From NCBI GenBank assembly GCA_050698015.1, contig JBOHAU010000019.1, positions 12,012 through 76,011 on the forward strand: a stretch of DNA of 64,000 nucleotides, read 5' to 3'. Numbering within the stretch: position 1 is the first letter of the stretch; every line of letters starts with the position of its first letter. Positions 1 through 64,000 of this stretch are shown here, in pieces. Source of the stretch: Gaiellaceae bacterium. GTDB lineage: Bacteria; Actinomycetota; Thermoleophilia; Gaiellales; Gaiellaceae. The notes below the pieces were generated by a model. It did no database searches and was not told where the DNA came from. It saw only the letters and a program-made list of their open reading frames with translations. The position numbers and the translations under genes were made by a program.

Positions 1-353
1 ACCCCGCGGGTCCGGAGGTAAGGCAGAAGCGCCGAGATCTCCTCGGTCTCGCCGCTGTTGCTCACCGCGATCACCACCTCCTCGCCGCCGATGACGCCGA
101 GGCCGCCGTGGAGGGCGTCGGTCGGATGCACAAACAGCGCTCGCGTCCCGGTGCTCGTCAGCGTCGCTGCGATCTTGCGCGCGACGATCCCGGACGTCCC
201 GGCGCCGATCGTCGCCACGGCGCCGCTGCAGCGCGCGACGAGCTCGACTGCCTCCTCGAAGTTTTTGGGATCGAGGCGGTCGGCCGCCTCGACGATCGCC
301 TGAGCCTCCTGACGTAGAAGCTCCGCGGCGGACGACGAGAGCGCGGCACTCAT
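1..353 (-). CDS. kdsD: Arabinose-5-phosphate isomerase (KdsD/KpsF type), N-terminal SIS-domain part; 3' end lies beyond the window edge
   Basis: Not in ORF track (truncated). Manual minus-strand translation from ATG at 353: MSAALSSSAAELLRQEAQAIVEAADRLDPKNFEEAVELVARCSGAVATIGAGTSGIVARKIAATLTSTGTRALFVHPTDALHGGLGVIGGEEVVIAVSNSGETEE. SIS motifs GxGxSG, ATLxSTGT, HPxxALHGxLG, SNSGET. Start forms an ATGA overlap with the stop of the upstream HAD gene. Confidence 0.85.
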   Translation of the reverse strand, partial: MSAALSSSAAELLRQEAQAIVEAADRLDPKNFEEAVELVARCSGAVATIGAGTSGIVARKIAATLTSTGTRALFVHPTDALHGGLGVIGGEEVVIAVSNSGETEEISALLPYLRTRG

Positions 354-1087
354 CGAACCCGCTCGCTCACGCCGAGCTTCTGCGGGAGTTCACTGAGGTC
401 TGCGAGAACGATGTCGGCTTCCGGCGCACGGACCGCATCGTCCTCGTAGACGCCGTTGTACCGGACGGACGTCATTCCCATGGCGGCCGCCCCGGCAACG
501 TCCGTGCGGCGCCTGTCGCCGACATGGGCGGCGCGCTCAGGCGGAACACCTCCGAGCCCCGCCAGTGCGTGCTCGAAGATTGCGCGGTGCGGCTTGTAGT
601 GGCCGACCTCGTCTGAGAAGGACATGCCGTCGAAGTACGCGGGCAGCCCGTGGCGGTCGAGTAGTTCGCGTACGACCTGCGAGGGCGTGAGGCCGATGTC
701 ACAGACGATCCCGAGGCGCACGCCGGCGCTGCGAAGCTCCTCGAGGCACTCGCGGACGCCGTCGCTGGGATGGACCGCGGCACGCCGGCCGCCCTCACTG
801 AAGCCGTCCACGAGGGCCGCCGCCGCGTCAGGGCCGAGCTGGCTGTCGAGGCGCTCGAGCATGTGGTCGACGGCCTCCTCGACCTGGAACTGCCGCCCGG
901 CCGTCCACGAGTCGACGTACTCCTGATGCGCCGCGTCGTGTGCACGCTCGAGGTCGACCTCCGGCCCCAGCGTCTCAGCCCAGACATCGAGCCGCTTCTC
1001 CTTCAGCGAACCCGGTTCCTCCCACATCAGCGTGTTCCAGAAGTCGAAGGTGACCGCCTCAACCCTGGGCTCGGAGGATTCGGTCAG
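350..1087 (-). CDS. HAD-superfamily phosphatase (subfamily IA-like, with cap domain); candidate Kdo-8-phosphate phosphatase
   Basis: C-terminal 237 aa of track ORF 350..1681(-): HAD motif I FDFWNTL, later YKPHRAIF and VGDRRRTDVAGA. The upstream 200 aa of the track ORF is an Arg/Pro-rich shadow over the real gene 1084..2553. There is no in-frame ATG/GTG/TTG between the upstream stop and motif I. CTG at 1087 gives a CTGA overlap with that stop, so the start is uncertain. Confidence 0.7.
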   Translation of the reverse strand: MTESSEPRVEAVTFDFWNTLMWEEPGSLKEKRLDVWAETLGPEVDLERAHDAAHQEYVDSWTAGRQFQVEEAVDHMLERLDSQLGPDAAAALVDGFSEGGRRAAVHPSDGVRECLEELRSAGVRLGIVCDIGLTPSQVVRELLDRHGLPAYFDGMSFSDEVGHYKPHRAIFEHALAGLGGVPPERAAHVGDRRRTDVAGAAAMGMTSVRYNGVYEDDAVRAPEADIVLADLSELPQKLGVSERVR

Positions 1088-2553
1088 AGGCCTACCCGTG
1101 CCCGCAGCTTCATCACCCGCGGATGCCGGAGAACGCCGATCTGCTGCTCGGCGACCTGGACGACCCTCCGCAGCTGCGAGGCGGCCAGTGAGAGGGCCGT
1201 TGCGACCTTCTTCTCCGGCGGCAGAGCGAGCGAGGGCTTGATGTAGCCGCGGCGGGCCAGCCGGAGCGCCTCCTGCGGATGAACGACGCCCGCCGCCCGC
1301 GCCTCGTTGAACTCGGGCTCCCACACCGTCCTGAGCGGATTCTTGTCGTTCTTCCAGGGCTGGGTCGGAACGACCGTGTAGTGGAGGAGCTTCGTCTTGG
1401 CGGGCTCGTAGTGCTCGAGGTGGTTCCACTCCGGCGGGATGCTGTCGTTGATCTCGTCCGGGTCGACCACGCAGAGCTCGAACATCAGCTGCTGGTAGTC
1501 GTAGCGACCCTCGTCGAGCCCGCCGACGATCTCCCCGACGTCCCAGTCGAGGCGCTCGCAATCGAGCATCATCACGCTCAGCTGCCGCCCGGGATGGAAC
1601 CAGGACGAGTCCTTCCACTGCTCCGGCGGCTCGTCCTGGCGTGTGCACATCACCTTCGCGCCGTCGAACGGGACCTCCCACAGCTCGGCCATGTCACCGA
1701 ACACCTGCATGTCGGCGTCGACGTAGAGCCCCCGGCCCTTGTAGCCGGCGAGCTTCGGAATGTGGAAGCGGCTGAAGGAGAAGCCCGTGCGCCCGCGGTT
1801 CTTCGGATCCTTCGGCACCGGCGTCGGCACGTCGAGCATGGGGTAGAAGCGCACGGGGCGGCTGGCGTGCTTTCGGATCGAGTACTCGAGGACGCGTGAT
1901 GCCACGATCTGCGACTCGTCGAGTCCGCAGAAGACGCGCATGGGCTCGATGAGCGGGTCGTAGTCGATCCCCCACCTGGCGACGATGTCCTCGAGCTCCC
2001 GGAACTGCGCGTCGAAGCTCGGACGTTCATTCTCCAGCGGCTGCAGGTCAGTGAACTCCCTGCCGTACTGGGTCCCGCCGTCGACGCCGAGCGTGCGCAC
2101 CTTCTTCACGCCCATCTCGCCGAGGATGTTCATCGCCGCCTCGGAGCTGAAGAAGCGAACGCCGATCTGCGGCGAGTCGCCGATCGACACGGACGTCGCG
2201 GCGTTGTACCAGACGAGCTTCTCTTGCTCGTCGAGCTCTTGGAGGACCGGTATCTCCGTGAAGTAGTCCTCGAGCCGACGCTCCGCCGGCCGGAAGTTGA
2301 TGTGCGGGCGGCGCGGCATGACGAGAAAACGGCAGTTCGAGCGGAGCGCCTCCGCGCACTTCTCGATGACGTCGACATCGATGATGTGCGCGACCTCGAC
2401 GTTCTGCTCGGCCACGACGTCGTTGAGGCCCATGAGGTTGTAGTCCTCGAGCGGGAACTCGCCTCGGCGCGAGAACGTCGGGCCCTTGCCGAGCAGCAGC
2501 CACGGCTTCGGCTCGAAGCTCGATAGCGTGATCCACTCGCGGAGTTCGATCAT
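1084..2553 (-). CDS. Two-domain glycosyltransferase: N-terminal DUF115/GT42 sialyltransferase-like domain fused to a C-terminal GT8-like (retaining) domain
   Basis: 489-aa ORF. The N-terminal part has LLLGKGPTF (compare xxGNGPSL of Cst-type/DUF115 enzymes), then MGLND and FFSSEAAMNILGEMGVKKVRTLGVDGG (compare SG..A..lG.k.i.l.G.D). The C-terminal part has GT8-like features: GLYVDADMQV (DxD), LNHLEHY and LLHYT. Confidence 0.65.
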   Translation of the reverse strand: MIELREWITLSSFEPKPWLLLGKGPTFSRRGEFPLEDYNLMGLNDVVAEQNVEVAHIIDVDVIEKCAEALRSNCRFLVMPRRPHINFRPAERRLEDYFTEIPVLQELDEQEKLVWYNAATSVSIGDSPQIGVRFFSSEAAMNILGEMGVKKVRTLGVDGGTQYGREFTDLQPLENERPSFDAQFRELEDIVARWGIDYDPLIEPMRVFCGLDESQIVASRVLEYSIRKHASRPVRFYPMLDVPTPVPKDPKNRGRTGFSFSRFHIPKLAGYKGRGLYVDADMQVFGDMAELWEVPFDGAKVMCTRQDEPPEQWKDSSWFHPGRQLSVMMLDCERLDWDVGEIVGGLDEGRYDYQQLMFELCVVDPDEINDSIPPEWNHLEHYEPAKTKLLHYTVVPTQPWKNDKNPLRTVWEPEFNEARAAGVVHPQEALRLARRGYIKPSLALPPEKKVATALSLAASQLRRVVQVAEQQIGVLRHPRVMKLRARVGL

Positions 2554-2643
2554 GCGGGAACAGGCGACGTCAACACTGCTTTAGTTGGCCGGATCGCCGG
2601 GACGGCCGTAGTAGCCCGGGCACCCTACCGAAACTCTTGAGCC

Positions 2644-4122
2644 GTGATCATCGAAAGCTCTGACAGGGAACGAGACCTGCTCGGCTCGACCGAGGCAGGG
2701 GGTCTGGCGATCCGCGGCGGGATGCTTCGCCTCGGCGGGTACGCGGCGAGCGTCGCGGTCTCCCTCGTGTCCGTCCCGGTCCTCGCCCGCCATCTAGGGG
2801 TCGAGGATTTCGGCCGCTACGTCACCGTGCTCTCGCTGATCACCATCGCGTCGATGGTGTCGGACGTCGGCCTCACCCTGGTGGGACTCAGAGAGTACGC
2901 CGTGCGCGACCATGCTGGGCGCGTTCGCCTGGTTCGCAACCTGGTGGGCCTGCGGACGCTCGTCTCCTCGATCGGCGCTGTGGGGGCGACGGTGTTCGCG
3001 GCAGCAGCGGGCTACGGCGACGCGATGGTGCTCGGCACGGCGCTCGCCGGCCTCGGTCTCGTCCTCACGATGGTCCAGCAGACGTACACGATTCCGCTTC
3101 AGGGGGACCTGCGGCTCGGCCTGGTCACCGCGTTGGACCTGGCCCGCCACACGCTGGCGGTCGTCGCCATCCTCCTGCTGGCCCTAGTGGGCGCGGGCCT
3201 GGTGGCCTTTCTCTCGATACCCGTGCCCGTGGGTGTGGTCGCGCTTGCTGCGGCGGCGCTCGCGATCCACCGGCGGTTTGACGTGCGGCCGCAATTCGAT
3301 GCTCACGAGTGGCGCTACCTGGCGCGCGAGGCGCTTCCGGTCGCGATTGCCAGCGCGATCGGCTCGTTCTTCTACCGCAGCGCGATCATCGTGCTCTCGA
3401 TCATGGCCACGGCACAGGAAACGGGGTACTTCAGCGCCTCCTTCCGTATCGTCGAGGCGATCCAGATGGTGCCCGCGCTCCTGACCGCATCGGCGTTCCC
3501 GATCGTCGCTCGTGCCGCAACGAACGACCCGAAGCGCCTCGCCTACTCACTTCAGCGACTGTTCGACATGGCCGTCATCCTCGGCGCGTGGGCTGGGCTA
3601 TGTGTCGTTCTCGGCGCGGAGCCCGCGATCCGCTTTGTTGGAGGCCCGGAGTACGAGCCTGCGGTGGAGGTCCTCCGCGTCCAGGGCATCGCCCTCGCCT
3701 TGAGCTTTCTCGTAACCGTCTGGGCCACGGGCCTCTGGGCGGTCCGCGACCAGCGCGCGCTCGCCGGGGCCAACGCCGTGGGCGTCGCAAGCGCGGTGCT
3801 CCTGACCGCGGCCCTCATCCCCGGCTACGGCGCTCTCGGGGCCGCCATCGGCATGGCGATCGCTGAGACGCTCCTCGCCGCGATCTACGCGTTCGCTCTG
3901 ATGCGCGGGCGTCCGCACTTGCGTCCGGAATTGACATCGGTCCCGAAGACCCTTGCCGCCGTTGCGGTCGCGTCCGCGGCGTGGTTCGCCCCCGTCCCCG
4001 ACCTCGTGAAGGTCGCGCTCGCCACCGTACTCTTCTTCGCTGTCCTGGCAGCGCTCCGGGGCATGCCGACCGAGATCGCACACGCGCTCAGGGAGCGGCG
4101 CCTCGGACGGCGCACGGCCTAG
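2644..4122 (+). CDS. Polysaccharide/oligosaccharide flippase, MOP superfamily (Wzx-like)
   Basis: 492-aa ORF with GTG start and about 12-14 hydrophobic segments. The N-terminus (GGLAIRGGMLRLGGYAASVAVSLVSVPVLARHLGVEDFGRY) is typical of polysaccharide biosynthesis (Wzx/RfbX-type) proteins. Confidence 0.75.
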   Translation: MIIESSDRERDLLGSTEAGGLAIRGGMLRLGGYAASVAVSLVSVPVLARHLGVEDFGRYVTVLSLITIASMVSDVGLTLVGLREYAVRDHAGRVRLVRNLVGLRTLVSSIGAVGATVFAAAAGYGDAMVLGTALAGLGLVLTMVQQTYTIPLQGDLRLGLVTALDLARHTLAVVAILLLALVGAGLVAFLSIPVPVGVVALAAAALAIHRRFDVRPQFDAHEWRYLAREALPVAIASAIGSFFYRSAIIVLSIMATAQETGYFSASFRIVEAIQMVPALLTASAFPIVARAATNDPKRLAYSLQRLFDMAVILGAWAGLCVVLGAEPAIRFVGGPEYEPAVEVLRVQGIALALSFLVTVWATGLWAVRDQRALAGANAVGVASAVLLTAALIPGYGALGAAIGMAIAETLLAAIYAFALMRGRPHLRPELTSVPKTLAAVAVASAAWFAPVPDLVKVALATVLFFAVLAALRGMPTEIAHALRERRLGRRTA

Positions 4123-4129
4123 AACGCTC

Positions 4130-4969
4130 CTAGTCGGATGCGGCGATCCGCTCGGCCAACGCGTCGCGAACGGCGATCACGTCGCCAAGGAGGCGATCGA
4201 GCATGTCCGGCGTAATCATGTTCGGACCGTCACTCGGAGCCGAGTCGGGGTCCTCGTGAGCCTCGACGAAGAGCGCGTCGATCCCCACGGCAGCGGCTGC
4301 CCGCGCGAGATGTGGCACGAACTCGCGAAGGCCGCCCGAAGCCGAGCCAAGGCCTCCCGGCTGCTGCACGCTGTGGGTGACGTCGAAGACGACGGGATAA
4401 CCAAAGCCACGTAGTTGAGGAAGGCCCCTGAAGTCGACGACGAGGTCGTTGTACCCGAACGACGTCCCGCGCTCCGTCAAGAGGATGCGTTCGCAGCCGG
4501 CCGCTTCGAGCTTGCGGACGACGTTCGCCATCTCCGGTGGAGACAGGAACTGTCCCTTCTTGACGTTGACGGCCCTTCTCGTGCCAGCCGCAGCGGTGAG
4601 GAGGTCCGTTTGGCGGCTGAGGAAGGCCGGAATCTGGATGACGTCGGCGACGGCCGCGGTCGGCTCCGCCTGCCAGCTCTCGTGGATGTCCGTGATCACC
4701 GGCACCTCCAACGCCTCCTTCAAGCGCGCGAGCGTCGCGAGGCCCTCCTCCATCCCGGGCCCTCTCGCCGATTGTCCCGAAGAGCGATTTGCCTTGTCGA
4801 AGGAGGACTTGAAGACGAACCCCACCCTGTGACGATCCGCGATTGCCCGGATCGTCTCGGCGATCCGGAGCATGAAGTCCCGCCCTTCGACCACACAAGG
4901 GCCGGCGATCAGCAGCAGGGGGTGCCCGTCGCCGACGGAGACGGAGTCCGAGATTCGGACGTCGATCAT
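4130..4969 (-). CDS. kdsA: 3-deoxy-8-phosphooctulonate synthase (Kdo-8-P synthase)
   Basis: 279 aa with [65 protein letters not shown] and VFDVTHSVQ. These are KdsA signatures rather than AroG-type DAHP synthase. Start overlaps the kdsB stop (ATGA at 4966-4969). Confidence 0.9.
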
Positions 4970-5712
4970 CGAGCAGGCTCCCCAGCACGCACCTGGCGGC
5001 GCGCCCGTTCTAGATCGTCACTCGTGTTGACCTCGAGCACGGGGCGGTCGGTCTCGCAGACGCGGATGCGGATCCCGTGTTCGAGCGCTCGGAGCTGTTC
5101 CAGGCGCTCCTGCTGCTCGAGCGGCGTCGGCGGAAGCTCGGGAAATCGCAGAACGCTCTCGCGCGTGAAGGCGTAGAGGCCCAGGTGGTGGAGCGGCTTC
5201 ACCACCGACCCTGTGTCCATCGCGTCGTGCGGGATCGAACTCCTGGAGAAGTAGAGCGCATAGCCGTTCACGTCCCGCACCACCTTGACGATGTTCGGGT
5301 CCGTCCACCACGCGGGATCCGCGAGCGGACAAGCGAGGGTGGTCATCGGCGGGAGCTCACCGGCGAGGTACGGCGAGACCAGCGTGGTGAGCATCTCGGC
5401 GGTCACGAACGGCTGGTCGCCCTGCACGTTCACGACGATGTCCGCGTCGCCGTGCCGCGCCGCCACCTCGGCAACCCTGTCGGTGCCGCTGGCGTGATCG
5501 TCGCGGGTTAGCTGGACCGTCCCGCCGAAGTCGCGCACGGTCGCGGCAATGTCCTCGCTGTCGGTCGCGACGACGACCTCGTCAAAGGCCCGACACGCCG
5601 TGGCCGCCTCGTAGACCCACTGGACGAGCGGCCGGCCGCCGAGGTCGGCGAGTGGCTTCCCGGGCAAACGGGAGGCTCCGTAACGGACGGGAACGACGGC
5701 GAGAATCTTCAC
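4966..5712 (-). CDS. kdsB: 3-deoxy-manno-octulosonate cytidylyltransferase (CMP-Kdo synthetase)
   Basis: Track ORF 4966..5832 trimmed to the GTG at 5712, giving [35 protein letters not shown]. Also [19 protein letters not shown] and YFSRSSIP, typical of KdsB. Confidence 0.85.
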
Positions 5713-5748
5713 GGTGTTAGCGTGCCCGTCCTTGCGCGAGACCGCTCG

Positions 5749-6486
5749 ATGAATGACTCGACTGTGACGTTCACCAAGTACGAAACGCGCGGAGCGTACC
5801 ACTGGGCCGAGCTCGCCCACCGCTTCCCGCACAGGTACTCGTCACGTCTCCACGCACAGTACGACTGGTTCGTCGACGAAGCGCGTAAGCGTCGGACGTC
5901 ATTGATCGTCGATGTTGGTTGCGGAGACGCCGCGCTGACGTACTTGCTGGAGCAGGCGACCGGTGCCCGCGTCGTCGGGATCGAGCCCGAGCCTCTGGGA
6001 GTGGAGCTGGCACGCGAAGCGCTCGCCCGGGTGGATTCCTCGGTCGAGGTCCTTCAGGGGAGGGGCGAAGAGCTGCCCTTCGCCGACGGCGAAGCGTCTC
6101 TCGTTGTGATGTCGGAGGTCATTGAACACGCGCGCAAAGCGGATCCCCTCATCGACGAGGCAGCGAGGGTCGTCTCGGCGACCGGGGCGGTCCTTCTCTC
6201 GACGCCGCAATGGCAGAGCGATGACCTTCGGGAGCTCCATTTCAAGGAGTACACCGCCGACGAGCTGCGCGCTCTCTGCGCTGGGGCGTTCGAAGATGTG
6301 GAGGTCCTCGTTGCCGAGCCGCCAGGGCTGTACGACCGCTACATGTCGAACCCCTTTTGGCGCGTGGGGGTGGACGTCGCAAGCCTCCTAGGACGAAATC
6401 CCTTCACCAAGCGGCTTCGCGCTTCGTCCGGGCACGCCGGCTGGCGGGAGCTCTTTGCGATCGCCTCCCGCCCAAAGGTCGCCTAG
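5749..6486 (+). CDS. Class I SAM-dependent methyltransferase
   Basis: Motif I IVDVGCGDAALTYLL and post-I VVGIEPE, then LVVMSEVIEH. ATG at 5749 preferred; GTG at 5722 is the alternative. Divergent from kdsB. Confidence 0.75.
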   Translation: MNDSTVTFTKYETRGAYHWAELAHRFPHRYSSRLHAQYDWFVDEARKRRTSLIVDVGCGDAALTYLLEQATGARVVGIEPEPLGVELAREALARVDSSVEVLQGRGEELPFADGEASLVVMSEVIEHARKADPLIDEAARVVSATGAVLLSTPQWQSDDLRELHFKEYTADELRALCAGAFEDVEVLVAEPPGLYDRYMSNPFWRVGVDVASLLGRNPFTKRLRASSGHAGWRELFAIASRPKVA

Positions 6487-6495
6487 GGTCCCCGC

Positions 6496-7320
6496 ATGTT
6501 CGGGCGCGCCCAGCTGAAAACACGCGAGGAGGTCGAGCGTCGTGTCGCGGAGCTCGGCTGGTGGTACCACCATTTCGAGCTTCCGAGCGGGGTTTGGACC
6601 GGCGATGGGCAGCCGCCGGCGTACTGCCCGGCGGACCGGTGGGCGCTGATCGCGCCACACCTCCCGGACGACCTCAGCGGGAAGTCGGTGGTTGACGTGG
6701 GCGGGAACTCGGGGTACTTCAGCGTGCAGATGAAGCTGCGCGGCGCCGCGAGATGCGTGATGGTCGAACCGGTTCGCGACTTCGTCGATCAGGCGAAATT
6801 TGTCGCTTCGCAATTCGGCGTGCGCATCGAGGTCGTAAACGACGACGTCCACGCATATTGCCTCACTACGAGCGAACGGTTCGACTACGTCCTCTTCCTG
6901 GGCCTCTTCTACCACCTGAAGTACCCCGTCCTCGTACTCGATCGGCTGGCTGAGATGACGAAGACGCTGATGTTCTTTAACTCGCATATCGAGGGACCGC
7001 CCACGAGCGAGAGTGACGGAGCCGGCAAGCCGGCCGACCTCGACAGGGAGGATCTTGCTGCCGGGACGTTTCCCCGGTTGTCGTTCATTGAGGGTGCATA
7101 TCGGGGCGACCTCTCGAATTGGTGGATCCCGAACTACCAGGCGCTCGAGCCGTTGGCGCGCAGTGCCGGTCTGAGGGTGGTCGCCCGCCCGCATCCCGAG
7201 ATGCTCGTCCTCGAGCCCATGCGCCACCTCGGAACCGCGCGATATCGCCGCCTCGTCTTCCCCCGCTATGGCAAGTCGGGCGGGGCAATTTTTCCAGGAT
7301 CACCCCGAAATCGGCTGTGA
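6496..7320 (+). CDS. SAM-dependent methyltransferase, DUF1698/CmoB-like family
   Basis: 274 aa with ELGWWYHHFELPSGV, then VVDVGGNSGYFSVQM and FDYVLFLGLFYHLKYP, a pattern typical of the WYH-type (Methyltransf_9-like) family. Confidence 0.7.
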   Translation: MFGRAQLKTREEVERRVAELGWWYHHFELPSGVWTGDGQPPAYCPADRWALIAPHLPDDLSGKSVVDVGGNSGYFSVQMKLRGAARCVMVEPVRDFVDQAKFVASQFGVRIEVVNDDVHAYCLTTSERFDYVLFLGLFYHLKYPVLVLDRLAEMTKTLMFFNSHIEGPPTSESDGAGKPADLDREDLAAGTFPRLSFIEGAYRGDLSNWWIPNYQALEPLARSAGLRVVARPHPEMLVLEPMRHLGTARYRRLVFPRYGKSGGAIFPGSPRNRL

Positions 7321-7330
7321 CCGTAACGAG

Positions 7331-8542
7331 CTACCCCCGCGCTGTCACTCCTACCCGCGCCGGGCTCCGCGCTGACTGCTCGCGGCTTAGCGCGACATCG
7401 CGGCGGAGCCCAAGGACGCTCAGGAAGAACGAGCTGAAGATCACCTGGACGCCGAGCGCGACGAGCGTCACCCCGAGCAGTGCTTCGTGCTCCCGCGCCA
7501 GTGCCCCGAACCCGCCGCTTGCCCACTCGACGAAGATCGCCATCAGCAGGATCGCCCCGGCTACGAACAGCCCGAGGCCGAGCAGAAGCCCGTGCTCCAA
7601 GCGGATCCGCGACCAGGCGAGCTCCAAGCGGGGATCGCTGTCGCCGAGGTACAGCACTGCGTAGGTTCGCGCGAACAGCCCGAGCTGAACGATCTGGGCG
7701 CCGACGAGCGTCGCCGCCATGCCCACGATCATCGGGTGCTCGTACCACGTCCAGCCGAACAGGTCGATCGGCCCCATCGAGAGTGGCAGCACGATCAGCA
7801 GGCCGAGCGCGAGCAGGATCGCACCGGGAATGAGGAACAAGAAGGTCGCGCTGTGGACGAGCAGAAACCGGAGGCTCCGCCAACCGTCGCGCACGGTGTG
7901 CAGCTTCGAATCCCCGGCGCGGGCGTGGTAGTCGATCGGCACCTCGGACAGGACGACGCCGCGCTTCGCGCTTTTGAGAATCATCTCGAGCGCGAACTCC
8001 ATGCCCGTCGCCTGGAGCTCGAGTTTCGGCAGCACGGAGCGACGGAACATCCGCATCCCGCAATAGGCGTCGGAGACGCGCAGGCCGAAGAACAGGTTGA
8101 TCAGCCGGGTCAGGATCGGATTGCCCACGTGGCGATGGAGCCACGGCATCGCGCCTGTGTAGATCTCACCCCTGAGCCGCGACCCGAGCACCATCTCAGC
8201 GCCCTTGTCAATCTCGGCCATGAAGTCCTCGAGCTTGCTGAAGTCGTACGTCTCGTCGGCGTCGCCCATGACGATTACGTCGCCGCGCGCCGACCCCAGG
8301 CCTGTCAGGTACGCACGCCCGTAGCCGCGCTGCTCCTCGTGAATGACCGTGGCGCCCTCGCGCTCTGCGATCTCGACGGAGCGGTCGGTGGAGCCGTTGT
8401 CGACGACGATCACCTCGCCGGTCTTTCCGAGCCGTTCGATCCCCCTCCACGCCGAGCGGACGACGTTTCCGACGCCCTCCTCCTCGTTGAGGCACGGGAT
8501 GACGACGGAGATCTCGACAGCGGCGTCGGAGGCGGCGACCAA
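7331..8542 (-). CDS. GT2 polyprenyl-phosphate glycosyltransferase (GtrB/DPM1-like) with C-terminal transmembrane segments
   Basis: 403 aa with ISVVIPCLNEEEGV, VIVVDNGSTDRS, GDADETYD and SDAYCGMRMFRR. The C-terminal roughly 150 aa is hydrophobic (about 4 TM). Confidence 0.8.
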   Translation of the reverse strand: MVAASDAAVEISVVIPCLNEEEGVGNVVRSAWRGIERLGKTGEVIVVDNGSTDRSVEIAEREGATVIHEEQRGYGRAYLTGLGSARGDVIVMGDADETYDFSKLEDFMAEIDKGAEMVLGSRLRGEIYTGAMPWLHRHVGNPILTRLINLFFGLRVSDAYCGMRMFRRSVLPKLELQATGMEFALEMILKSAKRGVVLSEVPIDYHARAGDSKLHTVRDGWRSLRFLLVHSATFLFLIPGAILLALGLLIVLPLSMGPIDLFGWTWYEHPMIVGMAATLVGAQIVQLGLFARTYAVLYLGDSDPRLELAWSRIRLEHGLLLGLGLFVAGAILLMAIFVEWASGGFGALAREHEALLGVTLVALGVQVIFSSFFLSVLGLRRDVALSREQSARSPARVGVTARG

Positions 8543-8599
8543 AGCGCGGGCGACTGTAACAAAGCCTCGTAATTGCCCCGTAAACTCGCCTCGCGACCA

Positions 8600-9610
8600 A
8601 TGGGGATAGGTGTCGTCATCGTCGCCTACGACGCCGGGCCCCGGCTCGTTCGCTGCGTCGAGTCTCTCGCCGATGACGCAGCCGACGGCGTGGAGATCGT
8701 CGTCGTCAACAACGGGGCTCGCAGCCCGGAGATCGAGTGGGCGGATCAGGCCTCGTTCGTGAAGCTGCTCGAGCCGGGAGGCAATGTCGGGTTCGCAACC
8801 GGCTGCAATCTCGGCGTCTCGGCGACGGACGCAGACACACTGGTCTTCCTCAACCCCGACACGGTCGTGGCTCCCGCGGCGATCAGCGCGCTCGCTTCGC
8901 GGGTCGAAGACCCGTCAGTTGGCGTCGCGATGGCGCGGCTGCGGCTGCTGGACGACCCCGATCTTCTCAACTCGAGCGGCGCCGCGCTGCACATCTCGGG
9001 CCTAGGCTGGTCGAGTGGTCACGGCGAGCCGGCGGCGTCCGTCGACACGCTGCGGGAGATCGCCTACGCGAACGGCTCCGCGCTTGCGATCCGGCGAGAG
9101 GTGTTCGAGGCGCTGGGCCGCTTCACCGACGAGTTCTTCATCTACCTCGAGGACGCCGAGCTCAGCTGGCGGGCCCGGCTGGCCGGCCTTCGCGTCGTCC
9201 TCGATCCGGCGGCAGACGTGTACCACGACTACGAGTACGCCCGAAACCCGACGAAGCTCTACTACATGGAACGAAACCGTCTCCTGCTCGTGCTGACCGC
9301 CTACCAGCTCCGCACGATCCTCGTGCTGCTGCCCTTGCTGCTCGCGACCGAGCTCGGTATGGCTGCGCTCGCCGCGCGCCAGGGCTGGCTCCGCGACAAG
9401 ATTGCGGCGTGGCGCTGGTCGCTGAGACAGCGCGGTTGGCTCCGCGCGCATCGCCGTGAGACGCAGGCGCTCCGGCGCGTCCCGGATCGCGAGCTCGCTC
9501 GCTACCTAACGCCGGTCGTCGACCCGAAGATGATCGCGCTGCCCGCCGCGCTGCGGCTCGCGAACCCGGTCATGCGGGCCTACTGGGCGGTGGCCCGGCG
9601 GGTTCTGTAG
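8600..9610 (+). CDS. GT2 family glycosyltransferase (rhamnosyl/WbbL-like class)
   Basis: Track ORF 8573 starts at TTG; ATG at 8600 gives MGIGVVIVAYDAG. Also IVVVNNG, GNVGFATGCN, LNPDTV and FIYLEDAELSWR. There is a C-terminal hydrophobic stretch. Confidence 0.75.
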   Translation: MGIGVVIVAYDAGPRLVRCVESLADDAADGVEIVVVNNGARSPEIEWADQASFVKLLEPGGNVGFATGCNLGVSATDADTLVFLNPDTVVAPAAISALASRVEDPSVGVAMARLRLLDDPDLLNSSGAALHISGLGWSSGHGEPAASVDTLREIAYANGSALAIRREVFEALGRFTDEFFIYLEDAELSWRARLAGLRVVLDPAADVYHDYEYARNPTKLYYMERNRLLLVLTAYQLRTILVLLPLLLATELGMAALAARQGWLRDKIAAWRWSLRQRGWLRAHRRETQALRRVPDRELARYLTPVVDPKMIALPAALRLANPVMRAYWAVARRVL

Positions 9611-10610
9611 GGGCGGTCGCCGCCAGTTCGCGCGAGCGGCGCGAGAGCACCGGCACGACGCTCCTCCCCCTGGCCAGCGCGCGGCGGATCTCGCGCGAGG
9701 AGACGACGCGCCGGTCCTGGACGGCACGCCGCTCGCGCAGGATCTCGGGGAGACCGCGGAGTGCGTCCCGCTTGGCGCGGAACGCCACCCCGGCGCGGCG
9801 CGTGATCGCGAATGCAGCGAGGGTGGCCAGATTCACGAGCAGGTGCTGGGGGAGGTAGAGCCAGAACAGTGCCGATGGCATGTCCTTGACGTACGTCCAG
9901 ACGATGTTGCGGTGGGTGTGGTAGAGCATGAAGTCGCTGTCCCGGCATGCGGCGGACGAGCCGACGTGGCGCGCGACCGCGCCCGGCACGTACATCGAAC
10001 GGTGGCCGACGAGGCGGAGCCTGAAGCCGAGATCGACGTCTTCGTAGTAACAGAAGAACCGCTCGTCGAAGCCGCCGACGGCGAGGAAAGCGTCGCGCCG
10101 ATAGAGGGCAGCGGCTGCGCTCGCCGAAAACACCTCTCGGGGCGCTGCCGCCGAAGAAGACGACTCGCCCCGACCGCCCTGCCAGGCGACGCCGCTGACG
10201 TGCATCACGTCGCCGGCGGCATCGAGACGCCCGGGATCCGAGTCCATCACGATCCGGCTTGAGAACGACGCGGATCCGGGAGCGGCCTCTGCGGCACGCA
10301 GGAGCTCCTCGAGCCACCGCGCCTCCGGGAACGCGTCCGGGTTGAGGAGCGCGAGCCATTCGGAGTCGCCCGCCTCGCGCGCCGCGAGGTTGTTCGCCGC
10401 CGCGAAGCCCACGTTCGCGTCGAGCCGGATTACCTCGACGCTTGGGAACTCGGCCTCAACGCCGTCAGCAGACCCGTCGGTGCTCCCGTTGTCGACGACG
10501 AGGATCCGGTCTGGCGCTCGCGTCTGCTCCGCCAGCGCGGCGAGCGAGCGGCGGAGGAAGCGGCCCGAGTTCGCGTTCACGATCGCCACGGCAACGCGAG
10601 GTCGCTCCAC
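9570..10610 (-). CDS. GT2 family glycosyltransferase
   Basis: 346 aa, GTG start, with VAVAIVNANSGRFL, ILVVDNGSTDGS, NVGFAAANN, LNPDAFP and CYYEDVDLGFR. The 3' end overlaps the convergent gene 8600..9610 by 41 nt. Confidence 0.8.
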   Translation of the reverse strand: MERPRVAVAIVNANSGRFLRRSLAALAEQTRAPDRILVVDNGSTDGSADGVEAEFPSVEVIRLDANVGFAAANNLAAREAGDSEWLALLNPDAFPEARWLEELLRAAEAAPGSASFSSRIVMDSDPGRLDAAGDVMHVSGVAWQGGRGESSSSAAAPREVFSASAAAALYRRDAFLAVGGFDERFFCYYEDVDLGFRLRLVGHRSMYVPGAVARHVGSSAACRDSDFMLYHTHRNIVWTYVKDMPSALFWLYLPQHLLVNLATLAAFAITRRAGVAFRAKRDALRGLPEILRERRAVQDRRVVSSREIRRALARGRSVVPVLSRRSRELAATAPTEPAGPPPSRPA

Positions 10611-10654
10611 GCGGCGACTCTAGCCGGGCTCGGCGCCGGCCCCCGGCTCCTACA

Positions 10655-12838
10655 ATGGCCGCCGTGCTCCGGGACGCCGCTCACAGCGCGCACGGCCGAG
10701 CGCGGAGCGGATTCCGGGTCGCCGGCCTGAGCGTCCCAGCGGCGCTCACCGCTGCCGGAGTCCTGCTCCTGACGGTCGTCGTGCGTTACGTGCTGGCGCT
10801 CGACCAGACGGCGCCGTGGCTGATGGGCGACGAGTTGCGCTACGCGGAGATGGCGAAGAGTTTTCTCGAGGAGGGCAGGCTCCTCTTCCGCGAGCAGTTC
10901 ACGTCGTTCGCGAGCGCCTATCCGGCGTTGATTTCGCCCGGCTGGGCTGCGTCGGACATCGAGACCGCGTACGAGTTCGCGAAAGCCGTGAACGTCGTGC
11001 TCATGACCTGCTCGGCGGTTGTCGTCTTCTTCTGGACGCGCAGGCTGGGGACGACGGCGTTCGCCCTCGCGGCGGCCGGTCTCGTCCTCCTGATGCCGAC
11101 GTTCACGTACACGGGCATGCTCATGACCGAGAACGCCGCGGTCCCAGCGTTCCTGCTCGCGGCGTTCCTGATGGCCGTCGCGCTAGAACGCGGAAGCGTC
11201 GCCCTGCAGCTGGCCGCGATCGGGGCGATCGCGCTGGCGGCGCTGCTACGTGTGCAGGTTGCGACGCTCGCGCTCGTCTTCCCGGCGGCGATCGTCCTCG
11301 ACGCCTGGCTCGCGCGCTGCGCCGGCACCCGGCCCGTTCGGGAGTCGCTCCGGCGGTTCGTCCCGGCCGTCGTCGCCCTCGCGTCGGGGGCGCTGCTGTA
11401 CCTCGTCTACATCGTGCTGTCCGGCGGATCCCTCACTAGTGGCCTAGGTGCGTACGACGCCGTCGCGGGAGCCGACTACGACGTTTTGGACGTCGTACGC
11501 TGGGCGGTCTGGCACGTCGGGGAACTAGTCCTGTCCGTCGGCGTTCTGCCGGCGCTCGCGTTGGTCGCGCTGGTCGCGTCCGCGGCGCGGCAAGGAGGGC
11601 TCGCGTCGCCGGCCGAGCGTGCATTCGTCGCTGTCGGAGCCATCGCGACGGTCGCCTTCGTCCTCCAGGCTGCAGCGTTCGCGTCGCGCTTCTCGGGGCG
11701 CATCGAGGAGCGGTACATGGTGTACACCTCGCCACTCCTCCTCATGGCTCTGGTCGTCTGGGTAGCGCGGGAACGAGAGCGAGCGCGGCTCGCGGCCGTG
11801 GTCGGCTGCGCCGCCTGCGCGCTCTTTGCGTTGACGATCCCGTTCGAGCGCCTCTTCAACGTCGGCCTCTTCGGAGACACGTTCGGACTGATCCCGTTCA
11901 TGCGGCTCTCGACGTTCCTCGACGCCGGAGTGGAGGACCTGCGCATCGTCGTGGCCGCGGGCCTCGCGGCCGCCGTTGCGCTCTTTCTCGCCCTCCCCTG
12001 GAAGGTCGCCCGCGTCGCACTCCCGAGCGTCGTCGCCGGCTTTCTTCTCCTTTCCGGCTACACGGTCCACGGCACGATCCGCGACCAGTCGCAGGCAACG
12101 AGGGCGGCGCAGGGCGCCGCAGATCCGAGCTGGGTCGACCACGCCGTCGGCGACGACGCAAGGGTCGGGTTCGTCTACGGCCCGAACGTGAGCTCGAACC
12201 CGCACCTCCTCTGGCAGGCAGAGTTTTGGAACCGGAGCATTGACAACGTCTACGTACACGGCACCGATCCCGACCCCTCCTACTCGAACGACGAGATCCG
12301 GATCGACGCGCATGGTCGGCTAGTGCCGAAGGAGGCGGGAGACGCGCAGCTGGAGGAGCCGTACCTGGTCGCCGACCCGGCGCTCGGGATCGTCGGCGAG
12401 GTCGTTGCCCAGCCTGGGCCTATCGCGCTGATCCAGCTCGATCCTCCCGCTCGCGTCGAGCAGACGCTCGACGGTGTGTACGGCGATGGATGGTCGGGGC
12501 CCAACGCTGCGCTGAACCGGTACGCCCCGCTGAGTGGTGGCGCTCGGCGGATCAAGGTGGACGTCTCGCGGGCCGGCTGGGACGGCCCAGATCTCCCTGG
12601 CCGCGTCGAGATCCGCGTCGGCCCCCTGCGGATGATGGGAAGCGATCCGTCCCTTGCCCGCGTAACCGCCGCGCGGCAATGGACTGTCCACTCGAAGACC
12701 GCCCGGAGTTTCGTGCTGCCGTTGCCTCCCGCCCCATTCCGCGTCGAGGTGAGCGTCACACCGACCTTCTCCCCCGCCCAGTTCGGCCACGGCGATGCCC
12801 GGCAGCTCGGCGCCCAGCTGGGGTTCTCGCCCGCATGA
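10655..12838 (+). CDS. GT-C fold glycosyltransferase (ArnT/PMT, GT39-like) with C-terminal extracytoplasmic domain
   Basis: Track ORF 10442 trimmed to the ATG at 10655, because the upstream 71 aa is an Arg-rich shadow over 9570..10610. First-loop motif LMGDELRYAEMAKSFLEEGRLLF, at least 10 TM segments, then a roughly 270-aa soluble C-terminal domain. Confidence 0.7.
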   Translation: MAAVLRDAAHSAHGRARSGFRVAGLSVPAALTAAGVLLLTVVVRYVLALDQTAPWLMGDELRYAEMAKSFLEEGRLLFREQFTSFASAYPALISPGWAASDIETAYEFAKAVNVVLMTCSAVVVFFWTRRLGTTAFALAAAGLVLLMPTFTYTGMLMTENAAVPAFLLAAFLMAVALERGSVALQLAAIGAIALAALLRVQVATLALVFPAAIVLDAWLARCAGTRPVRESLRRFVPAVVALASGALLYLVYIVLSGGSLTSGLGAYDAVAGADYDVLDVVRWAVWHVGELVLSVGVLPALALVALVASAARQGGLASPAERAFVAVGAIATVAFVLQAAAFASRFSGRIEERYMVYTSPLLLMALVVWVARERERARLAAVVGCAACALFALTIPFERLFNVGLFGDTFGLIPFMRLSTFLDAGVEDLRIVVAAGLAAAVALFLALPWKVARVALPSVVAGFLLLSGYTVHGTIRDQSQATRAAQGAADPSWVDHAVGDDARVGFVYGPNVSSNPHLLWQAEFWNRSIDNVYVHGTDPDPSYSNDEIRIDAHGRLVPKEAGDAQLEEPYLVADPALGIVGEVVAQPGPIALIQLDPPARVEQTLDGVYGDGWSGPNAALNRYAPLSGGARRIKVDVSRAGWDGPDLPGRVEIRVGPLRMMGSDPSLARVTAARQWTVHSKTARSFVLPLPPAPFRVEVSVTPTFSPAQFGHGDARQLGAQLGFSPA

Positions 12839-13746
12839 GCACGGACGAGGTCTCCGAGCTCTGGGGGCGAAAGGCCCGCGAGAAGGTCGAGGACGAGGAC
12901 TGGAGCCGCTTCTACTGGCAATCGAATCCGCTCACGCTCCGTCACATCAACCGCCTACTGACCGGCGACGAGGCGGAAGGCTGGCTGACGTTCACCAAGC
13001 GGCGCTTCGTTCCTGAAACCCTCGAGCGAGGTCTGAGCCTCGGATGTGGCCATGGCCCGGTCGAGCGGGACGCAATGGCTCTAGGCATCTGCAGGACCTT
13101 CGATGCCTTCGACATCTCGGAGGAAGCGGTCGAGGTCGCGCGCAGCGAAGCCGAACGGGCGGGCCTCGGCGACCGCATCGAGTATCGGCGCGCCGACCTC
13201 AACACGGTCGAGCTCGGCCGTGATTGCTACGACATCGCGTTCGCGATCCAGGTGCTGCACCACATCGACGCACTAGAGCATCTCCTCGATCAGGTCGCGG
13301 CCTCACTGCGTCCGGAGGGCCTGTTCGTCGTCAACGAGTACGTCGGCCCGCCGCGGTTTCAGCTCCTCGGCAAGACGCGCGACGTCATGAACCGTGTCCT
13401 CGACGTGGTGCCCGAGGAGTACAAGACCAATCCCCGTGACGGGAGCGTTCGCGGGCCGATGGAGCGCGCTGCTCCCGAAGACATCGTGGCAGTCGATCCC
13501 TCGGAGGCGATCCGCTCCGACGAGATCCCCGAGCTGCTCCGCTCGCGCTTCGACGTCCTCTACGAAGCCGACTTCGGCGGCACTGTCCTCCAGTTCCTGC
13601 TCGCGGACATCGTCGCTAACTTCGACGAGGCGGACGCGAGAGACGTCGCGCTCCTCGACCTCATCTGCCTGATCGAGGAACTGCTGATCGCCGAGCGCGT
13701 CCTGCCGAGCGACTTCGCGTACTACGTGCTCAGGCCGCGGCGCTGA
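12835..13746 (+). CDS. Class I SAM-dependent methyltransferase
   Basis: ATG at 12835 forms an ATGA overlap with the stop of the GT-C gene. Motifs: GLSLGCGHG, AFDISEEAV, AFAIQVLHHI and LRPEGLFVVNEY. Confidence 0.75.
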   Translation: MSTDEVSELWGRKAREKVEDEDWSRFYWQSNPLTLRHINRLLTGDEAEGWLTFTKRRFVPETLERGLSLGCGHGPVERDAMALGICRTFDAFDISEEAVEVARSEAERAGLGDRIEYRRADLNTVELGRDCYDIAFAIQVLHHIDALEHLLDQVAASLRPEGLFVVNEYVGPPRFQLLGKTRDVMNRVLDVVPEEYKTNPRDGSVRGPMERAAPEDIVAVDPSEAIRSDEIPELLRSRFDVLYEADFGGTVLQFLLADIVANFDEADARDVALLDLICLIEELLIAERVLPSDFAYYVLRPRR

Positions 13747-15679
13747 CCGCGAACCCGGGAGGCGGTGCGACGCCCACTTCCGTGAATGCCTTGACGATCG
13801 TCGCACGGAAGCGGTCGCGGCCGAAGCGCTCTGTCGCGATCTGGAGCAGCTGCACCTGGACGTCCCGCCAGAGGTCGGCGTCCTGGTAGAGGTCGAACGC
13901 GAGGCGCGCAAGCTCGGCGGGGTCGTCGGCGACGACGACATCCTCCAGGCCCTTGAGGCCGAGCCCTTCCGCCCCTATTGGGGTCGTCACGAACGGGAGA
14001 CCGGCAGCCATCGTGTCGATGAGCTTCAGCTTGATCCCTGCGCCGACCGGGAGCGGGTGGATGTGGACGCGTGCGCGGGCTAGATGATCGACGGGATCCG
14101 GGACGAAGCCGACGACCGAGACGTTACGGCGGTGTAGGTCCCGGACGCGCTGGGTCGGATTCGCTCCGATGATCTCGAGGTCGAGCTCGGGCAGCTGCTC
14201 CCACATCAGCGGCATGACGTCCTCGACGAGGCGGACCGCGGCCTGCTCGTTCGGTCCGTCCGGCCCGGCGAGGAAGCCGCCGAAGAAGACGACACCTTCT
14301 CGTTCGTCGAACGCCGGCGGCGACTGGAGCGGCGTCGCATAGCCGGGGAGCACGAAGACGGGGACATCGGTCAAGTCACGCGCGAAACGTGCCTCCTCCT
14401 CCGAGACGCAGAAGACGACGTCGGCGCTCTCGACGCCAGTCCGCTCAAGTTTGCGCAACCAGCGCAGTGCCTCCAAGTCGTCGCCCGCCTGCTCGAGCCG
14501 TCGGAACGCCAGCGCCTCGATGTCGTAGATCCGCCGCGCCTGTGGTTGCGTCCGGCGCAGGTGGGACTCGAAGCGGTCGATGTTCGAGGCGCGACTGACG
14601 AGAACGACGGAGTAGTGGAACCGCCGCTCCTCGAACCAGCGGTCGAACCGCTCGTCTGCGTACGCCACCTCGATTCCACGGTCGAGGAGCGGCGGCGCGT
14701 ACCGCGCGGCGTTCATCGGGTCGGCGGCGTATAGGGTCAGGCGGGCGCCCGGCCACAGGTCGGCGAGTGCGTCGAGGAGTTTCGCCATCCGCGGGTCGCC
14801 CGAGCCGCGGTCGTGGTGCGGAACGCGGTCGTCGATGACGAGGATACGCTCGAGGCACTCTGCATCGCGTACGGCGAGCCGGAGCCGTCGATCGTCGAAG
14901 ACGTTCGCCAGTGGCGCACGCTGCTCGAGGCGCTCCCGCCACCGTTCTGCGAAGAAGCCGCGATTCGCAATTGCGAGGGCGTTCGCTCTCGGGCTTCCAC
15001 CGCCACGCCGGTGGATCACCTGCGATCGGGGCTCGACGACGGTCACGAAGCCGCGTTCTCGGATCTTGAAGCAGAAATCTGCGTCCTCGTAGTACGCCGG
15101 TGAGTACGCTGGGTCGAAGCCTCCGACCTCGCGAAACAGGTCTCGCCGGACGACGAGGCACGCTGCTGAGCCGAAGTCGACGACCCGGCGAAATCGATTC
15201 TCGTACTTCTCAGGGTCGTCGCCGTCGCCGATCGGGATCGGTCCGCCCTTCGAATCGAGCACTGAGCCCGCTTCCTGAATCCGCCCGTCGGGGTGCAGGA
15301 AGAGCGGCACCACGGCGCCTACCGACGTATCGCGCTCGAGCGTCTCGACCAGCGGTGCGAGCCAACTCGGTTCCACGAACGCATCGGCGTTCAGGAAACA
15401 GAGGTACTTGCCGCTCGCGAGGTCGGCACCCTGGTTCGACGCGCGTGCAAAGCCCTCGTTGTGCTCGTTTCTAACGAGGACGGCACCTTGAACCTCCGCC
15501 TCGACGAGGTCTCCTGCGCCGTCAGGGGAAGCGTTGTCGACGACGATCAGCTCGTAGCACGGGTCCGTGTTCGCGATCAGCTTCCCGATCGCCTCGCTCA
15601 CGGTCGCGCCCCCCCCGTACGTCACCATCACGCACGAGACGAGCGGGTCCGGGGGCTCAGGGAGAACGAGCTGCGTCAC
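13730..15679 (-). CDS. Bifunctional glycosyltransferase: N-terminal GT2 domain plus C-terminal GT4 (GT-B) domain
   Basis: 649 aa, GTG start. GT2 part: VSCVMVTYGGG, LIVVDNASPDG, NEGFARASN, LNADAF and YYEDADFCF. GT4 part: VVFFGGF, VSVVGFV and HPLPVGAGIKLKLIDTMAAGLPFVTT. The architecture is typical of polymerising enzymes in ABC-dependent pathways. Confidence 0.8.
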   Translation of the reverse strand: MTQLVLPEPPDPLVSCVMVTYGGGATVSEAIGKLIANTDPCYELIVVDNASPDGAGDLVEAEVQGAVLVRNEHNEGFARASNQGADLASGKYLCFLNADAFVEPSWLAPLVETLERDTSVGAVVPLFLHPDGRIQEAGSVLDSKGGPIPIGDGDDPEKYENRFRRVVDFGSAACLVVRRDLFREVGGFDPAYSPAYYEDADFCFKIRERGFVTVVEPRSQVIHRRGGGSPRANALAIANRGFFAERWRERLEQRAPLANVFDDRRLRLAVRDAECLERILVIDDRVPHHDRGSGDPRMAKLLDALADLWPGARLTLYAADPMNAARYAPPLLDRGIEVAYADERFDRWFEERRFHYSVVLVSRASNIDRFESHLRRTQPQARRIYDIEALAFRRLEQAGDDLEALRWLRKLERTGVESADVVFCVSEEEARFARDLTDVPVFVLPGYATPLQSPPAFDEREGVVFFGGFLAGPDGPNEQAAVRLVEDVMPLMWEQLPELDLEIIGANPTQRVRDLHRRNVSVVGFVPDPVDHLARARVHIHPLPVGAGIKLKLIDTMAAGLPFVTTPIGAEGLGLKGLEDVVVADDPAELARLAFDLYQDADLWRDVQVQLLQIATERFGRDRFRATIVKAFTEVGVAPPPGFAVSAAA

Positions 15680-16784
15680 GACGTCTGAAGGCCGCCCGAA
15701 GACTCCGAATCGGAGCGGTGTAGCGGAACGTTCGGGAGCCGTGGATCCTTGCTAGCTGAGCTTCGAGCTCGCCGACGCGCCGCTCGAACTCCTCCATGAC
15801 GCCCTTCCGCCACTCGACCTCCTCTTTGAGGCGCGAGATCTCCCCCTGTGCGTCCTCGAGGCGGTCAGCGAAGGCCAGCCGCTCCTTGATGAGATGCCGC
15901 GCCTGCGCCACGTGAGCCTTCCGCAGAAGATCGAGCTCCGACCGCTCGCGATCGAGCTCTGCCTGAAGCGCCGCGACTTCGCTGCGGGCGTGCTCGCCGG
16001 CCTGCTGGATCTCCGCCTCCGTTTCACGGAAACGGTTGCGCAGCTCGCCGAGCTGCGACGCGGCCTCTGACGGCGCCGCGCGGACGACGAACTGGTACGT
16101 CGTCAGCTCTGGGTCGGATCCGAGCCAGGCGCCCACCGCGTCGGGAATGTCCGGAGGGGGCGTGATCTCGGCGTCCTGCGGATCGACCCGCCGGCGGCGC
16201 CACGTCGAGACGACGAACCCCGCAGATTCGAAAAGGTCGACGATGCTCGCCCGCGTGAAGAATCGCAGGTGCGTGTCGTCGAGGAGACCGAGGTCCCGGT
16301 AGCGGAACTCACCGCCGAGGAGCGCCAGCCGGACGCTGATGTGTGCGACGTTTGGAATCGAGGCGACGACCGAGCCGCCATCGGCAACGAACGGCCGAAC
16401 GCGCCGGAGGATGGCGGTGGGGTCGCGGAGATGCTCGAGCACGTCGGCGAAGAGCACGGCGTCGAAGCGTTCCTCGCCGAGGTGCTCGCCGAGGTCGAGC
16501 GTCTCGGCGTCGCCGACAATGACGCGGTCGCAGTACGCGCTCGCCTGGGCGGCCGCCTCGGGATCTATCTCGATTCCAGTCACGCGGGCGCCTCGCCTTT
16601 CGGTGAGAACACGGCTCATGTACCCCGTCGCGCAACCGAATTCGAGGACTGACGAATGCTCGGGGACGAACTCGACGACGAGATTGTGCGTCGATCCGGG
16701 GGAGTCGTCGTAGCGTGTGTACTTAGACTCCGGGCCGTCCGTCTCGGCCGCCGCGGCAGCACGCTTGTCATCCGTCGTCGCCAC
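15657..16784 (-). CDS. SAM-dependent methyltransferase with roughly 120-aa C-terminal coiled coil and basic tail (WbdD-like chain-terminator candidate)
   Basis: Track ORF 15657..17219 trimmed to the GTG at 16784 (ATG at 16865 is the alternative). MT motifs VLEFGCATGYMS, VTGIEIDPEA and VLFADVLEHL. The C-terminus is heptad-like and Glu/Arg/Leu-rich (LGELRNRFRETEAEIQQAGEHARSEVAALQAELDRERSELDLLRKAH...EEVEWRKGVMEEFERRVGELEAQLARI), then SRTFRYTAPIRSLRAAFRRR. Confidence 0.7.
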   Translation of the reverse strand: MATTDDKRAAAAAETDGPESKYTRYDDSPGSTHNLVVEFVPEHSSVLEFGCATGYMSRVLTERRGARVTGIEIDPEAAAQASAYCDRVIVGDAETLDLGEHLGEERFDAVLFADVLEHLRDPTAILRRVRPFVADGGSVVASIPNVAHISVRLALLGGEFRYRDLGLLDDTHLRFFTRASIVDLFESAGFVVSTWRRRRVDPQDAEITPPPDIPDAVGAWLGSDPELTTYQFVVRAAPSEAASQLGELRNRFRETEAEIQQAGEHARSEVAALQAELDRERSELDLLRKAHVAQARHLIKERLAFADRLEDAQGEISRLKEEVEWRKGVMEEFERRVGELEAQLARIHGSRTFRYTAPIRSLRAAFRRRDAARSP

Positions 16785-17874
16785 GGGCGGATGGTACGCG
16801 CTGGCAGTTTCGATAGGCTCGCAGGACGGCCTCGCCCTGTGCCCTCGCGGTGAAACGGCGTGCATGCTCCTGCCCCTGGGAGACGAGTGAGGGACGCTCG
16901 GCGAGTGCCTGCTCGATCCCTGAGGCGATCGCCTCCGCGCTTTCGGGGGCTGCGCGAACCGCAGCGTCACCGCTGGCCTCGTCGAGTGACGCATGAGCGG
17001 AAGCGACAACGGGTGTGCCACAGGCCATAGCCTCGACGATCGGCATCCCGAATCCCTCGAAGCGCGAGGGATAGGCGAAGACCGCGGCTCCCCGGTAGAG
17101 CGCCGCGAGCTCCTCGTCGTCCACGTACCCGAGCGGGAGGACGCCCTGAGCCCCGAGCTGGGGCCCCTGCCAACCAGGGGCTCCAACGACCGCGAGTCGC
17201 AGTTCCGGCCGGCGGGCACGCACGAGCGTCATCGCGTCGAGGAGGGTCTCGAGATTCTTCCGCCGCTCGAGCGTCGCGACGGTGAGGACGTAGTGACCGC
17301 CCATGTCGCGGGACGGGCCATCGGGCCCGAACGCCGGGCCGACGGCCGGATGGGCGACGTTGATCCGCTCGCGTGGGAAGCCGAGCAGCTCGACGACATC
17401 TCTCGCCGTGAACTCCGAGTTGACAACGATTATGTCGCACGTTGCCGCTGCGTGCGCGTACTTCCGAGAGTGCATGCGAAGGGTCTGCGGGTGCACCCAA
17501 TCCGGGTGGCGTAGCGGGAAGAGGTCGTGGATCGTCGTCGCGCGGACGCCGGCGCGCTGCGGCGGATACATCCAGTCGGAGAAGTGGAAGACGTCGAGCG
17601 GCCCTGCGAGCCACTCGACCGGCCCCCTGCCCAGTCGGCTCCACGCCGTCCGCCAGTAGTGCGACTTCGGCGGGACGACGACGAGCCGTCTCTGCACGGG
17701 AACGCCCTCCAGCGCCTGCTTGATTCGACGCTTGCCTGGCGGCGCAACCAGTGAGAAGGCCACGATCTCCTGCTCCGAGCCCGCTTCGGCGAGCCCTCTG
17801 AGCATGCCGAGCACGTAGTTGCCGATCCCGGTTCGCGGCAGCGCTAGCGGCGTGACGTCCACGACGACCCGCAC
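16768..17874 (-). CDS. GT4 family glycosyltransferase
   Basis: Track ORF 16768..18096 trimmed to the GTG at 17874, 4 nt after the upstream stop. Begins VRVVVDVTPLALPRTGIGNY, and has TIHDLFPL, VATLERRKN and YPSRFEGFGMPIVEAMACGTPVV (EX7E). Confidence 0.85.
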   Translation of the reverse strand: MRVVVDVTPLALPRTGIGNYVLGMLRGLAEAGSEQEIVAFSLVAPPGKRRIKQALEGVPVQRRLVVVPPKSHYWRTAWSRLGRGPVEWLAGPLDVFHFSDWMYPPQRAGVRATTIHDLFPLRHPDWVHPQTLRMHSRKYAHAAATCDIIVVNSEFTARDVVELLGFPRERINVAHPAVGPAFGPDGPSRDMGGHYVLTVATLERRKNLETLLDAMTLVRARRPELRLAVVGAPGWQGPQLGAQGVLPLGYVDDEELAALYRGAAVFAYPSRFEGFGMPIVEAMACGTPVVASAHASLDEASGDAAVRAAPESAEAIASGIEQALAERPSLVSQGQEHARRFTARAQGEAVLRAYRNCQRVPSARGDDG

Positions 17875-17878
17875 AGCG

Positions 17879-19075
17879 TCAGTCCGGGTGCGGCAGCGGC
17901 ACCACGAGCGGGCTCGAGCCGTAGTCGGCGAACCAGGCGATCCCCTCGCGAACGAGATCGATGCCGAGCTCGACGTCGCCCTCGACGGCTGCGCGTGAAA
18001 GGCGCACCTCGACCTCGACCGACTCGTCGTTGGAGAGTGAGCGAGGCAAGGGTTGGCGGGGAAGCTCGACCCGGTGTCCATCCACGCCCCGGACATATGG
18101 GCCGACGGTCACCGACCCGGCCGGGAACGCCGGCCGGACCCCGGCGGGCCAGTAGCACCTGCCTTCGTTCGTGACGGTGACCCGAAGGGCGAGCTCTCCG
18201 TCGGAGATTTGCCACCCGCCGTCGGTCCGAATCTGGGCGCGGAAGGCCTCTTGCGAGCCGTCGGCTCGGATCGGATTGTCCGCAACGACGGTGTTCATCG
18301 GCGGGCTCACGAGCCGCTCCTCGATCCGTCTGAGCTCGTGCGCTGCCTCCGAGACGTCAAGGAGCTCATCGACGGCCGCGAAGCGCCGCACCGCGGTGAA
18401 GCCCGCCTCGCGCAGGACGGCAACGAGGTAGTCGGCGTCGAACGGAGACTCCAGCGTCCCGTACTCCTCCATCTCTGCAATCAGCTCGCGCTCCCCCTCG
18501 GAGCCGGGGGAGGGACGGACGCCTTCATGGATGAAGATTCGCCCCCCCGGGACGAGCGAGCGCCGGATGACTCGCAGCGTCTCCAGCTCGTCATCGAAGT
18601 GGTGCATGGCATCGTAGAGAACCGCGGCGTCGAAGCGAGCGGTCCACGGCAGCTTGAGGACGGGCATGGCGTGGAACTCGGCCAACGCCTCGATGCCCGG
18701 GCCAATCGGTCGGCCGATCGCTTCGACCCGCTCACGGGCGATCTCGACCATGTCCTCGGAAACGTCGACACCCGTCACGCTGTAGCCGCACCGGGCGAGA
18801 AACTCGCTTAGCCATCCGGGGCCGCAGCCGACGTCGAGCACTTGCGCCCGAAGGGGCAGCTGGAGACGCTCGACGATGTGTGCGAACGTCCGAACACACT
18901 CGAAAAGCTCGTGGCTCGGCACGACGCTGAACGGCTTCGTGCGGAGCCAGAGCTCGCGCTCGGCTCCGAGGCGCTCGACGTACCGGCGGTGGCCCTCCGC
19001 ATAGTCCTGCCCGAGGCTGGGCAGGCGTCGGGCCTCGGACCGCGGCGGTTGGCGGCGCCTTAACGGCCACCTCAC
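17879..19075 (-). CDS. SAM-dependent methyltransferase with C-terminal roughly 140-aa beta-sandwich-like domain
   Basis: 398 aa, GTG start. MT motifs VLDVGCGPGWLSEFL, VTGVDVSEDM, AVLYDAMHHF and LVPGGRIFI. The C-terminal segment (LALRVTVTNEGRCYWPAG...VEVEVRLSRAAVEGDVELGIDLVREGIAWF) resembles Ig/NBR1-like domains found in glycan-processing proteins. Confidence 0.7.
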   Translation of the reverse strand: MRWPLRRRQPPRSEARRLPSLGQDYAEGHRRYVERLGAERELWLRTKPFSVVPSHELFECVRTFAHIVERLQLPLRAQVLDVGCGPGWLSEFLARCGYSVTGVDVSEDMVEIARERVEAIGRPIGPGIEALAEFHAMPVLKLPWTARFDAAVLYDAMHHFDDELETLRVIRRSLVPGGRIFIHEGVRPSPGSEGERELIAEMEEYGTLESPFDADYLVAVLREAGFTAVRRFAAVDELLDVSEAAHELRRIEERLVSPPMNTVVADNPIRADGSQEAFRAQIRTDGGWQISDGELALRVTVTNEGRCYWPAGVRPAFPAGSVTVGPYVRGVDGHRVELPRQPLPRSLSNDESVEVEVRLSRAAVEGDVELGIDLVREGIAWFADYGSSPLVVPLPHPD

Positions 19076-19077
19076 AG

Positions 19078-19896
19078 GTGCACACCTACACTTGCGGCGC
19101 TGTGAGCCTCTACGCCGACGTCGTCCGCTATCCCGACCTGTTCCTGAACATCTTCCGGCGCGAGCTGCACGGGAAGTACCGCGGATCCGTACTCGGTTTG
19201 GTCTGGAGCCTGATCAACCCGTTGGCGCTGATGGCGGTGTACACGCTCGTCTTTTCGGTCCTGCTGAAGGTGTTCACGGTCGATCACTATCCGCTCTTCG
19301 TCCTTTCCGGGCTCGTCACGTGGGTCTTCTTCCAGTCCGCGGTGCAGATGTCGTGCTCGAGCCTCTTCGCCCAGCCGACGCTCGTGAAGCAGGTGAAGTT
19401 TCCGCGGCACATTCTGCCGCTGGCCATCGTCGCGACGAACGTCCTCACGTTGGGGGCAATGCTGGCGGTGGTCCTGGGCGCAAACCTGATCCTCGTTCCG
19501 GAGACGAGGACGACGTTCTGGGCAGCGATCCCGCTCTTCCTGCCGCTGATCGCACTCGCGAGCGGCCTGTCGGTCGTCTTCGGCTACGTGACGGTCGTCT
19601 TTCGCGACGTCGAGCACCTGATGACGACGCTCTTTCTGCCGTGGTTCTTCCTAACGCCGGTCTTCTATTCGTTTGACCAACTCCCCGGCATCGAAGGGAA
19701 CGAGTGGGTGGGTGACCTCATCTACTACGTCAACTTCGTCGCTCCGTTCGTGGAGGGGATCAGAGACCCGCTCTTCTTCGGCGAGTTCCCCAAGCTCGGC
19801 GACGTCGTGTACATGGTGGTCGCGGGAATTGCAGCACTCGCGCTCGGCGTCCTCGCGGCGCGCCGGATCGACGATCAGGTCGCAGCGAGCCTCTAG
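19078..19896 (+). CDS. wzm: ABC-2 type polysaccharide export permease (Wzm/TagG-like)
   Basis: 272 aa with FRRELHGKYRGSVLGLVWSLINPLALM (the ABC-2 signature region) and 6 TM segments. GTG at 19078 or at 19102. The divergent methyltransferase start at 19075 is only 2-26 nt away. Confidence 0.85.
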   Translation: MHTYTCGAVSLYADVVRYPDLFLNIFRRELHGKYRGSVLGLVWSLINPLALMAVYTLVFSVLLKVFTVDHYPLFVLSGLVTWVFFQSAVQMSCSSLFAQPTLVKQVKFPRHILPLAIVATNVLTLGAMLAVVLGANLILVPETRTTFWAAIPLFLPLIALASGLSVVFGYVTVVFRDVEHLMTTLFLPWFFLTPVFYSFDQLPGIEGNEWVGDLIYYVNFVAPFVEGIRDPLFFGEFPKLGDVVYMVVAGIAALALGVLAARRIDDQVAASL

Positions 19897-19900
19897 CGCC

Positions 19901-21139
19901 ATGGAACCCGGCAAGATCGTCGCGGAGAACGTCAGCCGCCGCTTCAAGGTCTACCCGCAGCGGCACGTCACGCTCAAGGAGGCGATCGTGCGGCGGCGCC
20001 ACCTTCGACCCGTCGAGGTCTGGGCCCTCCGCGACGTCTCGTTCGAGATCGACCCCGGCGAGTCGGTGGGGTTCATGGGCCGGAACGGCTCCGGCAAGAC
20101 GACCCTCCTACGCGTCATCGCGGGTGTCTTCCGCCCGACGGTCGGCAGGCTCGCGGTCGACGGACGAGTCGGCTCGCTGCTGGAGCTCGGCGCCGGCTTC
20201 CACCACGACTTCACCGGCCGCGACAACATCTACCTCAGCGCCTCGATCTACGGAATCCGCAAGCAGGAGATCGACCGTCGGTTCGAGGAGATCGTCGAGT
20301 TCAGCGAGCTCGAGCGCTTCATCGACCTGCCGGTACGGACGTACTCCGCCGGAATGTACATGCGCCTGGGCTTTTCGATCGCCGTCAACGTCGACGCGGA
20401 CATCCTGCTGCTGGACGAGGTCTTCGCCGTCGGCGACGAGGCGTTCCAGCGGAAATGCGTCGACCGCATCCTCGACTTCAAGCGCCAGGGCAAGACGATC
20501 GCGTTCGTCTCGCACTCGGGTCCCGCCGTGGAGCGGATGTGCGATCGCGCGCTTCTTCTTCGCCAAGGTATCGTCGAGTACGACGGCGAGACAGGCGAGG
20601 CGATCCGCCGCTATCAGGAGCTGCTGGCCCACGAGGAGAATCCCGCCGAGCGCGCCGCCGGGCTGCGCGAATGGGGGACCGGCGAGGCGCGCGTGACCGA
20701 CGTGCGGCTGGAGGGACCTGACGGCGAGGTTCGCGACGCCTTCATGCCGGGTGACTCCGTCGCCCTGCGGATGAACATGGAGTGTCGAGCCGCGATCGAT
20801 CCGCCGCACGTGGCAATCGAGCTGCGCGACCTCTCCGGCGCGCTGCTCAGCCGTGCGGAGCGGAGCCTGGGCGAGCTCGGCTGGGGCGCCGACCTCGAGA
20901 ACGCCGAGGTGAGTTTCGAGATCCAGCAGTTGCCGCTCGTCGAGGGACGGTTCCAGTTCAACATCTCGCTCGTGGACGCCGTCCATGACCGGCGGTACCA
21001 CAGCGTCGAGAAGGCGGCCGAGTTCTCGGTCATCCCGCAGGGCCACGCCCACGGGTTCGTGCTGCTGGAGGGCGACTGGTCGCTCGACCTGGCTTCGCAA
21101 GGCGCGAGGGCGCCGTCAGCCGCTCCGGACGCTTCGTGA
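19901..21139 (+). CDS. wzt: Polysaccharide ABC exporter ATP-binding protein with C-terminal Wzt_C-type glycan-binding domain
   Basis: Track ORF 19673 trimmed to the ATG at 19901. Walker A GRNGSGKTT, signature YSAGMYMRLGFS, Walker B ILLLDEV. The C-terminal roughly 160 aa (ARVTDVRLEGPDGE...FMPGDSVALRMNMEC...VEGRFQFNISLVD...AAEFSVIP) looks like the beta-sandwich Wzt C-domain. Confidence 0.85.
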   Translation: MEPGKIVAENVSRRFKVYPQRHVTLKEAIVRRRHLRPVEVWALRDVSFEIDPGESVGFMGRNGSGKTTLLRVIAGVFRPTVGRLAVDGRVGSLLELGAGFHHDFTGRDNIYLSASIYGIRKQEIDRRFEEIVEFSELERFIDLPVRTYSAGMYMRLGFSIAVNVDADILLLDEVFAVGDEAFQRKCVDRILDFKRQGKTIAFVSHSGPAVERMCDRALLLRQGIVEYDGETGEAIRRYQELLAHEENPAERAAGLREWGTGEARVTDVRLEGPDGEVRDAFMPGDSVALRMNMECRAAIDPPHVAIELRDLSGALLSRAERSLGELGWGADLENAEVSFEIQQLPLVEGRFQFNISLVDAVHDRRYHSVEKAAEFSVIPQGHAHGFVLLEGDWSLDLASQGARAPSAAPDAS

Positions 21140-22136
21140 CTCCGCGGAGTGCGATCGGCCCGAGGATCAGGAACGGAAGGAAGGTCAGCACGTGGATGAC
21201 GACGGCGCCCGAGAGCGCACGCGCAGAATCAACCCCGTATGGCTCGAGGGCGACGAGCGTCGCGGCCTCGAAGATCCCGACCGAGGCCGGGAGGGCAGGG
21301 AGTAGCAGGGAGAACGTCGTTGCGACGGCGACGAGGATTCCCGCGTCTAGACCAAGCTCGAGGCCGGCACCGCGCAGGGCAAGGGTGTACGAGAGGGACA
21401 CTCCGAGCCAGACGAGGAGGCTGAGCGCGAACGCGGCGAGGGCCAGCCGGGCGTTCCGGAGGCCGGCGAGGCCGCGCACGATTCCTTCCGCTGCGACTTC
21501 GGTCCGCACCCGGCTGAAGCCTGGCAGGCGTGTGAGCGGGCGCAGGAGGAAGCCGAGCGGCCGGCTGCCGAACCGCGCAAGCACATAGATCGACACGCCG
21601 AGTGCGATCAGGAGCACGGCGAGGAGCAGCGTCGCACCCCGCAACCAGCTAACGGGGGGCGCGAACGGAACGGCGACGAAGAGCAGAAGCAGCAACGCGA
21701 TCGAGTCCTGCAGCCGTTCGGTGACGATCGTGCCGAGCGCCACCGAACGTGAGGTCCGCGCTTCCCGGTGGAGGACGACGACGCGCGCGATCTCACCGAG
21801 GCGGAGAACGGGCATGAGGCTGGTGAGAAAGTCACCGACGAGGCTTGCGCGGACCAAGGGCCGAACGGGCGGTCGCGCGCCGGGTTCGAAGAGGATCCGC
21901 CAGCGCAGGACGCGGACGGCGTAGGCCGCGACGAACACGGCGAACGACGCCAAATACCACACCGGCTCGCCGCTGCTAAGTGCGTCCAGGAACGCGTCGA
22001 AGTCGATGTCGCGCAGCACGACGTACGTGAGGACGATCGAGAGGGCGAGCCCGGCGAGCAGGAGCAGGGGACGAAGTCTGGGAAGCACGATGCCGTACGC
22101 TACGGCGTCGCCGGGGGGAACACGATGGCTGTCCAT
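21030..22136 (-). CDS. UPF0104 / lysyl-PG-synthase-TM-like 'flippase-like' integral membrane protein
   Basis: 368 aa, about 8 TM. Has VLRDIDFDAFLDAL, RVLRWRILF and GDFLTSLMPVLRLGEIARVVVL, typical of this family. The 3' tail overlaps the convergent wzt by 110 nt, and the start overlaps the divergent gene at 22125 by 12 nt. Confidence 0.7.
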   Translation of the reverse strand: MDSHRVPPGDAVAYGIVLPRLRPLLLLAGLALSIVLTYVVLRDIDFDAFLDALSSGEPVWYLASFAVFVAAYAVRVLRWRILFEPGARPPVRPLVRASLVGDFLTSLMPVLRLGEIARVVVLHREARTSRSVALGTIVTERLQDSIALLLLLFVAVPFAPPVSWLRGATLLLAVLLIALGVSIYVLARFGSRPLGFLLRPLTRLPGFSRVRTEVAAEGIVRGLAGLRNARLALAAFALSLLVWLGVSLSYTLALRGAGLELGLDAGILVAVATTFSLLLPALPASVGIFEAATLVALEPYGVDSARALSGAVVIHVLTFLPFLILGPIALRGVTKRPERLTAPSRLAKPGRATSRPPAARTRGRGPAG

Positions 22137-24386
22137 ACAGAATCCGGCTCACGCCATTCCGTCGGGGCGCCGGTGCACGCGGTCGCCCGCGTCGAGCACC
22201 GCCGTCGCGCCGAGGCGTTCGTCGCAGCCCTCGTCGCCCTCGCCGCGCTCGTTCTGGCGAGCCTGGCGCTGAAGGTCTGGCGGGGCGACCTCGGCGTGCC
22301 GTTCTCGTACCGCGAGGAGGCCCAGTACTACCTGATGCTCGCCAAGTCGATCGACGATCACGGCGGCTACTTCGAGAATCCGAGCCTCGGCGCGCCGTTC
22401 GGGCAGGAGCTCTACGACTTCGCGGTTGGGACGGACCGGCTGAACCTCGACCTGATCCGGCTGCTCGGCCTCTTCGGGACCCCGGCGGCGGCGGTCAACC
22501 TCTTTTTCCTCCTGACGTTCCCGCTCGCCGCCGTCGCCGCCTACGCCGTCTTCCGGCTCCTCGGCGTGCCGCGGGCGGCCGGTGCGGTCAGCTCACTGCT
22601 CTTTGCCCTTGCGCCGTACCACTTCGAACGCGGCGAGGGGAACCTCTTCCTGTCCGCCTACTGGGTCGTGCCGCTCGGCGCCTGGCTGGTCTTGGCGACG
22701 CTCGCCGGCGAGCCGCTCTTCCGACCTAGGGAAGGCGTCACCGGGTGGAGGCGGTACGCCTCCGGGCGGACGCTGATGACGGTCGCCTTCTGCCTAGTAA
22801 TCGCGTCCACGGGGGTCTACTACGCGGTGTTCACGGCGCTACTGCTGGCCGGAGCGGCGGTGATCGCGCTCGTCGCCCGGGTGGGCCGGGCGGCCGTGGC
22901 CAACGCGGCCATGTGCCTTGCGCTCATCCTCGCCGTGCTCCTCGTGCACCTGGCGCCGAGCATCGCCTATCGTGCCGATCACGGACCCAACGCGGCCGCC
23001 GAGCGCCACCCGCGCGAGTCAGAGCTCTACGCGCTCAAGCTGAGCGATCTGGTGTTCCCGATCGACCTGCACCGCCTCGAGCCGCTGGCCCGCTTCACGG
23101 CTGAGTACAAGGCCGCGACGCCGATCCGCTCCGAGTCCATGGGCCTCGGGCCGGTCGCGGCCGCAGGTTTCATCGCGCTGCTCGTCATCGCCCTCGCCGT
23201 CCTCGTGGGCCGGTCCATGAAAGCCCCGCCGCTCCTCCGGCATGCGGCCGCCGCCGCCGCTCTTGCGTTTGTCATCGGGACCGTCGGGGGGCTCTCGACG
23301 ATCATCGCCGAGCTCGTCACCCCGCAGATTCGCGCCTGGAACCGCATCTCGATCTTCATCGCGTTCTTCGGGTTCCTCGCCGTCGCTGTCGGTCTCGGTG
23401 CCGTCGGTCGTCGCTTGGGGCCGGACCTCGTTCGGCGGGCGGCATTCGCGGGCGTGCTCGCCGCTGTTCTCGTCTTCGGGCTCTACAACCAAGTCACGTA
23501 CGCGCACGTCCCGCCCTATGAGCTGGCCGGCTCCTGGGCGCAGGACCGGAACTTCGTCGACGAGATCGACCGCCGCCTCCCTGAGGGCGCTTCGGTGTTC
23601 CAGCTGCCCTACCTCGGCTTCCCGGAAAGCGGGCGGCTGTTCGAGATGTACGAGAACGACCTCCTCCGCGGGTACCTGCACTCGGACGACCTCCGCTGGA
23701 GCTTCGGGGCGACGAAGGGGAGGCCGGAGGACTGGGCCGACGATCTGGCGGCCATGCCGGTCTCGACGGTGCTCGACGCCGCGGCGGCAACCGGGTTCGC
23801 CGGCCTTTGGATCGACCGCTTCGGCTACGCCGATCGCGCCCGTGCGCTCGAGCAGGAGCTGAGCGCCCGGCTCGGCGTCGCGCCGCTCGTGAGCGAGTCC
23901 GGGCGGCATGCGTTCTTCGACCTGAGCGACTACGGCAGGCGGCTCGAGGCCGAGCACTCGCCCGCCGGGCTCGCCGCGTTCCGGCGCGCAGTCCTCCAGC
24001 CTTTTGGCTTCGAGCGGAGGGGGTTCGTGCCGCTGGAGCGCCGCCAGGGCGAATGGTTCGCCTGGGCGGACGCCAGCGACGCCGAACTGCGCATCGTCAA
24101 TCCCACGGACACGCAGCGGGCCGCCACCTTCGAGGCTACGCTCGAACGGGTCGGCGGGACGCCCGCCGAAGTCGTCGCCTCCTTCCCGGGCGCTCCGCCG
24201 GTCACGTACCGGACGCCGGTGCGGATCAGTCGGCAGCTGTCGTTGCCGCCGGGCGAGACGATCGTCCGGTTCTCGACCACTGCGCCCGAGGTCCTGGAGC
24301 AAAAGGCCAATCGCTGGCGGCCGCACTACTTCCAACTCGCGGGACTGACGGTCACCGACGCCGCCTTCAGCGAGTTCGTGCGATAG
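22125..24386 (+). CDS. Large polytopic membrane protein (about 11 TM) with C-terminal extracytoplasmic domain; candidate GT-C-like transferase, function unknown
   Basis: Track ORF 21768 trimmed to the ATG at 22125. The early loop is FSYREEAQYYLMLAKSIDDHGGYFENPSLGAPFG. Many TM segments up to about residue 470, then a soluble domain (VFQLPYLGFPESGRLFEMYENDLLRGYLHSDDLRWSFGATKGR). I cannot name a family with confidence. Confidence 0.55.
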   Translation: MAVHTESGSRHSVGAPVHAVARVEHRRRAEAFVAALVALAALVLASLALKVWRGDLGVPFSYREEAQYYLMLAKSIDDHGGYFENPSLGAPFGQELYDFAVGTDRLNLDLIRLLGLFGTPAAAVNLFFLLTFPLAAVAAYAVFRLLGVPRAAGAVSSLLFALAPYHFERGEGNLFLSAYWVVPLGAWLVLATLAGEPLFRPREGVTGWRRYASGRTLMTVAFCLVIASTGVYYAVFTALLLAGAAVIALVARVGRAAVANAAMCLALILAVLLVHLAPSIAYRADHGPNAAAERHPRESELYALKLSDLVFPIDLHRLEPLARFTAEYKAATPIRSESMGLGPVAAAGFIALLVIALAVLVGRSMKAPPLLRHAAAAAALAFVIGTVGGLSTIIAELVTPQIRAWNRISIFIAFFGFLAVAVGLGAVGRRLGPDLVRRAAFAGVLAAVLVFGLYNQVTYAHVPPYELAGSWAQDRNFVDEIDRRLPEGASVFQLPYLGFPESGRLFEMYENDLLRGYLHSDDLRWSFGATKGRPEDWADDLAAMPVSTVLDAAAATGFAGLWIDRFGYADRARALEQELSARLGVAPLVSESGRHAFFDLSDYGRRLEAEHSPAGLAAFRRAVLQPFGFERRGFVPLERRQGEWFAWADASDAELRIVNPTDTQRAATFEATLERVGGTPAEVVASFPGAPPVTYRTPVRISRQLSLPPGETIVRFSTTAPEVLEQKANRWRPHYFQLAGLTVTDAAFSEFVR

Positions 24387-25422
24387 CGGCGGCGACGCGC
24401 TCCCACTCTGCGTCCGACAGCTGCGGGTAGCACGGAAGCGAGGCGACCTCTCGGGCTGCTGCGACGCTCTCGTCGAGGGCGGCCCCACGGCGTGCCTCGG
24501 CGAATGCGGGCTGCTCGCTGATCGCCCAGGGGTAGTGGACGGCCGTCTCGATTCCGGCCTCGGCCAGCTGCGCGCGAAGCTCGTCCCGCCGCGTGGTGCG
24601 CAGGACGTAGAGATGTTGAACCCCGTCGGGGCTCGACCGTTCCAGGGCCTCGTCGTAGCCGGCCGCGATCTCCGCCCGGCGGCTGTTGTCGGCCTCGAGG
24701 CGGCGTAAGCGGACGCGGAGGAACGCGGCCTGGAGCTCGTCGAGCCGCGAGTTCGTCCCGAGCTGCGTGGCGAAGTAACGAGGCTCCTCGCCGTACCCGC
24801 GCAGGCGGCGAACGGCCGCGGCGAGGTCCGGATCCGAGGTCACGACCGCGCCCCCGTCACCGAACGCTCCGAGGTTCTTGGTCGGGTAGAACGAGAAGCA
24901 GCCGGCGACGCCGATCGAGCCGGCCGGCCGCTCGTCGAGCACGAGCCCGTGCGCCTGCGCCGCGTCCTCGACGAGCGGCAGGCCCAGGCGGAGGAGCTCG
25001 TCGACCGGCGCCGGGCGGCCATAGAGGTGGACGACGACGACGGCGGCAGTCCGGTCGGACAGCGCCTCCGCCGCTCGATTCGGGTCGATCGTCAGCGTTT
25101 CCGGATCGACGTCGACGAGCACCGGCGCGAGCCCGCTCCGCCTGATCGCCGTCGGCGTTGCGGGCGAGGTCAGGTTCGGGCAGAGGACCTCCGCGCCCGG
25201 CGGGAGCTCGAGCGCCCGCAGCACGAGCTCGATCGCGTCCGTCCCGGACGCGACGCCGACGGCGCCAGCGGTGCCCGTGAGCTCCGCCAGCTCGTGCTCG
25301 AACGCCTCCACTTCAGGGCCGAGGACGATCCGGTCCGACGCCATCACCCGCCGGTAAGCGGCGTCCAGCTCCTCCCGATGCGCCTCGTAGACCCGGCGCG
25401 GGTCGAAGAAGCGGACGCTCAC
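24367..25422 (-). CDS. DegT/DnrJ/EryC1/StrS family PLP-dependent sugar aminotransferase
   Basis: Track ORF 24367..25809 trimmed to the GTG at 25422 (GTGA overlap with the upstream stop). Has LGPEVEAFEHELAE, ASGTDAIEL, EDAAQAHG and FSFYPTKNLGAFGDGG (PLP lysine). Confidence 0.85.
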   Translation of the reverse strand: MSVRFFDPRRVYEAHREELDAAYRRVMASDRIVLGPEVEAFEHELAELTGTAGAVGVASGTDAIELVLRALELPPGAEVLCPNLTSPATPTAIRRSGLAPVLVDVDPETLTIDPNRAAEALSDRTAAVVVVHLYGRPAPVDELLRLGLPLVEDAAQAHGLVLDERPAGSIGVAGCFSFYPTKNLGAFGDGGAVVTSDPDLAAAVRRLRGYGEEPRYFATQLGTNSRLDELQAAFLRVRLRRLEADNSRRAEIAAGYDEALERSSPDGVQHLYVLRTTRRDELRAQLAEAGIETAVHYPWAISEQPAFAEARRGAALDESVAAAREVASLPCYPQLSDAEWERVAAAIARTR

Positions 25423-26408
25423 CAGTACTGCTCGCGGTGCTCGCGGTAGTACTCGATCGTCCGTGCCAACCCCTCGCGGAGTCCGACTCGCGGCTCCCAG
25501 CCGAGCAGCCCGCGCGCCTTCCCGTAGTTCGCGAAGACGCTGCCGATGTCGATTGCCGCCCGGTCCGGCGGGAACGGCCGCTCGGTCAGCGTGCCCGACC
25601 CGGCGACCTCGACGAGCGTCTCGGCGAACTGCCTGATCGTGACCGGCTCCGGATGGCCGAGGTTGAACGCCTCGCCGACCGCGGCGTCGTCGACGCCCGC
25701 CCGGAGGAACGCGCCGACCACGTCGTCGACCTCGTTGAAGTCCCGGAAGGAGTCGCCGCCGCCGTAGAGCTCGATCTCCTCGCCTTCGATGGCCCGCCGG
25801 ACGAACCAAGGAACGAACCCCTGGCGCGGATGACGCATCTGCATTCGCGGGCCGTACGTGTTCGTCAGCCGGAGGGAGCAGGTCTGGACGCCGTGCACCC
25901 GGTGGTACAGGAGCGTCGCGCTCTCCGCCGCCGTCTTGTTGATGCCGTTGACGTCGATCGCCTCCAGCGGGTGGTGCTCGTCGAGCGGGAGGTACCGGGG
26001 GCGCCCGTACTGCTGGCGGGAGCCGGCGTAGACCACGCGGGCCTGCGAGCGCTGACTCCTCAGCGCCTCGAGCACGGAAAGCTGTGTCCGGAAGTTGAGG
26101 TCGAGGTCGAGGAACGGGTCCGCCATGGAGTCGACATGACTGACGTTGCCGGCGATGCTGAAGACGATCTCCCGGCCCACGACGAGCTCGCGCGCCGCCT
26201 CGAGGTCCCGAAGGTCGGCGTTGCTCACCTCGAGCTCTGGCTCGACGGGAGCGATGTTGAACCGATTGCCGCCCAGGTCGGGCACGAGGGAGTCGACGAC
26301 GGTCACCTCGGCGCCGAGCTCGACGAGCCTGATCGCCAGGTTGGAGCCGATGAAGCCCAGCCCGCCGGTTACGAGCACGCGCCTGCCCTCGTAGCTCGAC
26401 TCATGCAC
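25419..26408 (-). CDS. Extended SDR, NAD-dependent nucleotide-sugar epimerase/dehydratase/decarboxylase family
   Basis: 329 aa with VLVTGGLGFIGSNL (GxxGxxG) and VYAGSRQQYG. At the position where YxxxK is expected the sequence reads DVNGINKTAAE (Asn in place of Tyr, aligned by eye). Confidence 0.8.
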   Translation of the reverse strand: MHESSYEGRRVLVTGGLGFIGSNLAIRLVELGAEVTVVDSLVPDLGGNRFNIAPVEPELEVSNADLRDLEAARELVVGREIVFSIAGNVSHVDSMADPFLDLDLNFRTQLSVLEALRSQRSQARVVYAGSRQQYGRPRYLPLDEHHPLEAIDVNGINKTAAESATLLYHRVHGVQTCSLRLTNTYGPRMQMRHPRQGFVPWFVRRAIEGEEIELYGGGDSFRDFNEVDDVVGAFLRAGVDDAAVGEAFNLGHPEPVTIRQFAETLVEVAGSGTLTERPFPPDRAAIDIGSVFANYGKARGLLGWEPRVGLREGLARTIEYYREHREQYW

Positions 26409-26414
26409 AGGCCG

Positions 26415-27182
26415 CTAGTGCCGGGCGCGGGCGACCTCGCCGGCGCTCACCTGGCCACGGGCTCCCTGCGCCGGGTGACGGCCGAGCCGCCAGCGCGCCA
26501 TGTTGGCGAGGAACTCCCAGACCGTGTTGAGGCCGACGTGCGACGCGCCTTCGCCCTTCGGCAAGAACTGAACAGTCACCTCCTCGACGGTCATCCCCGC
26601 GGCCTTCGCCTTCAGCAGGATCTCCGCGTCCGTGAACCAGTCGTCCGTGCGCAGGTCGAGCCGCTCGTAGGCGGCGCGCGTCATCCCCTTAGGCTGGCCG
26701 TTGACGTCCCAGAGTGGGCCGCTTCGAAAGAGCAGTCGGAAGAGGAGGTTGAAACCGAGCGACGTGATCGTGCGGATCGATCCATCCTCACGCATGTGCC
26801 GGCGCCCCTTGACGACATGGGCGCCCGTGGATCGCAGCCGTCGGAACACGTCCAGCACTGCGGGGCCCGGGACCTGGCCGTCGCCGTCCAGGTAGACGAG
26901 GTACCGACCCCTCGTTGCCTCGAGCCCCGACCGCAGGTCCCAGCCCATCGCGCCCTGCTTCGGATCCGCAACCACGACCACGTTCGGATGCCTCTCCGCA
27001 AACGTCTTGGCCTGCTCCGGTGTCGTGTCGCCGGACTCCGGCCAGTAGTTCGCGACCAGGACCAGCTCGTACTGAACGCCTGCCGCCTCGAGCGCGCTGG
27101 AAAGCGGCTCTGCGAAGGCGGCGAGATGCTCCTCCGCCCGGAAGCAGAGGGCCACGACCGACAGCTCGGTAGGCGTTCCCAC
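26415..27182 (-). CDS. GT2 glycosyltransferase, polyprenyl-phosphate (ArnC/DPM1/GtrB-like) class, no obvious TM
   Basis: 255 aa, GTG start, with LSVVALCF, YLDGDGQ (DxD) and FNLLFRLLFRSGPLWDVNGQPKGMTRAAYE, which resembles the acceptor-loop region of Und-P/Dol-P glycosyltransferases. Confidence 0.65.
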   Translation of the reverse strand: MGTPTELSVVALCFRAEEHLAAFAEPLSSALEAAGVQYELVLVANYWPESGDTTPEQAKTFAERHPNVVVVADPKQGAMGWDLRSGLEATRGRYLVYLDGDGQVPGPAVLDVFRRLRSTGAHVVKGRRHMREDGSIRTITSLGFNLLFRLLFRSGPLWDVNGQPKGMTRAAYERLDLRTDDWFTDAEILLKAKAAGMTVEEVTVQFLPKGEGASHVGLNTVWEFLANMARWRLGRHPAQGARGQVSAGEVARARH

Positions 27183-27195
27183 GCGGACTCGCGGA

Positions 27196-27870
27196 CTATA
27201 CGGCGGGCGGTCGGGCGGCCACGTAGTACTGGGCGCCGAGCGGGACGCGGCGAAGCGACCGCTCGAGGGCGACAGCGTGGCTCCGGCGGGACGGTGAGAG
27301 CAGGATGAAGCCCTGCGCGACCGGCGTCAGCTCGGCGGCCTCGAGCAGGCCCTTCATCTCTCGCATCGGGAGCATCCCGACCGAGGCCGACGAGTCGAAG
27401 CGGCGGACGACGATCTGCGTCAGCGGGTTGTACGGGTTGTGCTCGAAGACCGCGACGAGGCCGCCTGCCCGCGTGACCCGGGCGAGCTCCGAGAGGAATG
27501 CGGCCCGCTCGTCCACGGGGATCACCTGGACGACGTTCATGCAGAAGGAGAGGTCGAACGCGCCGTCGTCGAACGGCAGCCGGCCCGGGGCCGCGAGCTC
27601 GAAGCGGACGCCGGGATTCTCGCGGTCGGCGACGACGAGCGCCTCGGCGGACACGTCGGTTCCGGTCAGCGAGTGGAAGCGGTCCCGGAGGTAGGGCACC
27701 GTGAGGCCGATCCCGCAGCCGGCGTCGAGGACGTCCAGCTCGCGGGGATCACCGAGTTGCCGGTCCGCGACGTGAACGAGCTCCGCCGCGCGGGCGCGCG
27801 CGACATAGCGGTGGTCGACGCCCGTGAACGCGACGGCGCGGTCGAGCTCGTCGCGGTAGTGGCTGCTCAC
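27196..27870 (-). CDS. Class I SAM-dependent methyltransferase
   Basis: C-terminal part of track ORF 27196..29091, starting at the GTG at 27870 (GTGA overlap with the upstream stop). Has VLDAGCGIGLTVPYL, GTDVSAEAL, FCMNVVQVI and GGLVAVFEHNPYNP. Confidence 0.8.
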   Translation of the reverse strand: MSSHYRDELDRAVAFTGVDHRYVARARAAELVHVADRQLGDPRELDVLDAGCGIGLTVPYLRDRFHSLTGTDVSAEALVVADRENPGVRFELAAPGRLPFDDGAFDLSFCMNVVQVIPVDERAAFLSELARVTRAGGLVAVFEHNPYNPLTQIVVRRFDSSASVGMLPMREMKGLLEAAELTPVAQGFILLSPSRRSHAVALERSLRRVPLGAQYYVAARPPAV

Positions 27871-28610
27871 AACGCACGCAGCCTCTCGGGATGCTTCCGC
27901 ACGAAGCGGGCGATCCCGCGCCAATGCCACCACGTCCGTCGCGTGAACAATCGCCGGTCGCTCACCGCCTGGTGGACGTGCGCGACCTTCGCCTGGGGGA
28001 CGTACCACCGCTCCCAGCCCGCCTTGGCGGCGCGGTAGGCGAGGTCGATGTCCTCGCCGTAGAGCCGGTAGCCCTCGTCGAAGCCGCCGAGCTCGTCGAG
28101 CATCTCGCGCCGGAGGAGCAGAAAGGCGCCAAGGAGCCAGTCGGCCTGGACGGGCCCGGTCGGACGCTCGTCCAGCCCATAGTGCGCGCGCTGCGTTCCG
28201 CTCAGGAATCGGCGGAGGGGTGTGCGGCGGACGATCGTGCCGCCGACTGTGGGAAAACGGCGTCGTGAGGGGTTGAGCGTCCCGCCTGGGTGGCTGAGCT
28301 CGGGGGCGACGATCCCCGCGCGCGGATGCTCTTCGGCGAAGCGGCTGAGGACGGCGACGGCGTCCGGCTCGGCTTCGGTGTCGGGATTGCAAACGATCAC
28401 GAAGGGCGCACCCGTCTCGGCGATGCCGCGGTTCGCGTTTGCTGCGAAGCCGGCCGGCCGCTCGTTGACGATCACCGGGACCCCTTGCACGACCATGCCG
28501 CCGAGGTTGTCGACGACAACGAGTTCCTCGACCTGCGGGATCAGGGCCTGCAGGCAGCGGGAGAGCTCCGGCACCGGATCGTGGACGACGACGACGGCAG
28601 CGACGCTCAG
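27867..28610 (-). CDS. GT2 family glycosyltransferase
   Basis: Track ORF 27867..28574 (GTG) lacks the first Rossmann strand. In-frame upstream codons read L-SVAAVVVVHDP, starting at the CTG at 28610, which forms a CTGA overlap with the upstream stop. Also VVVDNLGG, GFAANANRG, CNPDTE and RLYGEDIDLAYR. Confidence 0.75.
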   Translation of the reverse strand: MSVAAVVVVHDPVPELSRCLQALIPQVEELVVVDNLGGMVVQGVPVIVNERPAGFAANANRGIAETGAPFVIVCNPDTEAEPDAVAVLSRFAEEHPRAGIVAPELSHPGGTLNPSRRRFPTVGGTIVRRTPLRRFLSGTQRAHYGLDERPTGPVQADWLLGAFLLLRREMLDELGGFDEGYRLYGEDIDLAYRAAKAGWERWYVPQAKVAHVHQAVSDRRLFTRRTWWHWRGIARFVRKHPERLRAL

Positions 28611-29611
28611 AGGAGCTCCCGGTAGACGTCGACCGTTCGGCGGGCAGTCTCCGCCCAGCTGAACTGTGCGGCCCGCTCGAGGCCGGCGGTCCGGAGCTCA
28701 CCTCGCCGCTCGAGCGCGTGGAGGATCGCACCCCCGAGATCGCGCGACTCGGCGTAGACGGCAGCCTCGCCGGCGACCTCCATGAGCGCCGGATCTGGCG
28801 CGGCGACGACGGGTGTCCCGCTCGCCATCGCTTCGAGGACCGGCAGGCCGAAGCCCTCGTAGCGGGAGGGTACGACCAGGCAGGCGGCGGCACGGTAGAG
28901 GTCGGCGAGCTCGCTCTTCCCGACATAGCCGCGGACGTCCGCTCCCCGGTCGCGCAGCTCGGCCGCGAGCGCCGCATCTCGCTCGGGCCCGACGACGACC
29001 AGTCGCATCTGAAGATCCCTGGCTGCCTCGAGCGCAGCGGTCGGGTCCTTCCGCCGCTGTACCGCGCCGACGAACAGGAGGTACCCCGCACGGGGCCCGT
29101 CGTCCGGCGAGAAGACCGGGTCGACGCCGTGCGGAATCACCCTGACCTTCTCGATCGGAATCCGGTAGAGCTCGAGCAGGTCGTCGCGCGTGCGCTCGGA
29201 GACGGCGATTACCCGGTCCGCTCTCCGCGCCGATCGGGGGACGGTTGTCCTGAAGACCAGGCGATCCTTACGGGACATCAGCCGAGGCTCGCGCTCGAAG
29301 GAGAGGTCGTGGACGGTGAGGACGGTGCGGCCCACCGGCCGAAGCGGCAAGGCGTGCTGGTAGTGGCCGACCTTCGGCCCGACGCGGCGCAGCAGTCGCG
29401 GCAGCTTCCACGCCATCCGCAGCTCCTGCGAGCCCACCGAGAGCTCGAGCGCCTCGACGCCGTCCGGAACCCGGCTCGGATGCCGCGTGACGGCTGCGAC
29501 GCGAAGCTCCGGTGCCGCGACGGGCAGCTGCCGCAAGAGGTTCTCGACGTAGGTCTCGTCTCCCGTCCGCTGCCGGCCGAGCACGTCGGCGTCGACCAGT
29601 ACGTCGATCAC
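28607..29611 (-). CDS. GT4 family glycosyltransferase
   Basis: C-terminal part of the 913-aa track ORF, starting at the GTG at 29611 (GTGA overlap). Begins VIDVLVDADVLGRQRTGDETY, and has VHDLSFE, VGAVQRRKD and PSRYEGFGLPVLEAMASGTPVV. Confidence 0.85.
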   Translation of the reverse strand: MIDVLVDADVLGRQRTGDETYVENLLRQLPVAAPELRVAAVTRHPSRVPDGVEALELSVGSQELRMAWKLPRLLRRVGPKVGHYQHALPLRPVGRTVLTVHDLSFEREPRLMSRKDRLVFRTTVPRSARRADRVIAVSERTRDDLLELYRIPIEKVRVIPHGVDPVFSPDDGPRAGYLLFVGAVQRRKDPTAALEAARDLQMRLVVVGPERDAALAAELRDRGADVRGYVGKSELADLYRAAACLVVPSRYEGFGLPVLEAMASGTPVVAAPDPALMEVAGEAAVYAESRDLGGAILHALERRGELRTAGLERAAQFSWAETARRTVDVYRELL

Positions 29612-30582
29612 GCCGCCGCCTCGCGGTAGACCTCGACGGTGGCTTGCGCGGCCGCCTCCCAGGTATAGGCGCGGACGCGCGCCAGGCCCGCCGCGCGTAG
29701 CTCTTCGCGGCGCCGGTCGGCTTCCTCGATGCCTGCCGCGATCGCCTCCACGTCGAGCGGATCGACCAGGACGGCCGCACCGTTCGCGACCTCGGCCGGG
29801 GCCCCGGCGACGCTCGTGATCACCGGCGTCCCGCAGGCCATGGCCTCCAGAACCGGGAGCCCGAAGCCCTCGTAGAGCGACGTGTAGACCAGGCACGTGG
29901 CGCCGCGATAGAGCTCCGCGAGCCGTTCGTCGTCGACTAAGCCGAGCGACTCGACCTCCACGCCGCCCCAGCCGGGCGCGCCGGCGACCCGCAGCTCGAG
30001 CCCGGCCCTTTGCGCCGCGGCGGCGGCGCGCTGGAGGTTCTTGCGCGGCTCGAGCGTGCCGACGGCGAGCGCGTAGTCCCCAGCGGCCGCGGGCCCCTCC
30101 GGCGTGAAGGGCGCCTCGACGCCGTGCGGGATCACGCGGACGCGCTCCTGCTCGAGCGCGAGCAGCTCGATCGCCTCGCGCGCGGTGAACTCCGACACCG
30201 CGATCACGCGGGCTGCGCCACGCGCCAGCCGCGGAAGCACGACCCGGCTGTACGTCCTCGTCCAGCGGTTGAACGTCTCCGGGTGGCGCAGGATGGCGAG
30301 GTCGTGCACGGTCAGGACGAGCGGCACGGACGAGCGCAGCGGGCCCCGGTGCGCGGGGCAGTGGAGGACGTCGACCCCTTCTCGGCGAGCCCGGCGTGGG
30401 AGCGCGCCCAGATACCAGACGGTGTCGCGAACGATCTTGCGGGCGCGCGAGGAGCCGGGCATCGCGTACCGGCGTATATCCACACCTTCGAGCGCTCCCA
30501 GCAGCTTGCGGAGGTACCGCGCAGTCCCGGCCGCCGTCAGCTCGAGCGGTGAAGTGTCGATTCCAACCTTGAGGTCGCGCAT
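29608..30582 (-). CDS. GT4 family glycosyltransferase
   Basis: Track ORF 29608..30687 trimmed to the ATG at 30582. Begins MRDLKVGIDTSPLELTAAGTARY, and has VHDLAILRHP, VGTLEPRKN and TSLYEGFGLPVLEAMACGTPVI. It is the first gene of a 7-gene minus-strand operon (30582 down to 24367). Confidence 0.85.
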   Translation of the reverse strand: MRDLKVGIDTSPLELTAAGTARYLRKLLGALEGVDIRRYAMPGSSRARKIVRDTVWYLGALPRRARREGVDVLHCPAHRGPLRSSVPLVLTVHDLAILRHPETFNRWTRTYSRVVLPRLARGAARVIAVSEFTAREAIELLALEQERVRVIPHGVEAPFTPEGPAAAGDYALAVGTLEPRKNLQRAAAAAQRAGLELRVAGAPGWGGVEVESLGLVDDERLAELYRGATCLVYTSLYEGFGLPVLEAMACGTPVITSVAGAPAEVANGAAVLVDPLDVEAIAAGIEEADRRREELRAAGLARVRAYTWEAAAQATVEVYREAAA

Positions 30583-30595
30583 AGACTGGCCCGCC

Positions 30596-31642
30596 GTGTC
30601 TTCTACACGCTCGACCACGGAGGTGCGGCCGCTGCTCGTCCGCGCCGCTCGGCGTGAGCCGACGACCCGCACGCCGGTGTGGTTCATGCGCCAGGCGGGT
30701 CGGACGCTCCCAGGCTACCGGGAGATCAGGAAGCGCTTCTCGCTCTTCGAGGTCTGCCGGCAGCCGGAACTGTGCGCGCAGGTGACGCTGGAGCCCGTCG
30801 AGGCGCACGGCGTCGACGCCGCGGTGATGTTCGCGGACATCGTGCTCCCCGTCCTCGGAATGGGGATCGACGTCGAGCTGGTCGAAGGCATCGGCCCCGT
30901 GGTTGCCGCGCCGATCGAGTCGCTTGTGGACGTGCGGCGGCTGAGCGTGCCCAACCCCGAAGAGTCCGTCCCCTTCGTGCTCGAGGCCGTGCGTCTGGTG
31001 CGGGACGCCCTCGCCGACGAGAAGGCGCTGATCGGCTTCTGCGGCGGCCCGTTCACCGTCGCCGGCTACCTGATCGAAGGGCGGCCGACCCGCGAGTTCG
31101 CCAAGACGAAGCGCTGCATGTACGGCTCTCCGCAGGTCTGGCACGAGCTGATGGAGCGGCTGAGCGAGACGTTCCTCCGCTACGTGCGCGCCAAGGTCGA
31201 AGCCGGAGCCGACGCGATCCAGGTCTTCGACAGCTGGGTCGGCGCGCTCTCGACTGAGGACTACGAGGAGTTCGTTGCGCCGTACTCGGAGCGGATCCTC
31301 GGCGGCGTGACAGCGCCGACGATCCACTTCGGCACCGGCACCGCGCACCTACTGGAGGCGATGGCCGCGGCGGGCGGCGACGTGATCGGGCTCGACTGGC
31401 GCCTGCCGCTCGACCGGGCTTGGGGACGGGTCGGCTATGACCGCGGCGTCCAGGGCAACCTCGATCCGGCGCTCCTGCTCGGAGCGTGGGAGCGCGTCGA
31501 GGCGGGCGTCGACTCGATCCTCGAGGCGGCCGGAGGACGGCCCGGGCACATCTTCAACCTCGGGCACGGCGTGCTGCCGGACACCGACCCCGCCGTGCTG
31601 CGGCGCGTCCGCGAGCTCGTGCACGAGCGCTCGGCCGCTTGA
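30596..31642 (+). CDS. hemE: Uroporphyrinogen decarboxylase
   Basis: C-terminal part of track ORF 30104..31642. Has TPVWFMRQAGRTLPGYRE, FADIVLP, GFCGGPFT, IQVFDSW and IFNLGHGV. The start is the GTG at 30596 or the GTG at 30623. Confidence 0.9.
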   Translation: MSSTRSTTEVRPLLVRAARREPTTRTPVWFMRQAGRTLPGYREIRKRFSLFEVCRQPELCAQVTLEPVEAHGVDAAVMFADIVLPVLGMGIDVELVEGIGPVVAAPIESLVDVRRLSVPNPEESVPFVLEAVRLVRDALADEKALIGFCGGPFTVAGYLIEGRPTREFAKTKRCMYGSPQVWHELMERLSETFLRYVRAKVEAGADAIQVFDSWVGALSTEDYEEFVAPYSERILGGVTAPTIHFGTGTAHLLEAMAAAGGDVIGLDWRLPLDRAWGRVGYDRGVQGNLDPALLLGAWERVEAGVDSILEAAGGRPGHIFNLGHGVLPDTDPAVLRRVRELVHERSAA

Positions 31643-32514
31643 ACGGCGCAGTCGTCCTCATGGCCTACGGCTCGCCCAGCCGGATCGAGGACATCCGTCC
31701 CTACCTCGAGGACATCCGCGAGGGCCGTCCGGTCTCCGACGCGGCGGTCGAGGAGCTGACGGAGCGCTACCGCCGGATCGGCGGCCGCTCCCCGCTGGAC
31801 GACGTCACCGAGCGCCAGCGCGCAGCGCTCGAGGGCGAGCTCGGCATGCCCGTCTATGTCGGGATGAAGCACTGGCGCCCCCGGATCGCCGAGGCCGTGC
31901 AAGCCGCGCTCGATGCCGGCGCCGAGCTCCTCGTCGGGATCGTCCTTGCGCCCCACTACTCCGCGCTGTCGATCGCCGGCTACCGCAAGCGGCTCGAGCA
32001 AGCCGTGGACGGCCGCGTCGAGGTGCGCTTCGTCGAGAGCTGGCACGACCACGAGCCGTTCATCGGGGTACTCGCCGACCGTGTCCGGGGTGCCGATGCC
32101 CACGTGGTCTTCACCGCGCACTCGCTGCCGGAGCGGATCCTCGCGATGGGCGACCCGTACAAGGACCAGCTGCTCGAGACATCCCGACTGACGGCGGATC
32201 GGGCCGGCATCGAGAGCTGGTCATTCGCGTTTCAGAGCGCGAGCGCAACGGGCGAGCCCTGGCTGGGCCCGGACATCCTCGAAGAGCTGGACGCCCTGCA
32301 CGCGCGCGGCGTCCGCAAGGTTCTCGTCGCTCCCGTCGGGTTCGTCTCCGACCATCTGGAGATCCTCTGGGACCTCGACGTGGAGGCGCGCGAGCGCGCC
32401 GGGGAGCTCGGGCTCGAGCTCGACCGGATCGAGTCGCTCAACGACGACCCGGCGTTCGTCGCCGCGCTCGCCGGGCTGGTGCGACAGACCCTTCGGGTAC
32501 GGTCGGCGGCGTGA
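31639..32514 (+). CDS. hemH: Ferrochelatase (likely coproporphyrin-type CpfC if the host is a high-GC Gram-positive)
   Basis: Track ORF 31486 trimmed to the TTG at 31639 (TTGA overlap with the hemE stop); ATG at 31660 is the alternative. Has VVLMAYGSP, RYRRIGGRSPL, LAPHYSALS, FTAHSLP and VGFVSDHLEILWDLD. Confidence 0.85.
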   Translation: MNGAVVLMAYGSPSRIEDIRPYLEDIREGRPVSDAAVEELTERYRRIGGRSPLDDVTERQRAALEGELGMPVYVGMKHWRPRIAEAVQAALDAGAELLVGIVLAPHYSALSIAGYRKRLEQAVDGRVEVRFVESWHDHEPFIGVLADRVRGADAHVVFTAHSLPERILAMGDPYKDQLLETSRLTADRAGIESWSFAFQSASATGEPWLGPDILEELDALHARGVRKVLVAPVGFVSDHLEILWDLDVEARERAGELGLELDRIESLNDDPAFVAALAGLVRQTLRVRSAA

Positions 32515-32783
32515 CGACTCGAAGCTGCCCTGACTGGCCCCGGCTGCTCGAGATCGCGCCGGATCTCCACTTCAAGCACTACATGGCCGGTGAGGCGCAG
32601 CTGCCGGCCGAAGCGCTGGCGAGTCTCCCCGGAGTCGCGCTCGACTCGGCCGAGCTTTGCGCGGATCTCGACCACAACGTCTTCAACCCGGAGCACACCG
32701 ACGAGCGGATCGCGGAGGCGCTGCGTGCGACGCACTGGTTCGACCTCCGCGAGTGGATCACGTCCGGTCCGGGCGCGGCCTAA
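32511..32783 (+). CDS. Hypothetical 90-aa protein translationally coupled to hemH
   Basis: Tail of track ORF 31437..32783. The GTG at 32511 forms a GTGA overlap with the hemH stop. Composition is balanced and protein-like (VTTRSCPDWPRLLEIAPDLHFKHYMAGEAQLPAEALASLPGVALDSAELCADLDHNVFNPEHTDERIAEALRATHWFDLREWITSGPGAA). No family recognised. Confidence 0.5.
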   Translation: MTTRSCPDWPRLLEIAPDLHFKHYMAGEAQLPAEALASLPGVALDSAELCADLDHNVFNPEHTDERIAEALRATHWFDLREWITSGPGAA

Positions 32784-32788
32784 GGGCC

Positions 32789-32898
32789 CAAGGGGTCAGA
32801 CCCCCTTGAGGGACCTTGAGGGTTGGACACACTTCCGTGACGAAAGCTCAACCACCCTCAACGGGGTCTGACCCCGTTGAGGCGAGTTGAGGGTTGGG
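32789..32898. repeat. Structured intergenic repeat cluster: two mutually inverted hairpins with GGGGTC(A/T)GACCCC cores plus five copies of the heptamer TTGAGGG/CCCTCAA, two pairs at 10-nt spacing
   Basis: Hairpin 1 at 32790-32807 (AAGGGG-TCAGAC-CCCCTT). Hairpin 2 at 32856-32882 (CCTCAACGGGG-TCTGA-CCCCGTTGAGG). TTGAGGG at 32806, 32816 and 32887, TTGAGGC at 32877, CCCTCAA at 32855. TTGAGGGTTGG occurs twice (32816, 32887). Lies between convergent genes. Confidence 0.8.
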
Positions 32899-32915
32899 CC
32901 CGCGGCGTAACCTGA

Positions 32916-34565
32916 TCAACGCTTCCCCGGCTTCTTCGAGCGAATCAGGTCTGCCAGAGAGCGGGTATTGACGACGTCGGCCGCCGTCGCCCACCCCCGC
33001 CTCGCCGTCCCCAGGGCGAGGACGATGTTGCCGAGCCCCCTCGTCGAGTGAGCATCCGTCGACACGACAATGGGAACGCCCGCCACGATCGCCAGGCGGA
33101 TGTGCTCGTCCTTCAGGTCGAGTCGGTCCGGGAGGCCATTCGTCTCCAGGGCCGTACCGGTCTCCGCGCACGCCTCGAACAGGCGCTCCAGGTCGACGGC
33201 GTTGGGCGGCCGCCGGTCGATCAGCCGGCCGGTGGGATGGCTGATCGCCGACACATGCGGGTTGTGAACGGCGGCAAGGGTTCGCGCGGTGAGCTGCTCC
33301 TTCGTCCCCCGCTGTCCGGCATGGACGCTCCCCATCACCCAGTCCAGCTCGGCGAGGACGGCGTCGGGTAGATCGAGGGCTCCGTCGCCTCGGATATCGC
33401 ACTCGATGCCGCGGAGGATCCGGAACGGCGCGAGCACCTCGTTCGCCGCTGCGATCTCCTCGCCCTGTCGGCGGACGTCGTCGGGCGTGAGCCCGGGGAC
33501 GACTGTCACGGAGACGGTGTGATCGCAGATCGCGAGGTACTCGTAACCGAGCTCCATCGCAGCGCGGCCCATCTCCTCGACCGTCCCGCGACCGTCCGAC
33601 CAGGTCGTGTGGCAGTGGAGGTCGCCGCGGAGGTCGGAGCGCTCGACCAGCTGCGGCGGCTCCCCGCGGAACGCCTGCTCCCGGAGCTCCGGCGGGCACC
33701 AGGGAATCCCGAGCCGCTCGTAGACCGCCTCCTCTGACGCACTCTCGGGAAGCGGCTCCAGCGCCTCGACGTAGGCCGGCGCGCCGGTGGCGCGGATCAG
33801 GCTGGTGCCTGCCGTCTCCGGCAGTGGGACGAAGAGCTCGACCGCGACGCCTTCGACCGTCACGCCCACCACGCGCCGTTCCTCCCGCTCGACCAGCGCG
33901 ACGATCTGGGGCAGCGCCTCGAAGCGCCCGATCGTCGGTCCGGGATCAGGCGCCGCGACGACGACCGCGAGGTGCTCGCAGCGGTCCCGGAAGCGGCGCG
34001 GATCTCCGGCCGGCTCCCCGCCGACCCCGGCCGCGACCTCGTGCGTCAGCGCCAGAGCTCGGTTCAGCAGCAGCGCCCGGGCCGGCCTGGTCGTCTCGGG
34101 CTCCCGGGCGAGCGCGGCACGCAGCTTTGCCTCCGTCTTCGGGCCGATGCCAGGCACCTCGCTGAGCCGTCCCGCCTCGGCCGCTTCGCGTAGCTCGTCC
34201 AGCGTGCGCACCCCGAGCGCCTCACCGATCTCGACCGAGCGCTTCGCGGAGAGGCCGAGCATGCGGCCGACGCCGACGAGGTCCGGCGAGATCCGCGCTT
34301 CCAGCTCGCGCAGTTCCTGGAGGTCACCCGTCTCGACGAGCTCGCGCAACCGCGCTTCGATCGACGGCCCGACGCCGCGGAGGTCGCGAATCCGGCCCGA
34401 GTGGACGAGATCGGCTACGGGCACCGGTGACTCGCGGATCAGGTCCGCAGCCCGCCGGTAGGCGCGAACGCTGTACGTGTTCGCGCCCGCCAGCTCGAGG
34501 AGCGTCGCGAACGCCTCGAGCTTGGCGGCGTATTCGGCGTTGTCCGGGTCGCGAGCCGAGGTCAC
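32916..34565 (-). CDS. polX: DNA polymerase/3'-5' exonuclease PolX (family X polymerase domain plus PHP domain)
   Basis: Track ORF 32916..35048 trimmed to the GTG at 34565. HhH motifs (LRGVGPSIEARL, VPGIGPKTEAKL). PHP domain: GDLHCHTTWSDG, LAICDH, GSVH, ISHP and VSTDAH. Confidence 0.85.
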   Translation of the reverse strand: MTSARDPDNAEYAAKLEAFATLLELAGANTYSVRAYRRAADLIRESPVPVADLVHSGRIRDLRGVGPSIEARLRELVETGDLQELRELEARISPDLVGVGRMLGLSAKRSVEIGEALGVRTLDELREAAEAGRLSEVPGIGPKTEAKLRAALAREPETTRPARALLLNRALALTHEVAAGVGGEPAGDPRRFRDRCEHLAVVVAAPDPGPTIGRFEALPQIVALVEREERRVVGVTVEGVAVELFVPLPETAGTSLIRATGAPAYVEALEPLPESASEEAVYERLGIPWCPPELREQAFRGEPPQLVERSDLRGDLHCHTTWSDGRGTVEEMGRAAMELGYEYLAICDHTVSVTVVPGLTPDDVRRQGEEIAAANEVLAPFRILRGIECDIRGDGALDLPDAVLAELDWVMGSVHAGQRGTKEQLTARTLAAVHNPHVSAISHPTGRLIDRRPPNAVDLERLFEACAETGTALETNGLPDRLDLKDEHIRLAIVAGVPIVVSTDAHSTRGLGNIVLALGTARRGWATAADVVNTRSLADLIRSKKPGKR

Positions 34566-34583
34566 CGGGGTAGTCTCCCCGCC

Positions 34584-35135
34584 GTGGCCAGCGTCATCGT
34601 TCCGTTTCGCGCGGAATCTGCGAAAAGCCGTCTCGAGCCACTCGACGAAGAGGCTCGCAGCGAGCTCGCGCACCGGATGCTCGCGAACGTGATCACCGCG
34701 GCGACGGTCGTCGGGCCGACGATCCTCGTCACGGAGCCCGATGCGTCCTGCGCGCGCGCCGTCGCTGCCGAGCACGGGGCGACGGTCGTGGACGATCCCG
34801 GCGACGGACAGGGCGCGGCAGTCAGTGCCGGCCTTGCCGGGGTCTCCGAATGGCCGGTGCTGGTCGTCAACGCCGACCTCCCCGACGTCCAGCCGCGGGA
34901 CCTCCTCGCCTTGCTCGGGACACTTCCGGCGAACGGGATCGCGATTGCGCCCGCTCGCGACGGGACGACCAATGCCCTCGCCCTTGCGAAGCCGGGCCTC
35001 TTCGAGCCGCTCTACGGGCGGGGCAGCGCCGCCCGCTTCCGGGCGCACGCAAAGGAGCTCGGGGTCGAGGTCGCGGAGCTGAACGCGCCGGCACTCGCTC
35101 GGGACGTGGACACGCTCGCAGCGTTCGTACGGTGA
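34584..35135 (+). CDS. cofC: Phosphoenolpyruvate/2-phospho-L-lactate guanylyltransferase (CofC/FbiD), F420 biosynthesis
   Basis: 183 aa, GTG start. Has VIVPFRAESAKSRL, PVLVVNADLPDV and ARDGTTNALAL, the typical CofC pattern. Confidence 0.8.
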   Translation: MASVIVPFRAESAKSRLEPLDEEARSELAHRMLANVITAATVVGPTILVTEPDASCARAVAAEHGATVVDDPGDGQGAAVSAGLAGVSEWPVLVVNADLPDVQPRDLLALLGTLPANGIAIAPARDGTTNALALAKPGLFEPLYGRGSAARFRAHAKELGVEVAELNAPALARDVDTLAAFVR

Positions 35136-36052
35136 ACCTCACCGTCCTTAGCGGCGGCGTCGGCGGGGCTCGGTTCGTGCAGGGCCTGCTCGATGCGGTC
35201 GACCCGACCGACGTCACGGTGATCGGAAACGTCGGCGACGACCTCGAGGTCTACGGGCTCCACGTCTCGCCCGACATCGACACCCTGCTCTATACCCTCG
35301 GCGGGCTCGCCGACGAGGATCGTGGCTGGGGGAGGGCCGACGAGACCTGGAACGCCCTGGAGACAGCTGATTCCCTCGGCGCCGAGGCGTGGTTCCAGCT
35401 CGGCGACAAGGATCTCGGCCTTCACCTCGCCCGCGCCGAGGCGCTGGAGCGAGGCGAGCGCCTCTCGGACATCACCCAGCGCTTCGCCCGGATCCTCGGG
35501 ATCACCGCCCGGATCCTGCCCGCGACCGATGAACGGCTCCGGACGTGGGTGCAGACCGACGAGGGAGAGCTGCCGTTCCAGGAGTGGTTCGTCCACCGCC
35601 GGCACGAGCCGGAGGTGCTCGGCGTCCGCTTCGAGGGCGCCGAGACCGCACGGCCGGCTCCGGGCGTGCTCGACGCGCTCGCCGAGGCCGACCTGATCGT
35701 CATCGCCCCCAGCAATCCGTTTGTCAGCATCGGACCGGTCCTGGCCGTCCAGGAGATCCGGGAAGCGCTCACCAACCGACGTGTCCCCTCCGTCGCCGTC
35801 AGTCCGCTGATCGGCGGCAAGGCGGTGAAGGGCCCGGCCGACCGGATGCTGAATCGCCTCAAAGGCGGCACGGGCCCGCTCCAAGTAACAGACTGTTACA
35901 AGGGGCTGATCGACGCGCTGGTCTACGACGAGGCCGACGGCGAGGTGGAGCTGGACGTCCGCCCGATCGTGACGAACACGCTGATGACCGACGCCGCCGC
36001 CCGCCGGCGGCTCGCCGAGGCCGCGTTGGAGGCCGCCGCGGCGCTGCGATGA
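35132..36052 (+). CDS. cofD: 2-phospho-L-lactate (or EPPG):Fo transferase (CofD/FbiA), F420 biosynthesis
   Basis: Track ORF 34850 trimmed to the GTG at 35132 (GTGA overlap with the cofC stop). Has LTVLSGGVGGARF, NVGDDLEVYGLHVSPDIDT, WFQLGDKDL, IAPSNPFVSIGP and SPLIGGKAVKGPA. Confidence 0.9.
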   Translation: MNLTVLSGGVGGARFVQGLLDAVDPTDVTVIGNVGDDLEVYGLHVSPDIDTLLYTLGGLADEDRGWGRADETWNALETADSLGAEAWFQLGDKDLGLHLARAEALERGERLSDITQRFARILGITARILPATDERLRTWVQTDEGELPFQEWFVHRRHEPEVLGVRFEGAETARPAPGVLDALAEADLIVIAPSNPFVSIGPVLAVQEIREALTNRRVPSVAVSPLIGGKAVKGPADRMLNRLKGGTGPLQVTDCYKGLIDALVYDEADGEVELDVRPIVTNTLMTDAAARRRLAEAALEAAAALR

Positions 36053-36669
36053 GGATCGCGATCATCGGCGGCACCGGCGCGTTCGGACGCGCCCTCGCGG
36101 AGGGGGTCCACGCGCTCGGCGAGGAGGTCGTGATCGGCTCGCGCGACCCGTCGCGCGCGGCCGAGATTGCCGCCGTCATCGGCGTCGAGGGAACGGGCAA
36201 CGAGAAGTCGGTCGATGGCGCCGACCTGGTGGTGCTCGCCGTGCGCTCGAACGCCGCGCTGGCGACTGCACGCGGCCTCGCGCCGGTGCTCGGGACGACG
36301 CCGCTCCTCTGCGTCGCCAGCGACCTCACGTTCACCGACCGCGGAGTGCTCCCCGGCAGGCAGTCGTACTCGCTCGCGGAGCACGTCGACCGTATCGTCG
36401 AGGGACCCGTCGCCGCCGGCCTCCAGACATTGTCGGCCGCCCACCTGACATCGACCGAACCGCCGGAGGAAGACGTCCTCGTCTGCGGCGACGACCCGCG
36501 CGCGAAGGATCCCTCGCTGGAGCTCGCCGGCCGCCTCGTCACCGGCCGAGCGATCGACGCCGGTCCCCTGGCGAACGCGCGCGCGCTGGAGGGGATGACG
36601 GCGGTGATCCTCAACGTCAACCGCCGTTACAAGGCGCACGCAGGGATCAGGCTCGTCGGACTCCCGTGA
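36049..36669 (+). CDS. NADP-dependent oxidoreductase of the F420:NADP oxidoreductase (Fno/NpdG-like, F420_oxidored) family
   Basis: ATG at 36049 (ATGA overlap with the cofD stop). Has MRIAIIGGTGAFGRALA (Rossmann), VVIGSRD and DLVVLAVRS. 206 aa. Confidence 0.7.
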   Translation: MRIAIIGGTGAFGRALAEGVHALGEEVVIGSRDPSRAAEIAAVIGVEGTGNEKSVDGADLVVLAVRSNAALATARGLAPVLGTTPLLCVASDLTFTDRGVLPGRQSYSLAEHVDRIVEGPVAAGLQTLSAAHLTSTEPPEEDVLVCGDDPRAKDPSLELAGRLVTGRAIDAGPLANARALEGMTAVILNVNRRYKAHAGIRLVGLP

Positions 36670-37373
36670 CGATCACGGTTCTCCCCGTCGAGGGGATCCC
36701 GGAGGTGCGGGCTGGAGACGACCTCGCCGAGCTGATCCGCGACGTCGCCGAGCTCGAAGAGGGGGACGTCCTCGTCGTCGCCCAGAAGGTCGTCTCCAAG
36801 GCGGAGGGACGAGTCGTCCGGCTCGAAGAGGTCGAGGCGTCAAACCAGGCCGTAAAGCTCGCCGCCGAACGCGACCCGCGTGAGCTTGAGGTCGTCCTGC
36901 GCGAGGCGGCGCGGATCGTACGCAGCCGCCCGCCGCTCGTGATCGCCGAGACGCGGCACGGGTTCGTGTGCGCGTCGGCCGGGGTCGACCATTCGAACGC
37001 TCCCGAGCGGGACACGCTCGTCCTGCTCCCCGTCGATCCCGACGCCTCGGCCCGTCGCCTCTCCGAGAGCCTCGGCGTCGCGGTCATCGTCAGCGACTCC
37101 TTCGGCCGGCCGTTCCGGCAGGGAACCACGGACGTCGCGATCGGGGTCGCCGGCCTCGAGGCGCTGCTCGACCTGCGCGGCGTTCGCGATTGGACCGGCT
37201 ATGAGCTCCGCACGACGACGATCGCGGTTGCTGACGAGATCGCCGGCGCCGCAGAGCTCGTCATGGGCAAGACGGCCGGCATCCCCGCGGCGATCGTCCG
37301 TGGCCTCGATGTCGGCGGCGACGGCAGCGGCCGCGACCTCGTCATGCCCGCCGACCGCGACCTGTTTCGATGA
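36666..37373 (+). CDS. cofE: Coenzyme F420-0:L-glutamate ligase (CofE), stand-alone form without an FbiB-type C-terminal nitroreductase domain
   Basis: 235 aa, GTG start (GTGA overlap). Has EVRAGDDLAELI, GDVLVVAQKVVSKAEGR, THGFVCASAGVDHSN, VIVSDSFGRPFRQG and ADEIAGAAELVMGK. Confidence 0.85.
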   Translation: MTITVLPVEGIPEVRAGDDLAELIRDVAELEEGDVLVVAQKVVSKAEGRVVRLEEVEASNQAVKLAAERDPRELEVVLREAARIVRSRPPLVIAETRHGFVCASAGVDHSNAPERDTLVLLPVDPDASARRLSESLGVAVIVSDSFGRPFRQGTTDVAIGVAGLEALLDLRGVRDWTGYELRTTTIAVADEIAGAAELVMGKTAGIPAAIVRGLDVGGDGSGRDLVMPADRDLFR

Positions 37374-38815
37374 GCACCCGAAGCAAGCTCCACTTCGTCG
37401 CGTCGGTCCCGGAGCGCCTGATCCGGTCGACCGCGGCGCTGCTCGGCGGCGCCGTCCACGAGACGGCCCAGCTCTTGCTTCCCCGCCTGATCCGCGTCTC
37501 GCGCCTCTACGAGGTCAGCGCCAAGAACCTCCTCCGGATCCTGGTCGAGGGCGTCGGTGCGGTCGAGGGCTCCTCCACGGCTGATCCGAACGCGCCCGCC
37601 GCCGGCGAGATCGCCGTCCGGAAGGGCGCCGGCAACGTCGTCGAGCTCGGATCGTTCCTCGCGTTCGGCTTTTCACCGCTCTGGCTGCTCGCAGCGGCGT
37701 CGGACGTCACGCGGGGGTCTCGCGTCTACCTCCGCGAGCTCGTCGAGGAGCTGAAGGCCGCGCGAATCGTCGCCGAGGAGCTCGACGTCGGGTCGGTCGA
37801 CGAGCTGCTGGCCGTGCTCGAGGGCACCTCCGGCCGCACGGCGCGCCTGATCGACCTGCCCCCGCTCGAGCTCGAGGAGCTGCGGACCTCGCTCGCGGAG
37901 CTGCGCGCGGGCGCGTCCGAGCTCCCCTCGCAGGAGGAGCTCGCCCGCGTCTACCGGGGTTTGCGCCTCGAGGCGGTCAGCGAGGATCGCTCGCTGCTCG
38001 AGGTCTCGAGCGGGATCGGCTTGGCCTTCCTGCTCTCGGCGAAGAACGTCTCGCGCACGCACCTGGTCGCGCCGTACCGGAAAGACTGGGAGCCGCTTCG
38101 CGAGGAGGGGTTCGGCGCCTACGCCAGGCGCGTCGGTCGACCTTACGCCGAGGCCGTGGCCGGGCACTTCGACTCCGACCGGGAGACCTACACGCAGTGG
38201 CTCCTGACCCGGAACGACCCCGGGACCGAGTTCCGCTTCTGCGACGAGATGGAGGGCGGCTTCGGCTGGCAGGTCGACGAACGCATGGAGCGGACGTCGC
38301 ATGCAGTCGTCGCCGAGAACGGCGTCTGGCTCTTCGACCCGCTCGTCTGGGAGCCGGCGCTCGAGCGGATCGCTGAGCTCGGAAGGCCGGCCGGTGTGAT
38401 CCAACTGCTCGATCGCCACGAGCGCGACTCCGCCACCATCGCGGCGGCGCTCGGTGTCCCGCACTTCGCAGTGCCGCCCCACGACCTGCCGGGCTCGGGC
38501 ATCGAGCTCGTTCAAGTCGTGAGCTCGCGATTCTGGCGCGAGCTCGGCGCGTGGATCCCGAGCCGCCGGACGCTCGTTTGCGCGGACGCCCTCGGCTCGG
38601 CCGCCTACTTCCACGCCGCGAACGAGCCCATCGGCGTCCACCCCCTGCTTCGGCTGAAGCCGCCGCGAGTCCTCGCCCGCTACGAGCCCGAGCACATCCT
38701 CTGCGGCCACGGCGCGGGGGTTCACGGGCCGGATGCGCCACAAGCCCTTCGCGAGGCGCTCAGAACCGCGCGCCGCCGGCTGCCGCGAGCATTGGCGCAC
38801 GCGTTCAAGCGGTAG
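37370..38815 (+). CDS. Hypothetical 481-aa two-region protein, last gene of the F420 operon
   Basis: ATG at 37370 (ATGA overlap with the cofE stop). The N-terminal roughly 270 aa is helical and Leu/Glu/Arg-rich. The C-terminal roughly 190 aa (HAVVAENGVWLFDP...IQLLDRHERDSA...LVCADALGS...ILCGHGAGV) vaguely resembles a degenerate metallo-beta-lactamase-fold pattern. No family recognised with confidence. Confidence 0.6.
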   Translation: MSTRSKLHFVASVPERLIRSTAALLGGAVHETAQLLLPRLIRVSRLYEVSAKNLLRILVEGVGAVEGSSTADPNAPAAGEIAVRKGAGNVVELGSFLAFGFSPLWLLAAASDVTRGSRVYLRELVEELKAARIVAEELDVGSVDELLAVLEGTSGRTARLIDLPPLELEELRTSLAELRAGASELPSQEELARVYRGLRLEAVSEDRSLLEVSSGIGLAFLLSAKNVSRTHLVAPYRKDWEPLREEGFGAYARRVGRPYAEAVAGHFDSDRETYTQWLLTRNDPGTEFRFCDEMEGGFGWQVDERMERTSHAVVAENGVWLFDPLVWEPALERIAELGRPAGVIQLLDRHERDSATIAAALGVPHFAVPPHDLPGSGIELVQVVSSRFWRELGAWIPSRRTLVCADALGSAAYFHAANEPIGVHPLLRLKPPRVLARYEPEHILCGHGAGVHGPDAPQALREALRTARRRLPRALAHAFKR

Positions 38816-39173
38816 GCGCGCGCCTTGCGACTCGGAGCAGCCCTCGTCGCCTCACTCGCGCTTCTCTCGGCCGCGCGGGTACTCGCTGCGCTCTAGGGAC
38901 CGCCTTCGAGCACGAAGAACCACCACGTTCCGTCGGCGAGGCGAGGTTCTCGTCGTTGAGCAGCGACGGCAGGCGGTCGTAGTCCCCGGTCTCTGCCGCG
39001 CTCAGGATGTGGGAGCGCGTCTCGGCGACCGGAGTGGGAAGTCCGCTCGGCTCGCTGTCGTCGTCCTGGCAGCCGACCGCCAACAGCGCGAGCGCCGCCA
39101 GGATCAGTGAACGCTGCCGCCAAGCGCGCGTTCCTGCGACCTGCGACGCGCCCCGCGCATTGCTCGCGTCCAT
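38805..39173 (-). CDS. Small putative lipoprotein
   Basis: Track ORF 38805..39395 trimmed to the ATG at 39173. Signal plus lipobox: RSLILAALALLAVGCQDDD. The last roughly 35 aa are Arg-rich and overlap the convergent gene. An alternative frame ends ...GTWWFFVLEGGP at 38893, so the true 3' end may involve a frameshift. Confidence 0.45.
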   Translation of the reverse strand: MDASNARGASQVAGTRAWRQRSLILAALALLAVGCQDDDSEPSGLPTPVAETRSHILSAAETGDYDRLPSLLNDENLASPTERGGSSCSKAVPRAQRVPARPREARVRRRGLLRVARRAPTA

Positions 39174-39215
39174 GCGGCGAGCGTAAAACGCGGAAGCCCT
39201 ATCGTCCACGCGCAC

Positions 39216-39881
39216 ATGAGGCTGCGCAACGACCTCGTCCGGATCCTCGACAGCTACGCGAGCCTGCTGGTGCTGCTGCTCGCGAACTTCTTCCTGCTCG
39301 AGGTCGTGGACGACCCGAGGTGGGGTGCGATCGGGAGCACGGTCCTGGCCGCGGCTGCCCTCGTCGTCGCGATCAGCGACCCCGACACCGGCCATCGGAT
39401 CACCCGGTGGCAGGGGGTCCTGATCCTCGCGTGCGTCGCGCTCGCGCCGCTCGTCCTGTTCGTCAACTCTGCGGAGCTCCTAGGCCTGACCTACCTCTTC
39501 CCGGCGGTGCTGCTCGTCACCGCCACGTTGCCCGTGACGGTGAACCGTGTGATCCACCACCGGCGGATCACGCTCGAGACCGTGCTCGGCGCGCTCTGCG
39601 CCTACGTCCTGATCGGCCTGCTGTTCGCGTTCATGTACCTGGCCGTGCACGAGCTCCGCGAGGAGCCGTTCTTCGTGCAGGCGGGCCCCCACACGCAGTC
39701 CGAGTTCCTCTACTTCAGCTTCGTCGCGCTCACGACGCTCGGCTTCGGCGACCTGTCGCCCTCGGAGGGGCTTCCCCAGGCACTGACGGTGCTGGAAGCC
39801 CTCTGCGGCCAGATCTTCCTCGTCACCCTCGTCGCCCGGCTGGTCACGCTCTGGGTTCGCCAGAGCGAGAGCGCAGGCTAG
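39216..39881 (+). CDS. Ion-channel family protein with K+-channel-type pore (TTLGFGD)
   Basis: 221 aa, about 5-6 TM. Pore helix and selectivity-filter-like sequence YFSFVALTTLGFGDLSP. Confidence 0.75.
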   Translation: MRLRNDLVRILDSYASLLVLLLANFFLLEVVDDPRWGAIGSTVLAAAALVVAISDPDTGHRITRWQGVLILACVALAPLVLFVNSAELLGLTYLFPAVLLVTATLPVTVNRVIHHRRITLETVLGALCAYVLIGLLFAFMYLAVHELREEPFFVQAGPHTQSEFLYFSFVALTTLGFGDLSPSEGLPQALTVLEALCGQIFLVTLVARLVTLWVRQSESAG

Positions 39882-39900
39882 TTCCCGACATGGCTGGGCG

Positions 39901-39919
39901 CCCGACATCGACCGTCGGG
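39901..39919 (+). terminator. Weak hairpin downstream of the channel gene
   Basis: CCCGAC-ATCGACC-GTCGGG (6-bp stem) followed by AGCGGGTTTCC, 20 nt after the stop. There is no strong U-tract. Confidence 0.2.
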
Positions 39920-39988
39920 AGCGGGTTTCCGCGCTCCGGCGGCTGTCGAAGCTCGCTCCGGCTGCGTAGCCCCGTTACCCTGTTCTCA

Positions 39989-40201
39989 ATGGCGAAGAAG
40001 CGGCAGACCTTCGGAAAGATGCAGCGCGAGCGCGAGCGCGCCGAGAAGCGCGCCCGCAAGCTGGAGAAGAAGGAAGAGAAGAAAGCGCTCGCCTTGGAGG
40101 CAGCGGAGCTCGGGATCACCGTCGAGGAGCTCGCGATACGTCGCGGTCTCACGACGCCCGACGAGCCCGAGCCCGACGAAGAGCTCGCCCCAACGCAGTA
40201 G
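39989..40201 (+). CDS. Small highly charged Lys/Glu/Arg-rich protein (70 aa)
   Basis: Tail of track ORF 39107..40201, from the ATG at 39989: MAKKRQTFGKMQRERERAEKRARKLEKKEEKKALALEAAELGITVEELAIRRGLTTPDEPEPDEELAPTQ. AAG/GAG-rich codons in a 70% GC genome argue for real coding. Confidence 0.5.
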   Translation: MAKKRQTFGKMQRERERAEKRARKLEKKEEKKALALEAAELGITVEELAIRRGLTTPDEPEPDEELAPTQ

Positions 40202-41254
40202 CTACTTCTTCAGCGCGAACAGCAAGAACTGCGTGAACTGCGACGCGGCGAAGTTGTTGTCGCTGACGAGGAGCAGCGTGCGCTTGCCGCCGCGGAGGCG
40301 CGGCCCGAACGCCATCCCCTCGATGTTGTCGAGCGGGAGCCCGAGCGCGTCGAGGTTCAGCAACAGGGTCTTGGCGGTCGAGCCGTCCTTGCGCAGCTCG
40401 GTCAGGTACAGCTTGATCTTGTTCCCCGTCCCCGGGGCGCCGACGGAGAACGACCGCTCCATCGTGATCAGACGCTTCTTGCCGAGCGGCAGGACCTCGA
40501 CGAGGCCGCTGACCGCGAACTGCGTCGGCGGGCTGGGCGGCTCGGCGACGGGGTCGACCAGGTATGTCCACTGCTGCTCGAGGTCGTCGTGCTTCAGGTC
40601 GTAGCGAAGCAGTCGCGCAGGGCTTCCGTTGGTCAGCGTCGCGGCAGGGCCGTCCTGGACGAGCGCCGCCTCGGTCCCCGTGAAGAGGTGCTTGCCTCGG
40701 GTGGCAGCCGACTCGAAGCCGAGGTTCTGCCGGACGCCGCGGGTGCCGGCGGCGTTGGGGAAGAAGTCCTCGGGCACGGGAAGGTCGGACACGTAGGTGC
40801 CGTCGAGCCGGTACTTGCGGATCCAGGGGTTGATCAGCCGCGTTGCGAAGCCCTCGGAGGTGACGATCGCCTGGCGGTTGTGCTTCGTGAGCGCGAAGCC
40901 CTCCGGGTCGAGACTTGCCGCCGGGTAGGGCGTCCCGTCGGGCTGCTTGAGGATCGTCACCGACTGGAACGTAATGTCGCCGGCGCTCAGCTGCCCGTCG
41001 GCGATGTCCGCACGCAGCCTGTAGAAGCGGGCGGTCACCTGATCGTCGGAGAGGGCATAGAAGACGCCGTGCCCGGCATGGGCGATCGACGAGAGCCCAC
41101 CGACGTTCGTTCCCTCGAAGGTCGTGCCGGTGGGGACGATCACCTGGCCGCGGAATTCGAGCTTGGGCAGATGCTTCGGTCCCTTCTTGGCGGTAGCCGC
41201 CGGTGCGAGCGCGAGTACGACGATGGCGAGCGCGAAGAACGTCCGACGAAGCAT
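40202..41254 (-). CDS. Secreted 'esterase-like activity of phytase' family protein
   Basis: Track ORF 40202..41929 trimmed to the ATG at 41254, which is preceded by GGGGAGG. Signal peptide MLRRTFFALAIVVLALAPAATA. Has GGLSSIAHAGHGVFYALSDD, DPEGFAL, NLGFES and NIEGMAF...LLLVSDNNF. Confidence 0.7.
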   Translation of the reverse strand: MLRRTFFALAIVVLALAPAATAKKGPKHLPKLEFRGQVIVPTGTTFEGTNVGGLSSIAHAGHGVFYALSDDQVTARFYRLRADIADGQLSAGDITFQSVTILKQPDGTPYPAASLDPEGFALTKHNRQAIVTSEGFATRLINPWIRKYRLDGTYVSDLPVPEDFFPNAAGTRGVRQNLGFESAATRGKHLFTGTEAALVQDGPAATLTNGSPARLLRYDLKHDDLEQQWTYLVDPVAEPPSPPTQFAVSGLVEVLPLGKKRLITMERSFSVGAPGTGNKIKLYLTELRKDGSTAKTLLLNLDALGLPLDNIEGMAFGPRLRGGKRTLLLVSDNNFAASQFTQFLLFALKK

Positions 41255-41426
41255 CTGCAACCTCCCCTGTCGCGGCTGTCGCCGTGAGCGTAGACCAGTC
41301 CGCGCCATCCGACGCGATCGTGAAAGTTCATGCGTGCCACGCCCTCCTGCGGGGTGGGCAGCGTTTGCGAATGCGCTGCCCACTGTCGAGAGCACCCATG
41401 CCGCGCGGCCTGCGAGGAGATAGGCG

Positions 41427-43031
41427 GTGCGGCTCGATCGTCGGTATCGGATCCTGGCCGCCGTCGTGCTCGGAGCCGCGCTGCTCGCCGTCGCGGCTGC
41501 GATCGTGCTCTCACGTAGCGTCTCGCGCGAGGAGCACGCCAGAACGGACGAGAGGCTCGCGGGGGAGCTCGCCGACTCCGTCCGCGTCCTCGAGGAACTT
41601 GGGCGTGACGCCCGGGCGCGGGCCGTTCGGCTGGCCGCGAGCGCCGAGGTGCAGCGGGCGCTTGCCCGGCGCGATGCGGCGTCCCTCGAGCGCATAGCCG
41701 CTCGCGAGCGCGGCGTCTCCTTCGAGGTCGGAGGCGACCGGATCGCGGGCGCCCCGGGCGCCGACTCCGTCGGGATTCCGGCCGCGGTTGTCGCGGGCGA
41801 CACAGAGCTGGGTCGTGTCCTCGTCGACGTTCCGGCGGCCGCGGTCGCCGAGCGCGCCGCTCTGGAGCCCGGCGACAGGCTCGTCGCCGGTCGCGCCGGG
41901 CCGCTCACCGCTTCGCCCACGACGCTCACCGTCGACGGAAGGCGCTACCGCGCCGTTTCGACCCCTGGAGGCTCCATCCGCTTGAGCGCGCTGGCGCCGG
42001 AGGAACCGCTGGTCGCCACGATCCGTGAGCGCCGGCTGCGAGTCCTCCTGGCCGTCTTCGGCTCTCTAGCCGCGGTCGCCCTCCTCGGCGTCGTTGCGGC
42101 GCGGCTGGCTCGCAGACCGCAGCGGCTGCTGCGCACCGGAGACAGGCCCCCGTCCGGGCGCGGAGATCGCCGCTCGCGCGAAGCGGCCGAGCTCGTCGGA
42201 AACGTCCTCGCCGCCGGGCATGACGTCGATGCCCTCCTTCCCGTGATCCTCGAGAGCGCGGTCACGGTCACCGGCGCTTCCAGCGCCGAGCTCGTCGCCG
42301 ACGGGCAAGAGCTCGCGCGCGTGGGGGTGATCGACGGCGGAGGCCCGCCGCTGACCATCGCCCTCGCCGCGGGCTCCACGAACGACAGCCTGCTCGTTCT
42401 CCATCCGCCACGGGGCGCCGACTTCGACGACGAGTCGATCGAGCTGGCCGAGTGGCTGGCGGGGCGCGCGTCGATCGCGCTCCAGAACGCCCATCTCCAC
42501 CGTGTCACACGACAGCTGGCGACGACGGACGAGCTGACGCAGCTCGCGAACCGCCGCCAGTTCGACGAGGCGCTCGCGGCGGAGGTCGTTCGCGCCGAGC
42601 GCTTCCGCGACCCCGTAGCGGTCGTCGCCGCCGACCTCGACAACTTCAAGGAGATCAACGACCGCTTCGGACACGACGTGGGTGACCTCGTCCTGCGCGC
42701 CTTCGCCGCCGCCATCCGCACGAACGTCCGCGATGTCGACCTGCCCGCGAGGTACGGCGGCGAGGAGTTCACCGTGCTGCTCCCCGCGACGGATGCCGAG
42801 GGTGGACGGCAGCTCGCCGAGCGGCTTCGGCGGGCCGTTGAGGAGCTCAGCCTCGACAGCGGCGGCGCCGGCACGGTCCCGGTGCGGTCGAGCTTCGGCG
42901 TCGCGAGCTACCCGGCCGAGCCCTCCGCCGCGGCCCTCATGCGCGCCGCGGATCGTGCGCTGTACCGGGCGAAGGCGGCGGGCAAGAACCGGGTCGTTGT
43001 CGCCGAGCGAGAGGCGGCGAGCGCCCAATGA
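41427..43031 (+). CDS. Membrane-anchored sensor diguanylate cyclase (periplasmic sensor region, GAF-like region, GGDEF domain)
   Basis: 534 aa, GTG start. Two TM segments flank a roughly 190-aa extracytoplasmic region. GGDEF domain: TDELTQLANRR, DLDNFKEINDRFGH, RYGGEEF and ALYRAKAAGKN. Confidence 0.85.
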   Translation: MRLDRRYRILAAVVLGAALLAVAAAIVLSRSVSREEHARTDERLAGELADSVRVLEELGRDARARAVRLAASAEVQRALARRDAASLERIAARERGVSFEVGGDRIAGAPGADSVGIPAAVVAGDTELGRVLVDVPAAAVAERAALEPGDRLVAGRAGPLTASPTTLTVDGRRYRAVSTPGGSIRLSALAPEEPLVATIRERRLRVLLAVFGSLAAVALLGVVAARLARRPQRLLRTGDRPPSGRGDRRSREAAELVGNVLAAGHDVDALLPVILESAVTVTGASSAELVADGQELARVGVIDGGGPPLTIALAAGSTNDSLLVLHPPRGADFDDESIELAEWLAGRASIALQNAHLHRVTRQLATTDELTQLANRRQFDEALAAEVVRAERFRDPVAVVAADLDNFKEINDRFGHDVGDLVLRAFAAAIRTNVRDVDLPARYGGEEFTVLLPATDAEGGRQLAERLRRAVEELSLDSGGAGTVPVRSSFGVASYPAEPSAAALMRAADRALYRAKAAGKNRVVVAEREAASAQ

Positions 43032-43228
43032 CGTCCGGCGACCCCGGTAGCGTCACCCGCTGTCACTTCTGCGGGAGGGAGTTCGACGTGCGCCGATTCC
43101 AGGTTCGTGTGATCGGTAGCCGAGGCGTCTACGACAGCACGGATTGCGCCCTTCTCGACGGCGCGGTCGCATTTCCTCGGATCAAGCGGGTGCGCGCAGG
43201 CGCTGAGCAGCGCGGCCCGGTGAAGTGA
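43028..43228 (+). CDS. Small 66-aa protein with CxxC motif, coupled to the diguanylate cyclase
   Basis: ATG at 43028 (ATGA overlap with the cyclase stop). Sequence: MTSGDPGSVTRCHFCGREFDVRRFQVRVIGSRGVYDSTDCALLDG. The stop overlaps the next start (GTGA at 43225-43228). Confidence 0.5.
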   Translation: MTSGDPGSVTRCHFCGREFDVRRFQVRVIGSRGVYDSTDCALLDGAVAFPRIKRVRAGAEQRGPVK

Positions 43229-44085
43229 CGATGATCGGCCGCCTGCTCATAGTCCTGGCCGTCGCCGCGAACGTGGCCATTGCGGTGGGCTCGGTCGGCG
43301 GCTCGGCCTGGCTGTGGGCGAGGGCCAGCGAGCCGGTCGTCCGCTCGGAACCAGTTCCCGCGCTGCCGGCGATCGTCGAGGAGACGAGCGTGCCTTTCGT
43401 GGCCGGGAAGGCTGCGGCTACCCCGAGACAGACGAGGCGGCGGGTGGGGGGGTCGGGTCGTAGCGGCCCCGCACGCAAGGCCGCCGCAGCACGACGCCGT
43501 GCCGTTGCGCGGCAGAAGACCGCGCCGCAGAGCGCACCCGCCGCCGTCGCCGTCCAACCTCAGCCGGCCGTGAGTCCCGAGCCCGCCGCCGCGCCGAAGC
43601 CGACCAAGCCCGGCAAGGCGCGGAAGGAGCAGCCCAGGAGGCAAGGGCCCAAGCCGGTACGCCCGAAACCTGAGAAGCCGAAGCCGGAAAAGCCGGAGAA
43701 GCCGAAGAAGCCCAAGCCCGTCACGCCGCAACCGCCTCAGCCGCCGCCGGCTCCACCCTCGCCCGCTCCCGCGCCGCCGCCGGCCCCGACTCCGCCACCG
43801 CCCCCCGTCAAGCCCCCTCCCCCACCAGCTCCGCCTCCGCCCCCACCAACGCCGCCCGCGGCACCGCCGTCCGTCGTCGACGAGGACGCCCGCGAGAGCG
43901 ACAGGAAGCGTAAGAAGCCGAAGAAGCCCAAGAAGCCGAAGAAAGACAAGAAGGCGAAGCCCGAGAAGTGGAAAGAAGAACCCGTTCCGGTGGACGAGGG
44001 CGACACCGAGGACGCCCGAGGCGACGACGAAGAGCATGACGACCGCGGCAAGCACCGCGGTCACGGAAAGCGCGGCCGCGGCTAG
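43225..44085 (+). CDS. N-terminally membrane-anchored Pro/Lys-rich low-complexity protein
   Basis: 286 aa. TM anchor IGRLLIVLAVAANVAIAVGSV, then Ala/Pro/Lys-rich stretches (PKPEKPKPEKPEKPKKPKP), a poly-Pro block (PPQPPPAPPSPAPAPPPAPTPPPPPVKPPPPPAPPPPPP), (KKP)n, and an acidic/His tail. Confidence 0.7.
   Translation: MTMIGRLLIVLAVAANVAIAVGSVGGSAWLWARASEPVVRSEPVPALPAIVEETSVPFVAGKAAATPRQTRRRVGGSGRSGPARKAAAARRRAVARQKTAPQSAPAAVAVQPQPAVSPEPAAAPKPTKPGKARKEQPRRQGPKPVRPKPEKPKPEKPEKPKKPKPVTPQPPQPPPAPPSPAPAPPPAPTPPPPPVKPPPPPAPPPPPPTPPAAPPSVVDEDARESDRKRKKPKKPKKPKKDKKAKPEKWKEEPVPVDEGDTEDARGDDEEHDDRGKHRGHGKRGRG
43663..43957 (+). repeat. In-frame coding low-complexity / short tandem repeats (GAGAAGCCG/AAGAAGCCG 9-mers, CCG/CCC runs)
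   Basis: Direct reading shows ...cctgagaagccgaagccggaaaagccggagaagccgaagaagcccaagccc..., then CCN runs, then aagaagccgaagaagcccaagaagccgaagaaa. Confidence 0.8.
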
Positions 44086-47000
44086 CCGCGCACGACTCGG
44101 CTGACGTTCGCCAGATGCTCGCGATCCGTGGCGATCCGGGCCCGGTACGGCGAGCGGGTTCGTGAGGCCTTGCCGACGAGCTGGAACGTCGAGCGACGCG
44201 ACGTCCGGACCCTTGCGATCGTGATCCAGCGGGTTCCGCGTCGCTTCTGGACGACAACGACGCGGCGCGCGTGGCGTGGCCCGACGGCGCCCCGCAGGTA
44301 GAGCTTCCCGCTGCGGCGGACGGCCCTCAGCGTGATCGAATGCTTGACCAGGACGACTACGGTCGGCTCGGGCGCGATGCCGGGGAATCCGGCCTTGTAC
44401 GTCGTTCGCTTGGTCGGCTTGACGGTCAGCCTGAAGGCTCCGCTGGGATCGGTCGTCGCCCCCGGCAGCGGCGCGTAGGCGGTCGTTCCGATCGGCTGCG
44501 CCGCGAGCGCCACGGACTGCGCGGCGACGGGCGAGCCTGCGCGCGTGACGCTCCCAGACAGGGTGACAGAACGTCCGAAGACGATGGTTTTCGGCCGGGC
44601 GGAGAAGCTGAGCGCCGGCGGGGGTGGCGGAGGCGGAGGCGGCGGCAATGCGACGGCGCTGTCATAGACGACCTTGAACGAACCGATCCTGGGCGTTGCC
44701 TGCCCGTTGGCGGACTGAAGTTCGAGGTTGACGAGGAGCGCCTGGTGTGCCGGTGCGCTGACGCCGGTCAGGTCGAGCGTCGTCTCGCCGGCCGCGACGG
44801 AAGCAGTCGCAACCTGCTCGCCGGTCGCCGCGTCGACGAGCCGCGCGGTCGCCGACCCCGATCCGCCGCCGCCGGGTGAGAAGAGGCTCATCGTGGCGGT
44901 GAAGGACCGCCAGGCGGTGACGACTCGCCCCGGCGACGGGCCGATGGACGCGGAAGCTGCGCTGCCGCTGGGCGAGAAGCTGACCGGCGCGTGTGGCAGC
45001 TCGACCTTGTCGAGCAACGGATTCCCGGTCGGCCCGGAAAGCCGAGCCTGCCAGCGAACCGCGTGCACGGTCAGCAGGAAGTTGAGCGTCTCGACGGCGT
45101 TCGCGACCGTGACTGGGAAGTAGTCCGACCAGAGCTCGTTACCCGTCGAGGAGTAGGGCTGGAGGAAGCTCAGCCAGAGCGCGACCGAGTTCCCAGTCGA
45201 GGTGCGGACGATCTGCCGGAAGTCGCGGTTCGTCGTCGACGTGCCGCCGAGCTGATACGTCGCCCAGCCGCTCGGGAGCCCGGGCTGCTCCGTCCCGGGC
45301 GTCGGATAGGGGGTGGAGGCGTGTCCACTGCGCGTCCGACCGGTTCGGTCGACGCCACTCGTCCAGACGTGCAGCGCCGATCCATCGACGAGCATCCCGG
45401 CGGGCTCGACGCCGACCTCGTCGTACGCGTAGGGCGTCAGGCTCGGACCCAGGACGACACCTCGCTTCGTCCAGGTGATCCCGTCGCTCGAGGTCGCGTA
45501 GCCGACGCGCTCGATCGTCTCGCCTTCGAGCTTCTCGACCCCCGTATAGAGCATCCGGTAGTCGCCGGCGCCGACCCTGACGACGACAGGATCCTTGACG
45601 GAGCCGGCGTCGATGTCGCTCGCGGCCCCGACATCGAGAACGGGACTGGCGCTGCGGACATACGGGCCGTTCGCCGTTGCCGCCGTGGCTCGGCCGATCT
45701 TGGCGGCGCCGTTCGAGTCGAGGCCCGTGTAGTACATGACGTACGTCGCTCCGTCCTTGATTACGACGGGATGCGCGACCGCGGTCGCGTCGAAGCCCGT
45801 CCCGTCCCCCGCGAGCAGTTGGCTGCGGCTCGACCACGACGCGTTGTCCGGTTGCTTCGTCGTGCCGTTTTCGGGCGTCGACGCGTACCCGATCGAGCGT
45901 GTGCCGCCGGAGTCGAGGCCGGTGAAGAAGAGATGGAACGTCGGTGCTTCGTGGAGCACGTTGGGATCCCGCTGCCCGCCGTTGTCGAACGCCGCCGCTG
46001 GAATGCCGAGACCGAAGAGCGCTCCGCCGTTCGGCGCCGAGACGGACACCTTTGTCCAGGCGCTTCCGTCGCTCGAGGTCGCCTCGCCGAGGCGCGGCTT
46101 GAAGTCGCTGCCTCGCGTGCCCCAGTAGAAGCCGACGAACTTCGGCGTCGCGCCGCCGGGTGCGGCCACCGACAGACCGGATGCGTGCCTCGCGTCGAAC
46201 GCCGTTCCCAGCGCTCCCACGTCGAAGACCGCATCGCCGGTCTGTGACCCGTTGACCTTGTTGAAGGAGCCCCCGCCGTTCGAGGTCGCGAGACCGATGC
46301 GGGTGTGGAAGTTGCCGTTCGCGTCGATCGTGTTCCCCGAATAGTAGAGCTTGTAGGCCGCCGCGCTCCCCGGGTCCACGAGCACCTCCGGCGAGTTCAG
46401 GTTGGAGTAGTCGAAATTCGAGTTCGAGCCGGAGGGGTTCAGCGCCGGGCTAGGGCCGGTCCAGGAGATCCCGTCGGCCGAGCTCGAATCCATGATCTTC
46501 GTCTGGAAGACGTCACCGGCGACGAGCTTGCGCCCGGTCAGCAGCATCGAGTAGCCACTCGGCGTCTTCCACACGGTCGGGGCAAAGGCCCCGAACTCGA
46601 TGTTCGCGCTGACTCCGGGATCCTCCGGCGCGATCACCTTGCCGCCCTTCGCCCAGGTGACCCCGTCGACCGAAGTGGCGTAGGCGATCCGCTTCTTGTT
46701 CGAGTCGTCCCCCGTGTACCACATCTTCCACGTCGACCCGTCCCTGAGCACCGTCGGGTCAGCGGCGGCAAAGCTGTCGGCCGAGCCCGCTGCCCCGTGC
46801 GTGACGGCGGGCAGCGGTGACTTCATCCAAGTGACGCCGTCGAGCGAGGTCGCGTAGCCGATTGCGCCGAAGACGCCGGCGCGGCCCGAGTACCACATCC
46901 GGTACGGCGTCACCGGGTCGGCGGGGTCGTAGAGGACCTCGGGGCCGTGCACACCGTTCTCGTCGAACGCCGACGGTGTCCCCTGGAGCACGGGAACGCC

Positions 47001-47543
47001 TCCGTTCGCACGCGCCCAGTTCGTCCCGTCCGCCGAGGTCGCCATGAAGATCGCCGGCCCGCGACCGTCGTCGGAGGTGCCGGAGTACCACATGACGTAC
47101 GTGGACCCGACCTTCGCGACGGCGGGATCGTCGACGTTGTCGTTGTCGAGCGCCGCCGAGGCCGTTGGCGAGAGGACGGGGCTGGCCGTGTCGGGCGTGA
47201 GCGGCAGGAGTGTCGTCGGCAGGCCCAGCGTCGCTGCGGAGCCGGTGCCGCTCCGCATGAGCGTGCGAACACCGACCGCGGGATACGTGACGCTCTCGTG
47301 GGTGATCCCGCTGTCGAAGTCGGTGTGGCTGTCCCACTGCGCGGTGGTCGGACTGCCGTTCGTGGTCAGCCGGAGGCCGCCGAGGGCGTCGAGGGTCGTG
47401 TTCCCGAGCGGCTGCTGCAGGCAGGTCAGATCGATGAACGTCTCGTAGAAGACGCTGTCGTCGCGCGAGCAGGCTTGCGCGATCGCTGGAGCGCAGAGGA
47501 AGGCCGTCGCGGAGAGGGCCGCAATAAGGCCGAGGCGGCGCAT
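44082..47543 (-). CDS. Large secreted protein (1153 aa) with about 10-12 GH32/43/130-type beta-propeller blade repeats and C-terminal Ig-like/basic domains
   Basis: Signal peptide MRRLGLIAALSATAFLCAPAIAQA. Recurrent blade motif DPxV...YxMWYSG/YTG...IGYATSxDGxxW (8 or more copies by eye). Also a Pro10 linker and an Arg-rich C-terminal domain. Confidence 0.7.
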   Translation of the reverse strand: MRRLGLIAALSATAFLCAPAIAQACSRDDSVFYETFIDLTCLQQPLGNTTLDALGGLRLTTNGSPTTAQWDSHTDFDSGITHESVTYPAVGVRTLMRSGTGSAATLGLPTTLLPLTPDTASPVLSPTASAALDNDNVDDPAVAKVGSTYVMWYSGTSDDGRGPAIFMATSADGTNWARANGGVPVLQGTPSAFDENGVHGPEVLYDPADPVTPYRMWYSGRAGVFGAIGYATSLDGVTWMKSPLPAVTHGAAGSADSFAAADPTVLRDGSTWKMWYTGDDSNKKRIAYATSVDGVTWAKGGKVIAPEDPGVSANIEFGAFAPTVWKTPSGYSMLLTGRKLVAGDVFQTKIMDSSSADGISWTGPSPALNPSGSNSNFDYSNLNSPEVLVDPGSAAAYKLYYSGNTIDANGNFHTRIGLATSNGGGSFNKVNGSQTGDAVFDVGALGTAFDARHASGLSVAAPGGATPKFVGFYWGTRGSDFKPRLGEATSSDGSAWTKVSVSAPNGGALFGLGIPAAAFDNGGQRDPNVLHEAPTFHLFFTGLDSGGTRSIGYASTPENGTTKQPDNASWSSRSQLLAGDGTGFDATAVAHPVVIKDGATYVMYYTGLDSNGAAKIGRATAATANGPYVRSASPVLDVGAASDIDAGSVKDPVVVRVGAGDYRMLYTGVEKLEGETIERVGYATSSDGITWTKRGVVLGPSLTPYAYDEVGVEPAGMLVDGSALHVWTSGVDRTGRTRSGHASTPYPTPGTEQPGLPSGWATYQLGGTSTTNRDFRQIVRTSTGNSVALWLSFLQPYSSTGNELWSDYFPVTVANAVETLNFLLTVHAVRWQARLSGPTGNPLLDKVELPHAPVSFSPSGSAASASIGPSPGRVVTAWRSFTATMSLFSPGGGGSGSATARLVDAATGEQVATASVAAGETTLDLTGVSAPAHQALLVNLELQSANGQATPRIGSFKVVYDSAVALPPPPPPPPPPALSFSARPKTIVFGRSVTLSGSVTRAGSPVAAQSVALAAQPIGTTAYAPLPGATTDPSGAFRLTVKPTKRTTYKAGFPGIAPEPTVVVLVKHSITLRAVRRSGKLYLRGAVGPRHARRVVVVQKRRGTRWITIARVRTSRRSTFQLVGKASRTRSPYRARIATDREHLANVSRVVRG

Positions 47544-47675
47544 TCTCTTGCGTATCGGCCCAAGAAGCCAAATCTTGATCGCTCATCTGGTGGTTGGATC
47601 CGGGCGTCCGGCCTGCCGTTCGATCTCGGGGAGGGCGACGGGCGCTCTGCCCGCCGCCCTGTGTTCGTCAGTCGC

Positions 47676-48449
47676 TCAGGGCATCGACGAGTGGCTCGCG
47701 AGCCAGCCCAGGATCAGGGCCAGGCTCCGTGGCCCGTACTTCGAGTACTGCAGGATCTGCCAACCGTGTTCACTACCCGGGTAGACGGCCATGCGCTTGT
47801 CCTTGGCACCGACCCGGCGGAACACGTCAAGGGCTTCCTTGTGCGGCGTGCGCCGGTCGCGACGGGTCCCGACATAGAGGAAGGGCGCGCGGATTCGCCG
47901 GACTCCACGTGGGTCGTTGATGCCGACGGCGGGCCAGAGCCACGTGCCGGAGAGACTGATCCGGCCGTCGACACGAAGAGAGGCTGTGTTCTGGACGATT
48001 GCGGCTCCGCCCATCGACGAGCCCATGAGGAAGATTCGTTGGGCGCCGGTACGGCGGGCGTGGGCGACCGCGGCCGCGAGATCGCGGCCGAGACTGCGCC
48101 AGTTCTTCGAGGGCGACTGCGAACGCCCGGAGCCGCGGAAGTCGAATGCGACGACCCGATAGCCGCCGGCAACCAGCTTGGCTGCGACCACGAGCGTCTC
48201 GCAGAGATCGTCGCCCCACCCGTGCGCGAGGACGACGGTTCTCGCTCCGCTGCGCGTGTCGATCGCGTACAGGCGGACGCGGTCGTACGTGTACAGCCAG
48301 AACGCCTCGGCTTGGAGCTCGTTCGTCCAATCGCTTCGCGACCCGCACGCGTCGGCAAGCGTGGGCGGCGGCGCGTCTTCGGCCGTGCTCGCGGCTGCGG
48401 TTGAACCTGCGCCGAGAACCAGTGCGATGATCGTCAGGATGCGAAGCAT
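47676..48449 (-). CDS. Secreted alpha/beta hydrolase
   Basis: 257 aa. Signal peptide MLRILTIIALVLGAGSTAAA. Has VVLAHGWG, FDFRGSG, nucleophile elbow GSSMGG, and a C-terminal His in PGSEHGW. GGAGG lies upstream of the ATG. Confidence 0.8.
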   Translation of the reverse strand: MLRILTIIALVLGAGSTAAASTAEDAPPPTLADACGSRSDWTNELQAEAFWLYTYDRVRLYAIDTRSGARTVVLAHGWGDDLCETLVVAAKLVAGGYRVVAFDFRGSGRSQSPSKNWRSLGRDLAAAVAHARRTGAQRIFLMGSSMGGAAIVQNTASLRVDGRISLSGTWLWPAVGINDPRGVRRIRAPFLYVGTRRDRRTPHKEALDVFRRVGAKDKRMAVYPGSEHGWQILQYSKYGPRSLALILGWLASHSSMP

Positions 48450-48463
48450 GAAGCCTCCAAGCG

Positions 48464-48499
48464 TATAGTCTCCATGAGAATAGTGTGAGCGCGACTATA
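48464..48499. promoter_or_regulatory. AT-rich inverted repeat TATAGTC-N22-GACTATA in the hydrolase/PadR divergent region (candidate PadR operator)
   Basis: TATAGTC at 48464-48470 and GACTATA at 48493-48499. The repeat spans the PadR GTG start (48485) and lies 15-50 nt upstream of the hydrolase ATG. The local AT-richness is unusual in this GC-rich window. Confidence 0.35.
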
Positions 48500-49045
48500 T
48501 CGACAACCGAGGGTGCGGTTCTCGGTCTGCTTGCATCCGAGGGCAAGCGCTCCGGATACGAGCTGGCGAAGCTCGCGGAGACCGGCGTTGCCTACCTCTG
48601 GACCCCTTCCAGGAGCCAGATCTACAAGGTTTTGCCGCGGCTGGTCGCAGCGGGATTCGCACGCATGGAGGAGGTGGCACAGAAGGGGCGTCCGGACAAG
48701 GCGCTGTACGAGGTCACGCCGGAAGGGCTTGCTGCGCTGCGATCGTGGTTGGAGGACGTCGAGGACGAGCCGGTCGGGGGTTCCGCAGTCTTCGCCTTGA
48801 AGGTCTTCTTGTGCGACTTCGCCTCGCCCGAGACCGCGCTGGCCCAACTGGCGGCATACAGGCGTTTCCTCGAGTGGCACCTCGACGCCTTCGAGGACAT
48901 CGAGGCCCGTGGCGCCGACAAGCCGCGTGGGTATCCGCAGCACGTGCTGCAGCACGGCTTGGCGCGCGTGCGCGCCACCCTGAACTGGATCGACGAGACG
49001 ACCGCCGCGATCGAGTCGGACGTCGCTCTCACGCAGCGGCTCTGA
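48485..49045 (+). CDS. PadR family transcriptional regulator (with C-terminal dimerisation domain)
   Basis: 186 aa. Has GAVLGLLASEGKRSGYELAKL, SQIYKVLPRLVAAGF and ALYEVTPEGLAAL, the winged-helix PadR pattern. Confidence 0.85.
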   Translation: MSATISTTEGAVLGLLASEGKRSGYELAKLAETGVAYLWTPSRSQIYKVLPRLVAAGFARMEEVAQKGRPDKALYEVTPEGLAALRSWLEDVEDEPVGGSAVFALKVFLCDFASPETALAQLAAYRRFLEWHLDAFEDIEARGADKPRGYPQHVLQHGLARVRATLNWIDETTAAIESDVALTQRL

Positions 49046-49064
49046 TCCGCGTTTCACTACTCAG

Positions 49065-49655
49065 GTGCCGCGTCAGAACAGGGTCACGCCGCTGGGCCAA
49101 CTGATCGCCGTCCCCGAACGCGGTCTGGTGTACGGCAACCGCGGCTGTCTCCACGACGATGAAGGCCGGATCCGCCGGCGCTGGGCGACGAAGCGCTGGA
49201 TCGCCTGCCGGCTCGAGTTCCGCGGCTGGCATCGCGGGCCGCTGATGCAGCCGGGGAAGTACACGGAGCTCTTCTTCCTCGACGAGGCGACGGCGTTCGC
49301 CGCCGGCCATCGCCCGTGCGCCTTGTGCCGGCGCGAGGACTATCGGCGGTTCGCCGCGATCTGGTCGGAGCTCCATCCTGGCCCGACCGGCGCGGACGCG
49401 ATCGACGCCCGCCTGCACGAGGAGCGGCTAGCCGGCCCCTGGCGCGGCGAACCTCTTGACGGAGCGTTTGTCTTGGAGGCCGGCGAGCCGTGGCTCGTGC
49501 GCCGCGGCGAGCTGCTGGGCTGGACGCCCGCCGGCTACGTCGAGCGGAAACCGCTCCGGGGCCCCGTGCCGGTGATCACGACGCCCTCGCTCGTCGAGAT
49601 TCTCCGGCGCGGCTGGGAGGGCGCCGTCCCGCTGCTGCATCCAACCGCGATCTAG
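49065..49655 (+). CDS. Conserved-looking hypothetical protein (196 aa) with four Cys including CxxC
   Basis: GTG start, balanced composition. Has YGNRGCLHD, WIACRLEF and YTELFFLDEATAFAAGHRPCALCRREDY. No family name recognised. Confidence 0.6.
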   Translation: MPRQNRVTPLGQLIAVPERGLVYGNRGCLHDDEGRIRRRWATKRWIACRLEFRGWHRGPLMQPGKYTELFFLDEATAFAAGHRPCALCRREDYRRFAAIWSELHPGPTGADAIDARLHEERLAGPWRGEPLDGAFVLEAGEPWLVRRGELLGWTPAGYVERKPLRGPVPVITTPSLVEILRRGWEGAVPLLHPTAI

Positions 49656-49658
49656 CGC

Positions 49659-50714
49659 TTGGCGCCTGGTGCGGCAACGCCGGTACCCGCAGCGAACGGC
49701 TACTTTTGGCAGGTCTGGGACTTCGGCGTCGAAGCAGGCGGTGTCGACCCCCGCAAGGACAACATCGTCGACGGCTGGTCGGCTGTCGACCAGGGCGGCG
49801 CGCAGGCGTTCCTCTACCTCGCCTTCGCGCGAGAGGCGCGCTGGGCACGACGTTCGTCACGTTCGAGCTCAACCACGACACCCAACTGTGGAACAACGGG
49901 AAAGCGACAATTCCCTGTCGGCGGACCGGCGACATCCTCGTCTCCTACGAGGCGCAGGGCAACGATGTCGACGTCGTCATCCAGCGCTGGGTAACGCTCC
50001 CGAACCAGACGGATCCGCTGTCGGGATGCGCGTTGCGTGGTCGGCTCGACGACTTCACGGCCTTCAGCCCGAATGTCGACGCACAAGGCGCGATCAACAA
50101 TGCGGCGATCGCCGACCCTCCGCTGCCAGGCTTCTGCGAGGAATCGAGCGCTTCGGGCGCCGACGGCTCGCCGGGGACGCTCGACCCCGGCGACACGTGG
50201 ACGTACCGCTCCTCGCGGAAGACCGCGGCGGCCGGAGTCGACTGCAGGCCGGCCGTCGTCCCGAACTCCGCGACCGCACCGGCATAGCGGGTGGCGTCTC
50301 GGTGAGCGATACGTCCGGGATCGAGACGGCGCTCTCGTGTCCATCGCCACCGCCTCCACGCCGCCGTCACCGGTTGTGCCGCCCGGCCCGCGGCCGCCGA
50401 ACGCGGGCGACGCCGGTCGAGCTGCGTTTGCGCGCGGGGTGAGAGGGTGCATCCGGGGTCGCGTGTCGCGCGCCAACTTCCAGGGGGCTCGCATCGCGAG
50501 CATCCGGATCTTCGTGAACGGGCAGTTGCGGCGCAGCCTCACCGTCGCGCCACTCCGGCGGCGGGTGACGCGGCGCGTGAGGCTCGCGGAGGGGCGCTAC
50601 CGCGTGAGCGCCCGGGTCAGGTTCGAGCGCGGCTCGGGCAGTCCGCCGGTGACTCTTTCGCAGGTGGTCCGGGTCTGCGCGGCGCGCCGCGCGCAACCAC
50701 CGTTCACCGGATAG
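49659..50714 (+). pseudogene. 5'-truncated, multiply frameshifted remnant of a secreted cell-surface-type protein
   Basis: Protein-like sequence hops frames. Frame of 49659: ANGYFWQVWDFGVEAGGVDPRKDNIVDGWSAVDQGGAQAFLYLAFARE. Frame of 49490: GTTFVTFELNHDTQLWNNGKATIPCRRTGDILVSYEAQGNDVDVVIQRWV...LDPGDTWTY. Frame of 49669: GVSVSDTSGIETALSCP. Frame of 50037: CIRGRVSRANFQGARIASIRIFVNGQLRRSLTV...RYRVSARVRFERGSGSPPVTLSQVVRVC. No signal peptide or plausible start. Confidence 0.6.
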
Positions 50715-50761
50715 GGCAGAGGCCGCTCGCCACGAGCCGGGTTCCGCGCAATACTTCAGCG

Positions 50762-51940
50762 GTGGCCGTAACTGAGCGCACCAGCGGCGTTCGGACCTTC
50801 CTGATCGCCGACATCCGCGGGTACTCGCGCTACACCGAGGAGTGCGGCGACGAGGCTGCCGCGGCCCTGTCGAAGAAATTCGCGAAGATCGTCAACGACG
50901 ACATCGAGGCCCACGGCGGCGGGCTGGTCGATATGCGCGGGGACGAGGCGCTTGTTGTCTTCACCTCCGCGCGGGCAGCGATCCGTGCGGCCGTCGATCT
51001 GCAGGCGCAGTTCCGGGAAGCCGCGGACGAGTTCCAAATTCCGCTGCAGGTCGGCATCGGCATCGACTCCGGAGAAGCGGTGCAGCTGGAGGACGGAACC
51101 TTTCGCGGATCAGCCCTCAACGTCGCAGCCCGGTTGTGCGGGCGGGCCTCGGGCGGCGAGGTGATCATCAGTGCAGCGACCTCTCGGCTAGCGGGTCGCC
51201 TCGGCGGGCTCCACTACAGCGACGGCGAACGCGTGCGCCTCAAGAACATCGCGGAGCCGGTCCACATCCACAAGGTGTATTCGGAGCTCGACGCGCGCCC
51301 GACCAACCGCTGGGTCGTTCTGTTCCTGGGGAGGGAGCGTCGGGGGCTCAGCTGGCGGCTCGCAGCGCTCGTCTCGCTGATTGCCGCCGCCACTGTCGTA
51401 GCCGTCGTCTACGCGACCGCAGGTGGAGGGGCCGACCCGACGGGGGCTTCGTCGCGGCTACCCGGCCAGGGCAAGCAGGTGGCCGCGACCGGGCTCGCCT
51501 CCGTCGTTCCGGCTGCGGTCTGGAAGGACTGCCAGGCGCTGGGTGTGCCCGACACGCGCGCGACCGAGACGGCGGCGTGCGTCCCGGCCGAGGGCGTGCC
51601 GGATCGCTGGGAGATCTCCCGGTATCCGAACGGCGACGAGCTAAACATCGCCTACTGGAGCGAGCTCGGAAAGCGCGCGGACATCCGCCGCGACACGGGC
51701 AGATGCAACGCCTTGAGCTGGGGCGGCGAGGGCGTGTGGCTGCACGGCCCCGGCAAGCCCGGCGGCCGTTTCTTCTGCTACTTCGACGGCAACGACGCTG
51801 TCATCGTGTGGACGCACCGGCGCCTCGACCAACCGAGCCATCTCGACATCCTCGTGACTGCGCGCGCGAGCGGAACCAACCACCCGGGCCTCACCCGCTG
51901 GTGGCGCCCGTGGCACCACGAGATCGGCAAGGCCGGCTAG
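50762..51940 (+). CDS. Class III adenylate/guanylate cyclase with one TM segment and a C-terminal extracytoplasmic Cys-containing domain
   Basis: Track ORF 50447 trimmed to the GTG at 50762. Has RTFLIADIRGYSRYTE, DMRGDEALVVF, GIGIDSGEAV and GSALNVAARLC. TM segment LAALVSLIAAATVVAVVYA. C-terminal domain with WKDC...AACVP...GRCN...FFCYFDG. Confidence 0.8.
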   Translation: MAVTERTSGVRTFLIADIRGYSRYTEECGDEAAAALSKKFAKIVNDDIEAHGGGLVDMRGDEALVVFTSARAAIRAAVDLQAQFREAADEFQIPLQVGIGIDSGEAVQLEDGTFRGSALNVAARLCGRASGGEVIISAATSRLAGRLGGLHYSDGERVRLKNIAEPVHIHKVYSELDARPTNRWVVLFLGRERRGLSWRLAALVSLIAAATVVAVVYATAGGGADPTGASSRLPGQGKQVAATGLASVVPAAVWKDCQALGVPDTRATETAACVPAEGVPDRWEISRYPNGDELNIAYWSELGKRADIRRDTGRCNALSWGGEGVWLHGPGKPGGRFFCYFDGNDAVIVWTHRRLDQPSHLDILVTARASGTNHPGLTRWWRPWHHEIGKAG

Positions 51941-52248
51941 CTCGACTCGATCCTAGTGTCGACGTAGACGGTCCAGTCGGCAACGTCCTCGATCTCGAAG
52001 ACGCCGTTGAGGACGAACGGGTCGCTTTGCATGACCTCCCGGACTTCCTCCGCGTTCATGCCCTCCCAGAGGGACATCGAGCCGAGCCTGCCGGCGTACG
52101 GCCCGCCCATGATGAACACGCCGCGCTCGATCAGATCGTCGATGAACTCGGCGTGTGCGTCCCAGCCCGGCTGCTCCTCCGGCAGTCCGCTCTTCCAGGC
52201 CGGGCCCGGCGCGATTCGCAGCACGACGCGTGGGATTCGCAGCGGCAT
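51937..52248 (-). CDS. YciI family protein
   Basis: 103 aa. Has WDAHAEFIDDLIERGVFIMGGPY and DPFVLNGVFEIE, typical of YciI-like proteins. Confidence 0.75.
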   Translation of the reverse strand: MPLRIPRVVLRIAPGPAWKSGLPEEQPGWDAHAEFIDDLIERGVFIMGGPYAGRLGSMSLWEGMNAEEVREVMQSDPFVLNGVFEIEDVADWTVYVDTRIESS

Positions 52249-52293
52249 CTCCGAAGTTGTCTAACGGTAAATCGGAAGATTATCATTAGAACG
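52249..52293. promoter_or_regulatory. AT-rich divergent promoter region between the YciI-like and CGNR zinc-finger genes
   Basis: ccgaagttgtctaacggtaaatcggaagattatcattagaacg is clearly less GC-rich than its surroundings. No specific boxes assigned. Confidence 0.3.
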
Positions 52294-52860
52294 ATGTCAC
52301 TCACGTACAGCTGGCTTGGACAGGAGCTCGCGCTCGATCTCGCCAACACGGTGATCGTGGTGCGGCCCGCCGAAGAGATCGACGGACTCGCAACCACCGC
52401 GGAGCTCGCACGCTGGCTCGAGCTGGAGCGCGACCGGCTCGGTGCGGCCCCCGGCTCGGACGCGAGGTTGCGGGACTTCCAGCGCCTGCGGGATGCGGTT
52501 CGTTCGCTCCTCACGGCCGCTGCAGAAGGCGTTGAGCTGCCGGCGGCCGCCGTCACCGCAGTGAACCGTGCAAGCGCCGCCGCGCCGTCGTTCGCGCAGC
52601 TTCGTCCCCCGGCGGGGGCGGTGGTCGAGGCGCGCGCCAGCACACCCGTTGACGCGATCCTCGGCGCGATCGCGACGTCGGCGGTGGAGCTGCTCGGCGG
52701 GCCGCAACGCGAGCTCATCCGGGTATGCAAAGCGCCGCGCTGCGGTCTGTACTTCGTCGCGGGCCGCGCGGGGCAGCAGTGGTGCTCGTCGACATGCGGG
52801 AACCGCGCGCGCGTGGCGCGTCACTATGCGCGCCGGGCCCAGCGAGCGGCGAGGGCCTAG
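52294..52860 (+). CDS. CGNR zinc-finger domain protein (ABATE-like N-domain plus zf-CGNR)
   Basis: Tail of track ORF 50842..52860, from the ATG at 52294. C-terminal motif RVCKAPRCGLYFVAGRAGQQWCSSTCGNRARVARHY. Confidence 0.85.
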   Translation: MSLTYSWLGQELALDLANTVIVVRPAEEIDGLATTAELARWLELERDRLGAAPGSDARLRDFQRLRDAVRSLLTAAAEGVELPAAAVTAVNRASAAAPSFAQLRPPAGAVVEARASTPVDAILGAIATSAVELLGGPQRELIRVCKAPRCGLYFVAGRAGQQWCSSTCGNRARVARHYARRAQRAARA

Positions 52861-52880
52861 AGCGACGCTAGAGTCACGTC

Positions 52881-53087
52881 GTGCGAATCGTCCTCGCCGC
52901 CGTCATCGTGCTCTTTCTCTTCCTGTGGGTGCGGGCTGTCATCGATGTGTTCCGGCGGCCGGACCTCTCCGGGGGAGGCAAGGCGGCGTGGGCCATCGGG
53001 ATGCTCGTCGTACCGTTCGTGGGGCTCCTGGTCTACACGATGCTCCGACCGGCGGATTCCCAGCTCGCGCAGCGGCGCCGGGGCTAG
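52881..53087 (+). CDS. Small membrane protein, PLD-nuclease-N-terminal (PLDc_N) domain family
   Basis: 68 aa, 2 TM: IVLAAVIVLFLFLWVRAVIDVFRRPDLSGGGKAAWAIGMLVVPFVGLLVYTMLRP. Confidence 0.7.
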   Translation: MRIVLAAVIVLFLFLWVRAVIDVFRRPDLSGGGKAAWAIGMLVVPFVGLLVYTMLRPADSQLAQRRRG

Positions 53088-53113
53088 CTGCTGCGGCTGC
53101 GTCCTTCGGCAGC

Positions 53114-53458
53114 ATGACTTTCCGCGACGCTTTTGCGATCCTGCACACGCCCGATCTAGCGCGGGCCGTGGCGTTCTACGTCGAGCGGCTCGGCTTCGAG
53201 GAGCGGTATCGGTTCGGCAATTTCGCTGTGGTCGGGTTGGATACCTTCGACCTTGGGCTCACGGAGGTCGAGGAGGTGGAGCCGGCCGGCCGCGTCGCGC
53301 TGTGGCTCTACACCGACGACGCGGACACGGAGATCGACCGGCTTCGGGCGGCGGGCGTAGAGGTCGCGCGGAACCCTGAGGACATGGAGTGGGGCGAGCG
53401 GATGGGCAGCGTCCGCGACTCCGATGGCAACGAGGTCTTCATCGGCCAGCGCCTCTAG
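53114..53458 (+). CDS. VOC family protein (glyoxalase/bleomycin-resistance fold)
   Basis: Tail of track ORF 52568..53458, from the ATG at 53114. Has AVAFYVERLGFEERYRF and WGERMGSVRDSDGNEVFI. Confidence 0.75.
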   Translation: MTFRDAFAILHTPDLARAVAFYVERLGFEERYRFGNFAVVGLDTFDLGLTEVEEVEPAGRVALWLYTDDADTEIDRLRAAGVEVARNPEDMEWGERMGSVRDSDGNEVFIGQRL

Positions 53459-54279
53459 CCCGCCGAAATCAGGACCACTCCGGTCAGGGCAGACGCGACG
53501 CCCAGGAGCTGGAGGCGATCGAGCCGCTCCCCGAGGACGAAGGCAGCGAGCGCGACCGTCGTCACGGGATAGAGCGTCGCGAGCACGGAGACGACGCTGA
53601 CATCGCCGAGGCTGGCCGCCCAGGCGAAGAGCGTGTTGCCGGCCGTGTCGAGCAGCCCGATCAACGCAATCGCGCCGAGGTGGCCGCGAGCGGCCGTGAT
53701 CGGAGGCCGTAGGACGAGCCAGGCACCGAGGGCGAGCACGGCTACGGTGCACCGGAAGACGAACGCAGCCCAGAGGAAGTCCCGCCCGCTCGCCGCGTGC
53801 ATCGGCACGTAGTAGCCGCCGAAGCCGATGACGGCCGCGATCGCCCAGGGCACGCCGGCCGCGATGCGGACCTCACCGACATGCCTCTCGAACGACGCGG
53901 CAGCGACACCCGCCAGCACGAGGACGAAGCCAAGGAGCTGGAGCTGCGAGACCTCGTCGCCCGTTGCAATGCCGAAGACCACTGGGACGACCGCCCCCAC
54001 GGCTGCGATCGGCGCGACGACGCTGATCGCTCCGACGGCCATCCCGCGGTAGAACGACGCAAGCCCGAGGGTGCCGAAGAGGCCCGCGAGCGGCGCCCAA
54101 AGAACCGAAGCAGGCGGGGGGTTGGCCGCGACAGCGACGACGAGCCCAATCGCGAGGACGCCGGAGACCTGCGCGAGCAGCAGGACGACGAGTGTGGGGA
54201 CAGCGCGGCTCTTGACCCCGCCGAGAAAGTCGGCGACGCCCCAGGCCACGCTCGCCAGGAGCGCCGCGGCGGCGGTCAT
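53455..54279 (-). CDS. EamA/DMT family transporter
   Basis: 274 aa, about 10 TM, internally duplicated hydrophobic pattern. The N-terminus (AALLASVAWGVADFLGG) is typical of EamA domains. Confidence 0.8.
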   Translation of the reverse strand: MTAAAALLASVAWGVADFLGGVKSRAVPTLVVLLLAQVSGVLAIGLVVAVAANPPPASVLWAPLAGLFGTLGLASFYRGMAVGAISVVAPIAAVGAVVPVVFGIATGDEVSQLQLLGFVLVLAGVAAASFERHVGEVRIAAGVPWAIAAVIGFGGYYVPMHAASGRDFLWAAFVFRCTVAVLALGAWLVLRPPITAARGHLGAIALIGLLDTAGNTLFAWAASLGDVSVVSVLATLYPVTTVALAAFVLGERLDRLQLLGVASALTGVVLISAG

Positions 54280-54334
54280 GGCTAGAAGCTATCCCTCGGG
54301 TAATCCCACGCCGCCGCGCGGGTCACGGCAGTGG

Positions 54335-56896
54335 CTACTCGTACTGGAGTGCCTCGAGCACGTTCAGCCGCGAGGCGCGCAGCGCGGGGAAGATCGCCGC
54401 GATCAGCCCGACGACGAACGCCGCGACGGCGAAGGCGGCGATCTGTGTGACGGGCAGCGAGAAGTCGATGAACTCGACACGCGCGACGAGGAGCGCGCCG
54501 AGCACGATGCCGAGCAGGATCCCGATTATGCCGCCCATCAGGGCGATGATCACGCTCTCGTAGCGGATCATCCGGCGCAGCTGGCGGCGTGACATCCCGA
54601 TCGCGCGCAGCATCCCGATCTCGCGTGTCCGCTCGAACACCGTCAGTACGAGCGTGTTCACGATCCCGAACAGGCTCACGATCACCGACAGGGCGAGCAG
54701 GACGAAGAGGATGTTGAGGATCGCGTTCAGCGCCGAGATCTGGTTGTCGATGAACTCCTCGCGCGTCGCGACCTTGGCGCTCGGATAGGCGCGCAGCACT
54801 TCCTCCAGTGCGGTGCGGTTCGCCTCCGACTGGCCGCCCTGCATCAGCACGAACGAGTAGAGGTCGCGCGGCTGCTCGTTGAAGCGATCCCAGGTGTCGG
54901 CTGAGATCGTGACGCGTCCGAACGGCGACCCGCCGGCGGGCGGGTCGAAGATCCCTCGGACCTCGAAGGTCTGCTTCTGGCCGGTCGGGAAGGTCAGCTC
55001 GAAGTTGGACCCCACTCGGAGGTCGTGCTCGTCGGCGTACGAATCGTCCACGAACGCGCCGTTCGCTCCGAGGGAGGAGAGCACCGCCTGCGATCCATCT
55101 TTCCAGTCGATCGTGAAGAAGCGCTGCGACTCGGGATCGACCGCGGTCGCGAAGAAGGGGTCGCCGAAGGCGAAGGCGTCGCCGGTGCGGACGCTCGTGA
55201 CCGCTTCGACTCCCGGCGCCTCGGCGGCCGCTTTCGCGACGGCGACCGGGATTGGCGCGAAGTTGTTCTGCGCCGTCAGGGCGTAGTCGCCCGCCCCCCA
55301 GAGCTCGTCCACAGCGTCGCGGAAGGTCGAGACGATCCCCGCAGCGAGCACGGAGACGAGAGTGACCAGCGCGAGCCCGATCATCAGCGCGGAAGCGGTC
55401 GAGGCCGTCCGCTGCGGATTGCGGCGGGAGTTGTCGCGGGCGAGCGCGCCGGAGACGCCGCCGATGCGAGACGCCGGCCAGCCGAGGACGCCGGCGATCG
55501 GCTGCACGAATCGGACGGAGAGCAGCGAGACGCCGAAGAAGATCAGCAGCGCGCCGAGCCCCATCCAGGTGAGCAGCTGCGTCGTGCCGAGGTCCGGGGC
55601 GAAGAGTCCGTAGGAGAGCGCGGCGAACCCGAGCGCAGTGAGCACGATGGATCCGGGCGTTCGGAAGCGGGCCCAGCGGCTCGGCGGAAGCGTTCCGCCC
55701 TCGCGGACGGCGGCGAGCGGCGGGACTCGCGTCGCGCGCAGGGCCGGGCGCAGGCTCGCGAGCAAGGTGACGATCACGCCGGCGAGGATCGCGACGACGG
55801 CCGTACGCGGTTTGAAGAGCAGCCCCGTGTTGGGCAGGGTGAAGTCGAAGGCCTCGAAGACCGCGAACAGGCCCTCGGCGAGGGCGAGGCCGAGGAAGAC
55901 GCCCGTGACCGATGCGACCGTCCCCACGACGAGCGCCTCGAGCATCACGGAGCCGAGCACTTGCCGGCGTGAGGCGCCGACCGTTCGTACGGTCGCAAAC
56001 TCGCGGGTGCGCTGCGCGACGGTGATCGAGAGCGAGTTCGCGATCACGAAGCTGCCGACGAAGAGCGCGATCCCCGCGAAGGCGAGCAAGAAGCCCTGGA
56101 GGAACGTAATGAACTCGTTCGTCTCCGACGCCTCCTCGCTCGCCTGCGCCTGGCCTGTCCGCACCTGCGCCGTCGGCGGCAGGACCTCGCGGAGCGCGGC
56201 GAGGAGCTGATCGGGCGAGATGTTCGGCTGCGAGGCGACCGCGATCTCGTCGAGACGTCCCTGCTTGCCATAGAGGCGCTGAGCGGTCGGGAGGTCGAAG
56301 CCGGCGAGCGTCGCGTCGCCGATCGTCGAGAGCGTCTCGCCGAAGCGAATGACGCCGGAGATCGTGAACGACTGAATCGGTCCCTCCGCCTCGACGCGGA
56401 TCGGCTCGCCGATGGCGAACTTCTCTTTCTTGGCGGTCGACTCGTCGATGACGATCTCGTTCGACCCGGGCCATTCGCCGCGGACGAGGCGGAGTGGATT
56501 GAAGGGAGAGTCGCCGGTCGCGATGCTGAAGCCGATGCTCGGAGCATTGCCGACGATCGCCTCGCCCTTCTTGTCGATCAGGACCGTCGACTCGCTGTCG
56601 ACGCCGCCCTCGGCGACCTGAACCTCGGGGACGTCGCGAACACGCTCGAGCAGTGAGTCGTCGAGCGTGGGCGCGACGCTGCCGCTTTGGTCGCTCAGGT
56701 CGAAGGCGGCCTTGCCGCTGATCACGGCGTCCGACCCCTCGCGCACGTCACTGAAGATCGAGTCGAACGCAGAGTCGATCGAGTCGGTGAGGACGTAGGT
56801 GCCGCTGATCATCGCGACGCCGAGCACGATCGCGACCGCAGTCAGGGTCGTCCGCAGCTTCCGACCGAGCAGGCCCTTGAGCGCGAAGCGCACCAT
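54335..56896 (-). CDS. ABC transporter permease, FtsX/MacB-like, duplicated (two FtsX modules, two large extracytoplasmic loops)
   Basis: 853 aa. Begins MVRFALKGLLGRKLRTTLTAVAIVLGVAMISG. Has REFATVRTVGASRRQV and REIGMLRAIGMSRRQL, and a C-terminal RASRLNVLEALQYE. There is no adjacent ATPase gene. Confidence 0.85.
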   Translation of the reverse strand: MVRFALKGLLGRKLRTTLTAVAIVLGVAMISGTYVLTDSIDSAFDSIFSDVREGSDAVISGKAAFDLSDQSGSVAPTLDDSLLERVRDVPEVQVAEGGVDSESTVLIDKKGEAIVGNAPSIGFSIATGDSPFNPLRLVRGEWPGSNEIVIDESTAKKEKFAIGEPIRVEAEGPIQSFTISGVIRFGETLSTIGDATLAGFDLPTAQRLYGKQGRLDEIAVASQPNISPDQLLAALREVLPPTAQVRTGQAQASEEASETNEFITFLQGFLLAFAGIALFVGSFVIANSLSITVAQRTREFATVRTVGASRRQVLGSVMLEALVVGTVASVTGVFLGLALAEGLFAVFEAFDFTLPNTGLLFKPRTAVVAILAGVIVTLLASLRPALRATRVPPLAAVREGGTLPPSRWARFRTPGSIVLTALGFAALSYGLFAPDLGTTQLLTWMGLGALLIFFGVSLLSVRFVQPIAGVLGWPASRIGGVSGALARDNSRRNPQRTASTASALMIGLALVTLVSVLAAGIVSTFRDAVDELWGAGDYALTAQNNFAPIPVAVAKAAAEAPGVEAVTSVRTGDAFAFGDPFFATAVDPESQRFFTIDWKDGSQAVLSSLGANGAFVDDSYADEHDLRVGSNFELTFPTGQKQTFEVRGIFDPPAGGSPFGRVTISADTWDRFNEQPRDLYSFVLMQGGQSEANRTALEEVLRAYPSAKVATREEFIDNQISALNAILNILFVLLALSVIVSLFGIVNTLVLTVFERTREIGMLRAIGMSRRQLRRMIRYESVIIALMGGIIGILLGIVLGALLVARVEFIDFSLPVTQIAAFAVAAFVVGLIAAIFPALRASRLNVLEALQYE

Positions 56897-56944
56897 CGAA
56901 CGTCAACGTAGCTCTCGGGCCTTGCTTCGCGCGAGAATCCCGGC

Positions 56945-58582
56945 GTGAGAGCAGTCGACGAGCTCGAGCGGGGCCGGGAAGCCTACGCCGCGGGGGCCTG
57001 GCTCGACGCCTACGAGGCGCTGTCACGCGCGGATGCGGCATCGCCGCTCGAAGCAGCCGACGTCGAGCTGCTCGCGACCTCGGCTGCGATGGTCGGCGAG
57101 CGCGACGCGCACTTCTTGTTCCTCGAGCGCCTGCACAAGCTTCGGTTGGACGCGGGTGAGACGGAGCCGGCCGCGAAGGCAGCCGTCGTCCTCGGGATGA
57201 ACCTCGCGATCGCCGGCGAGGTCGGGCCGGCGATGGGGTGGTTCGGCCGGGCCGAACGTCTCGTCGAACAGGCAGACGCGGATTCCGTCGTTCCCGGCTA
57301 CTTGCTCCTGCCGGCCGCCTTCCAGCGGATGTCCTCCGGTGACGCCGAGGGCGCGCACCACGCCGCCTCGGCCGCGGCCGCGATCGCGGCGCGGTTCGAC
57401 GAGCACGATCTCTTTGCGACGGCGACTCATTTCGCCGGCGCGACTCTGATCAAGCAGGGGCGGGTAGACGAGGGGCTTCAGCTGCTCGACGAAGCGATGG
57501 TCGCCGTCACCTCGGGAGAGGTCTCGCCGTTCTTCGCCGGCGTTGTCTACTGCGGCGTGATCGCCTCCTGCGAGGAGGCGTTCGAGCCTCGGCGGGCGCA
57601 CGAGTGGACGAACGCGCTCACTCGTTGGTGCGAGGCGCAGCCCCAGCTCGTGTCGTTCACCGGTCGGTGCCTCGCCCATCGCGCCGGGATCAAGCAGCTC
57701 CACGGGGCGTGGGTGGACGCGCTCGAGGAAGCGGTGGTTGCACGCGAACGGTGCGAGCAGGCGATGAACCGCGCCGCAACGGGGCAGGCGTACTACCAGC
57801 AGGCCGAGCTCCACCGTCTCCGAGGCGACTTCGCGGCCGCCGAAGCCGCGTATCGCGACGCAAGCCGCTTCGGGCGCGAGCCGCAGCCCGGCCTGGCCCT
57901 ACTCCGCCTGGGTCAGGGCGAGGCGGAGGCCGCCGAGGCTGCCCTTCGCCGCGCGCTCGCCGAGGCGACGGAGCCGCTCCAGCGCGCCGTTCTCCTGCCG
58001 GCCTACGTGGAGGTCGCTCTGGCGCAGGGCGCCGTCGACGACGCGGCTTCCGGGAGCGCAGAGCTCGACGAGATCGACCGCCGCTTCGAACGACCGATGC
58101 TTCGCGCGATCGCGGCGCAGGTTCGTGGGTCGGTCGAGCTCGCCCGTGGAGAGCCCCAAGCGGCGCTCCGGTCGCTGCGCGCCGCCTGGCAGGTGTGGGA
58201 GGAGCTCGACGCGCCGTACGAGGGCGCACGAGTCCGTCTCCTCGTGGGGCTCGCCTGCCGGGCGCTCGGAGACGAGGACGGCGCCGCACTCGAGTTCGAG
58301 GCCGCCCGCGCGGCTTTCGAGGCCCTCGGCGCCGCGCCCGAGCTGGCGCGCGTCGACGCGTTCACGGGCCGTGCGGAGCCCGCTGAGACGCACGGCCTCA
58401 GCCCGCGCGAGCTCGAGGTGCTGCGGTTGCTCGCGTCGGGCCGGACGAACCGGGACATCGCGGCTGAGCTCGTCGTGAGCGAGAACACCGTCGCCCGCCA
58501 CGTCCAGAACATCTTCGCGAAGCTCGGCGTTTCGTCACGCACCGCGGCGACCGCGTTCGCCTTCGAGCATCACCTCGTCTAG
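56945..58582 (+). CDS. LuxR family transcriptional regulator with long helical (TPR-like) N-terminal region
   Basis: 545 aa, GTG start. C-terminal HTH: LSPRELEVLRLLASGRTNRDIAAELVVSENTVARHVQNIFAKLGV. The N-terminal part is Ala/Leu/Glu-rich helical repeats. No Walker A seen. Confidence 0.85.
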   Translation: MRAVDELERGREAYAAGAWLDAYEALSRADAASPLEAADVELLATSAAMVGERDAHFLFLERLHKLRLDAGETEPAAKAAVVLGMNLAIAGEVGPAMGWFGRAERLVEQADADSVVPGYLLLPAAFQRMSSGDAEGAHHAASAAAAIAARFDEHDLFATATHFAGATLIKQGRVDEGLQLLDEAMVAVTSGEVSPFFAGVVYCGVIASCEEAFEPRRAHEWTNALTRWCEAQPQLVSFTGRCLAHRAGIKQLHGAWVDALEEAVVARERCEQAMNRAATGQAYYQQAELHRLRGDFAAAEAAYRDASRFGREPQPGLALLRLGQGEAEAAEAALRRALAEATEPLQRAVLLPAYVEVALAQGAVDDAASGSAELDEIDRRFERPMLRAIAAQVRGSVELARGEPQAALRSLRAAWQVWEELDAPYEGARVRLLVGLACRALGDEDGAALEFEAARAAFEALGAAPELARVDAFTGRAEPAETHGLSPRELEVLRLLASGRTNRDIAAELVVSENTVARHVQNIFAKLGVSSRTAATAFAFEHHLV

Positions 58583-58690
58583 TCAGAAATAACCACGCGC
58601 TCGGGCCGCTGAAGTTGGTTGATCCAGGCGATGCCGCCGGCGAGGTACCGCCCTACCGTCTCCTCGAGAGGCCGAACAAAGGAGGAAACG

Positions 58691-59824
58691 GTGAACGCGG
58701 ACTCGAGCTACGACACGATCGTGATCGGCGGAGGCCAGGCCGGATTGAGCGTCGGCTACCACCTCGCGAAGCGGAAGATGCGGTTCGTCATCCTCGACGA
58801 GAACGAGCGCGTCGGTGATGCCTGGCGCAAGCGCTGGGACTCCCTTCGCCTCTTTACGCCCACCCGCTTCAACGGGCTTCCTGGACTGCCGTTCGACGCG
58901 CCGAAGTGGTCGTTCCCGACCAAGGACGAGATGGCCGACTACCTCGAGGCTTACGCGGAGCGATTCTCGCTGCCGCTGCGAACCGGCGTGCGAGTCGAAA
59001 GCGTCGGGAAGGAGAAGGGACGGTTCATCGTGTCGGTCGACGGCGAGCGGCTGGAGGCGCGGAGCGTCGTCGTCGCCACGGGCGCATTGCGTGTCCCGAA
59101 GCTGCCGCAGTTCGCAGCGGAGCTCGACCCGAGGATCGTCCAACTGCACTCGGCCGACTACCGCAACCCGTCGCAGTTGCAGGACGGCGACGTGCTCGTG
59201 GTCGGCGTGGGGAACTCCGGCGCCGAGATTGCCTACGAGCTCGCCGAGACCCGTCGTTGCTTGCTCGCCGGGACCAGCAAAGGCGAGATTCCCGTGCAGC
59301 ACGGCAGCCGCAGGAGCCGCCTGATGTTTCGCGCGATTCGCTTCTTCGGCCACCACGTACTGAGGACGGACACACGCATAGGCCGAAAGGTCGGCCCGAA
59401 GATCGCCGCGAACGGCCCGCCGCTCGTCCGTCGCAAGGAGGCCGACTTCGCTGCTGTCGGCATCGAGCGCGTCGCGCGCGTCTCCGGCGTTCAAGACGGG
59501 CTGCCCCTGCTCGAGGACGGCCGCGTCCTCGACATGGCGAACGTCCTCTGGTGCACGGGCTTCCGGACGGACTTCAGCTGGATCGACCTCCCGGCGTTCG
59601 ACAACGATGGGCGGCCGGTGCACGAGCGTGGCGTCGTCGAGTCGGTGCCGGGCTTGTACTTCGCCGGGCTGATCTTCCAGTACTCGCTGACGTCGGACGT
59701 GCTTCCGAACGGAGGCCGCGACGCGGAGTACGTCGCGCGGCACATCGCAGCGCGGCAGGCGAAGGAGCCGGCGAGCGCAACGCTCACGCGTGCGACGGCA
59801 GGCGCGACGAGCCCGGCCGGCTAG
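58691..59824 (+). CDS. FAD/NAD(P)-binding flavoprotein monooxygenase-like oxidoreductase (CzcO/FMO-like)
   Basis: Track ORF 58619 trimmed to the GTG at 58691, which is preceded by GGAGGAAACG. Has YDTIVIGGGQAGLS (GxGxxG), VVATGA and a second VLVVGVGNSGAEIA. Confidence 0.8.
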   Translation: MNADSSYDTIVIGGGQAGLSVGYHLAKRKMRFVILDENERVGDAWRKRWDSLRLFTPTRFNGLPGLPFDAPKWSFPTKDEMADYLEAYAERFSLPLRTGVRVESVGKEKGRFIVSVDGERLEARSVVVATGALRVPKLPQFAAELDPRIVQLHSADYRNPSQLQDGDVLVVGVGNSGAEIAYELAETRRCLLAGTSKGEIPVQHGSRRSRLMFRAIRFFGHHVLRTDTRIGRKVGPKIAANGPPLVRRKEADFAAVGIERVARVSGVQDGLPLLEDGRVLDMANVLWCTGFRTDFSWIDLPAFDNDGRPVHERGVVESVPGLYFAGLIFQYSLTSDVLPNGGRDAEYVARHIAARQAKEPASATLTRATAGATSPAG

Positions 59825-59872
59825 ATCGGATTTCGCCGAAGCGGTGCCCCGCCATGCTGGCACGATGGTCCC

Positions 59873-60724
59873 GTGCGCCGGCTGCTCATCGGACTGACGC
59901 TCGCGGCAGTGCTCGCGAGCGCCCTTTCCTCGCCGTCCGCGCGACCGTCCGCCGGCGCGCGCGTCAACCGGTTCGACGAGCGCGCGGCGTGGACGTTCCT
60001 GCGGCGTCAGGTCGAGCTCGGGCCTCGCCCGGCCGGCTCGGCCGCTTCGGCCCGGCTCGCCGGGATCCTGCGCGCGTCGATTCCGCGAGGGCGCTACCAG
60101 ACCGTGCCCGGCGGGCTCCGGAACGTGATCGGGACTGTCCATGGACGCAATCCGCGCCGCGTCGTCGTCGTCGGCGCCCACTACGACACAAAGGACCTGC
60201 CCAATTTCGTCGGCGCGAACGACGGCGCCTCGGGGACGGCCGTCGTCCGCCAGCTCGCACGCACGATCAAGCCGCGGCAGGTGCGCCCGACGCTGGTCTT
60301 CGTCTTCTTCGACGGGGAGGAGTCGCCGCCGGGCGCACCGCCCGGCGAGTTCGAGCGCTACGGGCTGCGCGGCAGCACGGTCGCGGCGCCCGCGTTCCGG
60401 CAGGCCGAGGCCGCGATCGTCCTCGACTTCGTCGGCGACCGTGATCTGGCGATTCCGCGGGAGGGACGTTCCGATCGCCTGCTTTGGGGAAAGCTCCGGG
60501 CGGCCGCGCGTGCGACGGGCCACGCGGCCGTCTTCCCTCCGCGCGACCAGGGCGTGGTCCTCGACGACCACGTTCCGTTTCTACGGGCCGGCGTTCCGGC
60601 CGTCGACCTGATCGACCTCGACTTCCGCTGCTTTCACCGTCCGTGCGACGACCTCTCGGCCGTCTCCCCGCGCAGCCTCGACGCTGTCGGCGAGACGATG
60701 GTCGCGCTTCTGCGGCGGCTCTAG
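59873..60724 (+). CDS. Secreted M28 family peptidase / glutaminyl-cyclase-like protein
   Basis: 283 aa. Signal peptide MRRLLIGLTLAAVLASALSS. Has VVVVGAHYDTKD, GANDGASGTAV, FVFFDGEE and DDHVPFLRAGVPAVDLID. Confidence 0.75.
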   Translation: MRRLLIGLTLAAVLASALSSPSARPSAGARVNRFDERAAWTFLRRQVELGPRPAGSAASARLAGILRASIPRGRYQTVPGGLRNVIGTVHGRNPRRVVVVGAHYDTKDLPNFVGANDGASGTAVVRQLARTIKPRQVRPTLVFVFFDGEESPPGAPPGEFERYGLRGSTVAAPAFRQAEAAIVLDFVGDRDLAIPREGRSDRLLWGKLRAAARATGHAAVFPPRDQGVVLDDHVPFLRAGVPAVDLIDLDFRCFHRPCDDLSAVSPRSLDAVGETMVALLRRL

Positions 60725-60736
60725 CCACGGAGAGCG

Positions 60737-61903
60737 ATGGCGCAGCGTGAGCAGCGGGTCACCCCGCTGGAGATCTTCTTCGACCTCGTCTTCGTCTACG
60801 CGATCACGCAGGTCACGCTTCTCATGTCGGACGATCCGACGTGGAACGGGGTCGGCCGCGGTTTGCTCGTGCTCGCGGCGCTCTGGTGGGCGTGGACCGG
60901 CTACGCCTGGCTGACGAACACCCTGGAGCCCGAGGAAGGACTGGTGCGCGCGGGCGTGCTGGCGGCGATGGCTGCGATGCTCGTCGTCGCGCTCGCCGTC
61001 CCGGAAGCGTTCGGAGCAAACGCCGTGCTGTTCGGAGTCGCGTACCTGATCGTGCGTCTACTCCAACTGCTGCTCTTTGCGATCGCCGGAAGACGTGACC
61101 CAGACCTAGGCCGGGTCGTGCTGCGCAAGGCGCCCTCGGCCACGCTGGGGCCCGTCATCATCGTGGCCGCCGGCTTCTTCGATGGGCCTGCCCAGGCCGC
61201 GCTCTGGGTCGTTGCGCTCGCCGTTGACTACCTCGGCGCCTTGATCGGCCACGGCGAGGGCCTGCGCGTTTCGCCGGCGCACTTCGCCGAGCGTTACGGC
61301 CTCGTTGTCATCATCGCGCTCGGCGAATCGATCGTCGCGATCGGCGTCGGCGCAGCAGGCGAGGCGGTCACGACCGGGATCGTGGCGGCGGCTGTTCTCG
61401 GCATCCTCGTGATTGGTGCGCTGTGGTGGGCGTACTTCGACGTCTACGCCGTCGAAGGGCAACGTGTGCTTTCGCAAGCGAGCGGCGCGGCGCGCTTTCG
61501 ACTCGCCCGCGACGCCTACAGCTACCTCCATCTGCCCTTGATCGCGGGCATCGTCCTGTTCGCACTCGGCCTTAAGAAGACGATCGAACAGGTCGACGAT
61601 CCGCTCGAAACCGTCCCGGCCGTAGCGCTCTGCGGCGGGCTGGCACTCTACTTCCTCAGCTACGTCGCGTTCCGGGTCCGCCTGGTCCATCACGTCCGCC
61701 GCGCGACGTCGGACACTCCGCCGTGGATCAGTCGCGCCAGGTCGATCACAGCCGTCGCCCTCCTCGCGTTACTCCCCGTCGCTTCCGAGTTCTCGGCTCT
61801 CACGACCCTCGCGTTGGCGACCGGCGTGTGCTGTGCGCTGATCGCCTATGACGTGATCCACTACCGCGAGGACCGCCCCCGCGTGCGCGCCGCGCGGCCC
61901 TAG
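60737..61903 (+). CDS. Low-temperature-requirement A (LtrA) family membrane protein
   Basis: 388 aa, about 10 TM. The N-terminus (RVTPLEIFFDLVFVYAITQV) is characteristic of LtrA. Confidence 0.75.
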   Translation: MAQREQRVTPLEIFFDLVFVYAITQVTLLMSDDPTWNGVGRGLLVLAALWWAWTGYAWLTNTLEPEEGLVRAGVLAAMAAMLVVALAVPEAFGANAVLFGVAYLIVRLLQLLLFAIAGRRDPDLGRVVLRKAPSATLGPVIIVAAGFFDGPAQAALWVVALAVDYLGALIGHGEGLRVSPAHFAERYGLVVIIALGESIVAIGVGAAGEAVTTGIVAAAVLGILVIGALWWAYFDVYAVEGQRVLSQASGAARFRLARDAYSYLHLPLIAGIVLFALGLKKTIEQVDDPLETVPAVALCGGLALYFLSYVAFRVRLVHHVRRATSDTPPWISRARSITAVALLALLPVASEFSALTTLALATGVCCALIAYDVIHYREDRPRVRAARP

Positions 61904-61977
61904 GGACGGCGACCAGTTGGAACCCGTGCATCCAGTCCGGCAAAGCGACGCGTTCCGCGCGCTCTCGATGGCGTCGG

Positions 61978-62037
61978 CGGACCGAGATCATGAACGAGTT
62001 CATGAGGCCGGCCCGGGTCGTGCCCTCCTTGCCGCGA
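61978..62037 (-). pseudogene. Short relic fragment derived from nrdJ (about 60 nt, roughly 85-90% identical to 63708-63767)
   Basis: GACCGAGATCATGAACGAGTTCATGAGGCCGGCCCGGGTCGTGCCCTCCTTGCC (61980 onward) versus GACCGAGATCATGAACGAGTTCATCAGACCCGCCAGGGTCGTCCCTTCCTTCGC (63710 onward). The minus strand encodes GKEGTTRAGLMNSFMISV, versus AKEGTTLAGLMNSFMISV in nrdJ. Lies in the 178-nt ltrA/Kelch intergenic region. Confidence 0.75.
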
Positions 62038-62081
62038 AGATAGGGGGCCCGCCGGAGCGAGCCCCTGATCTCCGTCGTTTC

Positions 62082-63038
62082 CTAGGGCTTGAAGGCGAGG
62101 TTCGCGTTCGACGAGACGCCTTGGAAGCCGCCACCCACGGTGTAAATGCGTCCTCCGTGCGAGACGACACCCATCTCGGCCTGTGGCGATGGCATCGGTG
62201 TGTCGGTGCTCCACGCGTCGGCAGATACTTTGTAGAACTCGTTCGTCGTCAACTGGACGAAGTTGCTTTGGCCCCCAATCACGTAGAGCCGGTTGCCCTT
62301 GGCGGCGGCGCCGTACATCGACGACCGCGCCGTCGGCATGTCCGCCGGGGCGGTGCTCCACGTATCGGTCACCGGGTCATAGGCGTCGACGGCATTCGTG
62401 ACGGTGGCGGGTGAGAACATGCACCCGCCGAACACGTAGATATCCCCACCGTGTGCAACTGCCGCGAGGTCGGCCCGCGCACTTGGCAGCGGCGCGACGG
62501 TGCTCCACGTGTCGGTTTCGATGTCGTACCGTTCTACGGTGGCCAGCGGGGTACCGCTACAGGGGGCTGTTCCCGTGCTCCCACCAATGGCATAGAGAGC
62601 GTTGCCCACCACGGCGACGGCAAGGCCTCGCCGAGGAGTCGGCATGCTGGTAAGCGAAACCCAGGTGTCGGTCGTGGGTGTGTACCGGTCGAGGTCATTC
62701 AGCGGTCCAGCAGAGCGACCGCCAACCGCGTAGAACTGCCCGCCGTGCGTCGCGGCCGCGCCCTCTGCCCGTGTTGGCAGCGGACCGGGCGTACCGAAGC
62801 TCCAGCTGTCGCTGTCGATGTCGTACAGACGGGTCAGGTTCGTGTCGCCACCGGTGAAGCCATAGGCGGCAATGATCTGATTGCCTACTACTCCCGCCTG
62901 AAGTCCCTCGGTGGGAGCGGGCAAGGGTGCCAGGGTCGTCCAGGTGCCGAGCGCCGCGGCTACGGAGATCACGGCCAGAGCCGCAATCGCTCCCACGATG
63001 CCCACGGTCAACCGCCGCAGGAACTTTGCTGATCGCAT
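62082..63038 (-). CDS. Secreted Kelch-repeat beta-propeller protein
   Basis: Track ORF 62082..63089 trimmed to the ATG at 63038, which is preceded by AGAGGAGGAA. Signal/TM segment LTVGIVGAIAALAVISVAAALG. Six repeats of the type G..AA...G.IYV.GG...........Y.P.TD.W. Confidence 0.8.
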   Translation of the reverse strand: MRSAKFLRRLTVGIVGAIAALAVISVAAALGTWTTLAPLPAPTEGLQAGVVGNQIIAAYGFTGGDTNLTRLYDIDSDSWSFGTPGPLPTRAEGAAATHGGQFYAVGGRSAGPLNDLDRYTPTTDTWVSLTSMPTPRRGLAVAVVGNALYAIGGSTGTAPCSGTPLATVERYDIETDTWSTVAPLPSARADLAAVAHGGDIYVFGGCMFSPATVTNAVDAYDPVTDTWSTAPADMPTARSSMYGAAAKGNRLYVIGGQSNFVQLTTNEFYKVSADAWSTDTPMPSPQAEMGVVSHGGRIYTVGGGFQGVSSNANLAFKP

Positions 63039-63148
63039 GGTTCCTCCTCTCAAGCAGTCGACATTTGCTGCGTCAGTAGCCCGCACCACCTCCTTTCGCG
63101 AGGGGGCGCCGAGCGCCGGAGCTCAGAACCGCAGAGAGATCGAACAGT

Positions 63149-63165
63149 GCCTCGAAAGCCGAGGC
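63149..63165 (-). terminator. Small hairpin downstream of nrdJ (weak terminator candidate)
   Basis: The minus strand reads GCCTCG-GCTTT-CGAGGC followed by ACTGTTCG. It lies about 130 nt after the nrdJ stop and has no clear U-tract. Confidence 0.2.
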
Positions 63166-63295
63166 GCTTATCCGCAGCAACAGTGTCCGGGCCCGCCGGA
63201 AACACGGCACGCACCCTCCGTTGCTTGCCAGGAGTCAATGACAAGCGTACGCCGCACTTCACCAACGGTCAAGCCAGCGAACAAGCAGTCGGTTC

Positions 63296-64000
63296 TTAGC
63301 TGCAGCCGGTGTTCGTGCCGCAGTCGCGGCACGTGTAGCACGAGCCTGTCCGGATCATCCGGCCGCCGCAGCGTGCGCACTCGACTGCGTCGTCCCACTG
63401 ATTGAAGAGCGCCGTCTGACCCGGCGTTGCGTGCTCCGCCGGCTCCGCGACGTTCACGCCCGGCGTGGTGCCGCCGTTCGCATACGCCGCCGCCATTCGT
63501 GCCTTCACCTCGGGCGAGAGGATCCCCGCCTCCTCCTGCTGGTCGGTGGTGAGGAACTTCTTGCCCATCCAGCGGAAGATGTAGTCGACGATCGACTTCG
63601 CGACTCGGATGTCCTCGTCGTTCGTCAGGCCGCTCGGCTCGAAGCGCATGTGGCTGAACTTCGACACGTACACCTCGAGCGGCACGCCGTACTGGAGGCC
63701 CAGCGAGACCGAGATCATGAACGAGTTCATCAGACCCGCCAGGGTCGTCCCTTCCTTCGCGATGTCGACGAAGATGTCGCCCGGCGTCCCGTCCTCGAAC
63801 AGGCCGACGTGGATGTAGCCCTCGTAGTCGCCGACGCGGAACTTGCGGCCGACCTCGACGCGATCCTCCGGCAGCCGGCGCCGCCGCGGAGCGGCCACGC
63901 CGCCCGGGGCGATGACGGCCAGCCCGGTCGTGTCGCTCTTCCCTGAGAGCGGCTGCGCGACCTTGCAGTTGTCGCGGTAGATCGCGATCGCCTTCACGCC
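63296..64000 (-). CDS. nrdJ: Adenosylcobalamin-dependent (class II) ribonucleotide reductase, C-terminal part; the gene continues beyond the window end
   Basis: Has AIAIYRDNCK, GYIHVGLFEDGTPGDIFVDIAKEGTTLAGLMNSFMISVSLGLQYGVPLE and a C-terminal Zn-ribbon tail CARCGGRMIRTGSCYTCRDCGTNTGCS. The reading frame is open to position 64000. Confidence 0.9.
   Translation of the reverse strand, partial: GVKAIAIYRDNCKVAQPLSGKSDTTGLAVIAPGGVAAPRRRRLPEDRVEVGRKFRVGDYEGYIHVGLFEDGTPGDIFVDIAKEGTTLAGLMNSFMISVSLGLQYGVPLEVYVSKFSHMRFEPSGLTNDEDIRVAKSIVDYIFRWMGKKFLTTDQQEEAGILSPEVKARMAAAYANGGTTPGVNVAEPAEHATPGQTALFNQWDDAVECARCGGRMIRTGSCYTCRDCGTNTGCS

Follow-up and report, generated by a model that had tools for sequence, protein, structure and literature searches.

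In this Gaiellaceae-like soil actinobacterium, CMP-Kdo is probably made for a methylated wall glycan rather than for lipid A-core, with a sialyltransferase-like enzyme as the Kdo transferase, a reading that rests on sequence comparison and structure modeling. Kdo is a sugar chiefly known from Gram-negative LPS. The window, which is the whole 64-kb stretch of DNA that was analyzed, contains genes of the Kdo pathway, a 489-aa two-domain protein encoded beside them, and an ABC-2 glycan exporter. The cassette was compared with six other actinobacterial loci (L004, L083, L084, L085/86, L087, and L088-90).

Kdo pathway genes and host lineage

The genes kdsA (Kdo-8-phosphate synthase, 279 aa; 4130–4969) and kdsB (CMP-Kdo synthetase, 248 aa; 4966–5712) lie on the reverse strand, and both products score above curated equivalog cut-offs. 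KdsA reaches 390 bits with NF003543 (cut-off 242) and 376 bits with TIGR01362 (cut-off 314), and KdsB reaches 289 bits with NF003952 (cut-off 193) and 199 bits with TIGR00466 (cut-off 155). An ATGA read at 4969–4966 joins the kdsB stop to the kdsA start in an overlap. Also on the reverse strand, kdsD (arabinose-5-phosphate isomerase; 1–353, start ATG at 353–351) runs off the start of the window, which holds just its first 117 codons, encoding the N-terminal SIS domain. This fragment matches NCBIfam KdsD (E 8e-29), GutQ, and KpsF as well as Pfam SIS, and full-length SIS+CBS homologues of 313–330 aa occupy the syntenic position in L083–L088. Models for DAHP synthases score KdsA well under their cut-offs (e.g., 122 bits vs 335), and KdsB as PseF receives only 50 bits vs a cut-off of 206. 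An NJ tree places KdsA within a monophyletic actinobacterial KdsA clade, and the Cys in its GPCVVE motif suggests the metal-dependent type. Judged by their sequences, kdsA, kdsB, and kdsD are true Kdo-pathway genes, and kinship with AroG, NeuB, or PseF is excluded. The initial annotation, which had placed these three genes, pointed out the ATGA overlap, and separated KdsA from AroG, is borne out on all of these points.

Its description of a complete CMP-Kdo pathway holds for kdsD, kdsA, and kdsB, but profile annotation finds no canonical KdsC (YrbI-type HAD-IIIA Kdo8P phosphatase) among the window genes, and we only infer the fourth step. A HAD-IA phosphatase (350–~1063, reverse strand; Pfam Hydrolase, HAD_2, and Hydrolase_like; NCBIfam TIGR02253 and REG-2-like) likely stands in for KdsC. 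A second ATGA, at 353–350, joins its stop to the kdsD start, and homologues with 54–78% identity immediately precede kdsD in L084, L087, and L088; in L085/L086, the corresponding position is occupied by an Inositol_P-family phosphatase. Motif I of the HAD-IA protein is atypical (DFWNT, a DxW form). The start of its gene is uncertain, as the conserved start position holds no ATG, GTG, or TTG and reads GTT at 1063–1061 in this window. In E. coli, KdsC is dispensable. A precedent for replacement comes from plants, in which the Kdo8P phosphatase is a HAD protein other than KdsC (bioRxiv 10.64898/2026.05.02.722439).

By similarity and gene order, the contig is Gaiellaceae-like (Thermoleophilia, Actinomycetota), which agrees with its earlier description as actinobacterial. 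The best named relatives of KdsA (77% identity) and HemE (81% identity) are from 'Gaiellaceae bacterium' MAGs, and MAGs labeled Actinobacteria are also among the named sources of top relatives. Gene order from g14 to kdsD is the same in the Gaiellaceae MAG GCA_036555085.1, and a 180-kb soil contig has the same long-range order of Kdo cassette, Wzm/Wzt, hemE-hemH, polX, and cofCDE. Annotation of the ~55 window genes also upholds the reported lack of lpx- or waaA-like genes in the 64 kb and extends it to the lpt and bam families; ~150 kb of related loci, judged by their Pfam annotation, likewise lack all four.

A two-domain glycosyltransferase in a conserved cassette

The 489-aa protein (1084–2553, reverse strand) is the sole glycosyltransferase common to every one of the six cassette loci. 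Its homologues (61–82% identity) adjoin kdsB-kdsA in all six, and in L085 and L088 the gene overlaps the kdsA stop. These loci also contain kdsD and genes encoding a phosphatase, a MOP flippase, and a methyltransferase. For thirteen pairs made up of one homologue of the 489-aa protein and one of KdsA, the longest contig has an identical stated length. In the window, the MOP-superfamily (Wzx-type) flippase is encoded at 2644–4122 on the forward strand (Pfam Polysacc_synt, 73.5 bits, and Polysacc_synt_3), with homologues of 50–55% identity in L083–L086. The SAM methyltransferase kept with the cassette (5722–6486, forward strand; Pfam Methyltransf_11/25) has homologues of 52–64% identity in L004, L085, and L086. 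Next to it lies a TIGR04290/Methyltransf_9-type methyltransferase gene (6496–7320, forward strand; TIGR04290 E 4e-54), and an enzyme of this type adjoins the 489-aa homologue in Pirellulales.

The N-terminal domain of the protein (aa 1–205; 1939–2553) matches no Pfam family and no PDB sequence. Its AF2 model (pLDDT 85, pTM 0.84) has a sialyltransferase-like/DUF115-like fold, and CMP-sialic acid transferases account for four of the five best Foldseek matches. Cst-I (2p2v; E 1.6e-4, prob 1.0) ranks first, followed by CstII, MptE (8sd5), and ST8SiaIII, with TM-scores of only ~0.5. By hhalign, the domain aligns with the DUF115 proteins of Kdo loci (Prob 75%, E 2.5e-5), and its comparison with the CstII sequence is not significant (0.3%). 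Four loci from monoderm Firmicutes have these DUF115 (PF01973) proteins beside kds genes, with kdsB-kdsA-kdsD flanked by them in Bacillus sp. ISL-41 and kdsA adjoined by them in Ruminococcus, Oscillospiraceae, and Acutalibacteraceae; neither DUF115 nor the N-domain was found in ~74 other KdsA loci, which are mostly diderm. The C-terminal part (1084–1938) comprises a GT8 retaining hexosyltransferase domain (aa ~206–440) and basic helices (aa ~441–489). The domain scores 28.5 bits with Pfam Glyco_transf_8 (cut-off 24.3), and its best Foldseek match is WbbM (6u4b; 7.6e-10), with LgtC, GlyE, and glycogenin also matched. Invariant residues of the 489-aa protein are D279 and D281 (the DxD motif) and H391. 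From the modeled fold and the gene neighborhood, the protein probably represents a type of bacterial Kdo transferase that has not been described before.

Other glycan genes and the proposed route

Further glycan genes extend the locus toward the exporter. A GT2 protein with C-terminal membrane segments (7331–8542, reverse strand) resembles the polyprenyl-phosphate sugar synthases AglJ, ArnC, and DPM and has homologues with GT2_TM_C in L085–L088. Two convergent genes encode GT2 glycosyltransferases matching Pfam Glycos_transf_2 (8573–9610, forward strand; 9570–10610, reverse strand), and the Pirellulales locus encodes a homologue of the latter (59% identity). A polytopic membrane protein of 727 aa (10655–12838, forward strand) has no Pfam, NCBIfam, or PDB match and has syntenic counterparts of 726–728 aa in L087 and L088; its GDELRYAE motif offers a lead, and no firmer assignment, toward an ArnT-like GT-C enzyme. 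Then come a methyltransferase (12835–13746, forward strand) and, on the reverse strand, a GT2-GT4 fusion (13730–15679), a methyltransferase with a coiled coil (15657–16784), a GT4 (16768–17874), and another methyltransferase (17879–19075); the stretch 12835–19075 is syntenic in L088 and L094. The exporter consists of Wzm (19078–19896, forward strand; Pfam ABC2_membrane) and Wzt (19901–21139, forward strand; ABC_tran, with a C-terminal carbohydrate-binding Wzt_C at 62 bits). The best NCBIfam models for the pair, TagH and galactan Wzm/Wzt, all score below cut-off. In L094, the closest relative, Wzm/Wzt has the same position relative to hemE. The initial annotation had the pathway feeding an ABC-exported polymer. 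A conserved Wzm/Wzt pair does lie 14 kb off, but the constant partners of kdsA and kdsB are the Wzx-type flippase and the two-domain glycosyltransferase, which had gone unremarked there; from gene content, ABC export of the Kdo polymer is plausible.

These data allow us to propose a route. By homology, KdsD supplies arabinose-5-phosphate, metal-type KdsA condenses it with PEP to Kdo-8-phosphate, and KdsB converts free Kdo to CMP-beta-Kdo, with the kdsD-coupled HAD-IA phosphatase presumably performing the intervening dephosphorylation instead of KdsC. The 489-aa protein would use CMP-Kdo, its sialyltransferase-like N-domain transferring Kdo and giving alpha-Kdo if it inverts as GT42, GT29, and Maf enzymes do, and its GT8 domain would attach an alpha-hexose from a UDP-sugar. 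Working together, the two domains could produce a polymer akin to a teichulosonic acid in which hexose and Kdo alternate, or they could furnish a lipid-linked glycan with a cap or adaptor that contains Kdo. Conserved methyltransferases may O-methylate the glycan, which would be exported by Wzm/Wzt, with Wzt_C reading the chain-end modification, or by the conserved Wzx-type flippase, and would finally reside in the wall of an LPS-free cell.

Because the fold of the N-domain also covers the pyrophosphokinase MptE, its third-best structural match, the domain could be a kinase. A non-LPS Kdo glycan would still be made, with the N-domain as a kinase/pyrophosphokinase-like module that, with methyltransferases, makes a WbdD-like phospho-methyl cap, and with another enzyme of the locus, for instance a GT2 or GT4 protein or one of the unassigned membrane proteins, transferring Kdo. 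We regard this as unlikely, though it draws on several observations. In larger relatives, the N-domain lies directly behind a methyltransferase domain; the stop of a stand-alone N-domain gene shares 4 bp with a Methyltransf_9-type gene, a translational coupling; and the Pirellulales homologue adjoins Wzm/Wzt and two methyltransferases with no kds genes nearby. The coiled-coil methyltransferase of the window fits as well, and the frequent fusion or coupling of the N-domain to methyltransferases recalls WbdD, a kinase-methyltransferase terminator. However, we know of no GT2, GT4, or GT8 enzyme that uses CMP-Kdo. The preponderance of CMP-sialic acid transferases among the fold matches, the constancy of the 489-aa protein in the kds cassettes, and its translational coupling to kdsA also argue for Kdo transfer by the N-domain, as do the recurrence of DUF115 proteins near Firmicutes kds genes and the acceptance of CMP-Kdo as a substrate by Maf (DUF115) enzymes (PMC11339370).

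Two further explanations dispense with the wall glycan. It is improbable that the organism is a diderm, or bears an LPS-like glycolipid, and that its Kdo goes into a conventional lipid A-core whose genes lie elsewhere in the genome. Consistent with a diderm, a Gram-negative stain is recorded for Gaiella occulta, the one species described in the order (PMC6741124), and the sequence coverage is that of 64 kb of the genome and ~150 kb of related loci. However, Actinomycetota are classically monoderm; the kds genes sit inside, and are translationally coupled to, a polysaccharide cassette; waaA, lpx, and lpt families are missing from every actinobacterial locus examined; actinobacterial KdsA forms a separate clade; and none of the papers searched links Gaiellales or Thermoleophilia to Kdo. 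Even less probable is a recently transferred or decaying island with no working product here. The HAD gene without a canonical start would suit such an island, as would a GC content of 0.66–0.70 in the first 22 kb vs 0.70–0.72 in the remaining window and the Planctomycetota and cyanobacteria that hold the nearest non-actinobacterial relatives of KdsA and the glycosyltransferase. Every other reading frame, however, is intact with strong third-position GC, and KdsC is dispensable in E. coli. Moreover, a great many soil contigs carry the cassette at 61–89% identity and its gene order is shared between genomes; it therefore appears to have been maintained vertically for a long time under selection.

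Kdo outside LPS

The initial annotation considered a dedicated arabinose-5-P to Kdo route behind an ABC-exported polymer less usual. The mere presence of the pathway in a monoderm is rare, but it is not new because Kdo genes were reported earlier from the monoderms Pontimonas salivibrio (PMC6106888) and Bacillus coahuilensis, in an island (PMC4744853). Known proteins offer several parallels to the wall glycan proposed here. RCKT1, a plant GT29 enzyme, is a CMP-Kdo transferase (PMC11288761), and WbbB adds a beta-Kdo cap to an ABC-exported O-antigen (PMC12887879, PMC9587256). The Kdn-teichulosonic acids of actinobacteria consist of alpha-hexose/alpha-ulosonate repeats (PMC6801904), which the alternating hexose-Kdo chain would resemble.

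CMP-Kdo genes and their host

An initial annotation of this DNA described a complete CMP-Kdo pathway, and most of its genes are substantiated. KdsA (4130-4969, minus strand) is a true Kdo8P synthase, scoring 390 bits against NF003543 (cut-off 242) and 376 bits against TIGR01362 (cut-off 314). These curated cut-offs rule out a relative of AroG or NeuB, and DAHP-synthase models score far under theirs. The cysteine in its GPCVVE motif presumably marks the metal-dependent type, as in Aquifex KdsA. KdsB (4966-5712, minus strand) is a true CMP-Kdo synthetase, with 289 bits against NF003952 (cut-off 193) and 199 bits against TIGR00466 (cut-off 155); the PseF model gives 50 bits versus a cut-off of 206, which sets KdsB apart from NeuA, PseF, and LegF. 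The ATGA overlap described for kdsB and kdsA is present at 4969-4966, and a second ATGA joins the stop of the adjacent HAD gene to the start of kdsD. Only the first 117 residues of KdsD, comprising the SIS domain, are encoded here (1-353, minus strand), as the gene continues past the window edge. The best matches of this fragment, which is too short for whole-protein cut-offs, are KdsD, GutQ, and KpsF, and relatives of the window carry full-length SIS+CBS genes at the syntenic position.

A YrbI-type (HAD-IIIA) KdsC, the usual Kdo8P phosphatase, has no match among the window proteins, so the description "complete" depends on the HAD gene at 350 to ~1063 (minus strand). The encoded protein is of class HAD-IA (TIGR02253 and REG-2-like models), and its homologues directly precede kdsD in three related loci (L084, L087, and L088). 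In another locus (L085/L086), an Inositol_P-family phosphatase occupies the same position, which argues for a pathway-phosphatase role. Given this replacement and the coupling to kdsD, we infer that the HAD protein substitutes for KdsC. Its motif I reads DFWNT rather than DxD (1033-1047, minus strand) and is invariant in all four homologues compared, those of the window, L084, L087, and L088. The tryptophan lies where phosphatases usually carry the second aspartate, making this motif unusual for a phosphatase.

The proposed actinobacterial origin is borne out by named relatives and by synteny. Among the GTDB representatives, which do not include this species, the closest KdsA is 66% identical. 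In a large protein collection, over 100 KdsA proteins share 74-86% identity with that of the window, and almost all of them come from soil metagenomes; the sole taxon-named match is "Gaiellaceae bacterium" at 77%. HemE is 81% identical to a protein of "Gaiellaceae bacterium" and 75% identical to one of "Actinobacteria bacterium". The gene order from a GT2-GT4 fusion to kdsD is identical in a Gaiellaceae MAG (GCA_036555085.1). A 180-kb JGI contig bears the Kdo cassette and, ~5 kb away, the same run as the window: methyltransferase, Wzm, Wzt, GT4s, hemE, hemH, polX, cofC, cofD, F420 reductase, and cofE. From these relationships we assign the window to a member of the Thermoleophilia of Gaiellales type. 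A neighbor-joining tree, computed without bootstrap, unites the KdsA proteins of actinobacteria in a single clade, and those of monoderm Firmicutes are separate from it and grouped with Fusobacteria. A mobile island was considered and rejected: neither an integrase nor a tRNA hints at one among the annotated genes, and different genomes keep the locus in synteny.

A two-domain glycosyltransferase beside kdsA

The gene at 1084-2553 (minus strand) encodes a 489-aa protein that adjoins kdsB-kdsA in every readable actinobacterial kds locus (L004, L083, L084, L085/86, L087, and L088-90); in L085 and L088 its gene extends over the stop of kdsA. Genes for kdsD, a phosphatase, a MOP flippase, and a methyltransferase lie nearby in these loci, and the 489-aa protein is the sole glycosyltransferase common to all of them. 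Coinciding lengths of the longest contig suggest that 13 homologues of this protein and 13 of KdsA reside on shared contigs. The family comprises 1945 matches; of the best 120, 117 span the full length with 55-89% identity and bear the annotation "hypothetical" or "GT8".

The AlphaFold model of the protein (pLDDT 84) shows two domains. Residues ~206-440 constitute a retaining GT8 glycosyltransferase. The match to PF01501 is weak (28.5 bits; cut-off 24.3). The domain has the GT-A fold, with Foldseek matches to WbbM, LgtC, GlyE, and glycogenin (E 1e-10 to 1e-6), and its DxD motif (D279 and D281) and C-terminal histidine (H391) are invariant across 31 homologues. The N-terminal domain (residues 1-205; 1939-2553), modeled alone with pLDDT 85 and pTM 0.84, is predicted to adopt a sialyltransferase (GT-A variant) fold. 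Its Foldseek matches include Cst-I (2p2v; E 1.6e-4, TMq 0.55) and the further GT42 sialyltransferase structures 2p56, 2x61, and 1ro7 (Cst-I/CstII), all with probability 1.0. The domain also resembles an MptE-like kinase (8sd5; E 9.6e-4) and human ST8SiaIII in fold.

At the sequence level, the N-terminal domain has no Pfam match at E ≤ 1, PF01973 included, and a PDB sequence search returned nothing useful. Alignment with the verified CstII sequence (hhalign probability 0.3%) does not place it in GT42. A shallow profile was likewise not significant against DUF115. However, a profile built from 139 diverse representatives of the domain, the only one to reveal the signal, matches DUF115 proteins with a probability of 75% (E 2.5e-5, 131 columns), pairing GKGPSF with GNGPSL and LGIDG with LGVD. 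Clustered at 50% identity, the domain family has ~650 representatives in a collection of 1.84 billion proteins. Some members are stand-alone proteins of ~200 aa, some are joined to GT8, and others form part of larger chains (up to 1401 aa) that also carry methyltransferase, GT2, and GT4 domains. The gene neighborhoods of the large multidomain members gave no informative picture or lay on short contigs.

One study lists WaaA, GT107, GT99, and GT140 as bacterial Kdo transferases (PMC12887879), and the last three share a modified GT-B fold. With Glycos_transf_N and Capsule_synth as the Pfam models used, no homologue of GT30 WaaA, GT107 KpsS/KpsC, GT99 WbbB, or GT140 KrkA was found among the scanned window proteins. 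WbbB and KpsC are also absent from the 50 best PDB fold matches of the 489-aa protein.

A Pirellulales locus (L081/L082, GCA_040901675.1) encodes a homologue of the 489-aa protein at 61% identity with no kds genes nearby. It is flanked by two methyltransferases of the window's two types, Wzm, Wzt with Wzt_C, GT2s, a PMT_2 protein, and a WecA-like enzyme, and one GT2 of the locus is 59% identical to a window GT2. These data suggest that the two-domain glycosyltransferase module has moved between Planctomycetota and Actinomycetota. In Bacillus sp. ISL-41, three MptE-like (PF01973) proteins flank kdsB-kdsA-kdsD (L066, 8413-9195, 12348-13136, and 13160-14053). PF01973 proteins also lie 1-4 kb from kdsA in loci of Ruminococcus, Oscillospiraceae, and Acutalibacteraceae (L061, 6872-7696; L060, 3441-4400 and 8288-9196; L043, 6312-7238); Oscillospiraceae has two copies, one within that range and the other ~5.6 kb from kdsA. 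The other ~74 KdsA loci, mostly from diderm phyla, contain neither PF01973 proteins nor the actinobacterial N-terminal domain. The sialyltransferase-like fold recurs beside kds genes in monoderms, a clear pattern with modest statistics, as ~3 independent monoderm lineages underlie it. The DUF115 proteins flanking kds genes are candidate Kdo transferases of Gram-positives.

The surrounding locus and a proposed Kdo glycan

Gene calling by third-position GC together with family scans delimits one large glycan locus at 1-30.7 kb. Besides the Kdo cassette, it holds a MOP (Wzx-type) flippase (2644-4122, plus strand), ~7 GT2 genes, three stand-alone GT4 genes, a DegT aminotransferase, a 4,6-dehydratase-like enzyme, and a flippase-like LPG_synthase_TM protein. 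Wzm (19078-19896) and Wzt (19901-21139), both on the plus strand, were identified by the Pfam families ABC2_membrane, ABC_tran, and Wzt_C (62 bits; cut-off 30.4). With this binding module, the window has the components of ABC-dependent export with chain-end recognition, the Kdo glycan being a putative cargo. The 30 kb of glycan genes include seven or more genes for SAM methyltransferases (5722-27933), among them two that follow kdsB (from 5722 and 6496) and others at 12835, 15657, 17879, and 27196. Their abundance points to a polysaccharide that would be heavily O-methylated.

Several other genes of the window merit description. The protein encoded at 15657-16784 (minus strand) consists of a methyltransferase domain followed by an SMC-like coiled coil of ~100 residues and is reminiscent of the chain-length-regulating terminators (WbdD) of ABC-transporter-dependent glycan synthesis. 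A methyltransferase ORF (27196-27933) and a GT2 ORF (27867-28574, minus strand) share 67 bp, read in two different frames, and both lie within a longer ORF of 631 aa, which may be a frameshift or a genuine overlap. A 727-aa polytopic membrane protein (10655-12838, plus strand), encoded near an AglJ/ArnC-like polyprenyl-phosphate glycosyltransferase (7331-8542, minus strand), contains the motif GDELRYAEM, which we take to resemble the first loop of ArnT-type GT-C enzymes. The two proteins may decorate a glycan outside the membrane. Neither the 727-aa protein nor an 872-aa membrane protein (21768-24386, plus strand) has a match in Pfam, NCBIfam, or the PDB. The same is true of a 481-aa protein (37370-38815, plus strand), which, like the 872-aa protein, is conserved; it follows cofE syntenically in a related locus (L094). 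The 1153-aa product of 44082-47543 (minus strand) begins much like a signal peptide, contains a GH130/GH43-like domain, and is possibly a secreted glycan-degrading enzyme. A six-bladed Kelch-repeat protein (62082-63089, minus strand) is encoded beside the end of nrdJ, and the remainder of the window comprises hemE, hemH, polX, cofC, cofD, F420 reductase, cofE, a GGDEF protein, a MacB-type permease, LtrA, and that nrdJ end.

These observations allow a pathway to be proposed. Homology assigns the production of CMP-Kdo to KdsD, KdsA, and KdsB, with the HAD enzyme probably supplying free Kdo. The N-terminal domain of the 489-aa protein would then transfer Kdo, and its GT8 domain would add an α-hexose. 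One candidate product is a chain in which hexose and Kdo alternate, in keeping with WbbM, a polymerase of two domains, and with the α-hexose/α-ulosonate repeats that Kdn-teichulosonic acids of actinobacteria contain (PMC6801904). Another is a Kdo-containing chain end, which fits the β-Kdo cap added by WbbB before Wzm/Wzt export (PMC12887879), the Wzt_C module of the window, and the close tie to methyltransferases. Export might proceed through either the ABC transporter or the MOP flippase. We put at about an even chance the overall reading that a methylated wall glycopolymer with Kdo, either a Kdo-type teichulosonic acid or a Kdo-capped chain, is made by Gaiellales and by related Actinomycetota of soil. 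They would do so via an unrecognized sialyltransferase-like (DUF115/GT42-like) Kdo-transferase family, here fused to GT8, and monoderm Firmicutes would have recruited the same fold for Kdo on their own.

Other readings were weighed against this one. The fold match to MptE and the occurrence of the N-terminal domain in methyltransferase fusions would suit a kinase-like module making a methyl-phosphate type cap, which we judge unlikely in view of a fold also matched by four sialyltransferase structures. It is highly improbable that the organism has LPS after all. Gaiella occulta, the single described species of the order, stains Gram-negative (PMC6741124), and our view extends to the window and related loci. 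Within that view, the absence of LPS genes noted in the initial annotation was upheld: families for lpxA-D/K, waaA (PF04413), lptD, and bamA are absent from the scanned window genes, and lpx, waaA, lpt, and bam families are likewise missing from the Pfam families listed for related loci in Actinobacteria. A cassette in decay is barely plausible. At the HAD gene, the window has GTT (1063-1061) where three homologues begin with ATG (M-V/T-E-A-V-T-F-D-F), with no ATG, GTG, or TTG at that position. The only two in-frame alternatives are CTG at 1087-1085, which would overlap the stop of the upstream glycosyltransferase gene, and ATG at 1027 (minus strand), which would remove the catalytic motif I.

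Kdo is regarded as a hallmark of the Gram-negative envelope, and the Kdo pathway is seen as a means of targeting Gram-negatives with drugs and of labeling them. Both Gram-negatives and plants are well known to make Kdo glycans other than LPS. Few actinobacteria are as common in soil as Gaiellales, whose envelope is almost unstudied, and the conserved Kdo cassette is a concrete clue to the surface of their cells. In the literature searched, nothing was found that links Gaiellales or Thermoleophilia with Kdo. Four further things appear to be undescribed in that literature: the conserved Gaiellales cassette, the sialyltransferase-like/GT8 enzyme that it encodes, the repeated occurrence of this fold next to monoderm kds genes, and the absence of any Pfam model for the N-terminal domain. 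If the domain is a Kdo transferase, it would found a new glycosyltransferase family. Should the fold also serve Kdo transfer in monoderm Firmicutes, the monoderm class would differ from the GT-B-derived GT30, GT99, GT107, and GT140 of Gram-negatives. Bacterial, Maf-type, and plant (RG-II) Kdo transfer would be joined by one fold, and the scattered Kdo genes of Gram-positive genomes would be explained. Kdo genes in metagenomes should not count as evidence of LPS.

Relation to known Kdo and ulosonic acid systems

The presence of Kdo genes in Gram-positives has been noted before. Bacillus coahuilensis m2-6 and Pontimonas salivibrio carry kdsA, kdsB, and kdsD, thought to serve a surface glycan (PMC4744853, PMC6106888). 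The B. coahuilensis island has a canonical kdsC and a kpsC of GT107 type, neither of which was found in the window. Kdo outside the lipid A core, as proposed here, is exemplified by WbbB (GT99), which terminates the O-antigen chains of Raoultella terrigena and Klebsiella O12 with β-Kdo, a multi-domain enzyme that places Kdo on a lipid-linked glycan whose chain end is read by the Wzm/Wzt binding module (PMC12887879, PMC9587256). The window resembles that system in having Wzm and a Wzt with Wzt_C. However, WbbB is a retaining enzyme with a modified GT-B fold, whereas the N-terminal domain is sialyltransferase-like and belongs to an actinobacterial host that probably lacks LPS.

The Maf/DUF115 (PF01973) glycosyltransferases, which attach nonulosonic acids to flagellin, share the fold class of the N-terminal domain and may be its remote homologues in sequence. 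They take CMP-activated ulosonic acid donors, experimentally including CMP-Kdo, with which the Maf enzymes of C. botulinum and G. kaustophilus place Kdo on flagellin (PMC11339370). Unlike Maf, the N-terminal domain has no Pfam match, is fused to GT8, and is encoded in a polysaccharide locus; given this locus and fusion, a glycan acceptor rather than flagellin is expected for the 489-aa protein. Cst-I and CstII (GT42) of Campylobacter jejuni are its best fold matches (E 1.6e-4 to 2e-3, probability 1.0), with GxGP at the first strand and GxD ahead of a flexible loop in common. They differ in lacking significant sequence similarity and in their donor, CMP-Neu5Ac instead of the predicted CMP-Kdo. 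In plants, RCKT1/MGP2 (GT29) is a sialyltransferase-like enzyme that uses CMP-β-Kdo for a wall polysaccharide, rhamnogalacturonan-II, in an organism without LPS (PMC11288761), and the plant Kdo8P phosphatase is a non-KdsC HAD enzyme (bioRxiv 10.64898/2026.05.02.722439). RCKT1/MGP2 belongs to a different family and works in the Golgi of eukaryotes, and its resemblance to the N-terminal domain may be no more than a likeness in kind.

For the 489-aa protein as a whole, the best full-length structural match is WbbM (GT111 + GT8; 6u4b), the galactan-I polymerase of Klebsiella O2a. Both have two glycosyltransferase domains with GT8 at the C-terminus, and the WbbM pathway is ABC-transporter-dependent, but the N-terminal domain of WbbM belongs to another family and handles another sugar. 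A search of the literature found no report of a Kdo-type teichulosonic acid. The teichulosonic acids of Actinomycetota, such as the Kdn polymer of Promicromonospora citrea, are anionic wall polymers of α-hexose and α-ulosonic acid repeats (PMC6801904). These polymers are defined chemically, as wall-linked chains with an ulosonic acid in the repeat, and the known examples contain Kdn or nonulosonic acids; the Kdo polymer of the window is a predicted one. The α/α stereochemistry of the Kdn-teichulosonic acids fits the pairing of a retaining GT8 domain with an inverting sialyltransferase-like domain.

What the first reader, a model, noticed from the sequence alone, without database searches (positions are those of the whole stretch)
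1084..2553. Fusion of a sialyltransferase-like (DUF115/GT42-type) domain with a GT8-like domain: candidate novel Kdo transferase
The N-terminal roughly 215 aa carry LLLGKGPTF...MGLND...FFSSEAAMNILGEMGVKKVRTLGVDGG. By eye this mirrors the GNGPSL ... SG..A..lG.k.i.l.G.D pattern of CMP-ulosonic-acid-dependent transferases (Cst-type GT42, Maf/DUF115). The C-terminal half looks GT8-like (YVDADMQV DxD motif). The gene heads an operon with the HAD phosphatase and kdsD. No WaaA (GT30) or KpsC/KpsS-type Kdo transferase is visible. This protein is therefore the best candidate to consume CMP-Kdo and then add a hexose, an architecture I cannot match to a characterised enzyme.
Basis: partly seen in the sequence, partly recalled or inferred. 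Interest (0 to 1): 0.7.

Follow-up and report, generated by a model that had tools for sequence, protein, structure and literature searches.

The report
Sialyltransferase-like plus GT8 fusion, probable Kdo transferase
This gene encodes an uncharacterised two-domain sugar-adding enzyme, and its first domain is probably a new kind of transferase for the acidic sugar Kdo, here in a Gram-positive-type soil bacterium that should not need Kdo for an outer membrane.

Summary
Window 1084..2553 (-) is a real 489-aa gene from a Gaiellaceae MAG. It has three parts: an unannotated N-domain (aa 1-203), a GT8 domain with an intact DxD (aa 204-420), and a basic helical tail.

It is followed on the same strand by a HAD hydrolase gene and kdsD. 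kdsB and kdsA lie 1.6 kb away. No GT30 or KpsC/S-type domain was found in any of the 51 window ORFs scanned.

The N-domain alone folds confidently (pLDDT 97). Its only credible PDB matches are Cst-II (GT42) and archaeal MptE (the DUF115 prototype), both marginal (TM 0.46-0.48). Eight of 44 stand-alone relatives hit Pfam MptE-like weakly.

Comparative genomics gives the strongest support. In Actinomycetota, 13 of 15 loci carrying this fusion have kdsA within 10 kb, against 1 of 65 loci in other phyla. In nine of them the order is kdsB-kdsA-fusion, co-directional and contiguous.

Most likely this is a bifunctional glycosyltransferase. The N-domain would transfer Kdo from CMP-Kdo and the GT8 domain would add an alpha-hexose. 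The activity is inferred, not shown.

The N-domain family has no characterised member. A similar small protein in the E. coli K15 capsule locus was predicted earlier, on the same kind of evidence, to be an alpha-Kdo transferase. I rate this a new variant of a known kind.

The parts
1084..2553 (-). Whole gene: 489-aa two-domain glycosyltransferase (N-domain, GT8 domain, basic tail)
   Evidence: ORF. GC3 0.92. Full-length homologues in 171 species genomes. AF2 full-length model has pLDDT 86 and pTM 0.79.
1945..2553 (-). N-domain (aa 1-203): single seven-stranded alpha/beta domain, Cst-II/MptE-like; proposed CMP-Kdo-dependent Kdo transferase module
   Evidence: No Pfam, NCBIfam or PDB sequence hit. 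AF2 pLDDT 96.9. Top Foldseek PDB hits are Cst-II 2x61 and MptE 8sd5. BFVD matches include MptE-like/DUF115-annotated viral proteins. PF01973 is hit by 8 of 44 relatives.
2479..2490 (-). G22-K23-G24-P25 glycine-rich loop after strand 1 (counterpart of Cst-II G8-N9-G10-P11)
   Evidence: Conserved in 97-99% of 139 family members. Aligned to GNGP of GT42 by hhalign.
2140..2151 (-). F135-S136-S137-E138 motif; S136 aligns with Cst-II S132
   Evidence: F135 and S136 are 96% conserved. hhalign.
2074..2091 (-). L155-G-V-D158-G-G160 motif followed by Y163 (counterpart of Cst-II S-G-I-D154-F-Y ... Y162)
   Evidence: G156, D158, G159, G160 and Y163 are 94-100% conserved. Aligned by hhalign in three independent runs.
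1294..1944 (-). GT8 (GT-A fold) domain, aa 204-420; presumed Mn2+/UDP-hexose-dependent retaining transferase
   Evidence: PF01501 at 28.5 bits against GA 24.3. Foldseek hits WbbM, LgtC, glycogenin, UGGT and LARGE1 at E 1e-8 to 1e-6, prob 1.0.
1711..1719 (-). D279-A-D281 (DxD) metal/nucleotide-sugar motif of the GT8 domain
   Evidence: D279 and D281 are invariant in 42 homologues. Coordinates checked.
1354..1383 (-). H391-Y-T-V-V-P-T-Q-P-W400, the C-terminal GT8 His...PW motif
   Evidence: H391, Y392, T393, V394, P396, Q398, P399 and W400 are invariant. Its role as the third metal ligand is inferred from GT8 knowledge, not tested.
1084..1293 (-). C-terminal tail (aa 421-489): basic helices, 13 K/R against 3 D/E; probably a membrane-association or oligomerisation segment
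   Evidence: Helices 449-471 and 473-487 with pLDDT 52-65. Charge count. Length and sequence vary among homologues.
350..1087 (-). HAD-IA hydrolase, candidate Kdo-8-P phosphatase (non-KdsC type); start codon uncertain
   Evidence: PF00702 and PF13419. No NCBIfam equivalog reaches its cut-off. Co-occurs with kds genes in 9 loci. Start-codon problem.
1..353 (-). 5' part of kdsD/kpsF-type arabinose-5-phosphate isomerase (SIS domain); runs off the window edge
   Evidence: Translation of 3..353. It finds 44-80% identical segments beside kdsA/kdsB in other loci. A family scan was not run on this fragment.
2644..4122 (+). Divergently transcribed Wzx/MOP-type flippase
   Evidence: PF01943 and PF13440. 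A Wzx homologue is also near the fusion and kds genes in L001, L002, L003, L005, L008 and L086.
4130..4969 (-). kdsA (Kdo-8-phosphate synthase)
   Evidence: NF003543 at 390 bits (cut-off 242) and TIGR01362 at 375.8 bits (cut-off 314).
4966..5832 (-). kdsB (CMP-Kdo synthetase); the true start is probably downstream of 5832
   Evidence: TIGR00466 at 197.7 bits (cut-off 155.2) and NF003952 at 286.6 bits. The match begins at aa 42.

Best explanation
The gene encodes a peripheral-membrane, bifunctional glycosyltransferase that acts in assembly of a Kdo-containing cell-envelope polysaccharide.

Step 1 (shown by annotation). KdsD, KdsA, a HAD phosphatase and KdsB, all encoded within 6 kb, make CMP-beta-Kdo.

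Step 2 (inferred). The N-domain is a roughly 200-aa single Rossmann-like domain of the Cst-II/Maf/MptE-like superfamily. It binds CMP-Kdo through its GKGP loop, its FS(S/A)E motif and its LG-D-GG...Y motif, and transfers Kdo to the growing lipid-linked glycan. If it works like inverting GT42 enzymes, the product is an alpha-Kdo linkage.

Step 3 (inferred from family membership). The GT8 domain, with its DxD and HxxxxPxxPW motifs, uses Mn2+ and a UDP-hexose to add an alpha-linked hexose next to the Kdo.

Step 4 (inferred). The basic C-terminal helices hold the enzyme at the membrane. The product is exported by the adjacent Wzx flippase here, and by Wzm/Wzt ABC transporters in many other phyla.

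The order of the two transfers is unknown. So is whether the enzyme adds one disaccharide or polymerises a Kdo-hexose repeat.
For: Fold.
- The N-domain model is confident (pLDDT 96.9, pTM 0.92).
- Its top two PDB matches are Cst-II (E 2.3e-3, prob 0.99, TM 0.48) and MptE (E 4.1e-3, prob 0.98, TM 0.46). Every other hit has prob 0.28 or lower.
- In BFVD there are 16 matches at E <= 1e-3 with TM up to 0.69-0.72. Three of them, and five of the top 30, are annotated MptE-like or DUF115.
- Eight of 44 stand-alone relatives hit PF01973, best E 4.3e-5.
- Some bona fide GT42 proteins also carry PF01973 hits, which links the two families.
- hhalign against a GT42 profile is collinear over 173 columns (P 0.001-0.008). 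It pairs GKGP/GNGP, N44/N31, S136/S132, D158/D154 and Y163/Y162.

Context.
- A complete CMP-Kdo pathway lies in the same locus.
- No GT30 or KpsC/S domain was found in the 64-kb window.
- Of 80 genome loci carrying the fusion, kdsA lies within 10 kb in 13 of 15 Actinomycetota and 1 of 65 others (Fisher p = 4.5e-12).
- In nine loci, including cultured Nocardioides astragali, kdsB-kdsA-fusion are co-directional with gaps under 70 nt, in five of them with kdsD directly upstream.
- No other glycosyltransferase cluster accompanies the kds genes in more than 8 of those 14 loci.

Modularity.
- The N-domain also occurs alone, and fused to GT2, GT4 or methyltransferase modules in large glycan-assembly proteins.
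- It occurs split from, but adjacent to, the same GT8 subfamily in phage-like contigs.

Precedent.
- Maf (DUF115) enzymes and the Lst sialyltransferase can transfer Kdo from CMP-Kdo (bioRxiv 10.1101/2020.06.03.131540; PMC11339370; PMC8092323).
- A Maf/Cst-II-like protein was predicted to be the alpha-Kdo transferase of E. coli K15 (PMC7387560).
- A 212-aa protein in the K15 locus of E. coli 536, probably that protein, hits PF01973 at 7.8e-7.

GT8 half. It passes the Pfam threshold, matches LgtC, glycogenin and WbbM structurally, and has an invariant DxD and His motif.
Against: - No biochemical data exist for any member of the N-domain family.
- The query's own N-domain hits no Pfam, NCBIfam or PDB sequence model.
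- Structural similarity to Cst-II and MptE is marginal (TM below 0.5). Profile-profile probability is only 5-10%.
- The Cst-II catalytic base His188 falls in an alignment gap, so the catalytic machinery is unidentified.
- MptE itself is a pyrophosphokinase, not a glycosyltransferase, so the fold does not dictate the chemistry.
- In 65 of 80 loci (diderm phyla) and in the phage-like contigs no kds genes are nearby, so the donor there is unconstrained by context.
- The kds linkage was measured only on loci chosen because they carry the fusion. The reciprocal search starting from KdsA was inconclusive: only 2 of 80 loci carried the N-domain, and most hits looked like diderm-type KdsA.
- The rest of this genome could hold another Kdo transferase.
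Confidence: 0.6

Rival explanations
1. The N-domain is an MptE-like nucleotide-dependent kinase or pyrophosphokinase. It would phosphorylate a sugar of the glycan, perhaps for a methyl-phosphate-type cap made together with the neighbouring methyltransferases. It would not be a glycosyltransferase, and Kdo would be added by some other, unrecognised protein.
For: MptE (8sd5) matches about as well as Cst-II. PF01973 is named after a pyrophosphokinase. Methyltransferases are the most persistent neighbours and fusion partners of the N-domain: a DUF1698-like methyltransferase is present in 29 of 80 loci and typically lies immediately adjacent. Kinase-plus-methyltransferase terminators are known in ABC-transporter-dependent O-antigen systems (PMC11231755). 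The window has a Wzt with a C-terminal carbohydrate-binding module.
Against: This does not explain the tight kdsB-kdsA-fusion operons in monoderm Actinomycetota. Those loci would be left with a CMP-Kdo pathway and no candidate transferase. Most bacterial PF01973-type proteins that have been studied (Maf) are glycosyltransferases. The residues that align are those recalled to contact the CMP-sugar phosphate and carboxylate in Cst-II (recalled from memory, not tested).
Confidence: 0.12
2. The N-domain is a glycosyltransferase, but Kdo is not its general donor. It might use another CMP-ulosonic acid or a different nucleotide sugar. The kds linkage would be a lineage-specific feature of Actinomycetota, or would reflect use of Kdo by another enzyme.
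For: No kds genes lie near the fusion in 65 of 80 loci or in the phage-like contigs. The commonest neighbours are GT2s, methyltransferases, RmlB-like dehydratases and Wzm/Wzt. Maf, GT42 and Lst enzymes are donor-promiscuous (PMC11339370; PMC8092323).
Against: Diderm hosts make CMP-Kdo anyway for LPS, so the absence of local kds genes says little (inference). No NeuB-type or other ulosonic-acid synthase cluster emerged among the conserved neighbours. N-domain signature residues are near-invariant across all contexts, which suggests one conserved donor chemistry.
Confidence: 0.13
3. The N-domain is non-catalytic. It would be an acceptor-binding, regulatory or oligomerisation module serving the GT8 domain, and the protein would be a monofunctional hexosyltransferase.
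For: The N-domain and this GT8 subfamily form an obligate pair, fused or adjacent, even in phage-like contigs. The Cst-II catalytic His is not conserved.
Against: About 20 polar or glycine residues are conserved in 90% or more of sequences at loop positions typical of a nucleotide-binding active site. The domain also occurs without GT8, fused to GT2, GT4 or methyltransferase modules like other catalytic modules. This reading does not explain the kds operon linkage.
Confidence: 0.1
4. The GT8 domain itself is the Kdo transferase.
For: It is the only recognised glycosyltransferase domain in the protein by Pfam.
Against: Characterised GT8 enzymes use UDP-sugars with a DxD-bound metal, whereas CMP-sugar transferases are generally metal-independent (established knowledge). 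DxD and the His motif are intact here.
Confidence: 0.03

Closest known systems
Cst-II / Cst-I alpha-2,3/2,8-sialyltransferases of Campylobacter (CAZy GT42, Pfam PF06002)
   Same: Both are a single Rossmann-like domain. Cst-II is the best PDB structural match. The alignment is collinear, with a shared G-x-G-P loop, an Asn after strand 2, a (T/F)S motif, and G-x-D followed by Tyr. GT42 enzymes use a CMP-activated 2-keto-3-deoxy acid sugar donor, which is the chemistry proposed here.
   Different: There is no PF06002 hit. TM is only 0.48 and hhalign probability is 5-8%. The N-domain is about 60 residues shorter (about 200 aa against 260 aa). Cst-II His188 has no aligned equivalent. Instead the family conserves H56, D59 and H84. 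The proposed donor is Kdo, not Neu5Ac. The domain is fused to GT8.
Maf flagellin nonulosonic-acid glycosyltransferases and archaeal MptE (Pfam PF01973, MptE-like, formerly DUF115)
   Same: MptE (8sd5) is the second-best PDB match. Eight of 44 family relatives hit PF01973. Viral structural matches carry MptE-like or DUF115 annotation. Maf enzymes have been shown to transfer Kdo from CMP-Kdo (10.1101/2020.06.03.131540; PMC11339370).
   Different: The query and most relatives score below any threshold. Maf proteins are large three-domain protein O-glycosyltransferases acting on flagellin. MptE is a pyrophosphokinase. Here the context is polysaccharide assembly.
E. coli K15 capsule 'ORF4', a predicted alpha-Kdo transferase (PMC7387560); probably WP_000694922.1 in E. 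coli 536
   Same: It is a small (212-aa) single-domain protein in a Kdo-containing polysaccharide locus, with the same motif order (ANGHS ... GMN ... LLGVD). It hits PF01973 at 7.8e-7 and the GT42 profile at P = 7e-5. It was predicted to be a Kdo transferase on the same kind of evidence.
   Different: It relates only weakly to the N-domain profile (hhalign P 0.003, hmmsearch E 0.006 in a 7-sequence database). It is stand-alone, not fused to GT8. It is itself only a prediction. That the 536 protein equals ORF4 of the paper is my inference.
Established CMP-Kdo-dependent transferase families: GT30 (WaaA), GT73 (WaaZ; from my own knowledge), GT99 (WbbB), GT107 (KpsC/KpsS), GT137 (K. pneumoniae O4 ORF7), GT140 (KrkA)
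   Same: They share the proposed donor and the role in envelope glycan assembly. Like WbbB and KrkA, this protein would combine a Kdo module with a second glycosyltransferase module in one polypeptide (PMC11231755; PMC12887879).
   Different: There is no sequence-model hit (PF04413 or PF05159). None of their structures is among the top 50 Foldseek matches. GT30, GT99, GT107 and GT140 are two-lobed GT-B-derived modules, and GT137 has two beta/alpha/beta domains with methyltransferase-like topology, against one 200-aa domain here.
WbbM (K. pneumoniae O2a; DUF4422/GT111 + GT8) and other GT8 enzymes (LgtC, glycogenin)
   Same: WbbM is the best full-length Foldseek hit (6u4b, E 1.4e-8). It is likewise a two-module protein with a C-terminal GT8 that acts in polysaccharide synthesis.
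   Different: The N-terminal module of WbbM is a GT-A-type galactofuranosyltransferase unrelated to the N-domain here. The full-length superposition is poor (rmsd 14.5 Å), so only the GT8 halves correspond.

Membership tests
CAZy GT8 / Pfam PF01501 (C-terminal domain) | Sequence match to the family model above the curated threshold | tested here: met
   PF01501 at 28.5 bits against gathering 24.3, E 1.5e-6, aa 254-307. Most homologues carry the same precomputed annotation.
CAZy GT8 / Pfam PF01501 (C-terminal domain) | GT-A fold superimposable on solved GT8 structures | tested here: met
   Foldseek hits WbbM, LgtC, 3tzt, glycogenin, UGGT and LARGE1 at E 1e-8 to 1e-6, prob 1.0, TM(target) 0.47-0.63.
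CAZy GT8 / Pfam PF01501 (C-terminal domain) | DxD metal/nucleotide motif and C-terminal His | tested here: met
   D279, D281 and H391 are invariant in 42 homologues. The metal-ligand role was not verified structurally.
CAZy GT8 / Pfam PF01501 (C-terminal domain) | Retaining transfer from a UDP-hexose | not testable with these tools
   Needs an enzyme assay.
CAZy GT42 / Pfam PF06002 (N-domain) | Sequence match to the family model | tested here: not met
   No PF06002 hit at E <= 10. hhalign against a GT42 profile gives prob 5-8%, P 0.001-0.008.
CAZy GT42 / Pfam PF06002 (N-domain) | Cst-II-type single-domain fold | tested here: inconclusive
   Cst-II is the top PDB hit with prob 0.99, but TM is 0.48/0.41 and rmsd 7.7 Å.
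CAZy GT42 / Pfam PF06002 (N-domain) | Catalytic base His188 and the CMP-sugar-contacting residues (identities recalled from memory of the Cst-II literature) | tested here: inconclusive
   N31, S132, D154 and Y162 have aligned, conserved counterparts (N44, S136, D158, Y163). His188 falls in a gap. No structural superposition was available.
Pfam PF01973 MptE-like (ex-DUF115; Maf, MptE) | Sequence match to the family model above the gathering threshold | tested here: not met
   The query has no hit. Eight of 44 relatives hit weakly, best E 4.3e-5.
Pfam PF01973 MptE-like (ex-DUF115; Maf, MptE) | Fold similarity to a solved member | tested here: inconclusive
   MptE 8sd5_C has prob 0.98 and TM 0.46/0.44. 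Viral models annotated MptE-like or DUF115 match at TM 0.52-0.61.
GT30 (WaaA) and GT107 (KpsC/KpsS) Kdo transferases | Pfam PF04413 / PF05159 match, or structural match | tested here: not met
   No such Pfam hit for this protein or for any scanned ORF of the window. None appears in the top 50 Foldseek hits.
GT99 (WbbB), GT137 (O4 ORF7), GT140 (KrkA) Kdo transferases | Two-lobed Rossmann architecture of about 300-400 aa with an Asp nucleophile (GT99, GT140) or methyltransferase-like topology (GT137) | tested here: not met
   The N-domain is a single 200-aa domain. WbbB and KrkA structures are absent from the top 50 Foldseek hits.
Functional class: CMP-Kdo-dependent glycosyltransferase | Genomic linkage to CMP-Kdo synthesis where Kdo is not needed for LPS | tested here: met
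   kdsA lies within 10 kb in 13 of 15 Actinomycetota loci against 1 of 65 others (p = 4.5e-12). There are nine contiguous kdsB-kdsA-fusion arrangements.
Functional class: CMP-Kdo-dependent glycosyltransferase | Kdo transfer demonstrated in vitro or in vivo | not testable with these tools
   No characterised member was found in the literature searches.

The most novel reading that the evidence does not exclude
The roughly 200-aa N-domain founds a new glycosyltransferase family. It would be a minimal, single-domain, Cst-II/Maf-related (probably inverting) alpha-Kdo transferase, a further CMP-Kdo-dependent family beside GT30, GT73, GT99, GT107, GT137 and GT140. Its kdsD-kdsB-kdsA-linked form would show that diverse monoderm Actinomycetota (Gaiellales, Thermoleophilia, Acidimicrobiia, Nocardioides) build Kdo-containing cell-wall polysaccharides. 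The same module, paired with its GT8 partner, would also be carried by phages and giant viruses.
Probability: 0.45. Interest if true: 0.75.

Novelty: new variant of a known kind. Interest (0 to 1): 0.62.

Why it matters
Kdo is usually treated as a hallmark of Gram-negative LPS and capsules. Its transferases are few, and new families are still being founded (GT137 in 2024, GT140 in 2026).

A minimal sialyltransferase-fold Kdo transferase would add a new enzyme family. The family has 541 detectable relatives among 50%-identity cluster representatives, and the fusion occurs in 171 species genomes. It would also give an experimentally tractable entry point: Nocardioides astragali is cultured.

It would explain why monoderm Actinomycetota keep a complete CMP-Kdo pathway. 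It would support the untested alpha-Kdo transferase prediction for E. coli K15-type capsules. It would offer a compact module for glyco-engineering.

The fixed pairing with a GT8 partner, fused in cells and split in phage-like contigs, is a clean Rosetta-stone case that predicts a Kdo-hexose disaccharide unit.

Tried and rejected
1. Direct sequence annotation of the N-domain with Pfam, NCBIfam and PDB phmmer/hmmsearch returned nothing meaningful. The only hits were nitrile hydratase and succinyl-CoA synthetase noise.
2. Foldseek with the full-length model was dominated by the GT8 half. The WbbM 446-column alignment (rmsd 14.5 Å) says nothing about the N-domain.
3. The search for related loci with the divergent N-domain alignment failed because there was no conserved 7-10-column stretch.
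4. A reciprocal test starting from KdsA in metagenomes was inconclusive. KdsA is too conserved, so most of the 80 loci were diderm-type, and only L086 and L100 carried the N-domain.
5. The isolate-phage collection and IMG/VR gave no hit with a stand-alone N-domain protein. The phage association therefore rests on gene content of three metagenomic contigs and on BFVD structural matches.
6. GT137 membership was considered and rejected on the published description (two beta/alpha/beta domains, TPR and coiled coil), without a sequence comparison.
7. The idea that Kdo here caps an ABC-transporter-exported chain, as in WbbB or O4 ORF7, could neither be supported nor excluded. This window's fusion lies next to a Wzx flippase, and the Wzm/Wzt system 17 kb away has its own WbdD-like methyltransferase.
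8. Literature searches for Kdo in Actinobacterial wall polymers found nothing relevant.

Full report
**1. Observation**

The finding's coordinates enclose one ORF, 1084..2553 on the minus strand, 489 aa with an ATG start. Third-position GC is 0.92 against 0.40 at second positions, the signature of a real gene in this 68-70% GC window. The protein is identical to an NCBI entry named 'MAG: hypothetical protein [Gaiellaceae bacterium]' and has about 1900 detectable homologues. Most are 485-500 aa and align end to end.

The only family hit for the whole protein is GT8 (PF01501), at 28.5 bits against a gathering score of 24.3, on aa 254-307 around the DxD. The first 200 residues hit nothing in Pfam, NCBIfam or PDB sequences.

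**2. Surroundings**

The fusion, a HAD-IA hydrolase gene and a SIS-domain arabinose-5-phosphate isomerase gene (kdsD/kpsF type, cut by the window edge) follow one another on the minus strand. The HAD stop and the kdsD start overlap as ATGA. A Wzx-type flippase is transcribed divergently 90 bp upstream.

kdsB and kdsA lie at 4130..5832, and both score above their NCBIfam cut-offs. Beyond them come methyltransferases, three GT2 genes and a large membrane protein. Further on there is a second glycan system: Wzm, Wzt with a C-terminal carbohydrate-binding module, a WbdD-like methyltransferase with a coiled coil, GT4s, an aminotransferase and an epimerase. This extends to about 30.7 kb.

I scanned 51 ORFs across the whole window. 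None has a GT30 (PF04413) or KpsC/KpsS (PF05159) domain. The N-domain occurs only once in the window.

**3. What the N-domain is**

A full-length AlphaFold model (pLDDT 86) shows three parts: an N-terminal alpha/beta domain (aa 1-203), a GT-A domain, and low-confidence basic helices at the C-terminus. Foldseek with that model finds only GT8 structures, namely WbbM, LgtC, glycogenin, UGGT and LARGE1.

I therefore modelled aa 1-205 alone, using 43 stand-alone relatives as the alignment. The result was pLDDT 96.9 and pTM 0.92.

- Against the PDB, the two best matches are the GT42 sialyltransferase Cst-II (2x61_B; E 2.3e-3, prob 0.99, TM 0.48/0.41) and M. jannaschii HPPK/MptE (8sd5_C; E 4.1e-3, prob 0.98, TM 0.46/0.44). 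Everything below has prob 0.28 or lower.
- Against predicted viral structures the matches are better (TM up to 0.69/0.72). They include proteins annotated 'MptE-like' and 'DUF115'.
- At sequence level the query is silent, but 8 of 44 stand-alone relatives hit PF01973 (MptE-like, formerly DUF115), best E 4.3e-5.
- Some genuine GT42 proteins also carry PF01973 hits, which links the two families.
- I rebuilt the Cst-II sequence from memory and verified it against PDB chains. hhalign of a 139-sequence N-domain profile against a GT42 profile is weak (P 0.001-0.008, probability 5-8%) but collinear. It pairs GKGP with GNGP, N44 with N31, S136 with S132, D158 with D154 and Y163 with Y162. The Cst-II catalytic His188 falls in a gap.

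The family's own signature is G22-K-G-P, N44, H56, D59, P80, P83-H84, Y116, F135-S136, G156-x-D158-G-G, Y163 and Q183. All but H56 (85%) are at least 91% conserved.

My reading is that this is a previously unmodelled, divergent branch of the Cst-II/Maf/MptE-like superfamily. It is not a member of GT42 or PF01973 by their own criteria.

**4. Distribution and architecture**

A full HMMER scan of 1.84 billion cluster representatives with the N-domain found 541 relatives. The domain occurs in three settings:

- fused to this GT8 subfamily, which is the commonest arrangement;
- alone, as proteins of about 200 aa;
- inside large multi-module proteins together with GT2, GT4 and methyltransferase domains.

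That is how catalytic modules of glycan-assembly enzymes behave.

Three stand-alone members were traced to contigs that look like phage genomes. These carry runs of small co-directional ORFs and hits to Kyano_Gp96, DUF2460, DNA methyltransferases and dATP/dGTP pyrophosphohydrolase. In each contig the N-domain gene lies next to a separate homologue of the fusion's GT8 half (31-36% identity to aa 205-440), and in two of them methyltransferases follow directly. The N-domain and this GT8 are therefore a conserved functional pair, whether fused or split.

**5. The Kdo link**

A scan of one genome per GTDB species found the fusion in 171 species. I analysed the best 80 loci with 10-kb flanks.

- tblastn with this window's KdsA, KdsB and KdsD shows kdsA within 10 kb in 13 of 15 Actinomycetota loci. 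The two exceptions are truncated on the upstream side.
- Only 1 of 65 loci from other phyla has it (Fisher p = 4.5e-12).
- In nine loci, kdsB-kdsA-fusion are co-directional with gaps under 70 nt. In five of them (L014, L017, L040, L042, L100) kdsD lies directly upstream as well. These loci come from Gaiellaceae, Thermoleophilaceae, Acidimicrobiia and the cultured Nocardioides astragali.
- No other glycosyltransferase cluster accompanies the kds genes in more than 8 of those 14 loci.

Actinomycetota are monoderm and make no LPS (established knowledge, not tested for this genome). A dedicated CMP-Kdo pathway there needs a dedicated consumer, and the fusion is the only consistent candidate.

In diderm phyla (Planctomycetota, Pseudomonadota, Acidobacteriota, Gemmatimonadota) no kds genes are nearby. 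That is expected if CMP-Kdo comes from the LPS pathway. In those phyla the recurrent neighbours are Wzm/Wzt, GT2s, methyltransferases and RmlB-like dehydratases.

A caveat applies. The loci were selected because they carry the fusion. The reciprocal search from KdsA was uninformative, because KdsA is too conserved to restrict the search to monoderms.

**6. Which domain uses Kdo**

The GT8 half keeps the DxD and the C-terminal His...PW motif invariant. It matches metal- and UDP-sugar-dependent retaining enzymes. The N-domain has the fold of CMP-ulosonic-acid transferases.

Enzymes of that fold and chemistry are known to accept CMP-Kdo. Clostridium botulinum Maf transfers Kdo (bioRxiv 10.1101/2020.06.03.131540; PMC11339370), and gonococcal Lst transfers Kdo (PMC8092323).

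The E. coli K15 capsule paper predicted its 'ORF4' to be an alpha-Kdo transferase because Phyre2 matched it to Maf and Cst-II (PMC7387560). I retrieved the K15 locus of E. coli 536. One 212-aa hypothetical protein there (WP_000694922.1) has the same motif order. It hits PF01973 at 7.8e-7 and the GT42 profile at hhalign P = 7e-5, but relates only faintly to the N-domain profile. So the concept has a predicted precedent, but this family is a different and more divergent branch.

**7. Comparison with known Kdo transferases**

The known families are GT30 (WaaA), GT73 (WaaZ; from my own knowledge), GT99 (WbbB), GT107 (KpsC/S), GT137 (K. pneumoniae O4 ORF7) and GT140 (KrkA). All are two-lobed modules of 300 aa or more (PMC11231755, PMC12887879). 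None is matched by sequence, and none appears in the top 50 structural hits. Like WbbB and KrkA, this protein would join a Kdo module to a second glycosyltransferase module in one chain.

**8. Mechanism proposed**

1. CMP-Kdo is made locally by KdsD, KdsA, the HAD phosphatase and KdsB. The phosphatase role is inferred, because this HAD is type IA and not KdsC-like.
2. The N-domain transfers Kdo to a lipid-linked acceptor. The linkage would be alpha if the mechanism is inverting, as in GT42.
3. The GT8 domain adds an alpha-hexose.
4. The basic C-terminal helices (13 K/R against 3 D/E) tether the enzyme to the membrane.
5. Export is by Wzx here and by Wzm/Wzt elsewhere.

Step 1 rests on family assignments above curated cut-offs. 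Steps 2-5 are inferences. I put about 0.6 on this model.

The rivals are:
- an MptE-like kinase role (0.12), suggested by the persistent methyltransferase neighbours;
- a glycosyltransferase with a different donor (0.13);
- a non-catalytic partner domain (0.10);
- GT8 itself using CMP-Kdo (0.03).

**9. Verdict**

The protein is uncharacterised and its N-domain lacks any family model. The fold class, the donor chemistry and even a similar prediction (K15) are already known, so I class it as a new variant of a known kind. If biochemistry confirms it, it would be a new CAZy family. The finding is directly testable in a cultured organism.

Noticed in passing
window 1027-1324 (- strand), start of the HAD gene: The conserved N-terminal HAD motif (VTFDFWNTL, holding the nucleophile Asp) begins about 8 codons after the fusion's stop codon. 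The only canonical in-frame starts are ATG 1027, which would delete the motif, and GTG 1324, which lies 240 nt inside the fusion gene. A CTG at 1087-1085 overlaps the fusion's TGA. This suggests a non-canonical start or translational coupling.
   Followed up: partly
window 12490-30700: A second polysaccharide system of the ABC-transporter type. It comprises Wzm (19078..19896), Wzt with a Wzt_C carbohydrate-binding module (19673..21139), a WbdD-like methyltransferase with a coiled-coil segment (15657..17219), GT4 (16768..18096), a GT2+GT4 fusion (13730..15679), further methyltransferases, a DegT aminotransferase (24367..25809), an epimerase (25419..26408) and more GT2/GT4 genes. Its relation to the Kdo/Wzx sub-cluster is unclear.
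   Followed up: partly
window 10442..12838 (+) and 21768..24386 (+): Two large ORFs (798 and 872 aa) with gene-like codon bias but no Pfam or NCBIfam hit. The first is hydrophobic over much of its length and could be a Wzy-like polymerase or a GT-C enzyme.
   Followed up: no
L081 9369-11202; L082 9307-11896; L085 9704-11592: Stand-alone N-domain genes lie in phage-like metagenomic contigs (GC 65-67%), immediately next to a separate homologue of the fusion's GT8 half. In L081 and L082 SAM methyltransferase genes follow directly. This is a split version of the fusion carried by viruses. BFVD also holds many viral structural matches, including a Pyramimonas orientalis virus protein (TM 0.69/0.72) and a Mimiviridae sp. 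ChoanoV1 protein annotated DUF115. No match was found in isolate-phage genomes or IMG/VR with one query.
   Followed up: partly
L167 25414-26052 (-) = E. coli 536 NC_008253 3190414-3191052: The K15 capsule locus holds a 212-aa 'hypothetical protein' (WP_000694922.1). It hits PF01973 (E 7.8e-7, below gathering) and a GT42 profile (hhalign P 7e-5). It is probably the 'ORF4' predicted to be an alpha-Kdo transferase in PMC7387560, and it is still annotated as hypothetical in RefSeq.
   Followed up: partly
e.g. L075 4153-5277; L042, L014, L040, L005, L008: An unannotated family of about 350 aa ('cluster 5') is present in 24 of 80 loci and usually lies within 1 kb of the fusion. It has no Pfam hit. 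It is a possible further glycan-assembly component.
   Followed up: partly
P0165 (1401 aa), P0175 (834 aa), P0207 (934 aa): Giant multi-module proteins combine a methyltransferase, the N-domain and GT2, with a further GT4/GT1-type module in P0165 and P0207. They are reminiscent of single-protein polymerase-terminator enzymes such as WbbB.
   Followed up: no
window 62082..63089 (-): A Kelch-repeat beta-propeller protein with a secondary hit to the NanM (N-acetylneuraminate epimerase) family. It is far from the glycan locus and probably unrelated.
   Followed up: no
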